The translations under genes were made by a program, and so were the position numbers. DNA of 64,000 nt from Gemmatales bacterium. GTDB taxonomy: Bacteria > Planctomycetota > Planctomycetia > Gemmatales > HRBIN36. The notes beneath the pieces are model-generated. The model was not told where the DNA came from. It did not search any database and saw only the letters and a program-made list of their open reading frames with translations. Below are positions 1-64,000 of this stretch, piece after piece; positions within the stretch are counted from its first letter, which is position 1, and each line of letters begins with the position of its first letter. The DNA is taken from contig JBEPZY010000001.1 in assembly GCA_041640595.1 (NCBI GenBank), positions 320,001-384,000 on the forward strand. The letters are read 5' to 3'.

Positions 1-2
1 CG

Positions 3-545
3 GTATCCGAGATCGTGGAGGCCTTTTTGCGCTACCCGCAACTGCCGATGATTCAAAGCCCAGCGGTGATCGAGCAAGCCTTGAGCAAGGGAGCACAGGA
101 AGGGATTTTTACCGTCCGGATTGGCGACCGCGTGTATTTCCAAGAATCACCGCCTGCATCCATTCTCGGTACCGACGCAGTATTGGTTCGCAAAGAACGA
201 GTTGAGTCACCTCCCGCTGATCGCAAACCCGGACCAAGCCCCTCGCCGGATACGATTGCGGTTGGTCCTCAGCCCAGCGGGACGCCATCGGTTCGTACTC
301 CACCGCCAGTGGATGGTGACCGGCGTCGTTTGACGCTCCGCGTCCGCGTACCCTGGGACAAACTTTCGGACTTTGTCCGCGGTGTCATCATGCCGCTACG
401 CAACGATGGGGCCGAACTGCAAGTGGAAGTGCTCGTTCAGGCGCAGGCGACATCCGGCAGCATCAAACCGGCGACCCTGGAGCACAAGGTCAAAGAAACC
501 ATCCGGCAAATCCATGCGGAAATTTTGGAGGAGACCTACGAATAA
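3..545 (+). CDS. C-terminal part of a large ATPase, probably DUF499 family (gene starts upstream of window)
   Basis: Open frame from the window edge. A Pro-rich linker is followed by '...VPWDKLSDFVRGVIMPLR...LEHKVKETIRQI', which resembles DUF499 protein C-termini (from recall, not searched). Confidence 0.5.
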   Translation, partial: VSEIVEAFLRYPQLPMIQSPAVIEQALSKGAQEGIFTVRIGDRVYFQESPPASILGTDAVLVRKERVESPPADRKPGPSPSPDTIAVGPQPSGTPSVRTPPPVDGDRRRLTLRVRVPWDKLSDFVRGVIMPLRNDGAELQVEVLVQAQATSGSIKPATLEHKVKETIRQIHAEILEETYE

Positions 546-766
546 GCTCCACCTCATGCCGAAAAATATCACCCATGCTCCTGAAACCGCTCCTTCCCCC
601 GATCCCTAATCCCGAACCCCGATTCCCGACTCCGAATTCCCAATCACTTTCGTAGCAGCTCCACCAGCATAGGCAACCTTTACTGCAATTTGCACGTAAG
701 CCGGAGACAGACTTCCCCACTTTTGCACTCACCCCACCAGGATGAACCAGCTTCACTGTTATTTAC

Positions 767-1160
767 CTGACTCATCCCCACTTTTGGGCCTCGGATAAAA
801 GCGCTCCGAGAAGGGCATTAAGTGCTTCGGCGGCCCGCACTTGCATTCGCTCGATCCTCTGTCGCCCCATGAAAAACTCTTCTCTGCTCAGCAGACCACT
901 AAGAACTTCCAAATCTTGCAGTTGCTCTGTCATCTGGCGCCCAATGAAAAACAGACTGTACGCTCCCTGGCGATTACTGCTGCACCACATCCCAGGCAAT
1001 TAGCGCTGCATGGCCACCAAAGCCGCTGCCAGCAAAATCCAATACGCCAACGCCAGAATCAACAGCATGCGATCCAACCAATCGGGGCACATCCGTCCCG
1101 AGTTACGTTAAGAAACACCAATGCAAGAATCAGTAGCAAGCGATTCAACCAGTTGGCACG
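767..1160 (-). pseudogene. IS4-family transposase C-terminal remnant with element end
   Basis: Minus-strand fragments WLDRMLLILALAYWILL / PGMWCSSNRQ..SLFFIGRQM / AQKWG* run into an IS10-like end CTGACTCATCCCCA at 767. Stops, frameshifts and internal duplications are present. Confidence 0.6.
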
Positions 1161-1316
1161 AGTGATGATATAGGTCGCCATGAGTGATCAACGTGTCGCG
1201 CTAGCCCCAGCCTAATCGCCGGTTCTAAGCATGCTGTTTATATTAGGTTCATATTAGCCTGGAGGCCCCGGGAGGATACATCGCGTACAGCCAGGACTCG
1301 CAATCGGCATGTCCAC

Positions 1317-1929
1317 GTGCTTGGGCAGGTGCACAGAGTGCGGTGGAATGACGCAAGTGCAAGTCGCAATCTGCTGGCCAAAGCGTTGGCTCAGGTATTT
1401 CCGCAGCCGTTGGTGGCCGATGCGGGCTATGATGCGGAGTGGGTGCACGAGTTTTGTCGGGAGCGATGGCGGGTGAACAGTTGGATACCGCTGGCGGTGC
1501 ATAGTGGGGATGGTCAGGTGCGAGGCCGCTGGCGTTCCCGAATGAGGGAGATGCCGAAGGTGTACCGTCAGCGTTGGCACGTGGAATCGTTCCTAAGTGG
1601 GCTGAACCGAACCACTGGATCGCAATTGACACGCTGTGTCCGATACGGCAAAGTCGGACGACGAAGGGCTGAACCGAACCACTAGATCGCAATTGACGGC
1701 GTGGCGGTAAAGTTAAGCCTGGCAACCAGGCGCTATACTGTCAGCCACAGTCGAGGACGTAGCGAGACAAGACGTTGAACAATGAAGCGGCTCTGCGCCA
1801 CAACCGACACTACGACGACGTCGAGCACCACGAGAAGACGTTGAACAATGAAGCGGCTCTGCGGGTGGTGGCTTACGCCATTCGCTGTTAGTTTGCGCCC
1901 ACACGCGACCATGTTTTCGGCAGAGCAAA
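1317..1929 (+). pseudogene. DDE transposase remnant (IS5/IS4 superfamily), 3' half, same family as 8694-9963
   Basis: Motifs ADAGYDAEW and YRQRWHVESF. Ends in ATGTTTTCGGCAGAGCAAA (1911-1929), 18/19 identical to the right TIR of the 8694-9963 element. Confidence 0.8.
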
Positions 1930-2222
1930 ATAGGTTCTAGCAAATGGAAATGCTTGCTCACTATCCAGAGATTTGGTCAACCGGAAAGACACCCCTACTG
2001 GCCTGGCCGACCAATTCTCTCCGGCGAATCCAAGAACAGGTTTAGTGCGGTACTTTTATGTCGGCGGCATGCTGAAAAATTTTGGCACCTTTTGCCAGCA
2101 GCCTTCGGTTAATTAGGTAGAGGCGGACGTGAGCCGGCCAGCGTTCGCAACGGTGCAAGCGAATCAACAACCCAACCGCCAAACCAATTCACAACCCAAC
2201 CACCAACAGAGGAGGACGAACC

Positions 2223-2690
2223 ATGCTGCGGAAATTTGCTCTCGCTGGAGTGCTTGCCCTGAGCGTGCACCTTGCACAACCTGTCGCCCGACTCGGCTCC
2301 GAAGCTGCTGCACAGTCTGTTACCCCAACCGACTACTACATCGCACGAGCCCTGCTCATCGCGGACAGGTATGAACGCGTTGCCAGTATGGCAGCTCAGC
2401 GGGGCGATATCTTCACTGTCGCTCTTGCCTATAGACAAATGGCTATAGAACTCTCCTGGCTTCCCACCTGGGGCGTTGATCCCGACGTGGTGAGAGTTAC
2501 TTACAAGGTAGCCGGGTTGGCCTTCTCCTATGGCAATGCAGTGCTCGAGCTAAACAACCCCTGGCTCCACGATCATTGGAAAGCAATGAGACTGCTGGAA
2601 CTGGCAGCGCGGATGGCCGACCTCGAAAACGAAATCAGGCACGCCCAGCTTAGAGCCGTGCTGAGGGCCAGTTCGGGCCCGTTCGACTAA
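2223..2690 (+). CDS. Hypothetical secreted protein (155 aa)
   Basis: GAGGAGG RBS upstream; N-terminal signal-peptide-like MLRKFALAGVLALSVHLA. Confidence 0.7.
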   Translation: MLRKFALAGVLALSVHLAQPVARLGSEAAAQSVTPTDYYIARALLIADRYERVASMAAQRGDIFTVALAYRQMAIELSWLPTWGVDPDVVRVTYKVAGLAFSYGNAVLELNNPWLHDHWKAMRLLELAARMADLENEIRHAQLRAVLRASSGPFD

Positions 2691-2812
2691 GCTGCCGACA
2701 AGTGTCCTTATATTCGAGTAGCAGGTCGCCCAGGCGGGAGGTCGCTCCGAAACGGGGGTGGCCTTCCCCAATTTTTGTTGCTGTACGCTTTTTTGTACTG
2801 GGCGCTCGCTGG

Positions 2813-4631
2813 CTATTTCCCACCGAGATCGCGATACAACTTTTCTACCAGCTTCAGAAGTTCTTGCGGTTCGGCCAAATTGGGATAGTTATCCACGACC
2901 TCGAGTAAAATTTTTCTCGCACGCTGTAGGTGCCGCAGGGCTTCCTCGGTTTTTCCTTGAGTTGCGTAAAGAATACCCACTGCGCCTAGCACCCTGCCGA
3001 GGTCAACCTTGTACTCTACCACCTGGGGATGCTCGGCCACCAGTTGCTCGCGCAGTTGCAAGGCCTGGCGATGGGCTTTTTCCGCCTCGGCCACGCGACC
3101 GGTGGCTTTCAGCAACAGGCCCAGGTTGTTGTGCGTGGTGGCCAGTTGCTGGCGGTACTCGGGCACCTGGGGATGCTCAGCCACCAGTTGCTCGCGCAGT
3201 TGCAGGGCCTGGCGATGGGCTTTTTCCGCCTAGTCCGCTCGACCGGTGTCTTTCAGCAACACGCCCAGGTTGTTGTGCGTGGTGGCCAGCTCCTGGCGGT
3301 ATTCAGGCACCTGGGGATGCTCAGCCACCAGTTGCTCGCGCAGTTGCAGGGCCTGGCGATAGGCTTTTTCCGCCTCGGCCACTCGACCGGTGGCTTCCAG
3401 CAACACGCCCAGGTTGTTGTGCGTGGTGGCCAGCTCCTGGCGGTATTTAGGCACCTGGGGATGCTCGGCCACCAGTCGCTCGCGCAGTTGCAGGGCCTGG
3501 CGATGGGCTTTTTCCGCGTCGGCCAGTCGACCGGTGACTTCCAGCAACAGGCCCAGGTTGTTGTGCATCCCAGCCAGTCCCTGGCGGTGCTGGGGCACCT
3601 GGGGATGCTCGGCCACCAGTTGCTCATAAAGTTGCAAGGCTTGGCGATACGCTTTTTCCGCCTCGGCCACTCGACCGGTGTCTTCCAGCAACAGGCCCAG
3701 GTTGTTGTGCGTGCTGGCCAGGTCCTGGCGGTATTCGGGCACCTGGGGATGCTCGGCCACCAGTCGCTCGCGCAGTTGCAGGGCTTGGCGAAAGGCTTTT
3801 TCCGCCTCGGCCACGCGACCGGTGGCTCGCAGCAACACGCCCAGGTTGTTGTGCGTGGTGGCCAGTTCCCGGCGGTGCTCGGGCACCTGGGGATGCTCGG
3901 CCACCAGTCGCTCGCGCAGTTGCAGGGCCTGGCGAAAGGCTTTTTCCGCCTCGTCCGCCCGACCGGTGGCTACCAGCGACACGCCCAGGTCGTTGTGCGT
4001 GCTGGCCAGGTCCTGGTGGTACTCGGGCACCTGGGGATGCTCGGCCACCAGACGCTCTTGCAGTTGTAAGGCTTGGCGATGGGCTTTTTCCGCGTCGGCC
4101 AGTCGACCGGTGGCTTGCAGCAACAGGCCCAGGTTGTTGTGCGTCATGGCCAGTTGCTGGCGGTACTGGGGCACCTGGAGATGCTCGGCCACCAGTTGCT
4201 CGCGCAGTTGCAAGGCTTGGCGATAGGCTTTTCCCGCCTCGGTCACTCGACCGGTGGCTTGCAGCAACGCGCCCAGGTTGTAGTGCGTGGCGGCCAGCTC
4301 CTGGCGGTATTTAGGCACCTGGGGATGCTCGGCCACCAGACGCTCGCGCAGTTGTAAGGCTTGGCGATGGGCTTTTTCCGCCTCGGCCACTCGGCCGGTG
4401 GTTTCCAGCAAGATGCCCAGGTTGTAGTGCGTTCTGCCCAGTTCCTGGCGGTACTCGGTCACCTGGGGATGCTCGGCCACCAGTCGCTCGCGCAGTTGCA
4501 GGGCCTGGCGATAGGCTTTTTCCGCCTCGGCCAGTCGACCGGTGGCTTGCAGCAAGTTGCCCAGGTTGTTGTGCGTGCTGGCCAGTTCCTGGCGGTATTC
4601 AGGCACCTGCGGATGCTCGGCCACCAGTTGC
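2813..4631 (-). pseudogene. TPR repeat cassette (42-aa/126-bp repeats) with no true N-terminus and one in-frame TAG at 3230-3232
   Basis: About 13-14 copies of AEHPQVPEYRQELAxTHNNLGxLLxxTGRxAEAEKAxRQALQLRExLV. ORFs 3230-4624 and 2813-3184 share a frame and are separated by a GAG>TAG change. The cassette begins mid-repeat at the kinase stop. Confidence 0.8.
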
Positions 4632-7223
4632 TCACTTCAAGTCGGCGATATACCACACGCGCACCGTCTTATCAGCACTCCCCGACACGAAACTGCGGCC
4701 GTCCGGCGTCACCGTTACGCTGGTGACCCGATCTTGGTGGCCAGAGAACCGCCGCACTTCTTTCCCCCTCGCCAAGTCCCACAAACGCACCGTTTTGTCC
4801 TCGCTTCCCGAAACGATGTATTTGCCATCGGGCGTCACCGCGACGCTACTGACCCCGCTCTCGTGCCCCGTGAACCGCCGCACTTCTTCCCCCGTCGCAA
4901 GCTGCCACAAACGCACCGTTTTGTCCTCGCTTCCCGAAACGATGTATTTGCCATCGGGCGTCACCGCGACGCTACTGACCCCGCTCTCGTGCCCCGTGAA
5001 CCGCCGCACTTCTTTCCCCGTCGCCAGGTCCCACAAACGCACCGTTTTGTCCCAGCTTCCCGAAACGACGTATTTGCCATCGGGCGTCACCGCGACGCTA
5101 CTGACCCCGCTCTCGTGCCCCGTGAACCGCCGCACCTCTTGCTCCGTCAACAACAGCGCCCACAAACGCCACAAACGCACGGTTTTGTCGCCGCTTCCCG
5201 AAACGACGCATTTGCCATCGGGCGTCACGGCGACACTCCAGACCGAACCCGCGTGCCCCGTGAACCGCTGCACTTCTTTCCCCGTCGCCAGGTCCCACAA
5301 ACGCACGGTCTGATCCGTGCTTCCCGAAACGACGTATTTGCCATCGGGCGTCACGGCGACGCTCAAGACCGGATTCTGGTGCCCCGTGAAACTGCGGACT
5401 TCCTCGGCACTGGCCAGGTCCCAGACGCGCAGCGTCATGTCCGAACTCCCTGACACTGCATGGCGTCCATCAGGGGTTACCGCAACGCAATTTACGGCGC
5501 GTTCGTGTCCGATCAGTCGCGTGCCTCGAGACTCTTGTAGCGCTAACCACAATAGCCTCTCTGCGTCGGCTAGCCTTCTTTCTGATTCAAGCAGCCTTCT
5601 CTGCATTAGAACCAGCCTTGTCTCTGTTTCATCTAACCTTCGCAGGAGATCGTGAGAAATCTGCTCTGCTTGTAGACGTAATTTGCGGGTAGATTCTAAT
5701 TCCTTAGCCAAGGACAGAACGCGTTCTCTTTCTGCTGCTAGCTGCTTTCGTGTTTCAGCTAATTCAAGAGCTAATTCCCGGCTAGCTTCTAATTCCTTCA
5801 CCAAAGACAGAACGCGTTCTTTCTCTGCCGCTAGCTGCTTTGTGATTTCAGCCGATTCGCGCTCCAATCGAAGAAGACGTTGTTCAGTGTCCCGTCGGTC
5901 CTCCTCCGTCTGCTTCAATTTCTCGTCCAAAGAGTCCAGGGCCGATGCCAGGTCGCGATTGGTCTGAGACAGCTGATGGTTCCTGGTGGCCAGCAGCAGG
6001 GAGAAAGCAACGGTCAAAGTCAGCACGAGAATCATTGACACTGCAGCGGCACCGGCCAGCCTCCCTTGCCGCCGCAACCATCGCGCCAACCGCTGCCCCA
6101 GCGGCTCACGATAAACCGCCACCGGCTCATCCGCCAGCCAGCGTTTTACATCCGCTGCCAGCTGCTCAGCGGTGGCATAGCGCGCCTGCGGGTCGTCCGC
6201 CATCGCCTTGCGGCAAATCGCTTGCAGTGCCGCCGGTATCCACGGCTTCAGCTGCCGCGGTGGTTTAGCCGGCCGGCCCAGACAAAATGGAGGCTGTCCG
6301 GTTAGCAGGTGATACAGTGTCGCTCCCAGGAGAAACACATCGGTACGCTCGTCGGCCGGCTTACCATCCACCTGCTCCGGAGCCATGTAGGCTTCCGTGC
6401 CCAGTTTTGCTCCGAGTCGGGTGTGGTGATCGTCCGCACCGTCGGGCGGCTTGGCCGAATCCGGAAAACCAGCGTCGCCGTCCACCAATTTCCGCCGTGC
6501 TAATCCCCAATCGAGCACAATGGTCTCGCCGAACCGGCCCAGGATGATGTTGTTCGGTTTCAGGTCGCGATGGATGATGCCCCTGCTGTGGGCATACGCC
6601 ACCGTCTGGCACACCGCCACAAACCGCTGCAACAGTTCACGAAATTGCAGTTGCACTTTCGTCCGGCGGAAGTCGCGGACACTCTGGCAGCTTTCGTGCC
6701 AGGCGTGGATGGCCTGGTCGAACCTTTCACCTTCGACATACCGCATCACGTAGTAGAGCCGGCCATCCTGCTGCCCGCGCATCAACACCGGCACCACGCC
6801 GGGATGTTCCAGCAACGCGGTGATTTCCGCTTCCCGCTGGAAACGGGCTGGCAGAGTGGGTGTACGGGCAAACTTGATGGCCACCTTGCGATTGAGGACC
6901 AGGTCGTCGGCCAGGTACACCACTCCCATGCCGCCTTTGCCGATTTTTTTCACGGTGCGATACTGAGCCACCTGCATAACCTTTTCCGGCGGCGGCACCT
7001 CAGGCGGAGGCTCTCTCCCAGCTCCCGGCGGTTGCAGGGAATCTTCCTCGAGCGACGTAAGGGTGTCTTCTTTTTCGGAAGGCGTGGCGGCCTGGCGTGA
7101 CGCCTCCGACTGCTCATTAGGTGGGTTTCCCCCTGCTAACTTTTGCGACTCCGCAGGTGGCTGCGTGGATTGCTGGTCCTGGGGCCTGTGAAACTCACCC
7201 TGGGCTCCCGGTTGCGTAGCCAT
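4632..7223 (-). CDS. Hanks-type Ser/Thr kinase + TM + coiled coil + WD40 repeats
   Basis: GKGGMGVVY, VAIK, HRDLKPNN, DWG and GTEAYMAPEQ motifs; a hydrophobic segment; seven GH...WD-type repeats. Confidence 0.95.
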   Translation of the reverse strand: MATQPGAQGEFHRPQDQQSTQPPAESQKLAGGNPPNEQSEASRQAATPSEKEDTLTSLEEDSLQPPGAGREPPPEVPPPEKVMQVAQYRTVKKIGKGGMGVVYLADDLVLNRKVAIKFARTPTLPARFQREAEITALLEHPGVVPVLMRGQQDGRLYYVMRYVEGERFDQAIHAWHESCQSVRDFRRTKVQLQFRELLQRFVAVCQTVAYAHSRGIIHRDLKPNNIILGRFGETIVLDWGLARRKLVDGDAGFPDSAKPPDGADDHHTRLGAKLGTEAYMAPEQVDGKPADERTDVFLLGATLYHLLTGQPPFCLGRPAKPPRQLKPWIPAALQAICRKAMADDPQARYATAEQLAADVKRWLADEPVAVYREPLGQRLARWLRRQGRLAGAAAVSMILVLTLTVAFSLLLATRNHQLSQTNRDLASALDSLDEKLKQTEEDRRDTEQRLLRLERESAEITKQLAAEKERVLSLVKELEASRELALELAETRKQLAAERERVLSLAKELESTRKLRLQAEQISHDLLRRLDETETRLVLMQRRLLESERRLADAERLLWLALQESRGTRLIGHERAVNCVAVTPDGRHAVSGSSDMTLRVWDLASAEEVRSFTGHQNPVLSVAVTPDGKYVVSGSTDQTVRLWDLATGKEVQRFTGHAGSVWSVAVTPDGKCVVSGSGDKTVRLWRLWALLLTEQEVRRFTGHESGVSSVAVTPDGKYVVSGSWDKTVRLWDLATGKEVRRFTGHESGVSSVAVTPDGKYIVSGSEDKTVRLWQLATGEEVRRFTGHESGVSSVAVTPDGKYIVSGSEDKTVRLWDLARGKEVRRFSGHQDRVTSVTVTPDGRSFVSGSADKTVRVWYIADLK

Positions 7224-7325
7224 GGTTCAGCCTCCGATGGAGATAACCTCGGCTGATGACCCGTCGCCTGCTACGTTTCGACTGGATTTTTATATACGGG
7301 CCGCCCTTCGGTGCCAGCCTATTGT

Positions 7326-7650
7326 CCACGGTGGGCTGACGCCCACCGCTCCTGGTTGTGTGTTCGCCAGTTGCCGAACAGCCCTTGATTTTCACCGCGC
7401 CGGGACGGTTTCACACACCACGGTGGGCTGACGCCCGCCGCTCCTGGTTGTGTGTTCGCCAGTCGCCGAACGGCCCTTGATTTTCACCGCGCCGGGACGG
7501 TTTCACACACCACGGTGGGTTGACGCCCGCCGCTCCTGGTTGTGTGTTCGCCAGTCGCCGAACGGCCCTTGATTTTCACCGCGCCGGGACGGTTTCACAC
7601 ACCACGGTGGGCTGACGCCCACCGCTCCTGGTTGTGTGTTCGCCAGTCGC
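7326..7650. repeat. 92-bp tandem repeat (3.5 copies) containing REP-like palindrome GGTGGGCTGACGCCCACC
   Basis: Units start at 7326, 7418, 7510 and 7602, are near-identical, and each carries a GC hairpin. Confidence 0.85.
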
Positions 7651-7720
7651 AATTTGCAATCTGACGTTCACACCTGTGGCACTTAGCACAACTGGTCCAG
7701 ATCGAGTCCAGCGTTGCGTA

Positions 7721-8695
7721 GGACCGATTACAAATTGCCCAGGCACATTGCACTACGACGGCGGGCGGGACCAAAGACAATAACCCCATGGTGCACGACG
7801 TTACAGGACAGCAATGGCCGCTCATCCACGTAGCGAGTAGTAAATGGCGAGTAGAAAGGTAGCCAACTAATCTTTCCGCCACCCAATACCCGTGGCCGAC
7901 CACACGCCGACGACCGCAAAACCCTCAATGGCATCCTCTAGGTGCTCCGTACCGGTTGTGCTTGGGAGGATATGCCCCGCTGTTATGGCAGTCCCATCAC
8001 CTGCTGGCGACGGCTGCGGAAGTGGCAAGAAGAAGGGGTCTGGGAAGGGATTGAGCGGGTGTTGTTAGCGAGCCTGGACGAACAGGGCAGGTTGGCCTGG
8101 CAACGGGCCTTTCTGGACGGCACGTTTGTGGCGGCAAAAAGGGGCGAAGCCGTGGGGCAGGTCAAGCGTGGCCAGGGCAGCAAGGTGATGGTGCTGGTGG
8201 ATGGTCAGGGATTGCTGTTGGGGACTATGGGGGCCAGTGCTCAGGAGGCAGAGGTGCATCTGACGGAAGCTACAGTGGAAACGGTTCGGATATAGCAGCA
8301 GCGCCGGCGCCTGTCTAAGCGAGCACGCGAGTTAATGTAGAAACCTTAGAACTGCGAGTTCGACACTTAGATTCATGCTCAGAAGCGGGTGCGGCAGTTG
8401 GTGGCGGACCGGGCATACGACAGCGATAGGTTGCGGGTTTGGCTTCGTCGGTGAGGGATTCGGCCCTGCATTCCGCGACGGTGAAATCGTCGTCAGTGGG
8501 GACGCTCGCCGGTGTTATCGGGGTATCGGGAGCGGTGGGTAGTGGAGCAACCGTGGTGGCGTTGGCGAAAGATCCGTGGTTGGTGGTATGTTAGGAGAAC
8601 TGGTGGTGCGTTATGAGCGGAAGGTGGAAATGTACCGTGCCTTTGTGCTCATAGCCTTCATTCTCATCTGCCTATGCGCATTTTTGAAATAGGTT
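7721..8695 (+). mobile_element. IS5-family (IS427-like) element, decayed transposase
   Basis: GRPHADDRKTLNGIL*VLRTGCAW, LDGTFVAAK with slippery AAAAAAGGGG, and ADRAYDS. Imperfect ends GGACCGATTACAAA / TTTGAAATAGGTT; several stops. Confidence 0.8.
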
Positions 8696-9963
8696 TGCTC
8701 TGTCGAAAACATCTTGGCGCGTGGGGCAGGAAGAGTTGGGATGCTCGGTCGTCGGACACGACCACGACAGCTCCCGATGGAACCGCCACGAAGTGGGATT
8801 AGCTACGATGCTCGGTCATAGATGGACCAATCATTGTCGGTCTTTGTTGCAACGGGTCCTCCTGCCCCTTTCGGGGGCACCCAGTCATGGAAGGACCAAT
8901 CATTGTCGGTCTTTGCTGTAACGTCCACACTCATTAGCTAAAATGCTCACCATGGAAGGAACCCATTTGCTCTTGGCTGTAACCAGGATACAACCGGATG
9001 CGGAGAAAATTGCGTCGGACGCAATGACGCATTTGCTCTAAGCTGTAACCAGGATCTAGCTTGATAGCTTCATACGGATCCTTGACTTCCGGCGACGCAT
9101 TTGCTCTAGGCTGTAACTAGGATACACCGCGTCCCTGGCGTGTGATTGTCGAAATGACAAGACGCATTTGCTCTAAGCTGTAATTAGGATGGCCCTGGAA
9201 TTAGCCCAGCAGGTGTTGCCCCCGTATTCGCACCCCAAAAGCCCACACCAATTCACCCAGCCGCAGTTGCTGGCCTGCTTGATTGTGAAAGCCTACCTGC
9301 GACAGAGCTATCGGGGCATCGTCGAACTGTTGGCCCTGTCGGATGGTCTGCGGCGGGTGCGTCCGCAGCCGTTGGTGGCCGACGCGGGCTATGGTGCGGA
9401 ATGCGTGCACGAGTTTTGTCGAGAGCGGTGGCGGGTGAACAGTTGGATACCGTGGCAGCGTCTGGACGGAAAGGGTAAGTGCAATCACCGCCTGCGGCTT
9501 CGGCCAACCAGGCACCCCGCTGGCAGTGTCTGGTCGGAATGGCCAAGTGCAATCACACCGTTGGAGGGCGTGGTCAATGACCCATGTTCCGAGCTGGCAG
9601 CGTCTGACCGAAAAGGGCAAGTGCGAGGCCGCTGGCGTTCCCAGATGGGAGATGCCCAAGGTGTACCGTCAGCGTTGGCACGTGGAATCGTTCCTAAGTG
9701 AGCTGAAGCGAACCACCGGCTCGCAATTGACGGCGCGGCGGTAATGTTAAGCTTGGCAACCAGGCGCTACACTGTCAGCCACAGTTGGGGGCGCGGCGGG
9801 GAAAAAACTGTAGGAGGATGGTCATGTGCAGCGCCGGTGCTATACTGTCAGCCACAGCTGAGGAGGTGGCGGGAGTGGACGTTGAACAATGAAGTGGCAT
9901 TGCGGGTGGCGGCCTACGCCGTTAGTTTGCGCCCACACGCAACTATGTTTTCGACAGAGCAAA
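8694..9963 (+). mobile_element. IS element (DDE transposase, IS5/IS4 superfamily) with perfect 19-bp TIRs; internally deleted and interrupted
   Basis: TTTGCTCTGTCGAAAACAT (8694-8712) and its exact reverse complement (9945-9963). Fragments YSHPKSPHQFTQPQLLACL, ADAGYGAE and YRQRWHVESF. Confidence 0.85.
8815..9190. repeat. CRISPR-like mini-array (6 units, 61-69-bp period) inside the IS, upstream of the transposase fragment
   Basis: 39-bp repeats at 8815 and 8884, a hybrid unit at ~8950-8989, and 30-bp repeats GACGCATTTGCTCTARGCTGTAAYYAGGAT at 9026, 9094 and 9161. Unique spacers of ~27-38 bp. Confidence 0.7.
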
Positions 9964-10030
9964 GCTTGTTCTCTCAAGGAGAGGCGCATATAAAAGGGCC
10001 AAAAGGTAACAACAGAAGAAAGGTGTTCCT

Positions 10031-11053
10031 ATGCGCTCAGAGTCGCCCTTTCGGACCAAGTCTCTTCGGTTACTGGGGCTGGGGATTCTGGTTGCAGTTA
10101 TTGACTGTCTTCTGCTCGTGAGCGCCCTCCGTGAAAGGCATTTCGCTGGCATTGTCCTGGCGCTGCTGGCCAGTCTGGCTGCTGTCGGCCTGGTATGGCT
10201 GCTTTGGAGAGAAACGCGTGCAGGACTGGTTCAGCGTGCAACTTCCGAAAGCAGAGAGAGCCAGAAGACAACTCCAGGTGCCGAAGTATCTTCTCCCTCC
10301 TTGACGTCTGCAGAAGGTCCGGTCCCAGGTCTGGCAAATACTCCGTCTGTCCCCACGGAGCCCGAAGGCTTCGTCGCCGTTCGCACTGCACAAGCTGAAA
10401 GCCCTGCAAGCACTTCCGTTCCTTCCAGGGAACAACCTGAAGCGTATGCCGATCAGCCGAGTCCTGGGGCGGAAAAAGCCTTGCCCACAATCCAACCCGG
10501 TATTCCCCCACTGACGGCCGACCCGCTGGACAATCGCCCCTGGGTAAAACTGGTTGAGGAAGTGGTCGAGCTGTTCGACGAAATAGAAAGCATACACCCG
10601 CGCCTGCATCCCCCGGCACAGGAACTGGCCAAGCACCTGAAAGATAGGCTGGTGGAAATTCTGGAGCGTAATCAGGTAGAAATTCTCCACAAAGGGGAGA
10701 TCGGCGTGCGCTTCAACAGAGCGCGCCACCAGCCAGCGATGCCTCCTGCGGATGCCGAACTCGCCGTGGTTGCGGAGGTGCTGAGTCCGGGCTTCGTTGT
10801 AGGTCGGCGTGTGTTGCGCCGGGCACACGTGCGTCTGGCTTCGGCAGGGGATCTTGAGGCTCCTGTCAAGAGCCAATCATCTCTTGCACCTCCTTCTCAG
10901 CCGGGAACCCGATTTTCTCAGAGTACCTCCGCCGCATCTGGAGGAGGTGCGTTGGAAGGCCAGCCGGTTCCTCCACTTGACCCTGGCAGAGAGCCGCTGT
11001 CACCGAATCCGGAACGAAGTCGTTTTGAGGAGAGGGAACCAAACCCACAATAA
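10031..11053 (+). CDS. Membrane protein with GrpE-like domain
   Basis: Two N-terminal TM segments and a Pro-rich linker, then a GrpE-like core (FNRARHQPA...VLSPGFVVGRRVLRRAHVRL). Confidence 0.7.
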   Translation: MRSESPFRTKSLRLLGLGILVAVIDCLLLVSALRERHFAGIVLALLASLAAVGLVWLLWRETRAGLVQRATSESRESQKTTPGAEVSSPSLTSAEGPVPGLANTPSVPTEPEGFVAVRTAQAESPASTSVPSREQPEAYADQPSPGAEKALPTIQPGIPPLTADPLDNRPWVKLVEEVVELFDEIESIHPRLHPPAQELAKHLKDRLVEILERNQVEILHKGEIGVRFNRARHQPAMPPADAELAVVAEVLSPGFVVGRRVLRRAHVRLASAGDLEAPVKSQSSLAPPSQPGTRFSQSTSAASGGGALEGQPVPPLDPGREPLSPNPERSRFEEREPNPQ

Positions 11054-11070
11054 AACACAAGGAGAACATC

Positions 11071-13008
11071 ATGGCCGCTACTGCTGACCTGCTTGCTCAG
11101 ACGGAACGATTGCGTCGTCAGACTCTGGACCTTTTGAGCCAGATGGAGGAACACGGGCAGCGATTGGGACTGCCGCCCTTTCCCGATGTGTTGCAGATGT
11201 GTCGGGAGAAACTGCAAGAAAATATCTATCGCGTCCTGGTTGTTGGCGAGGCCAAGCGCGGCAAAAGTTCCTTCATCAACGCGTTGCTAGGCCGGGACCT
11301 GCTGCCCGTTGATGTGGATGTGGCCACGTGTCAGGTCTTTCGCATTCGCCGGGCAGCACAAGAGGCATACCGCCTGCGATTTGAAGACGACTCGGAGCAA
11401 GTCATCCGTGCCGAAGACCTGCCCCGTTATGGTTCCCAGGTGCTGGCTGACCTAAATGAAATCCCGCGTCTGGATCAGATCATTCGCTGGATTGAGGTGG
11501 ATGTACCTGCGCCATTTCTGCCGCCCAATTTATGGTTGCTGGATACTCCGGGACTGGGCTCGCTGTATGCGTTTCATGCGCGGATCACTTATCGTTTTGT
11601 CCCGGAGTGTGATGGGGTTGTGTATGTGCTCGATTCGCAGGCACCGATCAGCCAGCCAGAGTTGCAGTTTATCGAGGACCTGCTGAAGGTGACGAATCAT
11701 CTGTTTTTCATCCAGACCAAGATAGACCTTTTCGATCAGGATACCTGGCAAAAGATACTGCAGCGCAACGAGGATATTCTGCGACAGCGATTTGGCGACC
11801 AATTGGGCCAGGTGCGCGTGTGGCCGGTTTCTAACCAGTTGTTACGTAAGGCCTCGGAAACTCAGGATGAAGATTATCTTGAGGCCAGCAAATATAAAGA
11901 ACTGTCAGAAGCCTTGCAGTTGTTCTTGTACCGCATCGCCGGTCTGGTCAAGACCAGGGCGACCGCTGCTTTAGGGATAGAGCATCACCGTTCCTGCCAG
12001 CAGGTGTTGCAGCAGCGCCTGGATAACCTGAAGATGGAGTCCAAAGAGAAACAGAAGGAGTTGCACCAGCAGTTGCGCAAACTTCGGGAGCAGATGGAGA
12101 CCGACTGCGGGCCGCATGGCCAGAAGCGTCGTGAATTTCTGGAAAAGGTTCAGCAAGTCTGCAACGCAGGTCGGCAACACATTCATCAAGAATTGCAAAA
12201 AATACTCTCCGATTACCAGCGTAAAGTAGAGCAATTACCTCTGGAGGAAGTCGAAAAAGAGGGATCCACTATCTTCAATGAGATGGTAACGGAAGTCAGT
12301 GATCTTTGGAAACGCACAGTGAGCGACACTCAGCAAAAGCTAGCTCAGCATCTAGGAGAGTTCATCGTTTCCTTGCCTGCGGGGCCCGTACTTTCCACGG
12401 TTGATTCAGCATCTCCTCCAGTGAGGGACACTAATAAGTTTAGTGAGATAATGAGTGATGTCGGTAAAGTGATGAAAGGAGCAGGCATGGGTGCACTAGT
12501 CGGCGCGGCAGCTTTTCTGGGTGCCAATGTGATTCTTGCCACCGGTTTCTTCGCCACTATAGGTGCCTTGATATCAGGACTGCTGGGCATCAAATCTGCT
12601 GCTGCATTTGGGAGTATAGTTGGCGGCCTTGGTAGCCTTTGGAACTTGTTCAAAGGCAAGAAAGCCAAACTCGAAGCGGCAAAACAAGAATTACGAGCAC
12701 GCTTGGACAGGGCATGGAATCAGATTCATTACCATTATCTCGGCCCATCTGGGGCGGTAGAGCAATCTTTCGAGATGTTAAAAAACCAGGCGGAGGAGCA
12801 GATTGATAAACTGGTGCAACAAGAATTGCAGCAGAGAGAGGCTGAGATTCAGCGGTTGGAAAAGGATGCGCAGCTGCAGGAGCGGGCTCGCAGGGAAAGG
12901 GTCCAGGAAGTGCGCCAGCAACTGGCCGATTGGGATAAATTGGGTCAAGAGTTGCAGAATGTCCAGAACGAACTGCACGGACTGGAAAAGATACTGGCCG
13001 CTGCTTGA
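11071..13008 (+). CDS. Bacterial dynamin-like GTPase (IniA/DLP-like, with hydrophobic hairpin)
   Basis: G1 GEAKRGKS, G3 DTPG, G4 TKID; coiled coils; Gly-rich hydrophobic segment; AAGGAG RBS. Confidence 0.9.
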   Translation: MAATADLLAQTERLRRQTLDLLSQMEEHGQRLGLPPFPDVLQMCREKLQENIYRVLVVGEAKRGKSSFINALLGRDLLPVDVDVATCQVFRIRRAAQEAYRLRFEDDSEQVIRAEDLPRYGSQVLADLNEIPRLDQIIRWIEVDVPAPFLPPNLWLLDTPGLGSLYAFHARITYRFVPECDGVVYVLDSQAPISQPELQFIEDLLKVTNHLFFIQTKIDLFDQDTWQKILQRNEDILRQRFGDQLGQVRVWPVSNQLLRKASETQDEDYLEASKYKELSEALQLFLYRIAGLVKTRATAALGIEHHRSCQQVLQQRLDNLKMESKEKQKELHQQLRKLREQMETDCGPHGQKRREFLEKVQQVCNAGRQHIHQELQKILSDYQRKVEQLPLEEVEKEGSTIFNEMVTEVSDLWKRTVSDTQQKLAQHLGEFIVSLPAGPVLSTVDSASPPVRDTNKFSEIMSDVGKVMKGAGMGALVGAAAFLGANVILATGFFATIGALISGLLGIKSAAAFGSIVGGLGSLWNLFKGKKAKLEAAKQELRARLDRAWNQIHYHYLGPSGAVEQSFEMLKNQAEEQIDKLVQQELQQREAEIQRLEKDAQLQERARRERVQEVRQQLADWDKLGQELQNVQNELHGLEKILAAA

Positions 13009-13115
13009 AAGGCCCGTGAGATGAAAAACACCCGGTCTCAAAGGAAAAGACCGCGAAAGTAGGACCGTCTTCAGGGCAAAAGAGCGAAGCCTGGTTTCCA
13101 AAGAGGGCTGAGACC

Positions 13116-15296
13116 ATGAAGAAGGAACCTGTCTTGGGAATTGATTTTGGCACGACCTACAGCAGCATGGCGTGGTTTAATCCGCAGACGGGCCGGGCGG
13201 AAGTGCTCCGCAATGCAGAAGGAGAAGAAAAGACGCCATCGGTAGTTTATTATGGGGATAAGGAAGTAGTGGTGGGCAAGGTGGCAGAATACTACGTGGA
13301 GGATCCCCAGGCGTGCAAGCGGGTTCTTCGAGCAGTCAAACGACACTTGGCGGAGGACACCCGGTACGCGGTGGGTTCACGACAGGTTCGGCCGGTGCAA
13401 GCGGCGGCGGAGATTTTGCGGAAGCTGAAGCAGGATGCCGAAGGAGGACATTTTCGCCGGGAGGTGCAGCGGGTGGTGTTGACGCATCCTGCCGTTTTCG
13501 ACGAAGTGGAGAAGGAACGTCTGCGCGAAGCAGCACGGCTGGCCGGTTTTGCGGAGGTGGTGCTGCTGGAGGAACCGGTAGCGGCCGCGCTGGCTTATCT
13601 GGCAGCAGGTGTGGGGCCGGTTGAGCAGGGAATTCTCGTTTATGATCTGGGAGGGGGTACGTTTGATTTGACGCTGGTGGTGCCTGACGAGGGTCCTGCG
13701 GGTTTTCGTGTGGCGTTGCCGCCCAGGGGATCACGTATCGGCGGGGAAGATTTCGACCGTGCGATCTATGATGATTTCGACAATTTCGTGCGGCAGTATG
13801 GAGCTTCTCTTGGGAAAGACGGTTTGAACCTAGCGTTCTTGAAACGATGCCAGAAATATAAGGAGAATCTGTCCGTGGTGGAGGAGCCGGCAGCGCCCCT
13901 GGGATGGTTCTGGAGCGAAGGGCGCGAGTTGATAAGCCGGAGCATGACGCGCCGGGATTTCGAGCGATTAATCAATGCGCATGTTGAGGATACGGTGAAG
14001 CTAACCAGACAGTTGCTTCGAGAGGCAAACAAGAAGGGTCTGCAAGCTAAGCATGTGCTTTTGATCGGGGGGTCGTCGCGGATTCCTTTGATCCAGCGGC
14101 GTCTGAAAGAGGAATTGCAGACGGAGCCATTGGTTTGGGAGCAGCGGGATATTGCAGTGGCTCTGGGAGCAGCGATTTATGGGGCACGCTATGATCAGAA
14201 AACAAATTGCACAAATCCAGCTGCTATCCGGGAACATCGTCTCGATGAGAAAGGCCCATCCCTTGGGGAGTTAGTACAGCGTGCCAGGGACGGGGACGTA
14301 ATCATCATTCCGGCGGGGGACTGGTATCTGCGCCAGGGAGTAATCATAGACAAGCCGTTGGTGTTGCGAGGGGAGGGAAGAGAACATAGCCGGCTGAGGT
14401 CGGAAGCCGAGGGGTATGTGCTGTGTTTTCAGGGGACAGGTCCGTGGCGGTTGGAGGGGTTGACGGTGGAACATGTAGGCAAGAGATGGGCGCATGTGGT
14501 AAAGGTGGAAGGGGGGCAGATCGAGATACGGGATTGTGTCTGCCGGGGCGGGGTGTGGGACGAGTCGAACAGCAGAGGCGGTTTAGGGATATGGCTTCGA
14601 GGTGGCGCACGGGGTGTTATATCAGGGTGTATTTGTGGGCCGAACGGTCTGCATGGGATCGGGGTGAGTGGTCAGGCGCAGGCGCAATTGGAAGCCAACA
14701 CCTGTAACAACAACCAACAATGTGGTATTGTTTACTGTGAATCTGCCGAGGGCACGGCGCGGCAGAATATCTGCCGGCACAATGGCCTGCATGGCATCGG
14801 GGTTCAGGGACAGGCGCAGCCGCACCTGGAGGACAACACCTGCGAGAACAACCAGCAATGCGGCATTTTGTATTCAGATTCTGCCTGGGGCACGGCACGG
14901 TATAATGTCTGCCGGCAGAATGGCTATCATGGCATCGGGGTTCGGAGACACGCGCAGCCCAAATTGGAAAGCAACACCTGCGACTGCAACCAGCGATGCG
15001 GCATTATGTACCTTGAGTCCGCCAGGGGCGTGGCGTGGCACAATATCTGCCGCCAGAATGGCAATCATGGCATCGGGGTTCAGGGTCAGGCACAGCCGCA
15101 ATTGGAAAGCAACGCCTGCGAGAACAACCAGCAAGACGGAATTCGTTACTTCGACTTTGCCGGCGGGCATGCGCGGCAAAACACCTGTTCAGGCAATCGG
15201 CAGTATGGCATCTATGTAGCTTCCACGGCAAAGCCTGTGCTGGACGCCAATAACTGCTACGAAAACCTTAGCAGGAACATTTTTAACGAAGCGTAG
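13116..15296 (+). CDS. Hsp70-family ATPase domain fused to right-handed beta-helix repeats
   Basis: GIDFGTTYS, TPSVV, EPVAAA, YDLGGGTFD and GGSSRIP motifs. C-terminal 48-aa repeats (N.CxxN...GI) replace the substrate-binding domain. Confidence 0.9.
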   Translation: MKKEPVLGIDFGTTYSSMAWFNPQTGRAEVLRNAEGEEKTPSVVYYGDKEVVVGKVAEYYVEDPQACKRVLRAVKRHLAEDTRYAVGSRQVRPVQAAAEILRKLKQDAEGGHFRREVQRVVLTHPAVFDEVEKERLREAARLAGFAEVVLLEEPVAAALAYLAAGVGPVEQGILVYDLGGGTFDLTLVVPDEGPAGFRVALPPRGSRIGGEDFDRAIYDDFDNFVRQYGASLGKDGLNLAFLKRCQKYKENLSVVEEPAAPLGWFWSEGRELISRSMTRRDFERLINAHVEDTVKLTRQLLREANKKGLQAKHVLLIGGSSRIPLIQRRLKEELQTEPLVWEQRDIAVALGAAIYGARYDQKTNCTNPAAIREHRLDEKGPSLGELVQRARDGDVIIIPAGDWYLRQGVIIDKPLVLRGEGREHSRLRSEAEGYVLCFQGTGPWRLEGLTVEHVGKRWAHVVKVEGGQIEIRDCVCRGGVWDESNSRGGLGIWLRGGARGVISGCICGPNGLHGIGVSGQAQAQLEANTCNNNQQCGIVYCESAEGTARQNICRHNGLHGIGVQGQAQPHLEDNTCENNQQCGILYSDSAWGTARYNVCRQNGYHGIGVRRHAQPKLESNTCDCNQRCGIMYLESARGVAWHNICRQNGNHGIGVQGQAQPQLESNACENNQQDGIRYFDFAGGHARQNTCSGNRQYGIYVASTAKPVLDANNCYENLSRNIFNEA

Positions 15297-15404
15297 AACG
15301 GAGAACGGTGCGCTGATATTTGATAGCGCATGTGCCTGGAAAAACTAAGCTCGCAAAGCATCGAGCCCTGCGACGAGGATAACACTTAGTGTGATAAGTC
15401 AAAG

Positions 15405-17138
15405 GTGATAGATATGGATAGCTTCCAGAGCCAGCTAGAGAAATTGTTGCGGCGCAGCGCTGAGCAGTTGCGGCAGGTAAGATTGCCGGAGACCCTGGCG
15501 GATTATCCGGACCGTCTGGAAAGACTGGCAGAGCAGGTGTACCACCCCTGTACTCTGGCAGTTGTGGGCCGGGCCAAGGCCGGCAAGAGCACGTTCATCA
15601 ATGCTTTTCTGGAAGACGACCTGGCCAAAGTCGGCGTCACGGAAACGACGGCCACCCTCAACTTCTTTCGCTATGGAAATCCTCCGGACCCAGCACGTCC
15701 CATCCGCTGCTTCTGGCGCAATGGCCAGGATGAGTACGTCGATCGACAATTCCTGGACAGCCTGCAAGGACATGCTCCGGAAATCGTGCAGCGGGCTGCG
15801 CAAATTGATCATCTGGAATATCTCCTGCCCCATCCCAGTCTCAGGGAAGTGACGCTGGTGGATACTCCCGGCACCGAAGCGGCTGTGCTGGAACACCATG
15901 AACAGACCAAAGAGTTCCTCCAGTTGCGCCAGCAACACGCACAGGCCACGCGCCAGTGGGCCGAACGTGCCGATGCCGTGATTTATCTGGTTGGCCCTGT
16001 AGCCCGACTTACCGATCAGCAGTTGCTGGAGGAGTTTACTCAGGCGACCAGCGGGCAGGCACGGGCACTGAACGCCCTGGGAGTGCTGGCCAAAGTAGAT
16101 TTGCAACCGGAATTGCTACAGCGTCGCGAGCAATTGGCCGCCAAGATTGCTCAGCAACTGCGGGACAGTCTAAACACGGTGCTGCCTGTCTCCGCCGGTC
16201 TTCGCCGAGCTCTGGACCGGTTCCAGAAAGACAAGGACTCCTTCCGCAAGCTCCGCCAGCAACTCCAGCAGATTCCCGCCAAACTGCTGAGCAAACTCCT
16301 GGACAGTGAGGAACTTTACAAAAAGGATTATCCGGACTGTCCTGTGAGCGTTGCTGAGCGAATAGGTTTGCGCGGCGATATGCCTTGGGGCGTATTCACA
16401 ACCATCGCTCGTCTGGCCGCCGATGCCACCCTCACTGATGAAGAGGTATTGGAGAAGCTGGAGGAATGGTCTGGCTTTGGCCCCTTGAAAGAAGTGCTGG
16501 AGCAACACTTCTTCCGCCGCAGCAAGCTGCTGCGCTGCTTTAGCATTCTGCGCGAAGTCCGCACCTTGCTGGACGACCTGCGCTACAATTATCTGCCGCA
16601 ATTGCAAAAGAAAGACCAGCAGGACCAAGCCCTGTGCGAGCGTTACCAACTCCTGCTGCGCACCGTCCAGGAGCACGAGGCGGGCGATCTGGCAAGGCGA
16701 CTGCACTGGCCGGAGCGGGAAGTGCGCACGACGGTCAAAGAGTTAGTCGATCTCGTGAACCGCGTGATACCTACCGATCGGGCAGACCTCCTGAGCGCAC
16801 TGCTTCAGGACCTGGACCGGCAATTTAGCGAGCTATACCACAAACTGGAAGAGTACAACGCCGATTTTGAAGGTCTGCTGAAATTGGAAAAGAGACCTGA
16901 GTTCCTGACCGATGGAGAATGCGAGGAATTGCGCCGCTTGTTTGGCTTACACGGCTTAGACCCGGGTACCCGTCTGCCCCCAGATCTGCCGCCAGGGGAG
17001 AAACTGAGATACATACAAAGCCGCCAGGAATACTGGCGTGAAAGGCAGTGGCGGGGTCGGCAACCGGAACTCCAGCAGCTTGCAGAGCTGGCTGAACGGC
17101 GCTACGGCTGGTTGCTGGCCCAGGAGACAGCGCGCTGA
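15405..17138 (+). CDS. Second dynamin-like GTPase (IniC-like)
   Basis: GRAKAGKST, DTPG, AKVD and PVSA motifs. Confidence 0.88.
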   Translation: MIDMDSFQSQLEKLLRRSAEQLRQVRLPETLADYPDRLERLAEQVYHPCTLAVVGRAKAGKSTFINAFLEDDLAKVGVTETTATLNFFRYGNPPDPARPIRCFWRNGQDEYVDRQFLDSLQGHAPEIVQRAAQIDHLEYLLPHPSLREVTLVDTPGTEAAVLEHHEQTKEFLQLRQQHAQATRQWAERADAVIYLVGPVARLTDQQLLEEFTQATSGQARALNALGVLAKVDLQPELLQRREQLAAKIAQQLRDSLNTVLPVSAGLRRALDRFQKDKDSFRKLRQQLQQIPAKLLSKLLDSEELYKKDYPDCPVSVAERIGLRGDMPWGVFTTIARLAADATLTDEEVLEKLEEWSGFGPLKEVLEQHFFRRSKLLRCFSILREVRTLLDDLRYNYLPQLQKKDQQDQALCERYQLLLRTVQEHEAGDLARRLHWPEREVRTTVKELVDLVNRVIPTDRADLLSALLQDLDRQFSELYHKLEEYNADFEGLLKLEKRPEFLTDGECEELRRLFGLHGLDPGTRLPPDLPPGEKLRYIQSRQEYWRERQWRGRQPELQQLAELAERRYGWLLAQETAR

Positions 17139-17774
17139 TGGCTCGGCACTGCCTGCTGCGAGCACTCTTCACTTGCAGTGCCAATAACTTCCAGGCCATC
17201 TAACATATCTCGGCGTTTGCTGCCGCAGGAACTCTTCACTTGCGTGGCCTGATTCTTTCCAGCGCACCGGACACCAGCCAACCAATGTTTCGAGCGGAAA
17301 ACCTGTGAGATTCCCCTGCCCAATTAGTTTTTTGCCACAGCTCCAGCGACCATCAGCAATAACCGTTGGCGGCAGAGACTCGCCGCGTAACTGTGGCATG
17401 GGCTGCGCAACTATACCAACTATCAGTGGCAAACATCGGCAACAGTGGCGGGCCTACCCAGTAGTTACCAGGCCGACCCGGTTGACACCGATAAGCATCG
17501 GCGGTGCTGGCAGACCACGTCGGCAACCAGCTTGGCCCGAAACACTCGCCTTTTCGCGGAAACGGGAAAAGCCGGCAGCTGATATGTTTGCATCGGCTAG
17601 CAACTCTTATGCAGCCTTTTGCAGAAACGCAGAGAAACTGGTGCACAACCTGGGAGTGATCAAGACGACCTGCAGCAAGCTAACCGCTCTAATAGTTTTG
17701 GCAACGGCTTCTAACCATATGCGAATCGTCGTGGCAACGAGCCTTGGCGGAACTGTCCAGGTTCGATTCGGACA

Positions 17775-17876
17775 CCGCAATTACACAAATCCGCTCCCGC
17801 AATTATATAAGTCGGCCGCCGCAATTACACAACTCTACCGCCGTGACTATATAGACTAGCCCTGGCAATTATATAT
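17775..17876. repeat. Five iteron-like repeats (CCGCAATTAYAYAA) at exact 22-bp spacing
   Basis: Copies start at 17775, 17797, 17819, 17841 and 17863; the last two are degenerate. Confidence 0.7.
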
Positions 17877-18281
17877 ACGATCCGCACCTACCTGCCGCAC
17901 ACATTATGGGATCCCGCTTCTTCTGGCAATCAGAAAAATATAAGAGCGGGACTAAAGTCAGCCAGCTAATTGCTTGTCCAGCACAGTACGGATTTGTGGA
18001 ACGGGACGGTGCAATTTCTGGAGGCCTCGATTATCGTCAAGCATGTAAAGCTCACCTGCCGGGTAATGGTTCAGATGCACCCTGCTGCATTTGCATCCTT
18101 GCAAGTCCACGCAATGAAACAGCAACTGGCGTGCCGTGACGCTGAACTTTATGAGCCTGCTAATTTCTAAGCGAAATAGCCCAGAAAATCAAGGCTGACG
18201 CTTATGCAATAAAAATGAAAATGGGCATGAGCGTGAGCAACGAGGTGTGCTTTTCATGGACCATCCGAATTTAGATACATT

Positions 18282-18345
18282 GTTACTGGGCGGGGTAGTT
18301 ACTGCACGAGATAGTTGCTCGGCGGGATAGTTACTGGGCAGGATA
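18282..18345. repeat. 4 x 16-bp tandem repeat (GTTACTGGGCGGGATA consensus)
   Basis: Copies at 18282, 18298, 18314 and 18330. Confidence 0.7.
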
Positions 18346-18483
18346 GGGCAATGCAATGTCTAAGATTGGTTTCGAAGACGCCATCGTTTAGTCATTGATT
18401 TTCCAGTAAATGCGGGCACAAACGCACCTTGTAATGCGGCAAGAAGTGTGTTATATTAACCGCTCCTAGCCAGAGGCGGTGAC

Positions 18484-18663
18484 ATGCGGACATTGAGGAA
18501 TTGGTTGCGGCAGGGGCGGATTCCTTATCGCAAGGTGGGCCGAGTCGTGCTCATCCCAAAGAAAGCTCTAGAGGACTGGGCCAATAGCCACACGCTTGAA
18601 AATGGGAGCCAGGCAAGGATGTTCTCTGGGGAGTCCGACGGGCATTCGAATAGCAAGCCGTGA
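18484..18663 (+). CDS. Excisionase-like HTH (HTH_17/Xis) protein, 59 aa, probably N-terminally truncated
   Basis: Hand translation MRTLRNWLRQGRIPYRKVGRVVLIPKKALEDWANS...; below the ORF-track cutoff; upstream of the integrase. Confidence 0.7.
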   Translation: MRTLRNWLRQGRIPYRKVGRVVLIPKKALEDWANSHTLENGSQARMFSGESDGHSNSKP

Positions 18664-19075
18664 AAGGGTGACTTGAAGGTAGATGTGGCTCTTTTCAAGA
18701 AAGCCATTCAACTAGGAAAACAATGGTGCTGCAGGGAAGTGCCCGCAGCAGCATCTTATAAACCGGCCTGCGAGGTGAAGAGAATAGGTGGGTCGTGTTT
18801 GGCATACACCGGATGGGGGTATAAGTGCCGCGATATGGTATTAACATGGGAGTCTGGACAAGGTCGCGGTCGGGTTGAGCTGGCGTGTAGTCGGTAGTGC
18901 ATGGGCTGCGTAAGAACAGAGGGGATGTGACACAGGAATCAGTCTTTTGAGGATCAGGATATTTAGGCTTAGAGCTAAGTCGGCTTCAACGTAATGTCGC
19001 ATGGCCGAATGAAAAGGCCGGCTATTCGGGCAGTTGGTGAGAACTAAGTCAGCGGGCTGCAGTAAGGAGTCAAGT

Positions 19076-20545
19076 GTGGCGAGCTTGGTGCGGGAAAGAA
19101 AAGGTGGCTATCGGATAGACTGGCTGGACCAGGAAGGGAAGCGGCATAGTTTGCGGTTGGGTATTGGCAATCGCAAGCTGGCCGAGCAAGTGCTGGCCCA
19201 TGTTGAAACCCTCATTGCTGCCCGCGAGATGAATGTGTCGCTGGACCGGGCAACGCAACTCTGGCTAGCAAGCATCGGGCCGGAGTTGCGAGCTCGACTT
19301 GAACGAGCAGGGTTAGTTGATTCACTGCCGCGAATACCGACATTGGCCGAGTTTGTGCAAGGCTACCTGACCCGGCGCGAACAAGACCTGAAGCCCCGTA
19401 CACTGGACAAACTGCGCGACACGGCCAGGAAACTATGCGAGTTTTTCGGGGAAAATTGTCCGCTGGACAAAATTACTTCGGGTCGGGCTCAGGATTGGGT
19501 GTGCTGGCTGCGCGAACGTGGCTATGCCCCGTACACGATTTACAAGTTCCTCGTGAAAGCTCGTGGCATTTTGCAAGATGCTGTGCAGCGTGAGTTGCTT
19601 GTGAAAAACCCACTGGCGGGTGTCAAGGTGCAGGCAAAACCGGATGAATCCCGCCGAGTGTTCATTACCCGCCAGGAAATTGCTCGCCTGCTGGCCGTGC
19701 TACCGCCGGTGTGGCGTACGGTAGTTGGTCTGGCGCGGTATGCCGGCTTGCGTTGTCCCAGTGAGGTGATGAGTCTGAAGTGGCAGCACATCCGCTGGGA
19801 ATCGGGCCTGATTACCGTGCCGCAACCCAAGCTGGAACATTTGCCGGGCAAGGCCTACCGCGTGGTGCCGCTTTTCCCGGAGGTCCGGGCGATTCTTGAG
19901 GAGGCTCGGAAGTTAGCCCCGGCGGATTCGGAATATGTGGTCTGGGAAGCTCGGCTCCGGGAAAGTGTCGTTACGAGCCGGGGCTGGCAAAACTGCAACC
20001 TGCGGACGGCGTTGTATCGTTACCTGCGGCGTGCAGGGCTGCCCTGCTGGCCGAAGCCGTTTGTCAACATGCGAAGCTCCCGGCAAACTGAACTGGCAGA
20101 GTTTTTCCCGGAGCACGTGGTTGCCGCTTGGCTGGGCAATTCGCCAACAGTGGCCCGTGCACACTACCTGCAAGTTACGGACGCTCATTTTCGCCAGGCC
20201 CAGGAACGAATCACCGCTCTCGAAAGCGAAAGTGGGCACGGCGATAGCAAAGGAAGTAAGCTGACAATTCCGTTTTGCTACTTGCGGACCGAGAGTTTAC
20301 GGACGCAGGCACAGGAAGGTCAAGGACAGACTCACGCGGAAGTAACACCAGAAAACCGTGCAGCAAAATCCGCAGCAATGCCGCAGCAAAATCCGCAGCT
20401 GCAGGAGACGGCAGCCAGCAGCAAACAGCGGAAAAATTCTCAGCAAGTTGCGGCAGATTGGGACATTGCGCCGTCAGGTGCCGCCTGGTGCCTCTTCGCA
20501 CCGGCGATCGCACTACCCCCGGCAGGACTCGAACCTGCAACCTAG
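19076..20545 (+). CDS. Tyrosine recombinase / phage integrase
   Basis: GTG start after AAGGAG; AGLRCPSE, NMRSS, WLGNS and HY catalytic-type motifs; adjacent to a tRNA. Confidence 0.9.
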   Translation: MASLVRERKGGYRIDWLDQEGKRHSLRLGIGNRKLAEQVLAHVETLIAAREMNVSLDRATQLWLASIGPELRARLERAGLVDSLPRIPTLAEFVQGYLTRREQDLKPRTLDKLRDTARKLCEFFGENCPLDKITSGRAQDWVCWLRERGYAPYTIYKFLVKARGILQDAVQRELLVKNPLAGVKVQAKPDESRRVFITRQEIARLLAVLPPVWRTVVGLARYAGLRCPSEVMSLKWQHIRWESGLITVPQPKLEHLPGKAYRVVPLFPEVRAILEEARKLAPADSEYVVWEARLRESVVTSRGWQNCNLRTALYRYLRRAGLPCWPKPFVNMRSSRQTELAEFFPEHVVAAWLGNSPTVARAHYLQVTDAHFRQAQERITALESESGHGDSKGSKLTIPFCYLRTESLRTQAQEGQGQTHAEVTPENRAAKSAAMPQQNPQLQETAASSKQRKNSQQVAADWDIAPSGAAWCLFAPAIALPPAGLEPAT

Positions 20546-20587
20546 GGATTAGAAATCCCTTGCTCTATCCAGTTGAGCTACGGGGGC
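20514..20587 (-). tRNA. tRNA-Arg(TCT), CCA not encoded; island attachment site
   Basis: GCCCCCGTAGCTCAACTGGATAGAGCAAGGGATTTCTAATCCCTAGGTTGCAGGTTCGAGTCCTGCCGGGGGTA folds as a cloverleaf with anticodon TCT. Confidence 0.95.
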
Positions 20588-20588
20588 A

Positions 20589-21195
20589 ATGTGGATGCCT
20601 TCCATCGCGTAGTGCTTGCCCTCTGCGGAGCCCAGGCCGCCAAGACTCTCAGCCGGGACGATGTAGATGCTTCCCATCGCGTAGTACTTGCCGGCCGTCA
20701 GGCGCAAGTCAGCAAGACTCCCTGTCGAGAGGCAAATGCAGATGCATCCGGTCGGCTAATGATAAGCCCTCGCCAGGGGCAGGCCAGCAAGGCTCCCAGT
20801 CGGGGGCGGTGTAGATGTATCCGGTCGCCTAGTGCTTGTCTCCTGCCAAGCCAGCAAGACTCTCAGTCGAGAGGCAATGGAGATATATCCGGTTGCCTAA
20901 TGATAAGCCCTCGCCAGGGGCAGGCCAGCAAGGCTCCCAGTCGGGGGCGGTGTAGATGTATCCGGTCGCCTAGTGCTTGTCTCCTGCCAAGCCAGCAAGA
21001 CTCTCAGTCGAGAGGCAATGGAGATATATCCGGTTGCCTAATGATAAGCCCTCGCCAGGGGCAGGCCAGCAAGGCTCCCAGTCGGGGGCGGTATAGATGT
21101 ATCCGGTCGCCTGGTGCTTGTATCCTGCCAAGCCAAGTCAGGAAGACTGCCAGTCGAGAGGCAATGTAGATGCATCCGCTCGGCTAATGCTTGCT
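20589..21195. repeat. Tandem array of ~67-75-bp related units with a 141-bp higher-order repeat
   Basis: About 9 units starting (A/G)TGYAGATG...; the 141-bp dimer recurs at 20761, 20902 and 21043. Confidence 0.8.
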
Positions 21196-21570
21196 CCCGT
21201 TCTAAATCTTACGGAACCAATGCGTCGGAAAGTAGCCAGATGTTGGCTGATCCCATTGGGCACCGTTGCCTTGCATGGTGTCCCGATAGATGGAAAGAGG
21301 TGCCTCGAATCAGTTTCGCCAGCCTCAGGCGGAGTGAATCGTCTAGCCGGCCGGTGGCTATCATAACATTGGGCCTGATAGCGTGACCGACACGTGGTCG
21401 GTGAGCGGGACGGAATGGAGAGCTGGCTCGCCGCGGGTCGAGCATTTCAGCTGGCCGCTTCGTATCGAGAAGAACAGCGCGAGCCAGGCTGTCGGCTCCG
21501 AACAGTGACGACCGGCAGGGTGAAACGGGAAAGCAAGGAGGCGGGCCCAAACCGCCATCAGGGACTCGCA

Positions 21571-22503
21571 ATGCAAAAGCCACGGCGTGAAAACCGCTTG
21601 CCCCACCTGGAGACGTTTTGCCTGGCTGCGGAGTTAGGGAGTTTCACTGCCGCAGCGCGGGCAGTTGGCATTACCCAGGCCGCTGTCAGTCAAAGGATGC
21701 ACGCGCTGGAAAGGCGCTTGGGAGTGGCGTTGTTTCAGCGTCGGGCTGGGCGGTTACAACTGACCCAGCCCGGTGAAAAATTGTATGAATACGCACAACG
21801 GTTGCGGCGGCTGGAACAGGAGGCGGTAGCCCGCGTGACCGGCTGTCGTGCAGAACAGTCGGGCGGACTGCGAATCGGAACCAGCACTGTACCAGGCGAA
21901 CATCTTCTGCCGGAGATTCTGGCTCGGTTTCAGGGACGGTTTCCACAGATCCAGATGCGGGTACAGGTGACGAATACGCAACAGGTCTTGCAGCTGGTTG
22001 AGCGAGGCCAGGTAGATGTTGGCTTGGTTGGCGCACGCAGCGACAGCCCGCGGTTGGAATTTCGGGGTTTCGCTTGGGATCGCCTGGTGCTGGTGGTTTC
22101 ACCGCAACATCCGTTGGCGAGGCGTTCGGTGGTCAATTTGCGGGAACTGACCGGGCAGCGACTCATTGTTCGGGAACCGGGGTCTGGCTCGCGACAGTGT
22201 CTGGAGCAGGCCCTGCGTCGGGCAGGATTTTCTCTGGATGACTGGCAGTCAGTGATGGAATTGGGCAGTAACTTGGCAATCCAGGAGGCGGTACAACACG
22301 GTGTCGGGATCGCCATTCTCTCCCAATACGCAATTCGTGATTGGGTCGAATCCGGCCAGTTGGTTCAGGTTTGCATCGCTCGATGGCAAGCAGCACGGCG
22401 GTTTTACGCGGTGTGGCGACGCCATAAACCGCTACCGGTTTCTGCGCAATTGTTCCTCGACGTGCTCTTTTCCCATGGCCGTCCGAGTCGAATGGTTGTG
22501 TGA
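21571..22503 (+). CDS. LysR-family transcriptional regulator (CysL-like)
   Basis: HTH GSFTAAARAVGITQAAVSQRMHALE; REPGSGSR. Start placed at ATG 21571. Confidence 0.92.
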   Translation: MQKPRRENRLPHLETFCLAAELGSFTAAARAVGITQAAVSQRMHALERRLGVALFQRRAGRLQLTQPGEKLYEYAQRLRRLEQEAVARVTGCRAEQSGGLRIGTSTVPGEHLLPEILARFQGRFPQIQMRVQVTNTQQVLQLVERGQVDVGLVGARSDSPRLEFRGFAWDRLVLVVSPQHPLARRSVVNLRELTGQRLIVREPGSGSRQCLEQALRRAGFSLDDWQSVMELGSNLAIQEAVQHGVGIAILSQYAIRDWVESGQLVQVCIARWQAARRFYAVWRRHKPLPVSAQLFLDVLFSHGRPSRMVV

Positions 22504-22713
22504 TTCGCCTGCTGCTGACGTAAACTGCTTTTCGGAGTCATAAGCGGCGTTTATGCCGGGACGTCGGGCTATAAGCGTTGCCCCATATCGCGGAATTTCT
22601 GAACAGGCTAGCATCACAACGAAGGGCAAAGGAACTGTACGGCTCTATGAAAGACGGGCGGATTTCTCGCAGATGCTCTACCCGAATTCGGCAAAGGTGG
22701 GAGACTCAGGGGC

Positions 22714-23556
22714 ATGTCCTGGTGGGTGTCGGAAATCAGCCTGCGGCTTCTAATCTTTCCGGCGTTGATGTTGGTGCTCGCCGTATGGGAAGCGATGCTA
22801 CCGCGTCGGCGCTGGCAACTGGCGAGACCGTGGCGGTGGATCAGCAATTTGGGTCTGGCGCTGCTCAACAATGTGGTGCTGCGTGTCCTGGCACCACTGG
22901 GATTGGCCGGCATTGCCCTGTGGGCCGAGGAACGCCGCCTCGGGTTGCTCCACCTTTTTGATTTGCCAGAAGTCGTGGGCGTCGTGCTTACTGTGCTGCT
23001 TTTAGACCTGATTGTTTACACGCAACACGTCGTCTTTCACCGGGTGCCGATACTGTGGCGGCTGCACCTGGTGCATCACGCAGACCTGGATTTTGACTTC
23101 ACCACGGGGGTACGGTTTCACACGCTGGAGATATTGCTTTCATTTGGCATCAAGGCTGCGGCTGTAATCTTTTTGGGCGGGACGGTGTTGGGAGTGGTAA
23201 TCTTTGAGCTGTTGCTGACAGCGACGTCGCTTTTTAATCACGCCAATGTTCGGTTACCAGTTCGACTGGAGCGCTGGCTGCGCTTGCTTGTAGTCACTCC
23301 TGAAATGCATCGCGTGCACCATTCTGCGGTCACCCAGGAACTCAACAGTAACTTCGGATTCAACCTACCCTGGTGGGATTTTCTCTTTCGAACTTACCGA
23401 CCAGAACCGTGTGATGGCCACCAAAAGATGCATATCGGGCTTGGCTGGCTGCGTGAGGAGCGTCAGGCCAACCGTTTGCCGTCTATGCTGGTGCTGCCGT
23501 TCCTGGTACGTTTACCGCAGCAGAACCAATCGCAGCAAAACCGGTCGGCGAAGTAG
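22714..23556 (+). CDS. Sterol desaturase / fatty acid hydroxylase family protein
   Basis: His boxes HVVFH, HLVHH, FNH and HRVHH; NFGFNLPWWDFLFRT. Confidence 0.92.
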   Translation: MSWWVSEISLRLLIFPALMLVLAVWEAMLPRRRWQLARPWRWISNLGLALLNNVVLRVLAPLGLAGIALWAEERRLGLLHLFDLPEVVGVVLTVLLLDLIVYTQHVVFHRVPILWRLHLVHHADLDFDFTTGVRFHTLEILLSFGIKAAAVIFLGGTVLGVVIFELLLTATSLFNHANVRLPVRLERWLRLLVVTPEMHRVHHSAVTQELNSNFGFNLPWWDFLFRTYRPEPCDGHQKMHIGLGWLREERQANRLPSMLVLPFLVRLPQQNQSQQNRSAK

Positions 23557-23585
23557 CTGCCCATATTTAGGAGCAGCTCAATAGA

Positions 23586-25928
23586 TCAAGGTTTGGCCGG
23601 CGTTGCTGGTAGCGGAAGCTGCTGCAACTGTTGACCGGTGGTTTGCCGATCCGCGGCCAGTTGCAGTTGCAAACGCCTCAGTGTTTGCTGCACTGGTGAA
23701 GGATGAGGCTTTTGTGTTAGCTGGCGAAGTTGCTCGCGCTCCTTGTCGCCGAGAAGCCAGGTGTGAGCCTGCACGTGGCCGTAGAGCGCCTGCGCTAGCG
23801 CTACCTGGACATTATCCGGACGCTGCTGGCTCATCAGGGCCTGCAGTAAAGCACGCTGCACCTGGGGGCCACGGACGTGGCTAAGAATCAGCGCGGAAGC
23901 AGGAGCCAGTGTGTCCTCGTTCAGTGTATTGAGCAGCACCGGAATAGCTGGTTCAATGGAGAAGGCAGAAAGTTCTCCGCGTGCGATACGGCTGAGCGCA
24001 TCGAGAGCTTGTTGGCGCATGGCTTGTTTTTGTTCCGGAGTGAGCGATGGGCTGGTCGGTGAAGAAACGCTTTGCAAAACGTGTTGCAGCATAGGTTCGC
24101 TAAGCGGGGCCGGGACGGCGATACCGACCGGCGCATACCGATTTGCCAGCCGTTGTGCCAGAGGTTGCAGCGATTCCGGGCCCCAGAATATCACGGGGAC
24201 AGCTGCCGCTTCCGGGCTTTGTCGCAGGAACAACAGGACGTCTTCGAGTGGGTAATCGGACAGCCGCAGGTCAAGCACAACCAGCTCGGCTGGTGCTTTG
24301 GCAACTTCGCGGAGCACGGCCCGCGCGCTACCGGTGATGACAGTCTCGTAACCCAGAGGGCGTAACCGTTCGGCTAGCTGTCGAGCCTCGACGGCGTCGC
24401 TGAAAGCCAGGAGGGCGCGTCGGCCATCGCCTCCAGTAATAGTGCGGGCCAGAATGTCCACAACGCGTGTGCTGCCAGGAAACGACGCTGACAGCGGCGT
24501 ATCAAGAATTGTCTGTGCCGCCTGCCACTGGACTCGCGGGTCTGGGTAACTGAGCGCTCGCACCAAAGGGGGCAACTGACCTGACTGAGGGCGAACTAAA
24601 CGGGCGTCGCGGATTTGAGATAGTACCTGCAGGGCGGCGAATGCCGTCATAGTTTTGCGTTCGCTGAGGGCCCGGCCGAGCACTTCTTCTATCAAACGCG
24701 GATCGGTAACGCTCAAAGCGTTCACCAGTTCAGGAGCGGTCTCGGTCAACGGCTTGTCCCAGCCGCCCAATTCGACAGCCCGTTCCAGAAGCAAGCTGGT
24801 CAGCAGTACCTGAGCCGGACGGTAATCGGGTTCGATAGCCAGTAACTTCTTGCACCAGTAGGTGCCGGCGAGGACTTCGTACTCGCGGCGGTCAACACTT
24901 TGCGCTACCAGTCCCTGGCGAGGTTCCCAGCGCCACCAAGTTAGCCGGTTGCCGGATGGTAAGGCGATGCGGCGATGGTAATGATCTTCGGCTTCACGCA
25001 TAATTGCCAGTCGCCAGTCGCCCAAGGCGAATGCCGGGTTTTCCGGCGCAGGCTGCGGCAAGGGTTGATGCAACATGGAGGCCAGAATGAGGCGGGCCTG
25101 ATCACGCAGAAGCGGTGTTTCCTTTGGATTTGCCTGCACCAGCCACAAGTACGGAAGCATACGCGGATCGCGTTCCTCCGCGGCGATTTGCAAGGCAATG
25201 CTGCGCAGTCCGGCTGATGGTGCCTCACTCAGCACGACCAACAAAGGCGCCACTGCAGCACCACGCATGTTTCGGAGAACCGTAATCACGGCATTATGTA
25301 CATCCTTTTGCTGCGGGTCAGTGAGCACCTGGATGAGTCGCGGTACGGCTCGTTCTCCTGCCAACACCAGCTGCGACATGGCGTAATGACGCTCACCAGG
25401 TCGGCCTTTGAGACGCTCTACATAAAACTGCAACAGTTTGTCATCGCCGAACCGTTTCGCCAGTGCCGAGTTCAATTCCTGCAAAAGCGCCCGTGCAACT
25501 GGAATCTGTTGTTCAGCTTTCGGGTCTTTTACCACCACCTTGTCGAGTTCCGTATGCGTCATCAGTCGGACAAACGGCGACATTCCCTGTCGGTCATGGA
25601 CCTCGAGGAGAAATTTCTGCCGTTCCTCCGGCCCGGTTTTTTGCAAAAGGTCCCAGAATCGCCTGAGCCAGTCTCCAGCACGCTGATAGTTGCCCGCATC
25701 CAGGTCAAAGAAGATGGCGTTCCAGTATTCCGGCAAAGTCGTTGGCGTGCGAACATACGGCAAAGCCACTCCTAGCTGCGCACTCGCCCGACTCGGCGTA
25801 ACTCCTGCAATCGCAGCCACCGCTACGAGCGCGCCTATCCACGCGGCTCCAATGACAGACAACCGAACCAGCGCAGGAAAAGGTTTTGCCCGTAATAGAC
25901 CCGTCAAACCGCGGATGATGGTGCTCAT
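23586..25928 (-). CDS. Exported HEAT-repeat protein with receiver-like domain
   Basis: Signal-like N-terminus ending ASA-Q; HEAT-like LVRALSYPDPRVQWQAA; receiver-like ELVVLDLRL. Start placed at ATG 25928. Confidence 0.7.
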   Translation of the reverse strand: MSTIIRGLTGLLRAKPFPALVRLSVIGAAWIGALVAVAAIAGVTPSRASAQLGVALPYVRTPTTLPEYWNAIFFDLDAGNYQRAGDWLRRFWDLLQKTGPEERQKFLLEVHDRQGMSPFVRLMTHTELDKVVVKDPKAEQQIPVARALLQELNSALAKRFGDDKLLQFYVERLKGRPGERHYAMSQLVLAGERAVPRLIQVLTDPQQKDVHNAVITVLRNMRGAAVAPLLVVLSEAPSAGLRSIALQIAAEERDPRMLPYLWLVQANPKETPLLRDQARLILASMLHQPLPQPAPENPAFALGDWRLAIMREAEDHYHRRIALPSGNRLTWWRWEPRQGLVAQSVDRREYEVLAGTYWCKKLLAIEPDYRPAQVLLTSLLLERAVELGGWDKPLTETAPELVNALSVTDPRLIEEVLGRALSERKTMTAFAALQVLSQIRDARLVRPQSGQLPPLVRALSYPDPRVQWQAAQTILDTPLSASFPGSTRVVDILARTITGGDGRRALLAFSDAVEARQLAERLRPLGYETVITGSARAVLREVAKAPAELVVLDLRLSDYPLEDVLLFLRQSPEAAAVPVIFWGPESLQPLAQRLANRYAPVGIAVPAPLSEPMLQHVLQSVSSPTSPSLTPEQKQAMRQQALDALSRIARGELSAFSIEPAIPVLLNTLNEDTLAPASALILSHVRGPQVQRALLQALMSQQRPDNVQVALAQALYGHVQAHTWLLGDKEREQLRQLTQKPHPSPVQQTLRRLQLQLAADRQTTGQQLQQLPLPATPAKP

Positions 25929-26110
25929 GCGAAGCTGCCTCCAGAGAGCGTTGCTCGGGCAGTTGCAGGATAAGCCGAATGTTACAGGGCGATCAACGTC
26001 CAGCCCCGACCTGGCACTCGATATTGGGCCGGACACTGCCGACCATCGCCGGTCGAGGAATCACTCCGATATCAGCCCCTGCAGCGCTGCCCAGGTGTGC
26101 CCTATTGCGA

Positions 26111-27394
26111 TCATACTTCCAATTCCTGGCGAATGAGGTCGGCGTAAGTTTCCCGACGACGAATCAGCCGGTGTTTGTCGCCATCTACGAGCACTTCGGC
26201 AGCTCGGCAACGACTGTTATAATTGGAACTCATGGCCATCCCGTAAGCGCCGGCACTAAAAATCGCCAGCAAATCGCCCCGTTTTACTTCCGGGAACCAG
26301 CGGTCGCGTGCCAGAAAATCGCCGGATTCGCACACCGGGCCGACGATGTCTGCCAGGCGAGTGTGCGCTATGGGAATTTCGTAATCGTCGGGTGGTGCAG
26401 GAACCTCGGCGGGTGGTTCGACGGGCCAGATGCGGTGAAAGGCGTCGTAAAGTGTTGGCCGTATCAGATCATTCATGGCAGCGTCCTGGATGATGAAACG
26501 CTTGCCCCCGCTCTCCTTGACGTACAGCACCCGACTCACCAGGATTCCGGCGTTACCAACAATAAACCGGCCGGGTTCCAGAATGAGTTGGCAACCGGTT
26601 TCTCGCACCGCGGGCACAATCACCTCGGCAAAAGCGTCCGCGGGTAGCGCTTCCTGTTTTCGGTAGTGGATACCGAATCCGCCACCTGTATTCAGATAGC
26701 GAATACCGTGGCCTTGCCGGCGTAAGGTGGCAATGAGCGGCACGGCTCGTTCCAGTGCGGCACGATAGGGTTCCGTCGTGTAGATGGGAGAGCCCAAATG
26801 CATGTGCACGCCAACCAGTTCGATGTGGGGATGATGGACCAGACCGGCCGCGATTTTCTCGACTCGCTCCCAGTCTAAACCAAATTTCGTGCCTCGTTTG
26901 CCGGTGGTGGTCTTGGTATGGGTTTTCGGATCAACATCGGGATTGACACGCAGAGCAATGCGCACCCGCTGATTTCGCCGGGTTGCGATTTCACTCAGCG
27001 CTGCCAGCTCGCCTTCGCTTTCGACGTTGAACATCAGAATCCCGGCATCGAGTGCCTCATGCATCTCCCGGTCGGTTTTGCCTACGCCTGCGAAAACAAT
27101 CCGGTCGGGAGCACCGCCGGCTTGCAAAGCGCGATACAATTCGCCACCGCTGGTCACGTCAAAACCCGTGCCGTTTTCCCGCATCAATCGGCAAATGGCC
27201 AGATTCGGGTTGGTCTTGATGCTATAGCAGATCAGCGGCTGTGCTGCTGCGAAAGCCCGTTGCAATTGATGCAGATGATGAAGCAGCGTCCGCTTGCTAT
27301 ACACGAACAGTGGCGTACCGTATGTTCCCGCTAATTCCGCGATCGGTACCCCTTCGCAATAAAGGACTCGACCACTGTAGTGAAAATGATCCAT
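26111..27394 (-). CDS. lysA: Diaminopimelate decarboxylase
   Basis: CYSIKTN (PLP Lys), HMHLGS, EPGR, GPVCESGD, GAYG...SNYNSR. Confidence 0.95.
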   Translation of the reverse strand: MDHFHYSGRVLYCEGVPIAELAGTYGTPLFVYSKRTLLHHLHQLQRAFAAAQPLICYSIKTNPNLAICRLMRENGTGFDVTSGGELYRALQAGGAPDRIVFAGVGKTDREMHEALDAGILMFNVESEGELAALSEIATRRNQRVRIALRVNPDVDPKTHTKTTTGKRGTKFGLDWERVEKIAAGLVHHPHIELVGVHMHLGSPIYTTEPYRAALERAVPLIATLRRQGHGIRYLNTGGGFGIHYRKQEALPADAFAEVIVPAVRETGCQLILEPGRFIVGNAGILVSRVLYVKESGGKRFIIQDAAMNDLIRPTLYDAFHRIWPVEPPAEVPAPPDDYEIPIAHTRLADIVGPVCESGDFLARDRWFPEVKRGDLLAIFSAGAYGMAMSSNYNSRCRAAEVLVDGDKHRLIRRRETYADLIRQELEV

Positions 27395-27634
27395 GGCTGG
27401 TGTTCCTTTCGTTGGCGGCCAATCGAACTTGCTGACCCCTGTCGAGCGTCCAGTTACCTGCATGGCAGCGAATGCCTGGACGAATGAAGCACTGGCGACC
27501 TTCTTCTGAGGACAATAAGCCAGCCGACACAGGCTCGCTATTTTTGTCGCACGGCAGGCTCGGAATACCGCCGTTGCATCGTTTTCTTTCGGCGGTACCC
27601 TGGGCATTTGCGTCAGGCGAGCGATAGTCGGCAA

Positions 27635-29086
27635 TCATCCGCGCGGTTCAAGGCGCTGTCGCCAGTATTCAAGCTGTTTTTCCACTTCCGCATAAGCAGT
27701 CGAGCCAGCGCTCCGAAAGGCAGCAAGGGCGTTTTTGACGCCTAGCACCTGGTACACACTGCTGCTCAGGCCAGGGCGTATTTCTTCCCAGGTTTCCGAC
27801 GGGAGTTCACTCAGAGTGCATCGCCGATGTTCACACTCCTGCACCAATCGGCCCACAATTTCGTGGGCTGTGCGCAGCGGAATCCCCTGTTTCACCAGAT
27901 GTTCCATGAGCGTCGTGGCGTCGAGAAAGCTGTTTTCCAGTCTCTCGGCAATGCGTTCCGGGCGTAGCCGACTGGCACGCACCAGAGGAATAGCCACCGT
28001 CAGGCAACCTTCCACGGTCTCGCTGGCATCGAAGACAGCCGGCTTATCTTCCTGGAGATCGCGGTTGTAAGCCAGTGGCAATGCTTTGAGCAACGTTAGC
28101 AGTTGCACCAATCGCCCGATCACACGTCCACATTTGCCACGAATCAGCTCCAGCACATCTGGATTTTTCTTATGCGGCATAATACTCGAACCGGTGCAGA
28201 AACGGTCCGGCAATTCCAGAAAACCAAATTCGGCAGTTGCCCAGAGAATCCATTCTTCTGCCCAGCCGCTCAAGTGCACCGCCAGGAGTGACAGGGCACT
28301 GACAAACTCTACCGCGAAATCACGGTCACTAACGGCGTCGAGGCTGTTGCGGCAAATCTCGGTAAACCCGAGTTTCCGGGCCACGCTGACACGGTCAATC
28401 GGCAACGAGGTCCCGGCCAGCGCAGCCGCACCGAGAGGAGAGATATTGACTCGTCTGCGGCAATCGGCCAGGCGGTCGCGATCCCGCTGCCACTTTTCGA
28501 TCCAGGCACAGAAATAGTGCCCTGCCAGGATCGGCTGGGCTCGCTGCAAATGGGTATAGCCGGGCAGAATCACATCAAACTGGGCTTCTGCCCGTTCCAG
28601 AAACGCACGCTGGAATTCGCTCAGCAGGGCATCTATCCGGTCAATGGCTTCGCGGATCCAGAGCCGCAGGTCGGTTGCCACCTGATCGTTTCGGCTGCGA
28701 GCAGTGTGCAGCTTCCGTCCCAAATCACCTAATCGCTCGATCAGCGCCCGTTCCACGTGGGTGTGAATGTCCTCCAGTTCCGCCCGCCAGGTAAATTGAC
28801 CACTGGCGATTTCATCCCGAATACTTGCCAGGGCTTGCACAATCTGCTCAGCTTCTTCAGCGGTGAGCAATCCCACTTCGGCCAGCATCTGGGCGTGGGC
28901 CTGACTGGCACGGATATCCTGCTCATACAGCCGCGCATCAAAGCTAATGGATTCCGTGAAGCGTTCAACAACGTGTTCCGTCGGCTCGCTAAATCTGCCA
29001 CCCCAGGTTTTACCGCTCACAGTTGGCCTCGTTTCCTGTTTACTTGCCGGCTTATCGCGCAGAAGTTCGGTCGGACCGGATACCAA
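27635..29086 (-). CDS. argH: Argininosuccinate lyase
   Basis: [42 protein letters not shown]. Exact start uncertain. Confidence 0.96.
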
Positions 29087-29192
29087 TTACCGCAGGGCAC
29101 GGCGTGCATCCGAAGATTGCCCCTCCACGCGATTTTCGGGCGTGCCTTCGGGGACACAGGCAGTCCGATGATGCGTTCCCCTGCACCCGAAG

Positions 29193-30953
29193 CTACGCCA
29201 GCCCAAGCTCTTTCAATTGTTTTATATCCACCGGCGCAGGAGCACCGGTCATGAGGTCTTGGGCGCGTTGAGTCTTGGGGAAGGCGATGCAGTCGCGGAT
29301 ACTGTTCAAACCCGCCAGCAGCATCACCAGGCGGTCCAAACCCAGAGCGATGCCTCCGTGCGGCGGAGCTCCAAATCGCAGGGCATCTAACAAAAAGCCA
29401 AAGCGTTTGCGGGCCTGTTCCTCGTCCATGCCGATGCAACGAAAGACTCGCTGCTGGACATCCGGGCGATGGATACGGATACTGCCTCCGCCCAGTTCAT
29501 ATCCATTCACGACCAGGTCGTATGCTTTCGCCCGAACCGAGCCGGGCTCACTTTCCAATCGGTGCAAATCTTCGTCCATCGGACTGGTAAACGGATGATG
29601 GTTAGCAACCCAGCGGTTTTCTTCATCGTCCCAGACAAGCAATGGAAAGTCCACCACCCACGCCAGAGCAAACTGTCCTGGCTTCACCAGGCCGAGTTCA
29701 GCCGCCAGGTGGTTCCGCACTGCTGCCAGAGTATCGCAAACGACCTTCTCAGTGTCCGCAACAAAAAGCAGCAGATCGCCAGGCCGAGCCTGGAATCGCT
29801 CCCGCAAACTTTGCTGGACGGCCGACGGGAAAAACTTTTCGATCGGTGATGTAAACTTCTCCGCTTCGACCTTGAGCCAGGCCAGTCCCTTCGCACCATA
29901 CCGCCGGGCAAACTCTTCCAGTTCCTCCAGACGTTTCCGGGAGAATTTCTCCGCTGCTTGCGCTGCACATAAGCCGCGTACCACGCCACCTTGTTCGACG
30001 GCCGCTCGAAAGACGCGGAAATCGCTAGCCGGAGCCAGATCGGTCACGTCCACAATTTCCATGCCGAAGCGGAGGTCGGGTTTGTCGGTTCCGAATCGCC
30101 GCATGACTTCCGCGTACTTCAACCGCGGTAATGGCGTGGCCACGCTATATCCAAGCAATTCTCCGAACACACGAACCAGGAAACCTTCGATCACTTCCAT
30201 CACGTCGTCCATCTCTACAAAAGACATTTCCACGTCCAGTTGCGTAAACTCGGGCTGGCGGTCGGCGCGCAGGTCTTCGTCGCGCAGGCACCGTGCGATC
30301 TGATAATACCGATCCAGCCCCGCGACCATGAGAATCTGTTTGTAAAGCTGCGGCGATTGCGGTAGGGCATACCAGCAACCGCGATGCAATCGGCTGGGCA
30401 CCAGGTAATCACGTGCACCCTCCGGTGTGCTGCGGCCTAGCATCGGCGTCTCGACTTCCACAAAACCTCGCTCGTCGAAATAGCGATGCACCAGTTTATT
30501 GAGGCGATGACGCAACAACAGAACCTGCTGCATGGCCGGGCGACGCAAATCCAGATAGCGATAACGCAAACGAATTTCCTCGTTGACCGGCTCATTACCG
30601 CTGATCTCGAAAGGGGGAGTGTCAGCACGGTTGAGCACTTCTAAGGCTTGAGCGCGGACTTCGATGTCGCCTGTGGCCAGTTTCACATTACGCGTTCCTT
30701 CTGGTCGAGCGGTTACGGTTCCGGTAACGGCGATTACCCATTCCGCCCGCAATTCCCTAGCCTGGGCGTGCATCTCGGCACCCGCGGCCGGGTCAAACAC
30801 CACCTGCGTTATGCCATAACGGTCTCGCAGGTCAACAAACACCAATCCGCCGTGGTCGCGGTATGAGTGAACCCAGCCACAAAGTGTTACCGTCTTGCCA
30901 GCATCCCTCAGACGTAATTCGCCACAAGTGTGGGTTCGTCGCCAAGTTGCCAT
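29193..30953 (-). CDS. aspS: Aspartate-tRNA ligase (likely non-discriminating)
   Basis: RTHTCGEL, RDHGG, STPEGARDYLVP, RDEDLRADRQPEFTQLD, GAPPHGGIALGLDR. Confidence 0.97.
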   Translation of the reverse strand: MATWRRTHTCGELRLRDAGKTVTLCGWVHSYRDHGGLVFVDLRDRYGITQVVFDPAAGAEMHAQARELRAEWVIAVTGTVTARPEGTRNVKLATGDIEVRAQALEVLNRADTPPFEISGNEPVNEEIRLRYRYLDLRRPAMQQVLLLRHRLNKLVHRYFDERGFVEVETPMLGRSTPEGARDYLVPSRLHRGCWYALPQSPQLYKQILMVAGLDRYYQIARCLRDEDLRADRQPEFTQLDVEMSFVEMDDVMEVIEGFLVRVFGELLGYSVATPLPRLKYAEVMRRFGTDKPDLRFGMEIVDVTDLAPASDFRVFRAAVEQGGVVRGLCAAQAAEKFSRKRLEELEEFARRYGAKGLAWLKVEAEKFTSPIEKFFPSAVQQSLRERFQARPGDLLLFVADTEKVVCDTLAAVRNHLAAELGLVKPGQFALAWVVDFPLLVWDDEENRWVANHHPFTSPMDEDLHRLESEPGSVRAKAYDLVVNGYELGGGSIRIHRPDVQQRVFRCIGMDEEQARKRFGFLLDALRFGAPPHGGIALGLDRLVMLLAGLNSIRDCIAFPKTQRAQDLMTGAPAPVDIKQLKELGLA

Positions 30954-31468
30954 AGTTCGCTTTCTCCTGTGTACGATTGTTTCGTTGCAGGCCCGATCCC
31001 TGGGGAAGATTGATAAGTTGATTGCTCCAAAATGGTCTGGCACATTGTGTAAGTCTCTTCAGGAGCCGGGCTATTGCTCCGCCAGCTTTGAACAAACTGG
31101 CCAAGCAACGCCTCATTATACACCGTTTGGAATACCAGGAACCCACATTACCACCCAGTCTAGGCAAGCATGGTGCGTTGCTATCCCGGTCAAAGTTAAC
31201 AGAAACTTAGCACCGGTTTGAGCCTCATGACTGTGGCTCGTGGTTACTGCACCGGTCAGGGTGTGGCGGGAACGGGAGCGAGGGAGGCAAAAAAAGCCCT
31301 GGCAAAGTTGCTATACCGATTAACGTGTGGCAGGAACCCTTGTTGACCGGCATCATAGCCGGAGTCAGCCTTTCGTATTGCCGGGATGCTTTTTGATTGC
31401 CTGATGACAGTCGGCGTGCATAAACTAAGCGAAAACCACGCGATGGTTCACGTTCCTGGCCGTTGCGG

Positions 31469-32302
31469 TCATTTGGCCGGCTTGCCCTCGGTACGCAAGT
31501 CAATTGTTCGCAGCGGGACTAATAATGTGGTACGCCGCGCAGTTCCCGGTTCGGTTGCCTGAATGCTAATAAGAAACTTTCCCGCTTCTTGAACAGGCAC
31601 ATCAAAACGAACATCGAGGAAATCCAGGTCGCCGGGAATCTTACGGAATTGGCCATTAATGGGATAACCGTTTGCCACCGGCTTACCCTGTTCATCTAAT
31701 AATCGCATCTGGACATCTAAGTTCCAGGTTTCATCGGGTTTACCTTTTTTCCCGCGCAAAACGACAGCGGTAACGTGGAGGGTCTGCCCAACCACACCTA
31801 CTCCGGGACAGGGCAATTGCACTTGCGGAGTATAAATACTATAGAGCTGGAACTGGACTATACCGAAATCGAGAGGCAAGACCTTGAATGTAAGAGCCTG
31901 CTGAGCGCTTTTGCTCCCAGGATTGAGTGAATCTTCAACGGTGATCTGAACGCGGTAATCGCCGGGCGATAAGTCTTGTGGCAGGGCTATGTGTAAGGCT
32001 TGTCGCAAGGAGTTGCTGCTGAAAACGCGAACCTGCGTAACCTCCGGCAATCGCTGCTTTGCAATGAGCTTGTTTTCGGGACCGAACAGTTCTAAGTGCA
32101 TCGAATAACGCATGCGCCCGGCTTCATCGTTTTTCAAGTTGCTAATATCAAACTGGAAATGCAAGATATCGCCAGGTAAATATTGCAAGTCTTGGCGGGG
32201 TGGGCCTAACTGACCGTAGGTCGCCACCATATTGCTTATACTTGGCCCGTCCGCTTGCAGGATTACTAAGCATGCCAGATAGGTCGTTGCAAATGCTAGC
32301 AT
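31469..32302 (-). CDS. Hypothetical exported beta-rich protein
   Basis: Signal-peptide-like N-terminus; 277-aa ORF. Confidence 0.7.
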   Translation of the reverse strand: MLAFATTYLACLVILQADGPSISNMVATYGQLGPPRQDLQYLPGDILHFQFDISNLKNDEAGRMRYSMHLELFGPENKLIAKQRLPEVTQVRVFSSNSLRQALHIALPQDLSPGDYRVQITVEDSLNPGSKSAQQALTFKVLPLDFGIVQFQLYSIYTPQVQLPCPGVGVVGQTLHVTAVVLRGKKGKPDETWNLDVQMRLLDEQGKPVANGYPINGQFRKIPGDLDFLDVRFDVPVQEAGKFLISIQATEPGTARRTTLLVPLRTIDLRTEGKPAK

Positions 32303-32546
32303 GGTTTGGCACCCAAGTAGATAGGGAGGTCAAGTCCTGGGTGGAATGTTAGTCTTGACCTAAAGCTAAGTTTGAAATGGCGAGGTCCGCTGGTTACCCT
32401 TTTGATTGCCGAAAAGTACTTTCTGAGTGCAAGCAAGGAGCAGTTATACTTTGCTAGCCATGATAGCAGAATAACAGCAGCAGGCAAGCCGTGAGTAGTC
32501 AGCCGGGAGACGGGGCTTTTGGGGCTGCTGGCCTATAGGAATACCG

Positions 32547-33887
32547 TCAGCGAGCCAGCCACTGAGCCAGGACATAAACAAAAGCTACGGCCAACAAGAT
32601 GAGAGCCACAGCACAACCGGTTGATCCTGATTCAGGCTGGGCAGAATTAATGTTCGGCGCGGGCCTCGACGTTCGCGTCGGATTGCGAACGGGACCGGAT
32701 ATGCTCGAGACGGCATGTGGCTGACCTGCCGATGGCTGCGGGGAACTGCTCACAGGAGTGGAGGGCGGCGACGACTGGGAAGAAGGTTGCGGGGATTGGT
32801 TTTGGGTTGATGGATTAGTCGTCTGCGGAAGGTGATCAACCCACCACGGTTGAGTCCCGGTAGTTTGAACACTTTGCGTTCCTTTAGAATGCGATGGGGT
32901 GGAGGGTGGTACTATGTGGTCGCCGTTCCAATCCGGTGAAACGATTATCGGGCTTTCCGGGTGAGCTGTCGGGGTTCGAACAGGAAGTTCGAAAATGCAG
33001 TCGGGAGCAGGTAACACAGCCGGACTCAGGTGGCAATACTCGGCCAGTCTTGCTGTCAGGTCCCGTACTTCGCCGGGTAGGCGTAACAAACGTTGCCAGA
33101 TAGGTGTCGCATTGGGGTTTTGAAAATCCTCGCGGCTAAAGATGAGCCGATCATCGTCATGGAATTCTTGCCAAAGCGACGGGTCATATCTCAAAGCCAG
33201 CAACGACAGATAAATGACCAGCGCGGAAAACGAATCAACGTTCGGACCGTAATAACCTTTAGCGAGCCGATTGGGGTGTTGGTAATTCGGATGCCCGACC
33301 TCATTTGGTGGATTGTTCCACAACGCAGGAATATAGATGCCGTCGTAGTCAACTAGGACAAGTTTGTCGTCTTCGGTTATTAGGATGTTGCCATGCTGCA
33401 GGTCGCCGTGGCCGATTTCGGCTTCAGCCAGTTGCTTGATCAGCTGTCGCCATTGTTCGATCCAGTTTTCCAGACGGTCCATCCGGCCGGTTACTAACGC
33501 GCTTCCAATAGCACTGTCCAGAGTTTGGCCATCTACCCACACCATTTTCACGATGGGATACCACTCGGAGTTGACGCAGATTCCTCGAGGCCGATAGCGG
33601 AACCGTACCAGACCGGTGACAGGATGCTGGCGAAGATGTTGCGAAAGCAGGCGATACCGTTCTTGGTGCGAAGTTACGGGGCGGATGAAACAACGCACAG
33701 CGTATTTCGCTTTTTTACGGGCACCGTTACTCTCCAGACAGAACACTACGGCAAAGTTGCCTGAACAAGTTATGGGCATTTCCCAGCGATCGAGAACAGG
33801 TTGACACTTGCGTAACTCGGAGTCTTGGAAGCATTGATTGCAGTCCTGCACAGCAAGTTGATAATCGGAGGGGGTGGGCCAAGGCAC
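32547..33887 (-). CDS. Ser/Thr protein kinase of a TerY-P-like triad, with C-terminal TM
   Basis: SGNFAVVF, HGDLQHGNILI, LVDYDG, GHPNYQHP; P/S-rich linker; AAGGAG RBS before GTG. Confidence 0.85.
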   Translation of the reverse strand: MPWPTPSDYQLAVQDCNQCFQDSELRKCQPVLDRWEMPITCSGNFAVVFCLESNGARKKAKYAVRCFIRPVTSHQERYRLLSQHLRQHPVTGLVRFRYRPRGICVNSEWYPIVKMVWVDGQTLDSAIGSALVTGRMDRLENWIEQWRQLIKQLAEAEIGHGDLQHGNILITEDDKLVLVDYDGIYIPALWNNPPNEVGHPNYQHPNRLAKGYYGPNVDSFSALVIYLSLLALRYDPSLWQEFHDDDRLIFSREDFQNPNATPIWQRLLRLPGEVRDLTARLAEYCHLSPAVLPAPDCIFELPVRTPTAHPESPIIVSPDWNGDHIVPPSTPSHSKGTQSVQTTGTQPWWVDHLPQTTNPSTQNQSPQPSSQSSPPSTPVSSSPQPSAGQPHAVSSISGPVRNPTRTSRPAPNINSAQPESGSTGCAVALILLAVAFVYVLAQWLAR

Positions 33888-33905
33888 GAGTTTTCTCCTT
33901 TTCAG

Positions 33906-35090
33906 TTATTTGACCGAATGGTCAACCGCATCTTGCAGCCAGCGCAATCGCGCCAAGGTTACGTCATCGTTTTTCATCCGTGACTGAGAACGCAAGTCGT
34001 TCAAAAATGTGACAATTTCTTGCCCAGCTTGGGGAAGAATGCTCGTGGCCGGGTGCTGATGACCGCGAACGCTTTGCAACTCCTGGACAATCCAGGCCGA
34101 CAGGGCATCCGTAGCCAACCAGATTTCATCTCCGGGCAAGAGTTGCCCATGCCCCAGATGGATGCACTGTTTTTTTAGGTAGCGAATATTGTAGTTGGCG
34201 TCGGTGCTCACCAGGGCAGGCGACACGCTGAAGTCCTTGGCCGTCATCCGGGGAATCATTTGCAACTGCTGTCCGCCGCGAAAGTGAAAAAGGCAATTAT
34301 CGCCGACGACTAACACCCGGTAACTGCAACCTGCGTGGCCGGTTTCCCCGGACAACACGAAATCGGCCACCAGGAGAGTTGCATGGGCACCCTGTTCGGC
34401 TTTGGCTTCGATAAACCAGGGAAGATTTTCCCAGTGCTGATGAGACCGCCACTTTTCTGCCTGCTGGTGGAGCCACTGTAAAAATTTGTGTCTGACCCGA
34501 CCGGAAACGCTTCCGGCAGTCAGGACGGTAAGGAGATCATTAGCAGCCTGGTAAGTGTCGGGACATTCCTGTGCATCCTGAGCCGCGTGGTAAGTGAGCA
34601 GTTGTGCCCACTCGGCGGAGGCATAGGAATCGCTGGCGCCATCACTGATGGCAATAGTAAGTCGGCCCGTGGATTTCCAGTTCCAGACCCGGCGATGGTC
34701 GGTACCGTAATTACTGCAATGATCCACGACGCAGTTGCAGGCATAGGCCCAGGCGTCCTCGCACTCATGAAGCTGATTGCCGAGCTTAGGCAACCGATAG
34801 ATTTCTAAATGCCAACCTTTCTTCAGCCATGTCCAAGCGGCAGGTCGTTCGGGCAATTTTTGCCGGTCACCTTGCTGGCCTTGTAACTGGGGTGAGCTAA
34901 CCGTCGCTTCAACAGACACCGAAACGGCAGGTCGTAATGGCGAGCCGGGATTTTCGGCTGGGGTAGGTCGAGTCCCCTTTTCGTCGCTCGGTAACCTGCT
35001 TTGTTGCAGCAGATTGATTTGCAGCGGATAGTATCGGGCGAATAGGGGACTATTGCGCCAGTGGAACATGCGTAGCCACGACCAGGGCAT
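33906..35090 (-). CDS. PP2C-like phosphatase (TerY-P triad)
   Basis: CEDA, AISDGAS, VGD, LATDAL and NDDVT motifs. Start uncertain. Confidence 0.85.
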   Translation of the reverse strand: MPWSWLRMFHWRNSPLFARYYPLQINLLQQSRLPSDEKGTRPTPAENPGSPLRPAVSVSVEATVSSPQLQGQQGDRQKLPERPAAWTWLKKGWHLEIYRLPKLGNQLHECEDAWAYACNCVVDHCSNYGTDHRRVWNWKSTGRLTIAISDGASDSYASAEWAQLLTYHAAQDAQECPDTYQAANDLLTVLTAGSVSGRVRHKFLQWLHQQAEKWRSHQHWENLPWFIEAKAEQGAHATLLVADFVLSGETGHAGCSYRVLVVGDNCLFHFRGGQQLQMIPRMTAKDFSVSPALVSTDANYNIRYLKKQCIHLGHGQLLPGDEIWLATDALSAWIVQELQSVRGHQHPATSILPQAGQEIVTFLNDLRSQSRMKNDDVTLARLRWLQDAVDHSVK

Positions 35091-35107
35091 GTAGCGGCTT
35101 CCGGTGT

Positions 35108-35932
35108 TTAGCGAAGGTTTTTCGGGCGGGTGCCAATGTTCAGGAATCGAACGACTTCCGTCATGGGAGCGTTGAAGACGAAGCCGCGTGATCGATAAGT
35201 AACGGGCAGGTTTTCGTTTTGTGCCAGCGAGACAATATGCGGCGGCAAAATGCTGGACATGCGGAACAGTAAACGGGCATGATCGTCAGGCAGGTAAGCA
35301 TCATCTTCAGGATACAGGCAGGGCTGCGCTTTGGTTTCCGAGATGTGCAGGTTGAACAGCAAAACCTGGCCATCTTGGGTAGCCAGTTGGCGAATGGCGG
35401 TTGCTTCATCTTCCGGGTCGCCATCTGTTGGTTGCCCGTCTGTTATGTTGATCACAATAGGCGGGAAGGAGCGAGGATGTGCAGCGACCCAGTGGTTGAG
35501 AATCGCATACGCTCGCCGCAACGCTGCGCACATGGGAGTGCCATCATCGGCCACCGGCTCAACCCACACCGGGAATCGGCGTTCACGCTCCTGGTCCCGA
35601 CGTACTTCGACACGCAGAGGTGACGCAGCCAGTTCGGAAACGCGTACTAACTCCCTGCCACTCAACGCCCCGCCTAATGCCGAACCTACTATTCCCCCTT
35701 GAGCACCATAGCCGATGACGCCAATCTCGTAATAGTCGCGTACGCCTTCACGGGCATCTTTGGTGCAGCGAATGCACAAATCCATGAGCAGACGATTCAA
35801 AGCGTCGGCCAAAGCATCCGCTTTACGTCGGCCGCTTTCATCTCCTACTGGATCACTCATCGAGCCGGATTGGTCAATCAGGAACAGGAAGCAGGTTGGA
35901 TTGCTGCGGCTGATTTCTGCCTCGTAGGCCAT
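35108..35932 (-). CDS. vWA domain protein (TerY-like)
   Basis: MIDAS DQSGSM, GTPM, ITDG; AAGGAG RBS before ATG 35932. Confidence 0.9.
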   Translation of the reverse strand: MAYEAEISRSNPTCFLFLIDQSGSMSDPVGDESGRRKADALADALNRLLMDLCIRCTKDAREGVRDYYEIGVIGYGAQGGIVGSALGGALSGRELVRVSELAASPLRVEVRRDQERERRFPVWVEPVADDGTPMCAALRRAYAILNHWVAAHPRSFPPIVINITDGQPTDGDPEDEATAIRQLATQDGQVLLFNLHISETKAQPCLYPEDDAYLPDDHARLLFRMSSILPPHIVSLAQNENLPVTYRSRGFVFNAPMTEVVRFLNIGTRPKNLR

Positions 35933-36210
35933 TGTTGTACTCCTTGTTCTTGGTTTGCTTGAATTCCGCCTGTCCAACTACTTAAACGGAAGTCGTGAAT
36001 TGTTTGTGACACAAAAGTTGCCCGGAATCGTTTGGAGGAGACGATGCAGCGGGGATACGCCTGGGAGCCGTCGTTTACGGAACTGTCATCTTTTGGTCGC
36101 TTGCTGCGTTAAACAACTGGCACATTTCGCCGCGAAAGCTGCTTTCGTGCGAACAACGACTAAGCGGGATTTCTTCAGGCAAAGGAAAGCCAGTAAGGAA
36201 GGAGCATGCC

Positions 36211-36525
36211 ATGTACTTTCTGGTGGCTTACGACATTTCCGATCCGAAACGGTTACAGCGAGTCGCCCGCTTTATGGAACGGCGTGCTTTACGCTGCCAG
36301 AAGTCGGTCTTCATGTACCAGGGTGATGTCCAGGGGGTCAGTCGCCTTTTAAACGAGGTAGTCGAGTTGCTCGATACGCAGTCCGACATTGTGCAGGTCT
36401 GGCAACTGGCGCGAGGTCAGCCCTTGACCGGTTGGTATCGCGGTCGGCCCATGCCGCTGGACCCGGCTGGCTGTGTCGTAGCAGGTAACCGTGCCGTCCT
36501 GGTCGAAAAACCCCGACGGGGCTAA
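36211..36525 (+). CDS. cas2: CRISPR-associated Cas2
   Basis: YFLVAYDISDPKRLQRVA...QKSVF; AAGGAG RBS. Confidence 0.93.
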   Translation: MYFLVAYDISDPKRLQRVARFMERRALRCQKSVFMYQGDVQGVSRLLNEVVELLDTQSDIVQVWQLARGQPLTGWYRGRPMPLDPAGCVVAGNRAVLVEKPRRG

Positions 36526-36564
36526 GGGGATTCGACCCTCGCTAATCATGTTTAGCGGCTATTT

Positions 36565-36854
36565 GTGCGAGATGACAGCGGGTTACTTTCTACGCGGGCC
36601 TACGGATACGGTCACGAAGGCAGTCATCCATGGAATCGCCCAGCTCCGTTACTCCCGTAAGTCGGTATAGCTCCCGCGGTGCAACCCGAGCGCTTCTCGA
36701 GGGTTGCTGCGCATGGATTTTCCTGACCCGGTCTCGCGTTCCTACGAAACCAATCAAGCACCGGTTGGCGCCATTGAAAGGGGCCCCGATAGCTGGTGCA
36801 GAAACAGCGTCGCGGGTAGGAAAATTTTTGTCACATCGAACGGTCATCTTGCGT
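36565..36854 (+). ncRNA. Putative structured RNA between cas2 and the RT
   Basis: 12-bp closing stem 36565-76/36843-54 plus at least four nested stems read by eye; starts GTGCG. Confidence 0.45.
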
Positions 36855-36903
36855 TATCTAGGAGGAAGGAAAGTCAACCCATCACACGAAAGGATGCCTA
36901 GCC

Positions 36904-38556
36904 ATGCCAGCGATGAACGGCCAACCAGTGATTGAGGTGTTACCACGGGTTTATCGGAGTATTCCCGCTCCCCAGCGAGCTCTGGAAGAGCTGCAGGCAG
37001 AGCTTTACGCAGAGGTACGGGCGAAAGGTCGGCCCGTCGGCCAACTGGTAACTGCTCTGCTCGACCGCCGCAACTTGTACGCTGCCTGGCGATTTGTCCG
37101 GAATGCCGATGGTGCTGACACCCCGGGGCCGGATGGCCTGACTTGCAAGGACCTGGAACAATCGGCGGATTCCGGGGATGCTTTGCATCGCTTGTTCGAA
37201 CAGATTAGCCGGGACATACTTGATGGCCGTTATTGTCCGCAACCGCCGCGCTGGGTAGAGGTTCCCAAGCCTAATGGTGGTACTCGGCGTTTGGGCATCC
37301 TGACGGTGCGGGATCGCCTTGTGCATGCCGCTCTCAAAAACGTTCTCGAACCTATCCTGGAGCCGATTTTTACTTCCGCCAGCTTTGGTTTTCGACCGGG
37401 GAGAAGCACCACTGCTGCTTTGCTGGCGGCCATTAGATGGGCCGGCCCAGATGATCACGGCCGGCTCGTTTATCCCTATGCCATGCATCTGGATATCGAG
37501 GACTGTTTCGACACCATAGACCACCAGCATCTGTTCAGCGCCCTTTCCGAGCATGTTGCCGATGCTATCGTCCTGAAGCTTCTTCGCAAGCTGTTGGAAG
37601 CCTGTGCCCATTCGGTGCGTCGCTGGTTTCGCACTTACTACGTTGGGCTGTTGCAGGGAAGTGTGCTTTCGCCGCTTTTATGCAATTTGGCTCTGCACTC
37701 CCTCGACAAGGTTATGCTCAACATGCGCAGCGCCACCCAGAAGGGTATCGCTTATTTCCGTTATGCGGACGACTTACTCATCCTGGCTCGCAGCGAAGAG
37801 CTGGCAGTCAAGGCTTTTCGTTCTGCCAGCGCTTTTTTGCAGAGCATCGGACAGCGCTTCAAGGCCCGCAAACCGGAAATCGCTCTCCTCACTCGCGGTG
37901 TCGAATGGCTTGGCATGCGTATCTGCGTCACCGTCAATCCCTGGACCTCGAAACTTCAGCCCGGTTACTACATTCCAGATGCCTGTGTGGCCGAGATGGT
38001 CCAACGCCTTCAGGAAATGACCGTTCCTCCCAGTGCTAAGCTATCGGAGCAAACCTTCGACCTCCGCCAATGGATCATATCTATCAACCGGCAGTTGCAA
38101 GGCTGGCACAATGCCTATCAATACGCCGAGAATTTTTACCAGGTGGCCCGTACACTCGATGACGTTGTTCAGCAGCGGTTCGAAGAGCTTCTGATGGCTG
38201 TCACCGGCAAAGGGCGTCAGTACGTACGGGGCACTTATCGGGTTCGTTTGCCCCGCGGATTCACGACTTGGCAGGTAGATGGGGAGCAGTTGCTGGTGCT
38301 ATCGTCCAAGCCGCCGCATTTCCCCAATCCGAAACTGCTCTACCAACGACCCGCCTGGATGCGTGCTCCGCAGAACGCCATCCTACCGCAAGCCAACGCT
38401 GGCCAGACGCCATTCTGGTTGAACAATTTGCCTCAGCAGGCTCTGCCTCAGCCGCAAGCCCAACCGCCGAATGCCTTTGCTAACCCTCAGGATACCACAA
38501 ATCAACCTGGGCCCCCCACAGGAACTAATCCGGCCACCGGTCAGCACAATCCCTAA
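36904..38556 (+). CDS. CRISPR-associated reverse transcriptase (group II intron-like, stand-alone)
   Basis: TPGPDG, PKPNGGTRRLGILTVRDRLVH, SFGFRPGRS, LDIEDCFDTIDH, QGSVLSPLLCN, RYADD; thumb-like INRQLQGW; P/Q-rich tail. Confidence 0.93.
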   Translation: MPAMNGQPVIEVLPRVYRSIPAPQRALEELQAELYAEVRAKGRPVGQLVTALLDRRNLYAAWRFVRNADGADTPGPDGLTCKDLEQSADSGDALHRLFEQISRDILDGRYCPQPPRWVEVPKPNGGTRRLGILTVRDRLVHAALKNVLEPILEPIFTSASFGFRPGRSTTAALLAAIRWAGPDDHGRLVYPYAMHLDIEDCFDTIDHQHLFSALSEHVADAIVLKLLRKLLEACAHSVRRWFRTYYVGLLQGSVLSPLLCNLALHSLDKVMLNMRSATQKGIAYFRYADDLLILARSEELAVKAFRSASAFLQSIGQRFKARKPEIALLTRGVEWLGMRICVTVNPWTSKLQPGYYIPDACVAEMVQRLQEMTVPPSAKLSEQTFDLRQWIISINRQLQGWHNAYQYAENFYQVARTLDDVVQQRFEELLMAVTGKGRQYVRGTYRVRLPRGFTTWQVDGEQLLVLSSKPPHFPNPKLLYQRPAWMRAPQNAILPQANAGQTPFWLNNLPQQALPQPQAQPPNAFANPQDTTNQPGPPTGTNPATGQHNP

Positions 38557-38588
38557 TCCTCTGACTCTTTTCCCAGGAGGCACCCATC

Positions 38589-39617
38589 ATGGCGAAGCAC
38601 ATCACCTACGTGCAAACCCCGGTTGCCCATGTGGTCGGACCAGGCAAACTTAGGATTATCAACGGCCGCCTAGCTTTCACCACGGGCAACGGTACTCCCC
38701 TGCGCCTTGACCTCAACACTTTGCGTGCCATTTACTGCTACGGCAACGTCGGGGCAACTGATGAGGCGATACAACTGCTTTTTCAGCACGGCATTGACGT
38801 CGTTTGGCTTTCTCCAGCAGGTAACGAGTGTCGCGGACGACTCGTCCGCTACGATTCCAGCTCCGCTGCTTTGCGGATGATACAGCATCGCGTTTTGGCC
38901 CATCCACCCGCTCGACTGGAACTGGCCCGCTTCATCGTCCAGGCCAAAATTGAATCCCAAATGAAGGCCGCCAGGCATTATCAGCGCCAGGGGCTTTCTA
39001 TTGCCGGCAAATTCATCGAACAACTTCAGTCCGTTTTGGCTATGCTGCCCAGCGTGGCCTCTCTGGACGCCCTTCGTGGCTTTGAAGGACAGGCCTCCGC
39101 TCTCTGGTACGAGCTTTTCTCCCAGCTTCTTGTTCCCCCGTGGACCTTCCCTGGCCGCAACCGCAGACCACCTACAGACCCAGTCAATGCCTTGCTTAGC
39201 CTCGGCTACACCTTGCTCTTCCGCCGCACAGAGGCTAGAACCGAAGCTCACGGCTTGGAAGTCGCTCTGGGAGCTTTGCATGAATTCCGACACGGCCGAC
39301 CTTCCCTGGCCTGTGACTTTGTGGAGCCGTTTCGCGTCCCCGCTGTCGACCGATGGGTCCTGACTATTTGCAATCAACACCGCCTGCAGCCCCAACATTT
39401 CCAAAATACCCCGGAAGGTATCCGTTTGACCCCTGACATGTTTCCTCGTATCATTGCTTCGTGGGAACAACATTTCGTATCTCACGGTTTTGAACGCTCT
39501 TTGGAAAACTGCCTTCAGCAATGGATAAGCATCCTACGGTCCTGGGCGAACCGCTTGCCTGACCCCCTTTTGCCACCCCAGGACAGTGCACCCCCAGGCA
39601 ACACCGTAACTTCCTGA
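38589..39617 (+). CDS. cas1: CRISPR-associated endonuclease Cas1
   Basis: LRGFEG, RNRRPPTDPVNALLSLGY, GALH, LACDFVEPFR; AGGAGG RBS. Confidence 0.96.
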   Translation: MAKHITYVQTPVAHVVGPGKLRIINGRLAFTTGNGTPLRLDLNTLRAIYCYGNVGATDEAIQLLFQHGIDVVWLSPAGNECRGRLVRYDSSSAALRMIQHRVLAHPPARLELARFIVQAKIESQMKAARHYQRQGLSIAGKFIEQLQSVLAMLPSVASLDALRGFEGQASALWYELFSQLLVPPWTFPGRNRRPPTDPVNALLSLGYTLLFRRTEARTEAHGLEVALGALHEFRHGRPSLACDFVEPFRVPAVDRWVLTICNQHRLQPQHFQNTPEGIRLTPDMFPRIIASWEQHFVSHGFERSLENCLQQWISILRSWANRLPDPLLPPQDSAPPGNTVTS

Positions 39618-39748
39618 ACGCAAAACACTTACGTGCAAAAATGTCCTTACTGACAAAGCATCTCAACAAGCCTTTTCGTCGGGATGTCATACCGCTAGGC
39701 AGTTTCCGTTCTTATGTTCCGGCCCATTCGAGCGTTGCGCCCGCCAGA
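39618..39748 (+). promoter_or_regulatory. CRISPR leader
   Basis: Non-coding segment between cas1 and the first repeat; the opposite array end is degenerate. Confidence 0.7.
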
Positions 39749-42700
39749 CTCGCAACTTAGACCCCAACCAATAGGGGATTGAAACGATAGCGGCTACTAC
39801 CATTGTTCCTCCCTCCTTGGGCTCGCAACTTAGACCCCAACCAATAGGGGATTGAAACGCCGGGCCCTGGCCTTCCGGCTGGAGACCAGGGCCAGCTCGC
39901 AACTTAGACCCCAACCAATAGGGGATTGAAACAGTTCTGATGAGAAAGTTATACCCGCCGGCGTAGATGCTCGCAACTTAGACCCCAACCAATAGGGGAT
40001 TGAAACTGCATCTGTTGGCAAAGACTATCAATACCTTTAGAAACTCGCAACTTAGACCCCAACCAATAGGGGATTGAAACCGCCAGGGTTCCGGCCTGTA
40101 TCCGCGCTGCCGCCCCAGCCTCGCAACTTAGACCCCAACCAATAGGGGATTGAAACACTCGCAAGACGGGTATTGGCCTGTATCCGCGCTGCCGCCTCGC
40201 AACTTAGACCCCAACCAATAGGGGATTGAAACGACACTGCTGCCCCAGCAATAATCATGTCCAACCACCTCGCAACTTAGACCCCAACCAATAGGGGATT
40301 GAAACGTCGAAACTACTTCTTGCCCCGCCGCCCCCGCCCGGCTCGCAACTTAGACCCCAACCAATAGGGGATTGAAACCACTGCTGCCCCAGCAATAATC
40401 ATGTCCAACCACCTCCTCGCAACTTAGACCCCAACCAATAGGGGATTGAAACAATCATGTCCAACCACCTCCTTGGGCCCGTTGATAAACTCGCAACTTA
40501 GACCCCAACCAATAGGGGATTGAAACGGTGCGAGGCAGCTACTTCTTGTTTTTGCTACGCCCGCCTCGCAACTTAGACCCCAACCAATAGGGGATTGAAA
40601 CTGAACTTGCACCCTAAGCTTTTCCAGCTCCGCCAGACTCGCAACTTAGACCCCAACCAATAGGGGATTGAAACCATTGCGGCTCCGGCTATCATACTCC
40701 CCTCCTTTGGGCTCGCAACTTAGACCCCAACCAATAGGGGATTGAAACCTCCGGCTATCATACTCCCCTCCTTTGGGCCGAATAACTCGCAACTTAGACC
40801 CCAACCAATAGGGGATTGAAACAATCCGACAATGATGGATACTAGGCAGATTGCGGCTCTCGCAACTTAGACCCCAACCAATAGGGGATTGAAACCACAC
40901 AAACAACAACATCTTGGATAACCTTTGGTAACTCGCAACTTAGACCCCAACCAATAGGGGATTGAAACACCAACCAAACCTCCGATGCCGCCACGCATTC
41001 CCGGCTCGCAACTTAGACCCCAACCAATAGGGGATTGAAACAGCAGACGACCCCTGGCCGGACTCGATGAGTTGCATGACTCGCAACTTAGACCCCAACC
41101 AATAGGGGATTGAAACAGTATCCAACCAAGAATTACACTGACCAGTGCCAAACTCGCAACTTAGACCCCAACCAATAGGGGATTGAAACAATGACCATCT
41201 AACACTTTACCTTCATAAAGACAACCTCGCAACTTAGACCCCAACCAATAGGGGATTGAAACACCGTAGACGCCGAGGATGAGAGGCCTAAGCATTCAAT
41301 CTCGCAACTTAGACCCCAACCAATAGGGGATTGAAACCAAAGACGAGGCCTGCGGCTCCTCACTGGTCCACCCCTCGCAACTTAGACCCCAACCAATAGG
41401 GGATTGAAACACATTTCGTCAGAATCTGTTTGCCCCAACATTAACGCCTCGCAACTTAGACCCCAACCAATAGGGGATTGAAACGGCCAGGAGGAATCCG
41501 ACTAGCACAGATACTAAGGACTCGCAACTTAGACCCCAACCAATAGGGGATTGAAACACTGCCGCGCCGACAACAATCATAATTCTCCCCTCCTCTCGCA
41601 ACTTAGACCCCAACCAATAGGGGATTGAAACCAACGAATTTTGCAAAATTGGTAACGCAGTTTCCAAACTCGCAACTTAGACCCCAACCAATAGGGGATT
41701 GAAACGCGGGCGATGCGGGCCAGTATGAACCCGAGGAGGACCTCGCAACTTAGACCCCAACCAATAGGGGATTGAAACCCCGAGGAGGACAGAAACGAGA
41801 GAAATGCCAGCGCCCTCGCAACTTAGACCCCAACCAATAGGGGATTGAAACGTCTTCTTGGCCCGGGGCTCCCGCCGGGCCCGGCGGGCCTCGCAACTTA
41901 GACCCCAACCAATAGGGGATTGAAACATCATGTCCTCTCCTCCTGCGTCTGGGGCCCGTTGATCTCGCAACTTAGACCCCAACCAATAGGGGATTGAAAC
42001 CGGGCGATGGCCCTGTCGACGGAACTTACGGATCTGCACTCGCAACTTAGACCCCAACCAATAGGGGATTGAAACAGTGGTGCCCGCGCTTCCGCCGCAG
42101 AAGCGCGCCGACCTCGCAACTTAGACCCCAACCAATAGGGGATTGAAACGGGCACTCCAATTGAAGTGGTGCCCGCGCTTCCGCCGCCTCGCAACTTAGA
42201 CCCCAACCAATAGGGGATTGAAACCTTCCCGGCGTCCGCCGCCTGCGGCTCCCCACTGGGCCTCGCAACTTAGACCCCAACCAATAGGGGATTGAAACTT
42301 GCCCGCCGCGGGCCTCGTCAAAGACGAGGCCGCACTCGCAACTTAGACCCCAACCAATAGGGGATTGAAACATCGTTCATCAAACCCATCAACCAAATCC
42401 AACTCACAACTCGCAACTTAGACCCCAACCAATAGGGGATTGAAACAAAAGTACTGCGCCACGCGCTCCATATGGCTGCCTCCTCGCAACTTAGACCCCA
42501 ACCAATAGGGGATTGAAACATACCAGCTCCAACAATAATCATGTCCTCTCCTCCTCGCAACTTAGACCCCAACCAATAGGGGATTGAAACACCAGCTCCA
42601 ACAATAATCATGTCCTCTCCTCCTGCGCTCGCAACTTAGACCCCAACCAATAGGGGATTGAAACTTGCGGGTCTTGCCCCGCCGCCGCTCCCGCCGAGAC

Positions 42701-45700
42701 CTCGCAACTTAGACCCCAACCAATAGGGGATTGAAACCCCGATCAAGAGAGAGACCAAAGCAACCCCCGCCCCTCTCGCAACTTAGACCCCAACCAATAG
42801 GGGATTGAAACACGGCGCTATTTCTTGCGGGTCTTGCCCCGCCGCCGCTCTCGCAACTTAGACCCCAACCAATAGGGGATTGAAACGCCCGGGCCGCCGG
42901 GAGACCCGGATGCGGGCCAGGACACTCGCAACTTAGACCCCAACCAATAGGGGATTGAAACCTTACCTGCCTGTGGCGTGACGCTAAGTCTTGCGGCCTC
43001 GCAACTTAGACCCCAACCAATAGGGGATTGAAACCCGAGAACGACGGAAACGAGCGCTATTGTTGACCCGGCCTCGCAACTTAGACCCCAACCAATAGGG
43101 GATTGAAACCCCGGCTATCATACTCACCCTCCTGCGTTGCGTCTTTCTCGCAACTTAGACCCCAACCAATAGGGGATTGAAACTGAGCCGGCGGTACAAT
43201 TCCCGCCGGTCCTCGGTGGTCTCGCAACTTAGACCCCAACCAATAGGGGATTGAAACCCGGCTCCCCACTGGGCACTCCAACTGAAGTGGTGCCCGCCTC
43301 GCAACTTAGACCCCAACCAATAGGGGATTGAAACTGCTCCCAACACCATTTTTCTCCCCTCCATTTGGGCTCGCAACTTAGACCCCAACCAATAGGGGAT
43401 TGAAACTGTCCCGCCCGGGCCGCCGCCCCCGGCTGCTCCGGGCCTCGCAACTTAGACCCCAACCAATAGGGGATTGAAACCCATGTGGCGTGGCGGGTGT
43501 TAAGACTTGCGGCGGGTCTCGCAACTTAGACCCCAACCAATAGGGGATTGAAACGACGAGGCCGCAGTCAGGGCAGCGGCTGGCCTCCTCGGCTCGCAAC
43601 TTAGACCCCAACCAATAGGGGATTGAAACGGCGTCGACCGGGCGACCACCCGATCGGAATTTGTGGCTCGCAACTTAGACCCCAACCAATAGGGGATTGA
43701 AACGCGGTCAGATCGAAAAGAAAGGACAAAATTATAATCTCGCAACTTAGACCCCAACCAATAGGGGATTGAAACCCCCCCCGCGTTTACCGGCCTTCCT
43801 TGGCCGGTTGCCCCTCGCAACTTAGACCCCAACCAATAGGGGATTGAAACGCCAGTATGAATCCGACCAGGACCGAAATGATAGAAACTCGCAACTTAGA
43901 CCCCAACCAATAGGGGATTGAAACGACCAGGACCGAAATGATAGAAATGGAAGCTCCCAACAACTCGCAACTTAGACCCCAACCAATAGGGGATTGAAAC
44001 CCAACAACATTTTTTTCCTCCACATTTGGTTTTGGCCTCGCAACTTAGACCCCAACCAATAGGGGATTGAAACGATAGAAATGGAAGCTCCCAACAACAT
44101 TTTTTCCTCCCTCGCAACTTAGACCCCAACCAATAGGGGATTGAAACGCCGCTACAATGCGGCAAGGGCGTGGCCGTGCCACTCCTCGCAACTTAGACCC
44201 CAACCAATAGGGGATTGAAACGCGGGACAAGCGCAAGTAGCCGTCGTCACGATCTTTCTCGCAACTTAGACCCCAACCAATAGGGGATTGAAACAATGGC
44301 CGCTCCAGCAATAATCATATTCTCCCTCCATCTCGCAACTTAGACCCCAACCAATAGGGGATTGAAACAGCAATAATCATATTCTCCCTCCATTGGGCCA
44401 GTTGACTCGCAACTTAGACCCCAACCAATAGGGGATTGAAACACAGCGCAAGGCTGGATACTCAACGAAGCCGATGCACTCGCAACTTAGACCCCAACCA
44501 ATAGGGGATTGAAACACCCGGTTACGCCGAGTGAGCCGGCGATACAACTCCCCTCGCAACTTAGACCCCAACCAATAGGGGATTGAAACGGCCTGATGGG
44601 GTTTCCAGTCGCCATCCTGCCCGTGCCCTCGCAACTTAGACCCCAACCAATAGGGGATTGAAACAACTACCACGGCGGCCTGCCTCTGACCCCTAACCCA
44701 GCTCGCAACTTAGACCCCAACCAATAGGGGATTGAAACACGCCGAGTGAGCCGGCGATACAACTCCCGGCGGTCCTCGCAACTTAGACCCCAACCAATAG
44801 GGGATTGAAACTAGGCAGGCCTGATGGGGTTTCCAGTCGCCATCCTGCCTCGCAACTTAGACCCCAACCAATAGGGGATTGAAACAATAGACCTTGCGAT
44901 TAAGTCTGCGGAAGTTCTCATGCTCGCAACTTAGACCCCAACCAATAGGGGATTGAAACTTCTCGCCCGGCTCCTGGGCCTCCGGAGCCGGGCACTCGCA
45001 ACTTAGACCCCAACCAATAGGGGATTGAAACAACAGGTGACGGAACCCTAAACTTCTTCACCTTCGACTCGCAACTTAGACCCCAACCAATAGGGGATTG
45101 AAACACCTTCGACACTTTAACCTCAATGTTACCATCCAGGCTCGCAACTTAGACCCCAACCAATAGGGGATTGAAACTTAGCCTTCCGCAGGACTTCGTC
45201 CGGAACACGCAATCTCGCAACTTAGACCCCAACCAATAGGGGATTGAAACCGTCCCCCCACTACCCCGATGTAGTGGGGGCGGACACCTCGCAACTTAGA
45301 CCCCAACCAATAGGGGATTGAAACTCAAACAGGTGACGGAACCCTAAACTTCTTCACCTTCTCGCAACTTAGACCCCAACCAATAGGGGATTGAAACTGG
45401 CCATACATGCAAGGCGGCCACCTATGCCAGCCAACCTCGCAACTTAGACCCCAACCAATAGGGGATTGAAACCCGGAGCGGACCCGGGCTAGGATAAACC
45501 CAATCAGAACTCGCAACTTAGACCCCAACCAATAGGGGATTGAAACCCGCCGCCGCCCCCGGCTCTTGCCCCGGTCCCGCCGCCTCGCAACTTAGACCCC
45601 AACCAATAGGGGATTGAAACTCCCGGCGGCTCACTCGGAGGTTATCCGGGGCCTCCCTCTCGCAACTTAGACCCCAACCAATAGGGGATTGAAACCGCGG

Positions 45701-48700
45701 GGGCACGCTCGGTTCCTCCGAGTGAGCCGCCGGTCTCGCAACTTAGACCCCAACCAATAGGGGATTGAAACCGACCTTCCTTGGTCGGTTGCCCGCTGCG
45801 GCCCTCGTCCTCGCAACTTAGACCCCAACCAATAGGGGATTGAAACGCAGTCTGGGCAGCGGGTGGTCTCTTCCCTCAACGGCCCTCGCAACTTAGACCC
45901 CAACCAATAGGGGATTGAAACACCCGGGCAAGGATAAATCCGGTTAGCACTGAGATCACTCGCAACTTAGACCCCAACCAATAGGGGATTGAAACTCTTA
46001 CCCTCCATTTTTTGGTCCTTGGGGCCCGTTGACTCGCAACTTAGACCCCAACCAATAGGGGATTGAAACTCCACCGACGCGACTTCTGCACCTTTAAGCC
46101 CTCCTCCTCGCAACTTAGACCCCAACCAATAGGGGATTGAAACTGCTGCTCCGCCTGCTGCTGCTGCTGCTGCTCCCTCGCAACTTAGACCCCAACCAAT
46201 AGGGGATTGAAACAACTTCGATGTGACCACCATCCAGAAGAATCCTAGCACTCGCAACTTAGACCCCAACCAATAGGGGATTGAAACCGCAAAGCACATG
46301 AGATGTATTTGAAAAATCCTAAATCTCGCAACTTAGACCCCAACCAATAGGGGATTGAAACACTGCTGACCCTAGCAGCATCTTTCTCCTCCCTCATCTC
46401 GCAACTTAGACCCCAACCAATAGGGGATTGAAACTGTCCCGCCCGGTCCGCCGCCGGGCGAGGCGGGCCAGCTCGCAACTTAGACCCCAACCAATAGGGG
46501 ATTGAAACGCATCTTTCTCCTCCCTCATGGTCCTTGGGGCCCGTTCTCGCAACTTAGACCCCAACCAATAGGGGATTGAAACAGCATCTTTCTCCTCCCT
46601 CATGGTCCTTGGGGCCCGTTCTCGCAACTTAGACCCCAACCAATAGGGGATTGAAACATCACCCAATTACAAATAGCCGCCGGGATTCTTTCCCCTCGCA
46701 ACTTAGACCCCAACCAATAGGGGATTGAAACGACTTGCCCTGCTGAGGCTCGTCGAAGACGAGCCGGCACTCGCAACTTAGACCCCAACCAATAGGGGAT
46801 TGAAACGAGGTACTCGCAGGACGGGTATTGACCTGTATCCGCGCTCGCAACTTAGACCCCAACCAATAGGGGATTGAAACAGCGGGTGGCTTCCTCCGTC
46901 AACGGCCACCCGCAACGCTCGCAACTTAGACCCCAACCAATAGGGGATTGAAACGGAACGCACGAAACGCACGCAAACCATCCTCTAAACCTCGCAACTT
47001 AGACCCCAACCAATAGGGGATTGAAACAACGCCAGGAAACCTGCCCGTGCGGTGGGCCGCCCTCCTCGCAACTTAGACCCCAACCAATAGGGGATTGAAA
47101 CCGCTATTTCTTGCGGGTCTTGCGCCCCCGCCCCCGGCCTCGCAACTTAGACCCCAACCAATAGGGGATTGAAACAGTAAGATCGCTCTCGAAAGTCAAT
47201 CGCGATGTCCGCCTCGCAACTTAGACCCCAACCAATAGGGGATTGAAACGACAGTAACTCCATCGTTCCGGCAAACTACTTGGTACTCGCAACTTAGACC
47301 CCAACCAATAGGGGATTGAAACGATTCTTGCTCCGCCGACCCCGCCGACCCCGCCGGAGCTCGCAACTTAGACCCCAACCAATAGGGGATTGAAACACTC
47401 TTCGATGTCCTGTACGGGCCTGATGGCACCACCTCGCAACTTAGACCCCAACCAATAGGGGATTGAAACCACCCCTTCTCGCCCGGCTCCTGGGCCTACG
47501 GCAGCCCTCGCAACTTAGACCCCAACCAATAGGGGATTGAAACCGCGATGTCCGCCTCTTCTGGGTTTTCGTCATCCCAACTCGCAACTTAGACCCCAAC
47601 CAATAGGGGATTGAAACGGAATTTATCCTTTTCATTTTCCATAACCTCCTCAAACTCGCAACTTAGACCCCAACCAATAGGGGATTGAAACCTATTAAGA
47701 TGAGGTCGTAATATTACGTTTACGTGCCTCGCAACTTAGACCCCAACCAATAGGGGATTGAAACTTTTTTGAGTAAGATCGCTCTCGAAAGTCAATCGCG
47801 CTCGCAACTTAGACCCCAACCAATAGGGGATTGAAACCTTCGTCCCTTTTCGGCCCATCCTTCTCGCCCGGCTCCTCGCAACTTAGACCCCAACCAATAG
47901 GGGATTGAAACTCAGGAGCCGGGCAAAGTCCGACCCCCGCTACCCCGCTCGCAACTTAGACCCCAACCAATAGGGGATTGAAACGTTCCTTCCTAACATT
48001 ATCTTCTGGTTCGTGTTTTTCGCTCGCAACTTAGACCCCAACCAATAGGGGATTGAAACTTTTATAACTGCTACACGGACCACGGCCTTCCCTCCTTCTC
48101 GCAACTTAGACCCCAACCAATAGGGGATTGAAACCCTGTGGCGGGCGGCTACGACTTCTTGCGCTTCTTCTTCTCGCAACTTAGACCCCAACCAATAGGG
48201 GATTGAAACCACTACCATTCCTACACCTCCTTCCTTTGGTTTTGGCTCGCAACTTAGACCCCAACCAATAGGGGATTGAAACCCCGGGAGATTGGTCTTT
48301 GCCGCCGGGCCCGGGCCAGCCTCGCAACTTAGACCCCAACCAATAGGGGAATTGAAACGCCCATAACATTTCTCTTTCCTCCTGGTCTTTGGGGCCCTCG
48401 CAACTTAGACCCCAACCAATAGGGGATTGAAACGACCACGCCCCCGCCCGGGCCACCGGGAGACCCGGGCCTCGCAACTTAGACCCCAACCAATAGGGGA
48501 TTGAAACCATTTCTCTTTCCTCCTGGTCTTTGGGGCCCGAATACTCGCAACTTAGACCCCAACCAATAGGGGATTGAAACTGACAGCTGCCCATAACATT
48601 TCTCTTTCCTCCTGGTCCTCGCAACTTAGACCCCAACCAATAGGGGATTGAAACGGCCCGGGCGGGGGCGTGGTCTTTGGGGCCCGAATAAACTCGCAAC

Positions 48701-51700
48701 TTAGACCCCAACCAATAGGGGATTGAAACAACATTTCTCTTTCCTCCTGGTCTTTGGGGCCCGAATCTCGCAACTTAGACCCCAACCAATAGGGGATTGA
48801 AACGTAGTACTTTGCGTAGTGCATAATATCCCTCCTATAGCCTCGCAACTTAGACCCCAACCAATAGGGGATTGAAACAACGATAACTTCATAAACGCCG
48901 GATTTTTCAACAAACTCGCAACTTAGACCCCAACCAATAGGGGATTGAAACAGAACACAAACGTTTCAAACTTTGATTTAACCCAGTCTCGCAACTTAGA
49001 CCCCAACCAATAGGGGATTGAAACGACAGACAGCTGCTCCTAGCATGTCCATTTCCTCCGCTCGCAACTTAGACCCCAACCAATAGGGGATTGAAACACC
49101 TGGCGGGTGCGAGGCTAAGTCTTGCGCTTTTTTCTCGCAACTTAGACCCCAACCAATAGGGGATTGAAACTCCGTCTTTGGGGCCCGTTGATAAGACCCC
49201 TCCCTACTCGCAACTTAGACCCCAACCAATAGGGGATTGAAACGCTCTTGTCCCGCTCCCGGCGGGTCCGGGCCCGGCGCTCGCAACTTAGACCCCAACC
49301 AATAGGGGATTGAAACATAATTCCCGGCGGTCCTCGACATCGACCTGCCGGACCTCGCAACTTAGACCCCAACCAATAGGGGATTGAAACGCTGTGGGGC
49401 TAAGGCGGAAACCCCACAATCCTGCCTCGCAACTTAGACCCCAACCAATAGGGGATTGAAACGACGCGGGCAAGCAGGAATCCAATTAGGACGGAGGCCT
49501 CGCAACTTAGACCCCAACCAATAGGGGATTGAAACTCCTGTTACTTCTGAAAGAGTTTCCAGTCGACAAAACCTCGCAACTTAGACCCCAACCAATAGGG
49601 GATTGAAACCGCTTGGACCTGTTCTTGCTGAGGTTGATCAGCTTGCTCGCAACTTAGACCCCAACCAATAGGGGATTGAAACACTACCATTTCCCTTTTT
49701 TAGGAGTTGAAGCTGACCAAACTCGCAACTTAGACCCCAACCAATAGGGGATTGAAACTATAATACCCTCTATAAGGCTTGGCATGGGCCTTAATCCTCG
49801 CAACTTAGACCCCAACCAATAGGGGATTGAAACTCGGCGGGCCGCTTTTCTTTGGAGGGAACGCCGGTCCTCGCAACTTAGACCCCAACCAATAGGGGAT
49901 TGAAACAGAAATGGCCGCTCCGGCTATCATATTTCCTCCCTCCCTCGCAACTTAGACCCCAACCAATAGGGGATTGAAACACTATGTCCCTTCCGTGATA
50001 GAGGTACTCGCAGGACGGCTCGCAACTTAGACCCCAACCAATAGGGGATTGAAACGGCTAAGGCGGAAACCCCACAATCCTGCCTCTGGGCCTCGCAACT
50101 TAGACCCCAACCAATAGGGGATTGAAACCCTCGTCCGTCAACGGCCACCCGCAACGGGGGCACTATGCTCGCAACTTAGACCCCAACCAATAGGGGATTG
50201 AAACGGCCAATGCCGGGTAGATTGTATCTAACGCCACGGGCCTCGCAACTTAGACCCCAACCAATAGGGGATTGAAACACAGGTACACTTTATCAAACCC
50301 GTACTCCTTGCCTTTCTCGCAACTTAGACCCCAACCAATAGGGGATTGAAACGACGCCGTCTGCTACGCGGGGGCTACCGGGCTCCGGCCTCGCAACTTA
50401 GACCCCAACCAATAGGGGATTGAAACACTGGACAACCGGCTCGAACTTCAAGCCAAGACTGGCCTCGCAACTTAGACCCCAACCAATAGGGGATTGAAAC
50501 GTCCGTCAACGGCCACCCGCAACGGGGGCATGCCCGGCTCGCAACTTAGACCCCAACCAATAGGGGATTGAAACGACGTGGCCGCCGGACCCGTCGGATA
50601 TGGCCGCCGTCCTCGCAACTTAGACCCCAACCAATAGGGGATTGAAACGCAATCGCCTTGGGCACCACGGGACGTGGCCGCCGGACTCGCAACTTAGACC
50701 CCAACCAATAGGGGATTGAAACTCCATTTTAATGCCCACGCGGCAATCGCCTTGGGCACCTCGCAACTTAGACCCCAACCAATAGGGGATTGAAACACAA
50801 CGGAAACAATTGCTATGACTGATCTGGCTATCTCGCAACTTAGACCCCAACCAATAGGGGATTGAAACGTTATCCAGATCAACAACCTCAACCTCACAAC
50901 TTCCCTCGCAACTTAGACCCCAACCAATAGGGGATTGAAACTAATGTGTAGTCTCTCATCAGGTTGAATGCCACATTTCTCGCAACTTAGACCCCAACCA
51001 ATAGGGGATTGAAACGTGAAGCTGCGGCTTGTCATATTTGACCTCCTTTCTAACTCGCAACTTAGACCCCAACCAATAGGGGATTGAAACACCGAAACGA
51101 TTGCTACTGCTGCTCCTATAACCATAACTCGCAACTTAGACCCCAACCAATAGGGGATTGAAACGCTGCTCCTATAACCATAATTTCCTCCTGCGTCTTT
51201 CTCGCAACTTAGACCCCAACCAATAGGGGATTGAAACCCTGCCATCGGGCCATCCAGGCCATTGCGGCCCATGCCTCGCAACTTAGACCCCAACCAATAG
51301 GGGATTGAAACATATGAAACCGCATGGTAGAGTTGTTCATTTGCAGGCTCGCAACTTAGACCCCAACCAATAGGGGATTGAAACAATTACTTCAGCATAT
51401 CGCTCAATATATCGGACCATGCTCGCAACTTAGACCCCAACCAATAGGGGATTGAAACTCATATCCTCCCTCCATTATGGTTTGGGCCCGTTGACTCGCA
51501 ACTTAGACCCCAACCAATAGGGGATTGAAACAGCATAACATCTCATTAAGTGAACGCTCTTCCTAACCTCGCAACTTAGACCCCAACCAATAGGGGATTG
51601 AAACGCAAGGGCGTGGCCGTGCCACTCAGCCGGGTTCATACTCGCAACTTAGACCCCAACCAATAGGGGATTGAAACGCAGTCTGGGCAGCGGGTGGCTT

Positions 51701-54700
51701 CCTCGGTGAGAGGCCTCGCAACTTAGACCCCAACCAATAGGGGATTGAAACGGTTCATAGGCCGGAACCGGGAACCGGCCTCCCCCGACCTCGCAACTTA
51801 GACCCCAACCAATAGGGGATTGAAACGCCTGATGGGGTTTCCAGTCGCCATCCTGCCCGTGCCCTCGCAACTTAGACCCCAACCAATAGGGGATTGAAAC
51901 GCCCGGCTGAGTGGCACGGACAGGAGGCGCCGCCTTTCTCGCAACTTAGACCCCAACCAATAGGGGATTGAAACGGGTTCATAGGCCGGAACCGGGAACC
52001 GGCCTCCCCCGCTCGCAACTTAGACCCCAACCAATAGGGGATTGAAACCGTTCCTGCTTTCCCTCTATGTCCCTTCCGTGATAGAGGCTCGCAACTTAGA
52101 CCCCAACCAATAGGGGATTGAAACCGTGAACATTTACAGGAGTAAGGTCTTCACCACCTTCTCGCAACTTAGACCCCAACCAATAGGGGATTGAAACACC
52201 AGGGTCGGGTCGGTCCTCTCCCCTGGCCCGTAACCTCGCAACTTAGACCCCAACCAATAGGGGATTGAAACGTCGAAGACGAGCCCGCAGTCTGGGCAGC
52301 GGGTGGCCTCGCAACTTAGACCCCAACCAATAGGGGATTGAAACACGCGGGGGCTACCGGGCTCCGGCAGCCCGGGCCCCCCTCGCAACTTAGACCCCAA
52401 CCAATAGGGGATTGAAACCCCAGCGCGGAGCCGGGACCGTGGCCAACTACCACGGCCTCGCAACTTAGACCCCAACCAATAGGGGATTGAAACTTTCGGA
52501 GCTGTTGCTATTGATGTTTTCAATACTACTCGCAACTTAGACCCCAACCAATAGGGGATTGAAACCGTTGATGACCCCTCCTACCGGGCCGGCCCCATCG
52601 CCCTCGCAACTTAGACCCCAACCAATAGGGGATTGAAACAGCCTCCCGCCAGTACTCCCTATACCCGTGCGGTGAGCCTCGCAACTTAGACCCCAACCAA
52701 TAGGGGATTGAAACCCACGCCCCCCGCCCCCGCCGGGAGAGCAGGGCCAGGCTCGCAACTTAGACCCCAACCAATAGGGGATTGAAACGATAAATCTTGT
52801 TAAACTTAGCGTAACACCTCATCCTCGCAACTTAGACCCCAACCAATAGGGGATTGAAACCCCTGTGGCGGGCGGCTAAGACTTCTTGCGCCCCCGGCTC
52901 GCAACTTAGACCCCAACCAATAGGGGATTGAAACACGGGTATTGAACCTGTATCCGCGCTGCCGCCCCAGCCTCGCAACTTAGACCCCAACCAATAGGGG
53001 ATTGAAACGTCCTTAACAACCGACATAAACGGAATGCCCAAATACTCGCAACTTAGACCCCAACCAATAGGGGATTGAAACACTCTAACTGGATCATCCG
53101 AAAACGTAGCCAAAACCTCGCAACTTAGACCCCAACCAATAGGGGATTGAAACGCTTCCTCGGTGAGAGGCCACCCGCAGCGGGGGCACACCCTCGCAAC
53201 TTAGACCCCAACCAATAGGGGATTGAAACTAGCGAACGTGCAACTCTAACTGGATCATCCGAAAACCTCGCAACTTAGACCCCAACCAATAGGGGATTGA
53301 AACATCCGCGCTGCCGCCCCAGCGCGGAGCCGGGACCGTGCTCGCAACTTAGACCCCAACCAATAGGGGATTGAAACAGTTATCTCCCTGGGGTTTTGGT
53401 GAACTCCCGGCAGCCTCGCAACTTAGACCCCAACCAATAGGGGATTGAAACGTCCTTACCAGTCGGTGGCAATGGCTCGGGATTCACCTCGCAACTTAGA
53501 CCCCAACCAATAGGGGATTGAAACCCTGGGTTAAAAATGGGCACACAAAAAGGAGGCGCCCTCGCAACTTAGACCCCAACCAATAGGGGATTGAAACGGT
53601 CGTTATTAAGGTGAATACCACAAACGGTTCCAATACTCGCAACTTAGACCCCAACCAATAGGGGATTGAAACAGTAGTGAATTAACGGATGATCCGACAA
53701 ATCATCAACCTCGCAACTTAGACCCCAACCAATAGGGGATTGAAACCTCTCTTCTTTTGTTTTCTTGGTAGTTTTTGTCGAACTCGCAACTTAGACCCCA
53801 ACCAATAGGGGATTGAAACGCTGTTAGGCCGCCGTGGTTGGAGAAAGCATGAGCTCCTCGCAACTTAGACCCCAACCAATAGGGGATTGAAACACCCGCG
53901 GGGGCCGGCCTTCCCTGTGGCGGGTACGAGACTCGCAACTTAGACCCCAACCAATAGGGGATTGAAACGACGTGACGGCTAAGACTTCTTGCGCCCCCGC
54001 CGGGCTCGCAACTTAGACCCCAACCAATAGGGGATTGAAACAATAGCTATGACTGATCCTCCCAACATACCTCCCTCCTCGCAACTTAGACCCCAACCAA
54101 TAGGGGATTGAAACCGGGAGAGACTGGCGGCTGGTCTAGAACTGGCCCCGCTCTCGCAACTTAGACCCCAACCAATAGGGGATTGAAACCTGTGGCGGGT
54201 ACGGCTAAGACTTCTTGCGCCCCCGCCTCGCAACTTAGACCCCAACCAATAGGGGATTGAAACACTTTGTGAATGTGAGCTACCTCCATCCACGAATATC
54301 CTCGCAACTTAGACCCCAACCAATAGGGGATTGAAACACCGACCCGCGGGGGCCGGTCTTCCTGGCGGGTGCTCGCAACTTAGACCCCAACCAATAGGGG
54401 ATTGAAACTGTCTACATCCTCACTGCTTTCGTGAGGGTCCCAAACTCGCAACTTAGACCCCAACCAATAGGGGATTGAAACGCCACTTGAGGACCCAACA
54501 GCGAATTGGTGACGGGCTCGCAACTTAGACCCCAACCAATAGGGGATTGAAACCGGACCATGGCTATCCTCCTGTTTGGCCCGCCCTTCCTCGCAACTTA
54601 GACCCCAACCAATAGGGGATTGAAACTTCTCGCCCGGCTCCTGGGCCTCCGGCAGCCGGGCACTCGCAACTTAGACCCCAACCAATAGGGGATTGAAACA

Positions 54701-57700
54701 AGACCTCGTCCGGGATTTTCAGACTAAAGCCCCGAGCCTCGCAACTTAGACCCCAACCAATAGGGGATTGAAACTTCAACCCCGTTATCCAGGATAAGCT
54801 TTGCGAACCGGCTCGCAACTTAGACCCCAACCAATAGGGGATTGAAACCAATAAGAAAAGCGACTAACGTGTTTACCCAGAACTGTCTCGCAACTTAGAC
54901 CCCAACCAATAGGGGATTGAAACTATCTTTACGCATCTTTCCATATTTGTCCTCCCCTTTCTCGCAACTTAGACCCCAACCAATAGGGGATTGAAACAAT
55001 GCGGTGAGTGTGAAACTCGCAAAAACCCTAGAACTCGCAACTTAGACCCCAACCAATAGGGGATTGAAACTCTGGCAACTGGTCAGTTGGTCTCGGTTGG
55101 CTACATCTCGCAACTTAGACCCCAACCAATAGGGGATTGAAACATGATTGTAGCGACACGGACCATGGCTATCCTCCTTCTCGCAACTTAGACCCCAACC
55201 AATAGGGGATTGAAACACACGGATTTGCGGCAGGCTAATACTTAGCCTGCCTCTCGCAACTTAGACCCCAACCAATAGGGGATTGAAACAACCATACCTA
55301 AAAACTCACAAAACAGGTAGAACGGCTCGCAACTTAGACCCCAACCAATAGGGGATTGAAACGGCAACGCGATAGACATTTCACTCTGCAGATCCCAATC
55401 TCGCAACTTAGACCCCAACCAATAGGGGATTGAAACACCCCCACTACCCCGATGTAGCGGAGGGCGGACAACACTCGCAACTTAGACCCCAACCAATAGG
55501 GGATTGAAACGCCCGGCTCCTGGGCCTACGGCAGCCGGGCAAAGTCCCTCGCAACTTAGACCCCAACCAATAGGGGATTGAAACGGATTTGCGGCAGGCT
55601 AATACTTAGCCTGCCTCAGACTCGCAACTTAGACCCCAACCAATAGGGGATTGAAACGGCCCGGCGGTCGAAGGAGGTCTAACGACACTATATCTCGCAA
55701 CTTAGACCCCAACCAATAGGGGATTGAAACTATAGCCGTGGCTCGGCAGGGCAGGAGCGCTGGGAACTCGCAACTTAGACCCCAACCAATAGGGGATTGA
55801 AACTTAACCCAGTCAATAACGGTGCTAACGATTTCGGACTCGCAACTTAGACCCCAACCAATAGGGGATTGAAACAATGTCGAACAGATATTTCAAACTT
55901 CTCACCTTTAACCTCGCAACTTAGACCCCAACCAATAGGGGATTGAAACTCCTAGCGCATCGTTCCATGCCTGTCTCCCTGTTTGGCCTCGCAACTTAGA
56001 CCCCAACCAATAGGGGATTGAAACGAATTCCCGGTCAACATAAAGGCCATTGACCTCAATCTCTCGCAACTTAGACCCCAACCAATAGGGGATTGAAACA
56101 GCTGCGTTGGCTGTGTAGCCGCATGGCCACATGGCCTCGCAACTTAGACCCCAACCAATAGGGGATTGAAACGTCACGTCCTCTCCCTGTGGCGGGTGAC
56201 GACGGCTAACTCGCAACTTAGACCCCAACCAATAGGGGATTGAAACAATCCGATAAGAACGGATACAATAGCTATGGCCGACCTCGCAACTTAGACCCCA
56301 ACCAATAGGGGATTGAAACGAAAGAGTTTCAGCCAGTCGATAAAACTTTCATCAGTCTCGCAACTTAGACCCCAACCAATAGGGGATTGAAACTGCAGTC
56401 CTGAGAATGCACACAGCACATAGATCGTCCTCGCAACTTAGACCCCAACCAATAGGGGATTGAAACTGTGCTTTCATCCAATCAAGCACGAACTGACGCC
56501 ATCTCGCAACTTAGACCCCAACCAATAGGGGATTGAAACATCAAAAGAGTAATGTCTATTCAAAAGCCAACATACCCTCGCAACTTAGACCCCAACCAAT
56601 AGGGGATTGAAACCCAACAACGTTTTCAACCGTAGCAACGCGGGCGGTGCTCGCAACTTAGACCCCAACCAATAGGGGATTGAAACACTGCCGACCCTAA
56701 CATCTTCCATCTCCATTATGGTCTCGCAACTTAGACCCCAACCAATAGGGGATTGAAACGCCAGTCGATAAAACTTTCATCAGTAACTGGCCTACGAGCT
56801 CGCAACTTAGACCCCAACCAATAGGGGATTGAAACATACCATTGTTGAAATCAACCTGTTGACCTTGCTCCTCTCGCAACTTAGACCCCAACCAATAGGG
56901 GATTGAAACTCTTCCATCTCCATTATGGTCTTTGGGCCCGTTGATACTCGCAACTTAGACCCCAACCAATAGGGGATTGAAACCTTCATTACGATGGTGT
57001 GCTGCACGCCTGTTAACCTCGCAACTTAGACCCCAACCAATAGGGGATTGAAACACAGTTACTTTCCAGGACTCAACAGGGTTGTCCAACTCGCAACTTA
57101 GACCCCAACCAATAGGGGATTGAAACGGTTATTCTCTTGCGATTACGCCCCAGTGCGTAATCGCTCGCAACTTAGACCCCAACCAATAGGGGATTGAAAC
57201 AGTATCGCATGGCATTCCTCCTGTTCTTTTACCCTCTCGCAACTTAGACCCCAACCAATAGGGGATTGAAACTCCGAGCTTTTGGAACTTTCACCTCCAC
57301 GGTGCCATCTCGCAACTTAGACCCCAACCAATAGGGGATTGAAACCAATAGCTATGGCCGACCCTCCTAACATCTCTTTCCCTCGCAACTTAGACCCCAA
57401 CCAATAGGGGATTGAAACCTTGAACTTTACGTAACTTCTCAGGATGTGTAACTTTCTCGCAACTTAGACCCCAACCAATAGGGGATTGAAACCTGGCTGC
57501 TTCTTTAAGGGCTTCGATGCAAAAGCCCCTCGCAACTTAGACCCCAACCAATAGGGGATTGAAACGACTTGGATTTGGTTCTTTCTAGGCATAGTTTTAC
57601 CCTCGCAACTTAGACCCCAACCAATAGGGGATTGAAACCTACCACCAGGACGAGGAGGGAAAGCAGCACAAATACTCGCAACTTAGACCCCAACCAATAG

Positions 57701-57934
57701 GGGATTGAAACCCAACAACGTTTTCAACCGTAGCAACGCGGGCGGTGCTCGCAACTTAGACCCCAACCAATAGGGGATTGAAACACCGGCTTGGAGATAG
57801 CTCAGGCAGAACCGACCCGATCTCGCAACTTAGACCCCAACCAATAGGGGATTGAAACGACCGCGTCCGGACCCTGGCCAGAATAAAGCCGACCAGCCTC
57901 GCAACTTAGACCCCAACCAATAGGGGATTGAAAC
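39749..57934 (+). CRISPR. Giant CRISPR array, 37-bp repeat CTCGCAACTTAGACCCCAACCAATAGGGGATTGAAAC, ~245 repeats
   Basis: Near-invariant repeat with CCCC/GGGG stem and ATTGAAAC 3' end; spacers ~34-40 bp; one repeat with an extra A at 48321-48358. Count estimated from span / ~74 bp. Confidence 0.99.
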
Positions 57935-57970
57935 GGTAGGGTGGAGGATTAGCTGTAATGGCAGCTCTGC

Positions 57971-58510
57971 CTCGAATGGGAACTCTAACAAACAGGAGAT
58001 TGTTACTCTCTGTCTCTTCTTAAGAAGGATTGGTCAAGCTTGACCTTGCAACGTGAGCCCAACTGGCATGGAATTGTAACTTTCGTCACAGAAATCAAGA
58101 TTCCAAGATTGTCCACGTTGCAATTTTGTACATAACCAATAGGGGACGAAAATGACTTGGATGATGGGCACGCATAGTGCGAGGATTTCCGAGCACACAA
58201 GATGGAGTTCAACTAGCATGAGATCGAAAAACAAACGTATGCCGGGCTAGCGCTTAGGCTTCATGCGTACGTGATCGAGAACCATACGGTATTAGCCGTG
58301 TACTCATCATGTGAAGCGTCTCTATTATGGTTGTGCTGTCAACTTAAACGAACCAACAGGGGACTATGAACGGCTGGATAAAGATTGACGCCACCACTTG
58401 GCCTCGTCTCGTGACTTAGACATTAATCTATGGAAAACCGGAGTTAGTACGGTGTGAAGGCTTCGCCGCGTCTTGCCGGAAAATCAACTTGTACGTTGAG
58501 CAACAGGTTG
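57971..58510 (+). CRISPR. Degenerate trailer repeats of the array
   Basis: Decayed repeat copies at ~57971, 58045, 58117, 58335, 58408 and 58481 keep the ~73-bp phase. Confidence 0.6.
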
Positions 58511-59165
58511 GGCAAGGTGGCGTTCTGGGAGTGGAATTAGTTTGTTCGTTGCTGGTGCGACGCGGCTATCAGCCTCATAGTTAGGTAGGTGGGTGGTTCG
58601 GATTGCTGTTATTGCAATTCAGCTTGATGGCTTCCATGAGGGTTTAGTTAGTGGTACGTCCATTCAATGATGGGAAGCTTGATTTAGTGCGTGGCTTAGG
58701 TCCAGTAACTGAAATATAAAGGTTACCAGGATTGACGATCCCAAGCGAGTGTCCAATCTGTGGGCGAGTCGGAGCAGGTAGGGATGTACAACCAGTCCTG
58801 AAAGACGGAAAGTTGGCTCGAATACAAGCAGTGGCCCTAGTGAATACACAAGGGAAGTGCATTCGTACAAGGAAATGAATTAAGGAGGGTCGTGAACAGA
58901 TGTCCATCGGGCGTCGTGCATTGGAAGGGGTTCCAGATGCTTGTTGGCGCAATGACATCGTTCGGGCTAACATTAGTTTGAGAAGCGATCCGAGTCTTAG
59001 CCAAAGTGGCTTTCTGAAGCGCAGGAGCTTGGGTGTCTTTTGGTTGAGATTGGTAAGACCAAGCACTGGAAGACAAAGGCCGGGTTCGTATAACATGATT
59101 TGAGCAAGAAAAAGCTGTCCGTGGGTGTCCAGCTTTGAGGCACATAATAATTGAGGAGAGAAGCG

Positions 59166-59747
59166 ATGCTTGCGGAAATTGTGTGGTTGCCGTGGGCTAT
59201 TTTGGCCGCAGTGGTGCTGTTGATTCTACTGTGGGGAATTGGCGTTTACAATGGGCTGATCGCGCGACAAGGTGAAGCGCAAAATGCATGGTCGCAAATT
59301 GATGTGCAATTGAAACGCAGGTACGACCTGATTCCCAATCTTGTTGAAACCGTCAAGGGATACGCATCACACGAGAAAGAAACTTTAGAACGGGTAATTC
59401 AGGCCCGCAACGCGGCGATGAATGTCCGCGGCATAGCAGAACGAGCGGAGGCTGAAACTGCTCTGACAGGTGCGATGCGGCAGCTATTGATGCTGGCTGA
59501 GGCATATCCCGAGCTAAAGGCGAACGAAAATTTCAAAGCCCTACAAGAGGAGTTGATTTCGACAGAAAACAGGATCGGGTTTGCCCGACAGCATTATAAC
59601 GACGTGGTAGCCAGGTACAATGTTTGTCTGCGGCGCTTTCCTGCTAACATTATAGCAGGGCTATTTAGATTCCCCGAATACGAGTTCTTTCAGGTGGAAA
59701 GTGCTGAGGCGCAGCAGGTTCGACAAGCCCCTAAGGTTCAGTTCTAA
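59166..59747 (+). CDS. lemA: LemA family protein
   Basis: YNGL...NAWSQIDVQLKRRYDLIPNLVETVKGYA, AYPELKAN. Confidence 0.95.
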   Translation: MLAEIVWLPWAILAAVVLLILLWGIGVYNGLIARQGEAQNAWSQIDVQLKRRYDLIPNLVETVKGYASHEKETLERVIQARNAAMNVRGIAERAEAETALTGAMRQLLMLAEAYPELKANENFKALQEELISTENRIGFARQHYNDVVARYNVCLRRFPANIIAGLFRFPEYEFFQVESAEAQQVRQAPKVQF

Positions 59748-59764
59748 TATGATGGTGCAAGACA

Positions 59765-60733
59765 ATGGGTCTGGCTACATTTAGGGATCTGATTGCAGAA
59801 AATCAGCGCAAAAGTGTGTGGCTAGTTGTAAGCTTTTGTATAGTAACGTCCTTAGCGTTGACGGGACTTGTATTAGGTATCGTGTCATTAATGGTTCCTG
59901 AATTGCTCGAGGTGTGGTTTTGGCCTGCAACAGTAATGACGTTTGTTGGTGGGCTTATTATTGCTGGATTAGTGGCTTTATTAGGAGTACGACGTGGGGA
60001 TAGAATTGTTTTGGTAATTAGTAGAGCCAGGCCCGTCCACAAGGTTGATGATCCGCAGTTATACAACGTTGTTGAAGAGGTTGCTATAGCTGCGGGCGTT
60101 CCTCCACCCCAGATATACTTAATCGAGGATTATGCGATGAATGCCTTTGCGACAGGACGTGATCCAGAACACGCAGCGGTAGCTATTACCCGCGGTTTGC
60201 GGGAGAGGCTTACGCGAGAGGAATTGCAGGGTGTAATCGCACACGAAATAGCTCACATTCGCAATTACGATATTCGGCTTATGATGTTATTAGCCGTGCT
60301 GATCGGTATGGTGGCGGTACTGGCAGATTTTCTTTTCCAGAGTTTGAGATTTGCCAGCTCTAAAAAAGGGTTGAAGCGACGCGAAGGAAAAGCTTCCGGA
60401 GGATTAGTAGCTGCCGTTGTCATCGTGGTTGCTATGCTTCTCGCTCTCGTGGCTCCACTGGTAGCTCAGGTCATTCAGTTAGCTGTCAGTCGAGAACGTG
60501 AATACCTGGCCGATGCGACCGCTGTCGAATTGACCCGCAATCCGCACGGAATCCTTGGAGCCCTTCGGAAAATATCCCAAGACGACGCAGTTCTGCAAGT
60601 GGCTAATCGAGGCACTGCGCATCTTTATTTCGTCAATCCGATACGCAATTATGCTGCTCGCGGGGCAACTCTTTTTTCCAGCCATCCTCCCATCGAAGAG
60701 CGCATCCGGCGTCTCGAAGCATTGCTTGTTTGA
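59765..60733 (+). CDS. htpX: M48 zinc metalloprotease HtpX
   Basis: NAFATG, HEIAH, SREREYLADA, SHPPIEERI; follows lemA. Confidence 0.92.
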   Translation: MGLATFRDLIAENQRKSVWLVVSFCIVTSLALTGLVLGIVSLMVPELLEVWFWPATVMTFVGGLIIAGLVALLGVRRGDRIVLVISRARPVHKVDDPQLYNVVEEVAIAAGVPPPQIYLIEDYAMNAFATGRDPEHAAVAITRGLRERLTREELQGVIAHEIAHIRNYDIRLMMLLAVLIGMVAVLADFLFQSLRFASSKKGLKRREGKASGGLVAAVVIVVAMLLALVAPLVAQVIQLAVSREREYLADATAVELTRNPHGILGALRKISQDDAVLQVANRGTAHLYFVNPIRNYAARGATLFSSHPPIEERIRRLEALLV

Positions 60734-60819
60734 GCACTGGAATCGGTCTTGCACTGTGGACCGGAGTCTGGTATAGTGGAATTTCTTACGAAGCGAAAGA
60801 AAAACGAGCCTTTGCTGAT

Positions 60820-61221
60820 ATGGTCGAGGCAAAATCGCTTATAGATCGGGTGCTTGATGATGAAGCCATAACCGCGGGATTAGAGGATCCGGAGGCACGT
60901 TTGCTAGTTGAATGGCTAGTGGAACAGACCGAGCATATTGCGCGCAGCGCGGTATCGCCACAGCAGGCAAGGGAACGAGTCGAAAGATTGTGCCATTATG
61001 CTCGGGCATTGCGGCAATTTCTTGTCCTCTGGTGTTATGATAAGAATCCTGGTTCGGCAGCGCAACTAGCGGCCACGCAAAAGTTCGCTTGGCCGTTGCC
61101 CTCAGCGGAGGAAGAGAATGCTCTTAGCATTCTGCAGCAGGTACTACTATGGCACGCGAAAAACGGGCATGCTTCCTGGATCGCGGAAGGTTCCACAAGC
61201 GCATGCCCGAAGTCTACATAG
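60820..61221 (+). CDS. Hypothetical protein
   Basis: ATG 60820; helical 133-aa ORF in the operon direction. Confidence 0.65.
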   Translation: MVEAKSLIDRVLDDEAITAGLEDPEARLLVEWLVEQTEHIARSAVSPQQARERVERLCHYARALRQFLVLWCYDKNPGSAAQLAATQKFAWPLPSAEEENALSILQQVLLWHAKNGHASWIAEGSTSACPKST

Positions 61222-61296
61222 ACCAATAAATCTGTAGGGAAGTTGGCGATGTGGCTCACCAACCTAATAAATTGCGTTCCGCGGGATGTAATCGAG

Positions 61297-62343
61297 ATGC
61301 GCCTGCTAACTATATTGGTGTTCGTTCTATTCGGATGCAAGGAAGAGACCAATCGTACCTATACTTCGAGTACTGAAGGAAATTGCGGTACAGTCCTGCG
61401 CATTTATTTTACCAATCCCGCTTTATCTACCGGCGCTCCAGAGCATCCGGCCAATGTCATTGCGGGATATATTGACCAAACGGTGCGCGATTTAGAAGTG
61501 TGCGCTCACGAGCTTGATAGTGAAGTTATAACCAGAGCAATAGTGCGAGCCCACCGACGTGGTGTGAGGGTCAGGATGGTGGTGGAAACATCTTACAAAG
61601 ACGAACCATGCATTCGCAGGTTACAAGAAGAGGGAATACCGATAGTCGATGATGGACGGGAAGGAGGATTGATGCATAATAAGTTCCTCGTTTTCGACGG
61701 CAGGGCTGTTTGGACTGGTTCAATGAATTTTACAGAAAATTGCACTGGTCGTAACGATAATCACGGTATCTATATTGCCGACGAGCGAGTGGCTGAAAAT
61801 TACCACACAAAGTTTCGGTGGATGTTTGAGGGGCGAAAATTCGGTGGCAAGCCAGACAAGAATAGCCGCATTCCTTACCCACAAGTTACACTCAAGGACG
61901 GGACAATTGTGGAAACCTATTTTGCACCTGATGATCATCCTGCGGGGAAGATTGTTGAGCAGATCCGCAGGGCGAGCAAATCGGTTCACTTTCTGGCATT
62001 TAGTTTTACACATCCAGGCATCGCAGATGCTATTTTGGAACGAGCCAGCAAAGGGATAGAGGTTCAGGGCGTACTAGAACGCAGGCAAGCGATTGCGGGA
62101 CATTCGATGTATTCAAAGTTCCTATTAGGGGGTCCTGCGGTGCAGGTATATTTAGACGGAAACAAATATAACATGCACCATAAAGTAATCATCGTGGACG
62201 GAGCGGTGACCATTGCCGGTTCCTTTAATTTCAGCATTGGTGCAGACCGAGACAACGACGAAAACGTGTTGATTATTCACAGTGCCGCAGTTGCCAGACA
62301 GTTTGAAAGCGAATTTCAAAGAGTCCTGGCACAGGCTCGCTAA
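61297..62343 (+). CDS. Phospholipase D/nuclease family lipoprotein (two HKD motifs)
   Basis: HNKFLVFD..GSMN and HHKVIIVD..GSFN; lipobox-like LFGC. Confidence 0.9.
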   Translation: MRLLTILVFVLFGCKEETNRTYTSSTEGNCGTVLRIYFTNPALSTGAPEHPANVIAGYIDQTVRDLEVCAHELDSEVITRAIVRAHRRGVRVRMVVETSYKDEPCIRRLQEEGIPIVDDGREGGLMHNKFLVFDGRAVWTGSMNFTENCTGRNDNHGIYIADERVAENYHTKFRWMFEGRKFGGKPDKNSRIPYPQVTLKDGTIVETYFAPDDHPAGKIVEQIRRASKSVHFLAFSFTHPGIADAILERASKGIEVQGVLERRQAIAGHSMYSKFLLGGPAVQVYLDGNKYNMHHKVIIVDGAVTIAGSFNFSIGADRDNDENVLIIHSAAVARQFESEFQRVLAQAR

Positions 62344-63671
62344 GAAGGCAAAGGACGGCCTTTCGTCTCCGGTGCAAACCAGACTATCAGAAGACCTGCG
62401 ATATAAATCAAGCTGGTTATCGCACCGGCTTGGGCGTAGCTACCGTGGAAGACCTCGTTAATTAAGGTGCCGGTGAAGACAGCCCCGAAAGCGGCGACGA
62501 TTCTGCCGATGTTAAACGCAAAACCCTGACCGGTGGCGCGCAGGCGAGTGGGAAAGATTTCGGGCAGATAAAGTGGAAGCCAACCGTAGAAAGCTGCTGT
62601 AACCCCCCCGGCAAGAAATACCAAACACATGAAACGCCAGTTAGGGGTCGTCGGAGAAAAGGTCCACGGGAAGCGAAAAATCCAGGCGCACAACAAGAGC
62701 GAGGCCAGACTAATACTGAAATAGCCAATGCGCCGGCCCAAAGTTTGTCCTACGAAGCCACCGAGAAATGCGAAAACACAGGCACCCAGCCCGGAGCTTA
62801 TTTGAGCTAAGCTGGTTTGAAATTGCGAGTTAGTCTGGGAGTTGACCCAGGGAGGTATCCATTGTATCGAACCCCAGGTACCGATTAGTGCGATGGCTCC
62901 CAAGCAGGAGCCTATAATCGTGTTGAAGGCTATTCCGGGACGAAAGATTTCTGCTAAATGGGGTTTAGCCTCGGTTTTTGCGACTTGTTGCCAGCGCTCA
63001 GATTCAGGCACGAACATGCGGATGAAAAAAGTCAATAGAGCTGGGAAAGCACAAAATCCTAAAACCCATCGCCAGCCTCCCTGGGCGATAGGCAAACCTA
63101 AAGAATCAAAAGACCACGCTAATAAAGCGGCCAGAGTAAAGCCTATATTCGCTGCCGCTCCGATTAGACCTGCTAAAACTGGTCGCGCTCTGGATGGCCA
63201 GGTTTCCATGACCAGGGCGACACCCAAAGCCCATTCACCACCCATTCCCAGAGCAGCAGTGAATCGCAGAGCTAATAATTGCCACGGACTCCTGGCGAGG
63301 CCGCATAGTCCGGTGAACACCGAATAAGTGAGCACACTAAGCATAAGTCCGCGCACGCGGCCAAGGCGATCTCCTATCCATCCAAAAATCCAACCGCCCA
63401 GCGCGGCCCCTACCAAAAACGCAGCGGTGATGCGCCCATACCATAATCCCGATAGCTGCTGCACCTTCGTGGAGTCGGCTGGATTGCCGTCCGCATCAAA
63501 ATATTGGGCGGTGGGCTCCATCTCCTGAAGGCGATAGCCGAGCACATCAATCAAAGCTGGGCGGGCTACTGCCGGGAATATACCCATTTCGAAGCCATCA
63601 AAAAGCCAACCTAATAAAGCTGCGATTAGCGCCAACCACTGGCCTCGATTCGTATCGTGATACCAGCGCAT
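62340..63671 (-). CDS. MFS transporter
   Basis: WLFDGFE, GDRLGRVR, LGMGGEW, EIFPTRLRATG, PETKG. Confidence 0.93.
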   Translation of the reverse strand: MRWYHDTNRGQWLALIAALLGWLFDGFEMGIFPAVARPALIDVLGYRLQEMEPTAQYFDADGNPADSTKVQQLSGLWYGRITAAFLVGAALGGWIFGWIGDRLGRVRGLMLSVLTYSVFTGLCGLARSPWQLLALRFTAALGMGGEWALGVALVMETWPSRARPVLAGLIGAAANIGFTLAALLAWSFDSLGLPIAQGGWRWVLGFCAFPALLTFFIRMFVPESERWQQVAKTEAKPHLAEIFRPGIAFNTIIGSCLGAIALIGTWGSIQWIPPWVNSQTNSQFQTSLAQISSGLGACVFAFLGGFVGQTLGRRIGYFSISLASLLLCAWIFRFPWTFSPTTPNWRFMCLVFLAGGVTAAFYGWLPLYLPEIFPTRLRATGQGFAFNIGRIVAAFGAVFTGTLINEVFHGSYAQAGAITSLIYIAGLLIVWFAPETKGRPLPS

Positions 63672-64000
63672 CTTTAGTTTTGCTCCTAAGTTAGTTGAAT
63701 CCGCTTATACCAGTCTGGTGTCTCTCGAAGCTTGCTCGCTTTCCAAGGTGTGATTGTCGCAAATCGTTCGTTTGGGTGCAGGTGCAATTGGAAAATTGAG
63801 GCTTTCTAGCAATTGCTTTATGCTGAGGGCGATATTAGATGTGTATGGTGCCCAGCTAATTACTAGGAGATGAACGGTTAGCAAGAGCACGGGCCATCTG
63901 CTGAACTAAATTTTTCATCACAAAGCCACGCGAAGGAGCAACATCTACATGCACGCCGAGCTCATATAGACGTTTTTGTACCACCGGTCCAACGGCAGCG

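Follow-up and report, generated by a model that had tools for sequence, protein, structure and literature searches.

The window, i.e., the whole stretch of 64,000 nucleotides from a Gemmatales bacterium (GCA_041640595.1, JBEPZY010000001.1:320001-384000) analyzed here, contains a decaying island of insertion sequence (IS) remnants as well as a CRISPR adaptation module and its canonical array. Repeat search and period scan revealed ten to twelve repeat-insert-repeat units between positions 840 and 9873, within ~3 kb of IS/repeat remnants. Such units fall into two size classes, one with a ~30-bp duplication and a period of 65-69 bp (30-class) and one with a ~37-bp duplication and a period of 72-76 bp (37-class). 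The features are as follows, with a strand given where one applies:

840..952, unit 1, 37-class: 38-nt copies (840-877, 915-952) 82% alike, 37-nt insert (878-914), period 75; host is a repeated element of unknown function
1044..1151, unit 2, 37-class dimensions (37 + 34): 37-nt copies 81% alike, 34-nt insert, period 71
1296..1930, plus strand, IS remnant copy 1: 3' portion of a gene for a DDE transposase, with two interruptions; Pfam DDE_Tnp_1 on 1317-1685
1599..1697, unit 3, 30-class: 32-nt copies (1599-1630, 1666-1697) 97% alike, 35-nt insert (1631-1665), period 67
1766..1863, unit 4, 30-class: 32-nt copies (1766-1797, 1832-1863) 97% alike, 34-nt insert (1798-1831), period 66
7942..8600, plus strand, single-copy remnant of the IS4/5 family: Pfam DUF4096 on 7942-8295
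8729..8817, weak candidate unit: 22-nt copies 77% alike, period 67; found by repeat search only, below both period-scan thresholds
8815..8923, atypical unit: 40-nt copies (8815-8854, 8884-8923) 90% alike, 29-nt hairpin-forming insert, period 69
8960..9190, 30-class neo-array: four ~30-nt repeats, three different spacers (37, 38 and 37 nt), periods 66, 68 and 67
9189..9963, plus strand, IS remnant copy 2: transposase gene from start to end, broken, recognized by paralogy; weak DDE_Tnp_1 match on 9526-9744
9453..9624, unit of three repeats within IS copy 2, class ambiguous: periods 68 and 74, common core of 30-36 nt
9763..9873, 37-class unit: 38-nt copies (9763-9800, 9836-9873) 82% alike, insert 9801-9835, period 73
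36211..39617, plus strand, genes for adaptation in the 37-nt system: cas2 (36211-36405), stand-alone reverse transcriptase (36904-38556), cas1 (38589-39617)
39749..57934, plus strand, canonical array 1: 37-nt repeat in 247 copies, with spacers of 33-40 nt (mode 37)

The three segments listed with Pfam matches are the only ones in which transposase domains were found. The initial annotation had placed the units in transposase DNA, and this applies to some of them, whereas 840-1154 lies in a repeated element that gave no Pfam match at E ≤ 0.01 and is not identifiable as transposase. IS copy 1 has paralogs at window 9362-9963, C3:418820-419413, C8:39105-39979 and C2:80241-80436, and the IS4/5-family remnant shows stops and frame breaks at 8296-8380. 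This remnant also contains a weaker pair that had been proposed at ~8317/8382, the best 24-nt window of which has 15 of 24 matches, i.e., chance level for the search used. The other units listed in the initial annotation were recovered at 840/915, 1599/1666, 9453/9521/9595 (three copies) and ~9764/9837, and its 1047/1118 and 1769/1835 pairs were placed at 1044-1080/1115-1151 and 1766-1797/1832-1863, respectively. The mini-array at 8960-9190, the 8815/8884 pair and the weak 8729/8796 pair are additions to that list. Atypical dimensions are found at 8815 (40 + 29) and at 9453-9624, where the 30-36-nt core is combined with inserts of 32-44 nt that both start with AATCAC. A further candidate unit outside this region (17142..17243, no strand, 35-nt copies 77% alike, period 67) begins 4 nt past the end of a dynamin-like ORF (15405-17138).

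The adaptation module in the window was identified on the basis of Pfam RVT_1 and Cas_Cas1, NCBIfam, and the Cas2 family PF09827 (C1:356211-356405). Reverse transcriptase and Cas1 are encoded by separate genes and not as the RT-Cas1 fusion that had been assumed. A second canonical array belongs to a type I-B system on contigs C8 and C10 and comprises 344 copies of a 30-nt repeat with a spacer mode of 36 nt; its Cas1 and Cas2 are encoded at C8:22581-23348 and C8:22207-22422. Both adaptation modules are complete, with Cas1 and Cas2 beside each array. The units had originally been related to a single system with 37 + 37 dimensions, but half of them, including 1599/1666, 1766/1832 and 8960-9190 in the window, have the 30 + 36 dimensions of the type I-B system.

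The general picture is provided by a genome-wide period scan, which yielded ~340 units outside the canonical arrays, about 25 of which are expected as background (2-3 per period). There are 163 pairs at periods 65-69 and 177 at periods 72-76, while each off-peak period from 40 to 64 holds 0-7. Copy length follows the period, with peaks of 30-31 nt at periods 65-68 and of 37-38 nt at 72-76; these coincide with the canonical repeats of 30 and 37 nt, such that the duplication has the length of a resident repeat. The inserts in turn follow the resident spacer-length distributions, as the period distributions of units and arrays run parallel: periods 65/66/67/68/69 are represented by 25/67/43/22/6 units and by 36/165/108/26/5 cases in array 2 (C8 and C10), and periods 72-76 by 21/45/51/47/13 units and 12/81/99/38/11 cases in array 1. 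A single spacer is present in 326 of 344 loci. The units form ~298 clusters, nearly each with its own repeat sequence derived from local DNA, and only C3:328836 carries a degenerate canonical repeat. Similarity to the canonical repeat of their own class is slightly higher for the targets than for control DNA from nearby, with mean best matches of 10.5 versus 9.2 of 30 (p = 1e-4) for the 30-class and 13.3 versus 11.6 of 37 (p = 8e-6) for the 37-class; a strong target motif was not found, the information content being at most 0.3 bit per position.

Paralogs without the insertion reveal its polarity. Such empty sites are available for 37 of the 340 units. For units 840/915, 1599/1666, 1766/1832 and 9763/9836 in the window, as well as for the growth of 8960-9190 by its extra two units, they can be followed base by base; for 8815/8884 the empty site (C3:266116-266278, 71% identity) was found by BLAST. 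Unit 1 has a single-copy counterpart at C3:426032-426485 that lacks the 75-bp insertion. Unit 2 has no empty site and the same paralog carries both of its copies, so that unit 2 predates this duplication; judged from these sequences, it is older than unit 1. The 67-bp insertion of unit 3 is missing from IS copy 2 and from the C3 copy. Unit 4 is empty at C2:80241-80406, C3:419281-419413 and window 9836-9963, and the homologous site in another IS copy (C2:407699 = C3:561426) holds a different insert, which means that this site was struck twice independently. Unit 9763..9873 is shared with C3:419213 and missing from IS copy 1 (window 1668-1797) and from C2:80260-80439. The neo-array at 8960-9190 ends at the ATG of IS copy 2; its paralog at C1:296670-296882 has only two repeats with an identical first spacer, and the window copy is therefore longer by 135 bp (two units). 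The three-repeat unit at 9453-9624 has a paralog at C8:39397-39840 in which the same two inserts are amplified to six repeats with a period of 74.

These alignments bear on the question of whether the units are simple tandem duplications that arose by replication slippage, part of each copy having diverged beyond recognition. The diverged copies at 840, 1044 and 9763 (81-82%) would fit, and true coding tandem repeats of ~72 bp do exist in the genome, e.g., at window 20585-21189 and C2:81092-82572. However, the period scan retained only pairs whose insert is less than 50% identical to the stretch one period on either side, alignment with the paralogs shows that one copy and a foreign insert were cleanly added, not that a segment was doubled, and two fixed copy lengths would not be expected from slippage. 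We consider this explanation exceedingly improbable. The inserts are likewise missing from paralogous copies. An assembly or binning artefact might be suspected in a draft of 42 contigs with uneven unit density, but filled sites of window 700-2000 recur in contigs of four independent metagenome runs on hot springs, which belong to four studies (one possibly the source), with unit 1 covered by contigs from runs X1 and X4 and unit 3 bridged or covered by contigs from runs X1-X4. Furthermore, the units are embedded in long contigs, copies shared by paralogs have diverged and contamination is estimated at 0.44%, which leaves an artefact next to no probability.

For 301 of the 340 inserts there is no second copy in the genome. 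The protospacer covered by the insert at C2:174386 is also that of the canonical spacer C8:12371. Contig C15, which is matched by 31 of 341 array-2 spacers, is also matched by the IS insert at C2:407699 and C3:561426 (30/35) and by the spacer of the degenerate canonical-type mini-array C3:328836 (34/37). The PAM of array 2 is HGG (G at +2 in 35 of 39 cases and at +3 in 32 of 39). Few inserts can be compared with it: the flank of one self-derived insert is compatible with HGG/CCN when the insert's end, which is ambiguous, is set at 36 nt, a CCG flank occurs among the C15 matches only at mini-array C3:328836, and an HGG/CCN flank is absent for the C15-matching IS insert, which represents one event in two IS copies at a target that does not resemble the repeat.

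Formally, a short insert between long target duplications resembles a transposon, and hairpin inserts exist (e.g., 8855-8883 and 8990-9025). The 30- and 37-bp duplications could therefore be ascribed to some other element that makes staggered cuts and has no relation to CRISPR adaptation, e.g., a tiny mobile element or a casposase-like integrase. This is very improbable, since the inserts do not form a family, the two resident arrays match the units in both duplication lengths and both insert-length distributions, a canonical spacer has the same protospacer as one of the inserts, and the class of the units follows the type of Cas1 in the relatives G001, G002 and G003. Neither a conserved insert family with terminal repeats nor such units in genomes without matching arrays were seen. 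Hairpins are not a general feature of the inserts as had been suggested: some fold, but as a group their degree of structure does not exceed that of random genomic 36-mers. A MITE or small transposon with target-site duplication was rejected on these grounds, i.e., single inserts and random-like structure.

In the relatives, where samples were small and several contigs had been picked because they matched repeat-rich query DNA, G001 with only the 37-type Cas1 has 15 non-canonical units at periods 72-77 and none at 65-69 in 317 kb, G002, also with the 37-type Cas1 only, has 7 at 72-76 (3-4 of which resemble a coding tandem repeat) and none at 65-69 in 533 kb, and G003 with both Cas1 types has 4 at 65-68 and 3 at 72-75 in 189 kb. 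The unit class thus appears to track the Cas1 module. In 400 kb of G027, which lacks Cas1, no clean unit was found.

Taken together, we regard the units as fixed scars of off-target, i.e., non-canonical, spacer integration by the two Cas1-Cas2 integrases of this genome, with a probability of about 90%. This reading builds on the observed duplication and insert lengths, the insertion polarity at empty sites, the uniqueness of the inserts and the sources they share with spacers, the distribution of the units, and the correlation of unit class with cas modules in the relatives; catalysis by Cas1-Cas2 and the module responsible for each unit are inferred. Cas1-Cas2 lets both 3' ends of a prespacer attack opposite strands of the target with a stagger fixed by the enzyme, and gap repair duplicates the staggered segment on either side of the spacer. 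The type I-B module would accordingly create 30-bp duplications with spacers of ~36 nt and the Cas2/RT/Cas1 module 37-bp duplications with spacers of ~37 nt; these sizes agree with repeat and spacer of each module's canonical array. Integration would be nearly independent of sequence, with a weak preference for targets similar to the cognate repeat, mostly at the repeat ends.

The process is very probably the "neo-CRISPR" process already known from laboratory E. coli. Nivala, Shipman and Church reportedly described, in Nat Microbiol in 2018, how non-canonical integration by over-produced Cas1-Cas2 of the type I-E system leads to neo-CRISPR loci. The units share with these the spacer-sized insert, the repeat-length duplication of a non-repeat target outside an array and the occasional presence of more than one spacer. 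In contrast to E. coli, however, a wild genome carries ~340 fixed scars here, two other modules (type I-B and RT-linked Cas2/RT/Cas1) would be at work, and the same process is indicated in three congeners. Off-target integration of this kind is also treated in PMC7054753, and natural evidence from two other species is called circumstantial in a preprint (bioRxiv 10.1101/148544). In an in vitro study, Pyrococcus furiosus Cas1-Cas2 attacked non-CRISPR sites in pairs spaced 30 bp; these sites are weakly repeat-like, mainly at their borders (G1, T2) (PMC6698737). Our targets are similar in their weak overall resemblance to the repeat, and 21 exact-length 30-class units have G at position 1 and T at position 2 with frequencies of 0.48 and 0.40; the P. 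furiosus data stem from a plasmid assay with purified archaeal proteins, whereas our units are products formed in vivo, fixed and filtered by selection. Integration fidelity is set by host factors, IHF in E. coli type I-E and HU in Thermotoga profunda type III-A, and Cas1-Cas2 alone integrates promiscuously in such systems (PMC13769266). By analogy, promiscuous integration of this kind might explain why off-target events are frequent; loss of such a factor was not found, as two DNABII genes are present in the genome studied and likewise in three congeners.

The regular repeat-spacer architecture resembles that of a canonical array or orphan mini-array, and 8960-9190 would pass as a four-repeat array. 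Unlike in a canonical array, the repeat of each locus is local host sequence (a transposase gene or its 5' region), and there is no common repeat family, no leader and mostly just one spacer. Classification as canonical CRISPR arrays was rejected, as no conserved repeat is common to the units and the arrays of the systems.

The initial annotation had attributed the units to a Cas1-type integrase, which is borne out by dimensions, empty sites, spacer sources and relatives, and had considered anti-transposon mutagenesis. Under this idea, transposase genes would be the preferred targets of a Cas1-type integrase or of a defence function that disrupts them. The accumulation in IS/repeat remnants of the window, the transposase site struck twice and a 2.8-fold excess of units in repeated DNA over the genome-wide expectation (29 versus 10.4) speak in favor. 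Compared with dispensable DNA as the null, however, there is no excess: unit density per Mb is 135-178 in repeated/IS DNA, 290-296 in unique non-ORF DNA and 26 in long ORFs. Moreover, 252 of 281 units lie outside repeated DNA, and part of the IS counts reflects single events copied by transposition (281 units, 269 distinct inserts). An IS-directed process is therefore very unlikely, and an anti-transposon role is unsupported. Units cluster more than predicted, 122 of 269 having a neighbor within 1 kb versus 59 ± 9 in a category-matched null, and their density ranges from 8 to 150 per Mb among contigs, i.e., about tenfold, despite similar ORF density. Both observations count against the off-target reading, as do the background share of the units, the scarce PAM matches, the lack of a strong target motif, the atypical dimensions of some window units, the missing empty site of 1044/1115 and the small samples of the relatives. 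Following the off-target reading, scars would persist where insertion is harmless, namely in non-coding DNA, pseudogenes and IS remnants, which would account for their number in the decaying IS island of the window, and old scars would be used again and give rise to small neo-arrays. The scars are spread over the whole genome of this hot-spring planctomycete and do not concern transposons in particular.

Within the stretch 840-9873 of the window, a direct-repeat search and a separate period scan agreed on a series of units in which near-identical direct-repeat copies enclose unrelated inserts, and the repeat-insert-repeat structures described there in the initial annotation are therefore real.

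Units in the window (positions, period, copies, insert)
840-877 / 915-952: unit, period 75, copies 38 nt (82% identical), insert 37 nt
1044-1080 / 1115-1151: unit, period 71, copies 37 nt (81%), insert 34 nt
1599-1630 / 1666-1697: unit, period 67, copies 32 nt (97%), insert 35 nt
1766-1797 / 1832-1863: unit, period 66, copies 32 nt (97%), insert 34 nt
8815-8854 / 8884-8923: unit, period 69, copies 40 nt (90%), insert 29 nt
8960-9190: four-repeat mini-array, periods 66, 68 and 67, repeats of about 30 nt, three different spacers
9453 / 9521 / 9595: three-repeat unit, periods 68 and 74, copies 30-36 nt, inserts 32-44 nt
9763-9800 / 9836-9873: unit, period 73, copies 38 nt (82%), insert 35 nt

The direct-repeat search also returned a weak pair at 8729/8796 (22 nt, 77%). 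A further weak case that had been proposed at about 8317/8382 does not rise above chance, neither at period 66 nor re-registered at 74 (15/24 matches by script, 19/37 by eye). The hosts had all been taken for transposase sequence, which holds for 1317-1685 and 7942-8295 and, weakly, for 9526-9744 (Pfam), and not for the repeated element carrying the first two units (840-1151), in which no Pfam match was found. Both inserts of the three-repeat unit (9453-9624) start with AATCAC, as is also seen at C8:39397-39840, a paralog on contig C8 in which amplification of this two-spacer unit has led to six repeats; the second insert starts with AATCACACCGTTGG, which nearly matches the 30-nt canonical repeat AATCCCACCGTGGT at positions 6-19. 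Beyond the island, candidate units lie at 17142-17243 (35-nt copies 77% alike, period 67), starting 4 nt past the end of a dynamin-like ORF, and at 28396-28480 (20-nt copies 80% alike, period 65). An ORF for 198 amino acids without Pfam hit (20573-21169) is made up of a 72-bp/141-bp repeat in nine copies that are 70-100% alike (20573-21189); this is a true tandem repeat and its period falls into the CRISPR range by coincidence.

When the complete draft genome (4.45 Mb, 42 contigs; the window corresponds to C1:320001-384000) was scanned for interspersed direct repeats at every period from 30 to 250 with at least 21/24 matches, two sharp peaks emerged, at periods 65-68 and 72-76. After masking of the canonical arrays and removal of pairs whose insert resembled the neighbouring period, 163 pairs remained at periods 65-69 and another 177 at 72-76. 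Each period outside the peaks (40-64) contains 0-7 pairs, so about 25 of the 340 units are expected as background. The scan for short direct repeats at CRISPR-like periods that had been suggested on the basis of the window thus places such units all over the genome and in two classes, with copy-length modes of 30-31 nt (periods 65-68) and 37-38 nt (periods 72-76), and nearly every locus has a repeat sequence of its own. A third peak at periods 87-93 was considered as a further set of spacer scars and rejected, because it stems from a single shared palindromic repeat family; this REP-like element (core CCACGGCGGGCTGACGCCCGCCGCTC, 87-93-bp spacing) occurs at 7326-7650 of the window and accounts for 203 pairs genome-wide.

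The genome harbors two canonical CRISPR systems.

Arrays and adjoining genes
39749-57934 of the window: array 1, 247 repeats of 37 nt, spacers 33-40 nt (mode 37)
36211-36405: cas2, preceding array 1
36904-38556: stand-alone reverse transcriptase, preceding array 1
38589-39617: cas1, preceding array 1
C8:1-21080 and end of contig C10: array 2, 344 repeats of 30 nt, spacers 35-40 nt (mode 36), adjoining type I-B genes (cas1b, cas2, cas4, cas3, cas5, cas7) and a Cmr module

In their period distributions, the dispersed units run parallel to the two arrays, and as judged from these dimensions the two unit classes appear to correspond to the two resident systems. A strong target motif was not detected (at most 0.3 bit per position in orientation-EM logos). 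The duplicated segments resemble their own canonical repeat slightly better than nearby control DNA does, with best matches of 10.5 vs 9.2 of 30 (p = 1e-4) and, for the 37-nt class, 13.3 vs 11.6 of 37 (p = 8e-6), and this weak resemblance is concentrated at the segment ends. Identical 34-nt copies with period 66 are located at C8:21408, about 330 bp beyond the cas-proximal end of array 2, and in a genome of the same order (G019) a period-72 pair (C1:8007984) lies about 670 bp before the cas-proximal end of an array; near-miss integration beside the leader may be common.

Evidence for insertion comes from paralogs, which served as empty-site controls in place of orthologs from congeners: the unit-bearing stretches of C2:371001-391000 found no match in congeners, whose genes are only about 75% identical. 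The empty site, i.e., flank, one copy, flank, is found in a paralog at another place of the genome for 37 of the 340 units. Thus, the 67-bp and 66-bp insertions at 1599 and 1766, located in a first remnant of a DDE transposase element (1296-1930), are missing from a second remnant (9189-9963, compared at 9620-9960) and from C3:419060-419430, while the 73-bp insertion at 9763 is missing from the first remnant and common to the C3 copy. The 75-bp insertion at 840 is missing from C3:426032-426485. Both of these paralogous copies contain the 1044/1115 pair, which must therefore be older and has no empty site. Compared with its paralog at C1:296670-296882, with which it has the first spacer in common, the mini-array at 8960-9190 is longer by two units. 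A homologous transposase site (…GTTGAAC.ATGAAGCGGC.CTGCG) holds a different insert at C2:407699 = C3:561426 and was therefore hit a second time, independently. The window units are no assembly artefact; contigs from four hot-spring metagenome runs of four studies, one of them possibly the source, span the filled sites of window 700-2000. Joints skipping a unit, i.e., empty-site alleles, were not encountered in these runs, an absence that proves nothing since the contigs are assembled. Copies are identical in 18 of the 281 units left after a copy-length filter and less than 90% identical in 124, so the process is both old and recent.

The inserts, too, appear to behave like spacers. As many as 301 of the 340 have no second copy in the genome, and the other 39 mostly reflect one event in duplicated elements. 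Contig C15 (C15:1-9585; 9.6 kb, 50% G+C) is matched by 31 of 341 array-2 spacers, of which 29 reside at C8 17.5-21.0 kb, the array end adjoining cas2 and cas1, and 28 share one orientation; its protospacers are flanked by HGG (CCN on the other strand), with G at +2 in 35/39 and at +3 in 32/39 cases. A megablast of C15 against a phage collection gave no match, and PHROGs recognized none of its nine ORFs; the contig probably represents a mobile element that is resident or was encountered recently. Matches to the same contig were obtained for the IS-borne insert at C2:407699 = C3:561426 (30/35) and, at C3:328836, for the spacer from a degenerate mini-array of canonical type (34/37, CCG flank), and one protospacer is covered by both the insert at C2:174386 and the canonical spacer at C8:12371. 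The 23S rRNA gene at C5:166219-170885 is matched by two inserts (C3:484583, C3:554031), with 34/34 identical positions in one case and 27/37 in the other. This rRNA gene match covers 4667 bases vs 2925 positions of the model, so that roughly 1.7 kb of additional sequence seem to be present in the gene; further LSU rRNA matches are found on contigs C27 and C36. As an exact pattern, insert 1631-1665 had no match in viral contigs. Hairpins, pointed out earlier in several inserts, are not enriched (mean DNA folding energy -3.0 kcal/mol vs -3.5 for random genomic 36-mers; canonical spacers -3.3 and -3.9). Taken together, the array-matched dimensions, the empty-site paralogs and the spacer-like inserts argue strongly for a Cas1-type integrase, as the initial annotation had proposed.

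Its second proposal, that IS DNA is targeted specifically, possibly as an anti-transposon mutagenesis, proved to be wrong. Repeated DNA, 3.7% of the genome, does hold 29 of 281 units vs 10.4 expected. The fair comparison, however, is with other dispensable DNA.

Unit density by type of DNA
Repeated DNA: 135-178 units per Mb
Unique non-ORF DNA: 290-296 units per Mb
Unique DNA in ORFs of 200 aa or more: 26 units per Mb

After in silico removal of the insert, 39.5% of units fall inside an ORF of 200 aa or more vs 84.6% of 3000 random positions. The excess in IS remnants is therefore accounted for by counter-selection of insertions that disrupt genes. Units are clustered (122 of 269 with a neighbour within 1 kb vs 59 +/- 9 in a null preserving contig and ORF category); the clusters mix both classes, and the IS island is one of them. 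Density differs about tenfold between contigs C1-C12, from about 8 per Mb (C6, C7) over 23 per Mb (C1, with a 450-kb stretch at 450-900 kb containing no scar at all) to 95-150 per Mb (C2, C3, C4, C8, C9, C10). Coding density is not the cause, as ORFs of 200 aa or more make up 0.80-0.89 throughout; possible reasons for the spread are the replicon, the position on the chromosome or the make-up of the bin.

AspRS assigns the organism to Planctomycetota, and the metagenome runs containing the window sequence come from hot springs. Related genomes were compared in small samples, for which several contigs had been chosen because they matched repeat-rich query DNA.

Units in related genomes
G001 (same genus): 37-type Cas1 only, 317 kb, 15 units at periods 72-77, none at 65-69, 2 at other periods
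G002 (same genus): 37-type Cas1 only, 533 kb, 7 at 72-76 (3-4 resemble a coding repeat), none at 65-69
G003 (same genus): both Cas1 types, 189 kb, 4 at 65-68, 3 at 72-75
G004 (same family): Cas1 present, 386 kb, 1-2 non-canonical units
G019 (same order): two large arrays, 400 kb, 2 non-canonical units
G027 (same order): no Cas1, 400 kb, only proline-rich low-complexity pairs

Loss of an IHF/HU fidelity factor was considered as a cause and discarded, since the genome has two DNABII genes, as does each of the three congeners.

Off-target Cas1-Cas2 integration has been described in E. coli upon over-expression and in test-tube assays, and its natural frequency and cost have been an open question. 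Neo-CRISPR denotes non-canonical spacer integration as reported for E. coli over-producing type I-E Cas1-Cas2 (10.1101/148544; PMC7054753), natural evidence was described as circumstantial and concerned two other species (10.1101/148544), and HU has recently been shown in vitro to suppress off-target integration by a type III-A Cas1-Cas2 (PMC13769266). The mechanism inferred for our genome matches this E. coli process. In vitro, P. furiosus Cas1-Cas2 integrates off-target at sites whose weak repeat resemblance is concentrated at the ends (PMC6698737), like that of the duplicated segments described here. A literature search that reached mostly beyond subscription journals retrieved no natural genome-wide case. 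New here are the scale reached in nature, the involvement of two types of module and the controls available within one genome.

Scars are also re-used: 326 loci have two repeats, 14 have three, one has four and three have six to seven (tandem amplifications of two-spacer units). Fifteen loci contain two or three different spacers in register, where fewer than 0.2 are expected by chance on a rough estimate (about 340 events confined to about 0.7 Mb of tolerant DNA). We tentatively propose, with a probability of roughly one in three, that off-target integration in this genus is no rare event but one of the chief sources of small insertions in dispensable DNA, and that it also serves as a functioning route by which new arrays arise. 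If true, natural de novo array birth would have been caught in progress for type I-B and RT-linked modules. For CRISPR finders this means that some scar loci will be called arrays, and where pseudogenes or IS elements decay in such genomes, a targeted process can wrongly be assumed. The genus offers several hundred natural integration sites of two integrases with empty-site controls in the same genome. These sites lend themselves to reading out target preferences and ruler lengths, to measuring the selective filtering of insertions (26 per Mb in long ORFs vs 290 per Mb in non-ORF DNA) and to testing whether new arrays are born from scars.

Follow-up and report, generated by a model that had tools for sequence, protein, structure and literature searches.

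The CRISPR array at positions 39749..57934 of the window, the 64,000-nucleotide stretch of DNA from a Gemmatales bacterium analysed here, has repeatedly sampled a very small sequence space in one orientation. Its crRNAs match small genes, being complementary to their coding strand, and by gene adjacency the array is an RT-associated CRISPR adaptation module. The invader is in no database searched, and the array is the only record of it. We give about an even chance to the explanation that the tiled RNAs come from a diverse, unsampled family of DNA elements, phages or plasmids, and represent its earliest or most stable small transcripts. The module and its array comprise the following features.

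36211..36525, plus strand: cas2, 104 aa (NCBIfam TIGR01573, E 1.3e-7, above cut-off)
36904..38556, plus strand: stand-alone reverse transcriptase (RT) of group-II-intron type, 550 aa, not fused to Cas1 (Pfam RVT_1, E 1.6e-33)
38589..39617, plus strand: cas1, 342 aa (Pfam Cas_Cas1, E 6e-74; NCBIfam cas1, E 4e-57)
39618..39748, plus strand: presumed array leader, from cas1 to the first repeat (by position only)
39749..57934, plus strand: CRISPR array, 247 repeats (37 nt, ending ATTGAAAC) and 246 spacers (repeat and spacer calls)
48321..48358, plus strand: single variant repeat with one inserted A (repeat comparison)

The order is cas2, RT, cas1 and then the array, which starts at 39749 and has the same direction as the cas genes; the RT association named in the original prediction is borne out by these genes directly upstream. 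The YADD motif is intact in the RT translation, Rfam gave no match for intron RNA around the gene at E up to 1 (35900-39800), and the score against NCBIfam group_II_RT_mat (241 bits) is below the cut-off of 300; for these reasons the RT is judged catalytically intact by motif and not merely a landed group II intron. It is the sole RVT_1 match genome-wide. Orthologs with 60-64% identity adjoin same-type arrays in three of three same-genus genomes, in which the cas2/RT/cas1/array arrangement recurs.

The repeats are identical in 246 of 247 cases, and spacers measure 33-40 nt. The crRNA corresponds to the plus strand and carries the 8-nt tag ATTGAAAC; the type I-B repeat of the same genome, read along the direction of its own cas genes, has the same ending. 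No effector genes were found within the window or adjoining the RT module. Elsewhere in the genome, a Cmr1-6/Cas10 module lies beside the type I-B genes on contig C8, contigs C23 and C20 carry Csm1, Csm2, Csm4 and Csm5 with a CARF protein, C3 has a third Cas10-like ORF, and genes for Cas6 are found on C5 and C23. The other arrays of the genome are the type I-B array (341 spacers) and a small third array (5 spacers).

Regarding overlap among the 246 spacers, 109 pairs have a common 14-mer in the same orientation versus 3 in opposite orientation (104 spacers involved), and each of five shuffles of the spacers gave 0 and 0. The earlier claim that spacers overlap one another mostly in one orientation therefore holds, and it also holds against another large array, the type I-B array of the same genome, which served as control and yielded 16 same versus 6 opposite pairs (29 of 341 spacers). 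Same-type arrays from three same-genus genomes (135 spacers in total) gave 10 same versus 1 opposite pairs. With an overlap of at least 12 nt and a mismatch of at most 10%, 101 of the 246 spacers group into 33 tiles through 78 same-strand and 4 opposite-strand links; tiles named beforehand at 40233-40489, 43851-44110, 48359-48766 and 50575-50759 are all real. The effective sampled space estimated from pairwise overlap is about 9.5 kb, versus about 158 kb for the type I-B array, and that of 123 tiled spacers is about 2.4 kb with all variants counted. About half of the array is untiled and AT-richer than the tiled spacers. The overlaps come in bursts: 27 of the 78 overlapping pairs are at most three array positions apart (permutation mean 1.9, maximum 8, 2000 trials), and perfect matches make up 26 of 27 near pairs versus 17 of 39 far pairs.

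The genes read from the spacers, and the spacer groups that represent them, are listed below.

42520..42997, plus strand: spacers 38-44, each from the membrane-protein gene, whose start, helix, basic tail and stop are represented (by co-occurrence)
43851..44110, plus strand: spacers 56-59, a tile over the ribosome-binding site, ATG and hydrophobic N-terminus (by tiles)
44222..44257, plus strand: spacer 61, second reversed family spacer, targeting the strand antisense to the gene (by overlap)
48060..48766, plus strand: spacers 113-122, ten in a row that derive from the membrane-protein gene family, with one variant supplying seven (48283-48766; by tiles and co-occurrence)
48655..48692, plus strand: spacer 121, whose target opens with the conserved leader and goes on with sequence complementary to the region coding for the basic tail (by overlap)
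51605..52456, plus strand: spacers 161-172, zinc-ribbon gene mixed with non-coding structured tiles, the second target group (by tiles and co-occurrence)

The main target gene encodes a protein of about 50 aa with a membrane helix, a hydrophobic N-terminus and an Arg/Lys-rich basic tail, a composition read from 12-aa fragments; the second encodes a zinc-ribbon protein with two CxxC motifs. On the target-sense strand, 27 of 246 spacers contain peptide motifs of the family, compared with none on the other strand, and a ribosome-binding site followed by ATG and an open frame occurs 31 versus 3 times, in agreement with the proposal that the crRNA is antisense to a reading frame. The four consecutive spacers at 43851, 43925, 44001 and 44074 do assemble across the ribosome-binding site and ATG as predicted, with spacers 58 and 59 differing by one A in the A-run ahead of the ATG. 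Mismatches between variants number 40, 22 and 113 at codon positions 1, 2 and 3, a test that is partly circular because frames were picked by peptide motif; the differing codons are synonymous in 78 cases and not in 53. Both the first and the last spacer belong to the gene family, as had been claimed, and family spacers stand along the whole array. The idea of one element family is not supported as put: there are at least two co-occurrence groups, the membrane-protein gene and the zinc-ribbon gene with non-coding tiles, besides the untiled half.

Pure runs reach ten spacers from a single gene of about 0.2-0.3 kb, and one run places diverged membrane-gene variants next to each other (spacers 113, 115 and 117-122). 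In 10 of 11 spacers, a conserved 5' leader motif of the target begins 3-8 nt from the target-sense start, and the same leader type stands ahead of different ORFs. The pile-up point is not an absolute end, since spacer 128 has other sequence upstream of it. Three spacers (61, 80 and 121) are directed against the opposite strand; spacer 121 is opposite in orientation to spacer 118 (48434-48470), with a perfect opposite-strand overlap of 21 nt.

The GC content is 62.9% in tiled spacers and 65-76% in long tiles, compared with 57.6% in the genome and 55.1% in type I-B spacers. Mean folding energy of tiled spacers is -10.7 versus -9.2 when shuffled, and the six longest tile consensus sequences have folding z values of -3.2, -6.4, -1.9, -2.5, -0.1 and +1.4. 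The description of the targets as hairpin-dense is right for the zinc-ribbon and non-coding tiles and wrong for the start region of the membrane-protein gene, which is not structured.

No protospacers were found in the organism's own genome, in 100 relatives and 400 genomes of the phylum, in INPHARED (phage) and PLSDB (plasmid), or, by single-pattern scans, in IMG/VR, JGI metagenomes and GTDB genomes. The dsDNA phage or host-chromosomal protospacers that would count against the original prediction did not turn up in the own genome, relatives or public DNA collections, in DNA searches that were not exhaustive, and the RNA collections searched gave no protospacer either. The type I-B control array is equally blank in INPHARED, and because of this the blank in phage collections is uninformative on an RNA replicon. 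None of the 341 type I-B spacers shows a family motif in the target-sense direction; the scan pooled these with the 5 spacers of the third array (346), and a single hit to the opposite strand probably arose by chance. One spacer of the RT-associated array resembles DNA-encoded sequence.

57639..57674, plus strand: spacer 243, similar to a type I-B spacer and to a DNA-encoded gene on contig C15 of the same assembly (sequence matches)

This spacer matches C15:1428-1454 over 27 nt with 2 mismatches and the type I-B spacer at C8:17895 in 22 of 24 nt; over the whole spacer, 30 of 36 positions agree (hand count).

Under the preferred explanation, small transcripts of DNA elements, the module would take spacers from RNA via cDNA, and the RNA pool that it sees would be dominated by a few short, abundant, GC-rich invader RNAs. 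If cDNA synthesis runs off at a favoured 5' end of the RNA, spacer ends would accumulate 3-8 nt ahead of the conserved motif, and a single episode could add several spacers drawn from one RNA, which would account for the runs of neighbours that overlap perfectly. The surviving lineages would be only those with crRNA antisense to the transcript, because the type III effectors located elsewhere (Cmr by the type I-B array; Csm on other contigs) fire only on complementary RNA. The first RNA may be a promoter-proximal or processed short mRNA for the membrane-helix protein, whose composition is like that of type I toxins or small early proteins of phages, and the second may be a transcript with the zinc-ribbon gene and a structured non-coding RNA; a conserved 5' segment would be common to many diverged variants. 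The intact RT beside cas2 and cas1, the narrow sampling, bursts, 5' pile-up, antisense orientation and third-position changes all favor this explanation. Diverged variants adjacent in one run are explained more simply if a single DNA element carries paralogs, the DNA-encoded gene that spacer 243 resembles is a target of the type I-B array too, and published strand bias, 5' hotspots and RT-array targets have DNA-source precedent. The one dominant viral transcript offered as an alternative in the original prediction fits published type III array behaviour at least as well as an RNA replicon does. Against transcripts of DNA elements, a DNA protospacer was not found wherever searched, the GC content of tiled spacers is above that of the host, which is unusual for same-host phages or plasmids, and pure runs of up to ten spacers need extreme dominance of one transcript. 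Three spacers target the opposite strand, and one of them, 121, opens with the conserved leader, a pattern that complementary termini of a replicating RNA would produce. The lack of family motifs in type I-B spacers also tells against a DNA source, although with little power if the source genome is large.

Less probable, and put forward only tentatively, is that the targets are small RNA replicons of this bacterium, satellite-, viroid- or mini-virus-like, with conserved and possibly complementary termini. One would be about 0.25-0.3 kb and encode the membrane-helix protein with its basic tail, the other larger and structured with the zinc-ribbon gene, and the RT module would be the cell's only route to record them. 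Pure runs from one tiny gene, a sampled space of about 2.4 kb including variants, the conserved 5' end with its pile-up, and the failure to find a DNA copy in the own genome, relatives or public DNA collections are consistent with such replicons, as are GC content and structure above the host background (the two longest tiles have z = -3.2 and -6.4). Spacer 121 joins the leader to the complement of the 3' part of the gene, and 61 and 80 are also opposite-strand; this share is 3 of 112 14-mer pairs and 4 of 82 overlap links, and antisense transcription of DNA would give the same. There is a precedent in the RT array of Roseiflexus, described below. However, the 36-nt pieces, which are too short for ribozyme models, showed no recognisable sign of an RNA polymerase or ribozyme. 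The sequence upstream of the pile-up point in spacer 128, the highly diverged variants together in one run, and the single leader type before different ORFs, like a repeated promoter or processing module, also speak against replicons. For a circular or rod-like genome the signs go both ways: no spacer bridges a head-to-tail junction (246 spacers, 36-nt pieces) and pairing of the putative terminal repeat in the best-covered variant has no inward continuation (letters read by eye), but the long tiles fold strongly. Strand bias and 5' hotspots have already been explained for DNA phages in the available parts of PMC7515739 and PMC13575424.

It is unlikely that the bursts reflect interference-coupled ('primed-like') adaptation, in which target RNA fragments cleaved by type III effectors feed the RT-Cas1 module. 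This mechanism fits either kind of source and competes with sheer abundance as the cause of tiling; the near pairs, almost all perfect, and the runs from one gene would suit it. On the other side, the available parts of the literature cited here have none on record for type III, and the hotspot in PMC13575424 is described there as independent of interference.

Very unlikely is a small DNA element, either a small plasmid or a linear molecule with inverted ends, sampled as DNA at its free ends by Cas1-Cas2 with the RT uninvolved. It is known that Cas1-Cas2 can gain entry at free DNA ends, and the pile-up and the leader on both strands could mark DNA termini with inverted repeats. The type I-B module, however, should sample such an element too, and here its 0 of 341 spacers has power; the orientation ratios of 109:3 and 31:3 track transcripts, and the RT has been kept next to this array type in all three congeners. 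Duplication or recombination of spacers inside the array, to which one exact duplicate pair (229, 244) and another pair shifted by 1 nt (92, 93) would be attributable, is rejected for the bulk of the overlaps and has a negligible chance, since these are nearly all staggered, extend into ORFs and differ at third positions.

It is conceivable, although we doubt it, that the array is a fossil record of unseen protein-coding RNA mini-replicons in a hot-spring planctomycete. If so, a replicon of about 0.25-0.3 kb would encode a single membrane protein of about 50 aa with a basic tail between conserved complementary termini, and would be among the smallest protein-coding replicators known; a partner of about 1 kb would be highly structured and carry the zinc-ribbon gene. 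Both would have been recorded only because the lineage keeps a stand-alone RT with Cas1-Cas2, and the spacers would already give part of the sequence of the smaller element.

Type I toxin mRNAs (hok, fst, tisB) encode proteins shorter than 60 aa that combine a single membrane helix with a charged tail; they are short, stable, structured and often multi-copy on mobile elements, some with an antisense RNA. The main target is alike by composition only, each piece being just 12 aa, and no antitoxin RNA for it was identified.

Retained type III spacers in Thermus thermophilus show a near-total strand bias from positive selection, with crRNA complementary to phage transcripts (PMC7515739), as here; that system, in the part of the account available, is without an RT and concerns laboratory infection with a known phage. 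In Streptococcus thermophilus, type III-A hotspots sit just downstream of conserved early phage promoters, with spacers piling up over variable small early ORFs while a co-resident DNA-targeting array samples genome-wide (PMC13575424). These features are shared, but that system is reported to sample DNA without an RT, its targets are known dsDNA phages, and a sharp start point within a few nt is not described in the available part of the paper.

The type III-B array encoding an RT in Roseiflexus sp. RS-1 from Yellowstone mats likewise belongs to a hot-spring bacterium with several CRISPR systems, one with an RT in its adaptation module. According to the available parts of the reports, that RT array alone bears spacers against small RNA agents, with many spacers on the same small targets, including a 315-nt hammerhead-bearing circular RNA (10.1101/2022.02.15.480533, 10.1101/2022.07.19.500677); 3,650 of 3,958 metatranscriptome contigs matched by the array nevertheless had a DNA counterpart (10.1101/2022.02.15.480533). 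The host is of another phylum, the RT is fused to Cas1 there whereas here it is a separate gene between cas2 and cas1 with no adjoining effectors, and the targets were found there in metatranscriptomes and are known here from spacers alone. An RT adjacent to cas1 and unfused is a recognised arrangement (PMC5513706). The RT-linked arrays of Arthrospira platensis, in the part of that study available, also hold 'enigmatic' spacers that match almost nothing in databases, the few matches being mostly to DNA phages (PMC5513706); those arrays are hyperdiverse and non-saturating, whereas in the present array close to half of the spacers fall within a few hundred to a few thousand nucleotides.

The CRISPR array and its adaptation genes are encoded on the same strand, with the following coordinates within the window:

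36211-36525, + strand: cas2, directly upstream of the array, with the reverse transcriptase and cas1
36904-38556, + strand: stand-alone reverse transcriptase (RVT_1, E 1.6e-33), YADD motif present
38589-39617, + strand: cas1, same strand as the array and upstream of it
39749-57934, + strand: CRISPR array, 247 repeats of 37 nt and 246 spacers of 33-40 nt
48321-48358: variant repeat with one extra A before the ATTGAAAC end, the sole non-consensus repeat among 247 (the other 246 are identical)

The reverse transcriptase (RT) is the single RVT_1 match across the 4.45-Mb assembly. An Rfam search detected no group II intron RNA or other Rfam family around it, and the 378-nt gap between cas2 and RT (36526-36903) gave no Rfam match and a folding energy on a par with its shuffles (z = +0.30). 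In the direction of the cas genes the repeat has the 3' end ATTGAAAC; because the repeat of the type I-B array in the same genome ends likewise, the + strand was taken as the crRNA strand. No effector genes adjoin the array, which is flanked by housekeeping genes and by one VWA-like and one kinase-like gene. In the opposite-strand cluster just upstream of cas2 (31469-35977, - strand), a VWA-like and a protein-kinase-like ORF accompany two ORFs with no assigned family; the cluster may be another defence-type cassette. The effectors have their genes at other sites in the genome. A type I-B set (with Cas1b, Cas4, Cas3, Cas5 and Cas7) precedes a complete Cmr (type III-B) module and adjoins a second giant array; Csm (type III-A) genes occupy two small contigs, next to a small third array; and there are also a further Cas10-like ORF and two Cas6 genes. 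The second giant array, which has a 30-nt repeat and 341 spacers, lies outside the window across two contig ends (C8:1-21080 and C10:65235-66999) and served as the internal control.

The original prediction held that many spacers overlap one another, mostly in one orientation and in excess of other large arrays, and the counts agree with it on each point. Spacer pairs sharing a 14-mer numbered 109 on the same strand and 3 on opposite strands (five shuffles: 0 and 0), with 104 of the 246 spacers involved, versus 16 and 6 pairs, with 29 spacers involved, in the type I-B array. When spacers were grouped into tiles (overlap of at least 12 nt, mismatch of at most 10%), 101 of the 246 fell into 33 tiles, joined by 78 same-strand and 4 opposite-strand links. 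The effective sampled space is about 9.5 kb for the window array versus about 158 kb for the type I-B array, and about 2.4 kb for the 123 tiled spacers alone. Spacers 229 and 244 (56614-56649 and 57712-57747), 15 positions apart, are exact duplicates, and the adjacent spacers 92 and 93 (46509-46545 and 46583-46620) differ by one extra end base only; such pairs could stem from separate captures of one fragment or from local duplication.

Small genes can be read from the tiles. On the target-sense strand (the reverse complement of the spacer), the largest cluster, 59 spacers joined by 11-mers together with members recognised by motif alone, covers a conserved leader, a strong ribosome-binding site and ATG, a hydrophobic stretch (e.g., a 12-aa piece in spacer 27) and an Arg/Lys-rich tail with its stop (e.g., spacer 42). 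Judging by one variant's pieces in spacers 30 and 38-43, the predicted membrane protein would measure about 50 aa. A second set of six clusters (13, 8, 8, 8, 7 and 6 spacers) covers a gene with two CxxC motifs, a putative zinc-ribbon protein (spacers 182, 162 and 170), as well as several strongly folded tracts that carry indels and do not code for protein. A MAFFT alignment of the complete set of pieces merged the two CxxC motifs. ARAGORN found no tRNA or tmRNA in the 33 tile consensus sequences.

Regarding strand, the crRNA had been predicted to be antisense to a reading frame, and this was confirmed: the peptide motifs of the family occur 27 times in target sense versus 0 on the other strand (246 spacers). 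The corresponding counts were 0 and 1 in the type I-B and small third arrays (346 spacers), and 0 and 0 in arrays of congeners (135 spacers). A ribosome-binding site with ATG and open frame was found 31 times in target sense versus 3 on the other strand in the window array, and 7 versus 3 times in the type I-B array. Among 30 pairs from 32 framed spacers, mismatches between variants fell 40, 22 and 113 times on codon positions 1, 2 and 3, and the differing codons were 78 synonymous and 53 nonsynonymous, a test that is partly circular because the frames were chosen by motif. The zinc-ribbon variants in spacers 162 and 97 differ by four bases, all synonymous. Spacers 58 and 59 (44001-44036 and 44074-44110), members of the same run, have 7 and 6 A before the ATG, which may reflect polymerase or RT slippage, or variation in the target population. 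Spacer 87 (46144-46176) is a low-complexity run of GCA/GCT-type triplets, and comparable runs of the host genome match it over 18 nt.

Acquisition was clustered along the array. Overlapping pairs within three array positions made up 27 of 78 (permutation mean 1.9, maximum 8 in 2000 trials). Matches were perfect in 26 of 27 near pairs and in 17 of 39 pairs more than 10 positions apart; several spacers were therefore gained per variant at once, and many diverged variants over time. The sixths of the array hold 20, 25, 24, 21, 19 and 14 tiled spacers, and the first and last spacers are both among them, as expected from the claim that the newest and the oldest spacer hit one gene family. The membrane-protein gene forms pure runs (spacers 7-10, 27-30, 38-44, 56-59, 90-93 and 113-122), and the zinc-ribbon and non-coding clusters occur together in other runs (spacers 65-69 and 161-172). 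The variant repeat at 48321-48358 sits mid-way in the longest single-gene run. One variant of the first gene is seen both ahead of a second-set run and behind it (spacers 30 and 38-39), so the two targets coexisted. Whatever the source, interference-coupled acquisition may contribute to the bursts. Pure runs out of one tiny gene favour RNA replicons as the source, one of the two readings originally proposed; diverged variants side by side in one run were counted for transcripts of DNA elements.

The target-sense starts pile up at the 5' end of the leader. In 10 of 11 spacers bearing the leader core, it lies 3-8 nt from the target-sense start, the exception being spacer 128, with the core at 19 nt and other sequence upstream; two further spacers begin 2 nt ahead of the core. 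Such a pile-up is compatible with run-off of cDNA at a transcription start or processing site. A conserved end fits an RNA replicon, and the presence of some sequence upstream of this 'end' was counted for DNA transcripts, as was the reuse of the leader before different ORFs, with a related leader standing ahead of one or more other types of short ORF (spacers 201, 206 and 220). Three spacers (121, 61 and 80) target the opposite strand. The target of spacer 121 reads the leader first and then the complement of the tail-coding region; spacer 118 represents that region in the usual sense, and the two overlap perfectly over 21 nt. This could be explained either by an RNA with complementary termini and both polarities, a hint in favour of a replicon, or by an RT template switch at a 5-nt microhomology.

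The GC content is 62.9% in tiled spacers, 51.1% in untiled spacers, 55.1% in type I-B spacers and 57.6% in the genome. The reassembled tracts had been described as packed with hairpins, which holds in part. Among the long tile consensus sequences, those of the second set show clear structure (z = -3.2, -6.4, -1.9 and -2.5), unlike the start region of the membrane-protein gene (z = +1.4); these z-scores are approximate because the consensus sequences mix variants. Single tiled spacers barely exceed shuffles (-10.7 versus -9.2 kcal/mol; GC-matched host 37-mers, -8.9). GC and structure above the host background are consistent with RNA replicons.

An RNA source had been put forward on the understanding that protospacers would be missing from dsDNA phages and the host chromosome, and within the scope of the following searches none was found in either. 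In the window's own genome, 88 15-mer matches were obtained (37-56 for shuffles), none of them extendable, and no member of the family was seen among proposed ectopic spacer scars. The genomes of 100 relatives yielded no protospacer, the matches being same-type arrays and one low-complexity 28-nt match. BLAST of the array found none in INPHARED phages or PLSDB plasmids (the plasmid query was 39786-55500 only). As a control, the type I-B array (15.8 of its 21 kb queried) was just as blank against phages, so the phage result carries no weight and the local mobilome is simply unsampled. Scans of IMG/VR, JGI and GTDB used single patterns, and their blanks are weak evidence: no protospacer appeared in seven pattern scans of IMG/VR or two of JGI metagenome contigs. 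A degenerate zinc-ribbon peptide pattern had 0 matches in IMG/VR and 0 in JGI metagenomes; a second zinc-ribbon pattern and a membrane-helix pattern each had 0 in IMG/VR. Exact spacer cores gave one 21-nt IMG/VR match (locus L009), attributed to chance, with unfitting flanks. The pattern of leader, ribosome-binding site and ATG had 0 IMG/VR, 9 JGI and 12 GTDB matches; all 21 were unrelated, with downstream open frames unlike the family in every case, and many share one recurring, unrelated coding context in which, judging by the peptide, a type II dehydroquinase gene probably begins. In 400 genomes from the phylum, the zinc-ribbon pattern with 2 mismatches allowed matched 6 times outside the own genome (reversed control, 3), and all 5 of the matches inspected were generic zinc ribbons of other proteins.

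A sequencing-run search listed one run, of DNA, labelled 'hot springs metagenome' (0.11 of words), which may be the assembly's own source; no RNA run was among those listed as sharing array words. Contigs of this run (compared over 39000-58500) carry array fragments at 99% identity or more, together with two alternative joints: one from 43338 to 44107, which omits 768 nt and has 25 other letters at the joint, and one from 44965 to 52696, which omits 7.7 kb. One contig has a different spacer after 52721. Variants of the array that carry deletions or other spacers thus exist in the natural population. None of the contigs extended into unlike sequence, so none was seen to bear a protospacer (sensitivity for 36-nt matches is uncertain).

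Apart from spacer 243, and perhaps spacer 147, the overlaps between the window array and the type I-B array arise by chance. Spacer 243 (57639-57674) resembles C15:1425-1460 (locus L013) at about 30 of 36 positions, and the type I-B spacer C8:17895-17929 resembles the same gene at 22 of 24. The 9.6-kb contig C15 has tightly packed ORFs on one strand, none with a PHROG match, and could be a mobile element that was binned with the genome. Because spacer 243 resembles both a DNA-encoded gene and a type I-B spacer, the window array also keeps a record of transcripts from DNA elements. That the type I-B array lacks the family is informative only for a small source, since a 40-kb phage would contribute very few DNA-derived spacers per 0.3-kb gene.

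A pattern scan of GTDB contigs found no protein relatives of the RT; orthologs came from a genome search, in which those of all three same-genus genomes (60-64% identity) adjoin arrays with a near-identical repeat, and only distant RTs were found beyond the genus. The arrays of these genomes (G001-G003, loci L019-L039) are of the same type, with a repeat that departs from that of the window array at its 5' end and in a single internal base; in G002, 241 repeats are spread across contigs of about 0.6 kb. The 135 congener spacers sampled have no same-strand 12-mer in common with the window array. They contain 10 same-strand and 1 opposite-strand overlapping pairs (15 spacers involved) and thus tile too, on their own other, hairpin-containing targets, so that narrow sampling seems to be a property of the module and not of one strain.

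Taken together, there is about an even chance that the tiled spacers derive from small, abundant transcripts encoded by DNA. One study reports that strand bias arises through selection alone (PMC7515739). RNA replicons are a possible but rather doubtful source: no DNA copy was found in the collections searched, and the RT array of Roseiflexus offers a precedent (10.1101/2022.02.15.480533; 10.1101/2022.07.19.500677), but in the former report most RNA contigs matched by that array (3,650 of 3,958) have DNA counterparts. A small DNA element captured as DNA, and other sources, share the remaining probability. As far as sequence can tell, small RNAs are most probably sampled in an RT-dependent way, in bursts and with a focus on the 5' end, and the antisense crRNAs would serve the type III effectors encoded elsewhere. 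If the source is DNA, the array would be a natural example of such sampling from the earliest or most stable transcripts, and the promoter-proximal hotspots of type III adaptation, as outlined in PMC13575424, would extend to RT-bearing systems.

The tiled spacers are ready probes for whether planctomycetes host RNA replicons. RT-linked CRISPR arrays are, to our knowledge, the sole natural recorders of intracellular RNA, and the sources of most of their spacers have yet to be identified. Here nearly half of the 246 spacers reassemble among themselves into pieces of invader genes, including the 5' end, the strand and the variant spectrum. The array probably belongs to the known class of RT-linked type III arrays, and it is of unusual interest for reconstructing parts of its targets unaided.

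Follow-up and report, generated by a model that had tools for sequence, protein, structure and literature searches.

A short foreign transcript encoding a helix and basic-tail peptide, read from overlapping spacers of a large CRISPR array

The window, the whole stretch of 64,000 nucleotides of DNA analysed here, carries a very large CRISPR array, which raises the question of what its spacers were copied from. A preliminary description had assembled, from reverse-complemented spacers, a family of 30-35-residue peptides with one membrane helix and an Arg/Lys tail, and had compared this layout with type I toxins and with coat proteins. The spacers were read as pieces of one transcript, and the source and role of that transcript were considered.

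The array and its adaptation module

The interval 39748-57934 was a single CRISPR array (Table 1). Its 37-nt repeat occurred in 246 exact copies and once more with a 1-nt insertion (~48321-48358), and the spacers were 33-40 nt long, each encoding 13 residues at most. A reverse transcriptase and cas1 adjoined the array, the context of RT-linked type III systems, and the array belongs to this adaptation module. Cas10-type effectors were revealed in trans in the host genome, away from the array, namely Cmr2 (C8:34680-36518, 285.9 bits) and Csm1 (C23:157-2451, 621.1 bits), both above the curated cut-off. Since the + strand repeat has ATTGAAAC at its end, the crRNA would be the + strand. It would thus be antisense to the mRNA of the peptide, which is what type III systems require. 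Transcription in this direction is suggested by gene orientation, the 8-nt handle rule and sub-threshold Rfam CRISPR-DR10 matches on the + strand of the array.

Table 1. Positions in the window of the adaptation module, the array and selected spacers
Feature	Position	Strand	Remark
Stand-alone reverse transcriptase of adaptation module	36904-38556	+	Pfam RVT_1, E 1.6e-33
cas1	38589-39617	+	Pfam Cas_Cas1, E 6e-74
CRISPR array	39748-57934	+	247 repeats, 246 spacers; + strand end of repeat ATTGAAAC
Spacer from apparent RNA 5' end (TTTATCAACGGGCCC...) via ribosome-binding site to ATG	40453-40489	-	one of 12 start-window spacers
Leader spacer, another variant (TATTCGGGCCCCAAAGACCAGGAGG...ATG)	48508-48543	-	
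Spacer crossing 5' pile-up point (...GGAGGGGTC then TTATCAACGGGCCCC)	49171-49206	-	
Second spacer crossing 5' pile-up point	52566-52602		
MVVAAI	39786-39821		reverse-complemented spacer
MIIAGAAV	40233-40268		reverse-complemented spacer
MIAGAAM	40675-40711		reverse-complemented spacer
MIVVGAA	41558-41594		reverse-complemented spacer
MIIVGAG	42520-42553		reverse-complemented spacer
MVLGA	43335-43369		reverse-complemented spacer
MLLGASISI with ribosome-binding site and ATG	44074-44110	-	tiled chain with 44001-44036, 43925-43963, 43851-43887
MIIAGAAI	44295-44331		reverse-complemented spacer
MLLGSA	46362-46397		reverse-complemented spacer
MLWAAV	48581-48617		reverse-complemented spacer
Helix, SIISVLVGFIL	43851-43887	-	tiled chain
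Helix-to-tail junction, VLLGFILARIAR	41706-41741	-	
Similar junction spacers	57859-57897, 45473-45509, 45922-45958, 49463-49498, 42887-42924		
Basic tail start, LARLARRRTGRD	46435-46471	-	
Tail end and stop, RGRGRKTRKK-stop	47102-47138	-	
Further stop spacers	40306-40341, 40527-40564, 42812-42849, 42962-42997, 43481-43517, 48135-48172, 49098-49133, 52861-52897, 53969-54004, 54190-54226		
3' untranslated hairpin (ACCCGC...GCGGGT), -13.5 kcal/mol	53894-53931	-	related: 54338-54371, 56173-56209
Second small ORF ending in CPxCG...CPDCG zinc ribbon	50501-50537	-	one of 17 tiling spacers
Only plainly opposite-oriented peptide-gene spacer (tail plus stop)	44222-44257	+	13-nt opposite-strand match to 56173-56209; orientation by reading of frames
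Chimeric spacer, leader from first base joined to reverse complement of tail piece	48655-48692	-	21-nt exact opposite-strand match to 48434-48470

One transcript tiled by overlapping spacers

When reverse-complemented, ~79 of the 246 spacers tiled the leader, ORF or 3' end of one short transcript, their classes and reading frames being assigned by eye from frame tables. The overlaps far exceeded chance: the best score in 6000 shuffled spacer pairs was 9, while ungapped overlaps scoring at least 11 among the real spacers numbered 127 on the same strand versus 6 on opposite strands, and local matches 230 versus 22. About a third of the spacers were copied from a single foreign transcript, which is short (roughly 200-230 nt) and exists in many sequence variants. 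Behind its conserved 5' end come a strong ribosome-binding site, a small ORF closed by a stop codon, and a GC hairpin. Since no protospacer contig was found, not one variant is known over its full length. The strand bias, 12 piled-up spacer ends and two chimeric spacers would fit acquisition from RNA, while selection alone would also yield a strand bias in type III systems without reverse transcriptase.

The conserved leader described earlier is real. Twelve leader spacers began 3-9 nt upstream of a GG(G)CCC anchor, that is, in one 7-nt window. Among the start-codon spacers, 29 reached 10 nt or more upstream of the start, and 28 of these carried a Shine-Dalgarno 4-mer; CCCGCCACAG was present in five spacers. 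The leader and N-terminal part was unstructured, folding no better than shuffles (z about 0). At the other end, 11 spacers ran from K/R-rich codons through a stop into the same 3' motif family, with the stop codons at a fixed distance from this conserved motif.

The same array sampled further targets. The 17 zinc-ribbon ORF spacers adjoined the peptide spacers along the array, and the GC-rich spacers (79 peptide and 78 others) gave a sequence space of ~2.5 kb each by capture-recapture, before allowing for variants, whereas the 53 AT-rich spacers overlapped only once, which implies a source of more than 60 kb. Neighbouring targets folded far better than shuffles (z -5.8 and -4.0); these z-scores, like that of the leader, came from mononucleotide shuffles of mixed-variant consensus strings. 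In one hairpin, pairing was kept through G-U and compensatory changes in 45251-45287, 55437-55473 and 47912-47947 (pairing by reading).

The encoded peptide

All ten N-terminal readings of the preliminary description were recovered, and MLGAAVC, MIAGAAIS, MVIGAAVAIVS, MLGGSVIAI, MLGGSAIAI and MLGSA were additionally identified, with at least 14 distinct N-termini at the amino-acid level. For one variant, the tiling began at the ribosome-binding site and continued into the helix (44001-44110, 43925-43963, 43851-43887), with overlaps identical by eye in the layout. The first ~19 residues form an uncharged helix with a conserved small-residue stripe, and the remainder is an Arg/Lys/Gly tail. The hydrophobic run started from residue 2 in every one of the N-termini (at least 14), and the N-terminal and helix residues (n=341) contained no D, E, K, N, Q, P, H or Y, Arg (10) being the only charged residue. 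The stripe followed G-x3-S/A-x2-S-x3-G-x3-A, with G in 4/4, S/A/C in 9/9, S in 11/11, G in 9/9 and A in 3/3 at positions -7, -3, 0, +4 and +8. Helix mismatches at codon positions 1/2/3 were 155/67/323 in 82 spacer pairs, which are not independent, and the codon differences in these pairs were 216 synonymous and 198 non-synonymous, 193 of the latter staying within the hydrophobic/small class; the helix part is therefore clearly coding and under purifying selection.

Six spacers spanned the helix end and the first Arg residues (ARxR). In the tail, R and K made up 117 of 216 residues (54 %), over about 13-25 residues. Its mismatches showed no third-position excess (58/41/33) and its codon differences were 8 synonymous versus 79 non-synonymous (27 pairs), so that the tail frame would follow from continuity with the helix, an open frame, composition and stop codons. 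In its middle, the tail was joined by 7-12-nt overlaps in Arg-codon low complexity, thus length and continuity there are uncertain.

The three middles (41485, 41706, 57859) and three ends (40306, 47102, 53969) given earlier read as claimed, and their union into a single small ORF, for a hydrophobic helix and then a basic tail, is borne out by the tiled variant, the junction spacers, the fixed-distance stops and the helix codon statistics, with a weaker link in the tail middle. A small ORF was confirmed, but its length varied by variant (~32-45 codons) instead of the uniform 30-35 residues proposed. The idea of a peptide family holds as far as many variants exist; on the best reading, a single host lineage recorded one gene, carried by one unseen element, and a widespread family was not supported.

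Source of the transcript and role of the peptide

The protospacer was not found in the viral and metagenome collections, the genome collection, the phage and plasmid BLAST searches, the host's own genome, three sister genomes or one hot-spring run. The peptide gene had no copy in the host genome, which argues for a foreign origin. No match was obtained among 72,556 PLSDB plasmid records (megablast), nor to the peptide-gene sequence in IMG/VR and DNA metagenomes; a degenerate pattern gave seven hits in GTDB species genomes, all by chance, and the DNA collections searched yielded neither the conserved 22-mers nor the degenerate patterns. Rfam cmscan of 39600-58100 (E up to 10) returned only sub-threshold CRISPR-repeat matches and two lncRNA chance hits, with low power on 36-nt pieces. 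The carrier of the peptide gene would be an unsequenced virus or mobile element of a hot-spring planctomycete. For the whole explanation, which joins one short transcript, the encoded helix and basic-tail peptide, antisense type III targeting and a foreign carrier, we give a probability of about 0.6.

RT-linked type III arrays with spacers of 'enigmatic' sources were described by Silas et al. (2017, PMC5513706), and in Roseiflexus from hot springs, RT type III arrays have matches to RNA replicons (bioRxiv 10.1101/2022.07.19.500677). The array described here is like those in its reverse transcriptase beside cas1, large size, hot-spring setting and spacers untraceable in DNA databases. In the parts of these two reports drawn on here, targets were not found or were reached through a database match, whereas the dense overlaps reveal the target from the array alone, and this target is a protein-coding short transcript with at least 14 variants.

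It is highly improbable that no single peptide gene exists and that the pieces, drawn from several unrelated ORFs (small hydrophobic or Arg-rich) or from low-complexity GC-rich RNA, only look continuous. The short links in the CGG-rich tail middle, the tail's lack of a coding signature and the missing contig would agree with this, but overlaps identical by eye link the ribosome-binding site to the helix, six different spacers each hold the helix end plus ARxR, 11 spacers share K/R-rich codons, stop and 3' motif family, and the helix codon bias is very strong. Given one gene, its source might be a small, highly structured RNA replicon (satellite, viroid-like or Obelisk-like circle, or mini RNA virus of ~1-2 kb) of a thermophilic planctomycete, encoding the membrane/Arg peptide and the zinc-ribbon protein and copied into spacers from replicon RNA, which we consider rather unlikely. 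The reverse transcriptase beside cas1, the tiny space re-sampled by GC-rich but not AT-rich spacers, the conserved hairpin pairing, the spacer ends piled up at one RNA end that two spacers cross, the chimeric spacers resembling template switches at the 5' end and the absence from DNA collections are all in its favour, and so is the strong folding of neighbouring targets, as far as mononucleotide shuffles of mixed-variant consensus strings can tell. The Roseiflexus arrays also have matches to viroid-like circles and to partiti-like viruses (bioRxiv 10.1101/2022.07.19.500677). Yet a DNA element with abundant short transcripts would look the same, no polymerase or Oblin-like ORF was recognisable, and no ribozyme or other Rfam family was detected in the spacers, where 36-nt pieces give little power. 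Circularity was not indicated either, since no spacer joined the 5' read-through spacers (49171-49206, 52566-52602) to the 3' hairpin by more than 8-9 shared bases.

That a filamentous (inovirus-like) or membrane-containing phage uses the peptide as its major coat protein or in another virion role, with the helix in the membrane before assembly and the basic tail neutralising the packaged genome, is improbable. Like Ff g8p and Pf3 coat, it has a small-residue packing helix followed by a basic C-terminus; its transcript was by far the most sampled (79/246 spacers), as expected of an abundant structural mRNA, and all linked targets lay on one strand, as in inovirus genomes. Inovirus coats carry 2-4 charges in the basic C-terminus and, in class I, a signal peptide. 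The peptide lacked a signal peptide and, in at least 14 N-termini, the exposed, usually acidic segment before the helix, and its tail was several-fold richer in positive charges. Among the spacers, neither morphogenesis nor replication genes were recognisable, and inovirus DNA would be expected in the DNA metagenomes and IMG/VR, where nothing matched. Still less probable is a plasmid- or prophage-borne type I toxin that depolarises the membrane and is checked by an antisense RNA. In common with Hok, Fst, TisB and Ldr-like toxins, the peptide is small (<50 residues) with one uncharged helix and a charged tail, from a short dedicated mRNA with its own 5' end and 3' hairpin. Its tail is much more basic, however, and its ribosome-binding site lies in unstructured RNA, unlike the occluded sites of type I toxin mRNAs. 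Only one of ~79 spacers was plainly antisense, although an RT-based recorder should also capture an abundant antitoxin, and no copy was found in the host genome, the plasmid records (megablast), the three sister genomes or, by degenerate pattern, the GTDB species genomes; this argues against a cis-antisense type I pair, while a trans-encoded or rare antitoxin could be missed. The results are mildly against strict membership in either class.

The peptide would insert into the membrane with the N-terminus facing out and the tail facing the cytoplasm, and may oligomerise via the small-residue face. phiX174 E, the lysis peptide of ssRNA phage AP205 and small holins are very small, with a near-N-terminal membrane helix and a C-terminal part that is basic and poorly conserved. 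The peptide shares this layout of membrane helix and charged C-terminal domain as judged from sequence, and its gene lies at the RNA 5' end, like the 5'-proximal lysis gene of AP205. It differs from single-gene lysis proteins in its helix from residue 2 and its tail far richer in Arg; sampling also suggests a very abundant transcript, unusual for lysis genes. A membrane-permeabilising role (holin, single-gene-lysis or toxin-like) is plausible at somewhat under even odds, some other role is a tentative option, and a membrane-anchored nucleic-acid-binding, coat- or assembly-like role appears doubtful.

Returning to the foreign transcript read by antisense crRNAs, the type III effector complexes encoded in trans would sense the peptide transcript and thereby trigger immunity. 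Near-identical spacer pairs of the same variant stood within five array positions in 37 of 78 cases, against 4 % of random pairs, and this adjacency may reflect repeated infection episodes by successive variants, that is, an arms race between the host and the carrier of the peptide gene.

Array, adaptation module and strand of the crRNAs

A period of 73-74 bp was detected across 39743-57712 by Tandem Repeats Finder, and exact search located a 37-nt repeat at 246 sites within 39748-57934. With one extra copy carrying a single inserted base, inside 48283-48396, the totals came to 247 repeats and 246 spacers, the latter 33-40 nt long. Genes for a reverse transcriptase and Cas1, together with an ORF, lay directly upstream of it (see the table). 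No further copies of the repeat existed elsewhere in the 4.45-Mb host genome; Cas10-type effectors were encoded on two other contigs of the assembly, one as Cmr2 (contig C8, 286 bits) and the other as Csm1 (contig C23, 621 bits).

Crispr RNAs processed by Cas6 follow the 8-nt handle rule. Because of this rule and of the + strand terminus of the repeat, ATTGAAAC, the crRNA was read as the + strand, which also carried the cas genes and sub-threshold matches of Rfam CRISPR-DR10. Read this way, the crRNAs would pair with the reverse-complement strand, the one on which the preliminary description had seen peptides.

Two duplications within the array were observed: one spacer occurred twice, 15 positions apart (56614-56649 and 57712-57747), and an adjacent pair with one different terminal base (46509-46545 and 46583-46620). 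Outside the array, tandem repeats of 92 nt (7326-7650, 3.5 copies, 97 %) and 141 nt (20705-21189, 3.4 copies, 92 %) were found.

Genes of the adaptation module and selected spacers of the array, in window coordinates
Feature	Position	Strand	Remark
ORF	36630-36935		no Pfam match; directly upstream of array, with reverse transcriptase and cas1
Reverse transcriptase	36904-38556	+	RVT_1, 1.6e-33
cas1	38589-39617	+	6e-74
Zinc-ribbon ORF spacers	49317-49353, 43184-43220, 44739-44774, 44516-44552, 45696-45734, 50501-50537, 53154-53192, 46881-46917, 52272-52307, 42299-42334, 43776-43813		among 17
Spacers with GCTGGGGCGGCAGCGCGGATACAGG core	40081-40119, 52935-52971, 40157-40195, 53304-53340, 46807-46843		
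Shine-Dalgarno and ATG outside peptide class	54554-54589, 55144-55179		MVRVATI; examples
Shine-Dalgarno and ATG outside peptide class	55950-55987, 54924-54960		MERC...; examples

A foreign transcript and its peptide ORF read from the spacers

Spacer overlaps far exceeded chance. The best score in 6000 shuffled-pair trials was 9, and overlaps scoring at least 11 numbered 127 on the same strand vs 6 on opposite strands; local BLAST between spacers likewise gave 230 same-strand vs 22 opposite-strand matches, only three of the opposite ones reaching 18 nt. One transcript accounted for 79 of the 246 spacers, with classes and reading frames assigned by eye from frame tables and about six of the tail assignments less certain: leader only (5), ribosome-binding site and start codon (32), hydrophobic helix (15), Arg-Lys-Gly tail or stop (23), 3' untranslated part (3) and opposite orientation (1). 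The preliminary description had proposed a family of peptides with a single membrane helix and a basic tail; that observation is real, and all ten of its N-terminal readings, its three middle pieces and its three ends were recovered from the spacers where it had placed them. Six further N-termini were added.

Twelve spacers started inside one 7-nt window at (T)TTATC/TTATTC, 3-9 nt upstream of GG(G)CCC, and only two (49171-49206 and 52566-52602) read through this point, from upstream ...GGAGGGGTC. The pile-up point was read as the 5' end of the RNA, formed by transcription initiation or by processing. Folding of the leader and N-terminal part equalled that of shuffled sequence (z about 0), so the start site would be accessible to ribosomes. 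Other GC-rich targets folded much better than shuffles (zinc-ribbon ORF region, z -5.8; two-hairpin region, z -4.0), these z-scores being based on mononucleotide shuffles of consensus strings that mix variants.

Two chimeric spacers were present. In one (48655-48692), leader sequence beginning at base 1 was fused to a reverse-complemented piece of the tail, with a 21-nt exact opposite-strand match; in the other (45621-45658), an end resembling the leader was fused to part of the zinc-ribbon ORF, with a 19-nt exact opposite-strand match. Both look like products of a reverse transcriptase that changed template at the 5' end of an RNA. A hammerhead at GTC just upstream of the 5' end point was considered and rejected, as the sole core string sat in an unrelated AT-rich coding spacer; the core CUGAUGA/GAAA was absent from the GC-rich spacers when read by eye, and Rfam gave no ribozyme among the spacers.

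Continuity of the ORF could be followed in pieces. One variant was tiled from ribosome-binding site to helix by overlaps identical by eye (44001-44036, 44074-44110, 43925-43963, 43851-43887), and the helix end occurred together with the first Arg residues in six spacers of different variants, e.g. VLLGFILARIAR, LVGFILARVRTR and ISVLTGFILAR. Tail spacers chained to stop codons, K/R-rich codons being followed by TAG or TAA in eleven spacers; in several of these the stop was followed by the motif CCCGCCACAGG and by a hairpin (53894-53931, -13.5 kcal/mol). Joins in the middle of the tail were made by overlaps of only 7-12 nt in CGG-rich sequence, and tail length varied, a short tail being suggested by ARRARREPRAKK then T at 41852-41889 and a long one by other spacers; therefore the ORF is given as 32-45 codons. 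The uniform size of about 30-35 residues proposed earlier was not borne out.

Coding character was clear in the start and helix part. Among 82 comparable spacer pairs, which are mutually non-independent, mismatches at codon positions 1/2/3 were 155/67/323, and codon differences were 216 synonymous and 198 non-synonymous, the hydrophobic/small class being retained in 193 of the latter. None of the 341 residues read here was D, E, K, N, Q, P, H or Y, and the sole charged residue was Arg (10), at the tail junction. Of 29 testable spacers, 28 had a Shine-Dalgarno 4-mer ahead of the ATG; the exception was a truncated copy, and the site of its variant was visible in neighbouring spacers. Small residues recurred around an invariant Ser, with G at -7 (4/4), S/A/C at -3 (9/9), S at 0 (11/11), G at +4 (9/9) and A at +8 (3/3), a spacing that marks one face of a helix.

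The tail contained 117 Arg and Lys among 216 residues, without a third-position excess (58/41/33) and with 8 synonymous vs 79 non-synonymous codon differences; either its composition is conserved but not its sequence, or the tail alignments are poor. For the helix part the gene is graded as real, for the tail part as probable. The small membrane peptide, from an unseen element, is new, and it is recorded by a CRISPR system of known kind.

Variants, companion targets and search for the source

Near-identical overlapping pairs lay within 5 array positions in 37 of 78 cases, vs 4 % of random pairs, and this clustering of same-variant spacers reads as repeated episodes of two to five spacers each. 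GC-rich spacers of other targets were interleaved with the peptide spacers. Seventeen of them tiled a second foreign small ORF, from a basic N-terminal part (e.g. DRRELYRRLTRR) through a zinc ribbon (CPRCGWPLTEE...RCPDCGLVFDE) to a stop. By our own reading of the spacer layout, its WPLT codons differed between variants at four synonymous sites; one variant (50129-50167) had TAG directly ahead of the first Cys.

Structured elements were also recorded, among them several stretches rich in hairpins, one of which held the 25-nt core described below. Spacers 45251-45287, 55437-55473 and 47912-47947 carried a 9-10-bp hairpin with the loop ATCGGG, whose pairing was kept across variants via G-U and one compensatory change, and a second, 8-bp hairpin (GCCCGGCT...AGCCGGGC) followed it. 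Five spacers, representing at least four variants, had in common an unchanging 25-nt core, GCTGGGGCGGCAGCGCGGATACAGG, which by itself forms an 8-bp hairpin. Their flanks varied and included a 1-nt indel, a pattern that suggests a non-coding functional RNA element. Shine-Dalgarno and ATG occurred together in 41 of the 246 spacers, 11 of them outside the peptide class.

Capture-recapture put the sequence space re-sampled by the 79 peptide spacers at only about 2.5 kb, with variants counted in, and gave the same figure for 78 further GC-rich spacers, whereas the 53 AT-rich spacers (GC below 0.46) showed one mutual overlap, implying more than 60 kb. Two pools were therefore recorded, one a tiny, heavily re-sampled set of GC-rich transcripts and the other large and ordinary.

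The source was sought in several collections. Pattern search of IMG/VR viral contigs gave no true protospacer match, two matches being rejected as collagen-like repeats in phage fibre genes, and megablast of the whole array against phage and plasmid records gave none. In JGI metagenome contigs an invariant 22-mer had 0 matches, and a degenerate pattern of the helix/Arg junction revealed no small ORF in 80 loci examined of at least 120 matches; one of these loci was the end of the host's own array. Seven pattern matches in GTDB species genomes all lay within ordinary larger frames and were due to chance, and the zinc-ribbon pattern occurred in 0 of 401 planctomycete genomes.

Within the host genome no ATG-started ORF of helix and basic-tail architecture was found, nor any junction, stop or hairpin motif outside the array; a leader-like match on contig C4 was rejected as unrelated. 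Spacers gave only 17-18-nt chance matches to this genome, with one exception: spacer 57639-57674 matched 27 nt with 2 mismatches on the 9.6-kb contig C15 (1428-1454), which may be a mobile element. Three sister genomes of the same genus (G004-G006) carried the repeat with 1-3 changes, about 241 copies being scattered across many 0.5-2-kb contigs in G006. The helix/Arg junction pattern was absent from all three, and 119 of their spacers (from 19 contigs; about 270 repeats overall) had nothing in common with the array; they overlapped one another mostly on one strand (7 vs 1).

The only sequencing run holding words of the array was a hot-spring metagenome (10 % of sampled words), whose matches were array fragments and held no target sequence. 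Its contigs included array variants: in one the upstream flank was joined at ~40630 with the first 12 spacers missing, in another the downstream flank was joined at ~57129, and in another 768 nt were skipped (43338-44107). These may represent earlier, shorter states of the array or deletions from repeat to repeat. The record of the peptide gene is so far private to the host lineage.

Proposed working, role of the peptide and significance

Many copies of a single foreign short mRNA, in antisense orientation, are stored in this array beside a reverse transcriptase. The adaptation module would copy abundant foreign RNA into spacers, and base-pairing of the crRNAs with the peptide mRNA would activate type III immunity, with the effectors present in trans; the element may then escape by diverging, giving the series of variants. 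Spacer sources of reverse-transcriptase-linked type III systems, the context shared by this array, are termed enigmatic and a long-standing puzzle (PMC5513706). The array context also agrees with that of hot-spring Roseiflexus arrays, which match viroid-like circles and partiti-like viruses (bioRxiv 10.1101/2022.07.19.500677). A planctomycete link is not reported in the available portion of the hot-spring Obelisk paper (PMC13096302).

The positive-inside rule would place the N-terminus of the peptide outside and its tail on the cytoplasmic side; the peptide may self-associate through the small-residue face. Membrane permeabilisation, in the manner of a holin, single-gene-lysis protein or toxin, is ranked first (about 40 %), since a function set by physico-chemical character over sequence fits the fast, conservative evolution. 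A membrane-anchored nucleic-acid-binding protein, coat- or assembly-like, is placed second and would fit the very heavy sampling, but seems rather unlikely by itself; the remaining roles, ranked third, together hold a substantial share of the probability. The layout resembles that of small lysis proteins, filamentous-phage coats and type I toxins. Unlike a filamentous-phage coat, the peptide lacks an exposed N-terminal segment, and in contrast to type I toxins no chromosomal or plasmid locus was found for it.

Dense spacer overlap lets one target be read directly off a host genome, yielding the RNA 5' end, ribosome-binding site, small ORF and 3' hairpin, with many variants ordered along the array. 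The spacer-derived sequence supplies primers and probes to retrieve the element from the spring and decide between RNA and DNA, and the peptide is a simple testable object, pore former vs membrane anchor for nucleic acid.

A wider and doubtful proposal is that the GC-rich two thirds of the array record a hairpin-dense RNA replicon of small size (~1-2 kb or less) from a thermophilic planctomycete, encoding the peptide of ~32-45 residues and an adjoining zinc-ribbon protein. If this were true, the most abundant or 5'-terminal RNA of the replicon would encode a membrane-anchored, Arg-rich peptide, RNA-tethering or pore-forming, and at least 14 co-circulating variants would have been driven by type III immunity; the replicon would then be a bacterial agent of viroid-like or satellite-like type that codes for protein, so far readable only from CRISPR memory. 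The array itself offers a natural case in which to study how type III immunity and a target gene pursue one another.
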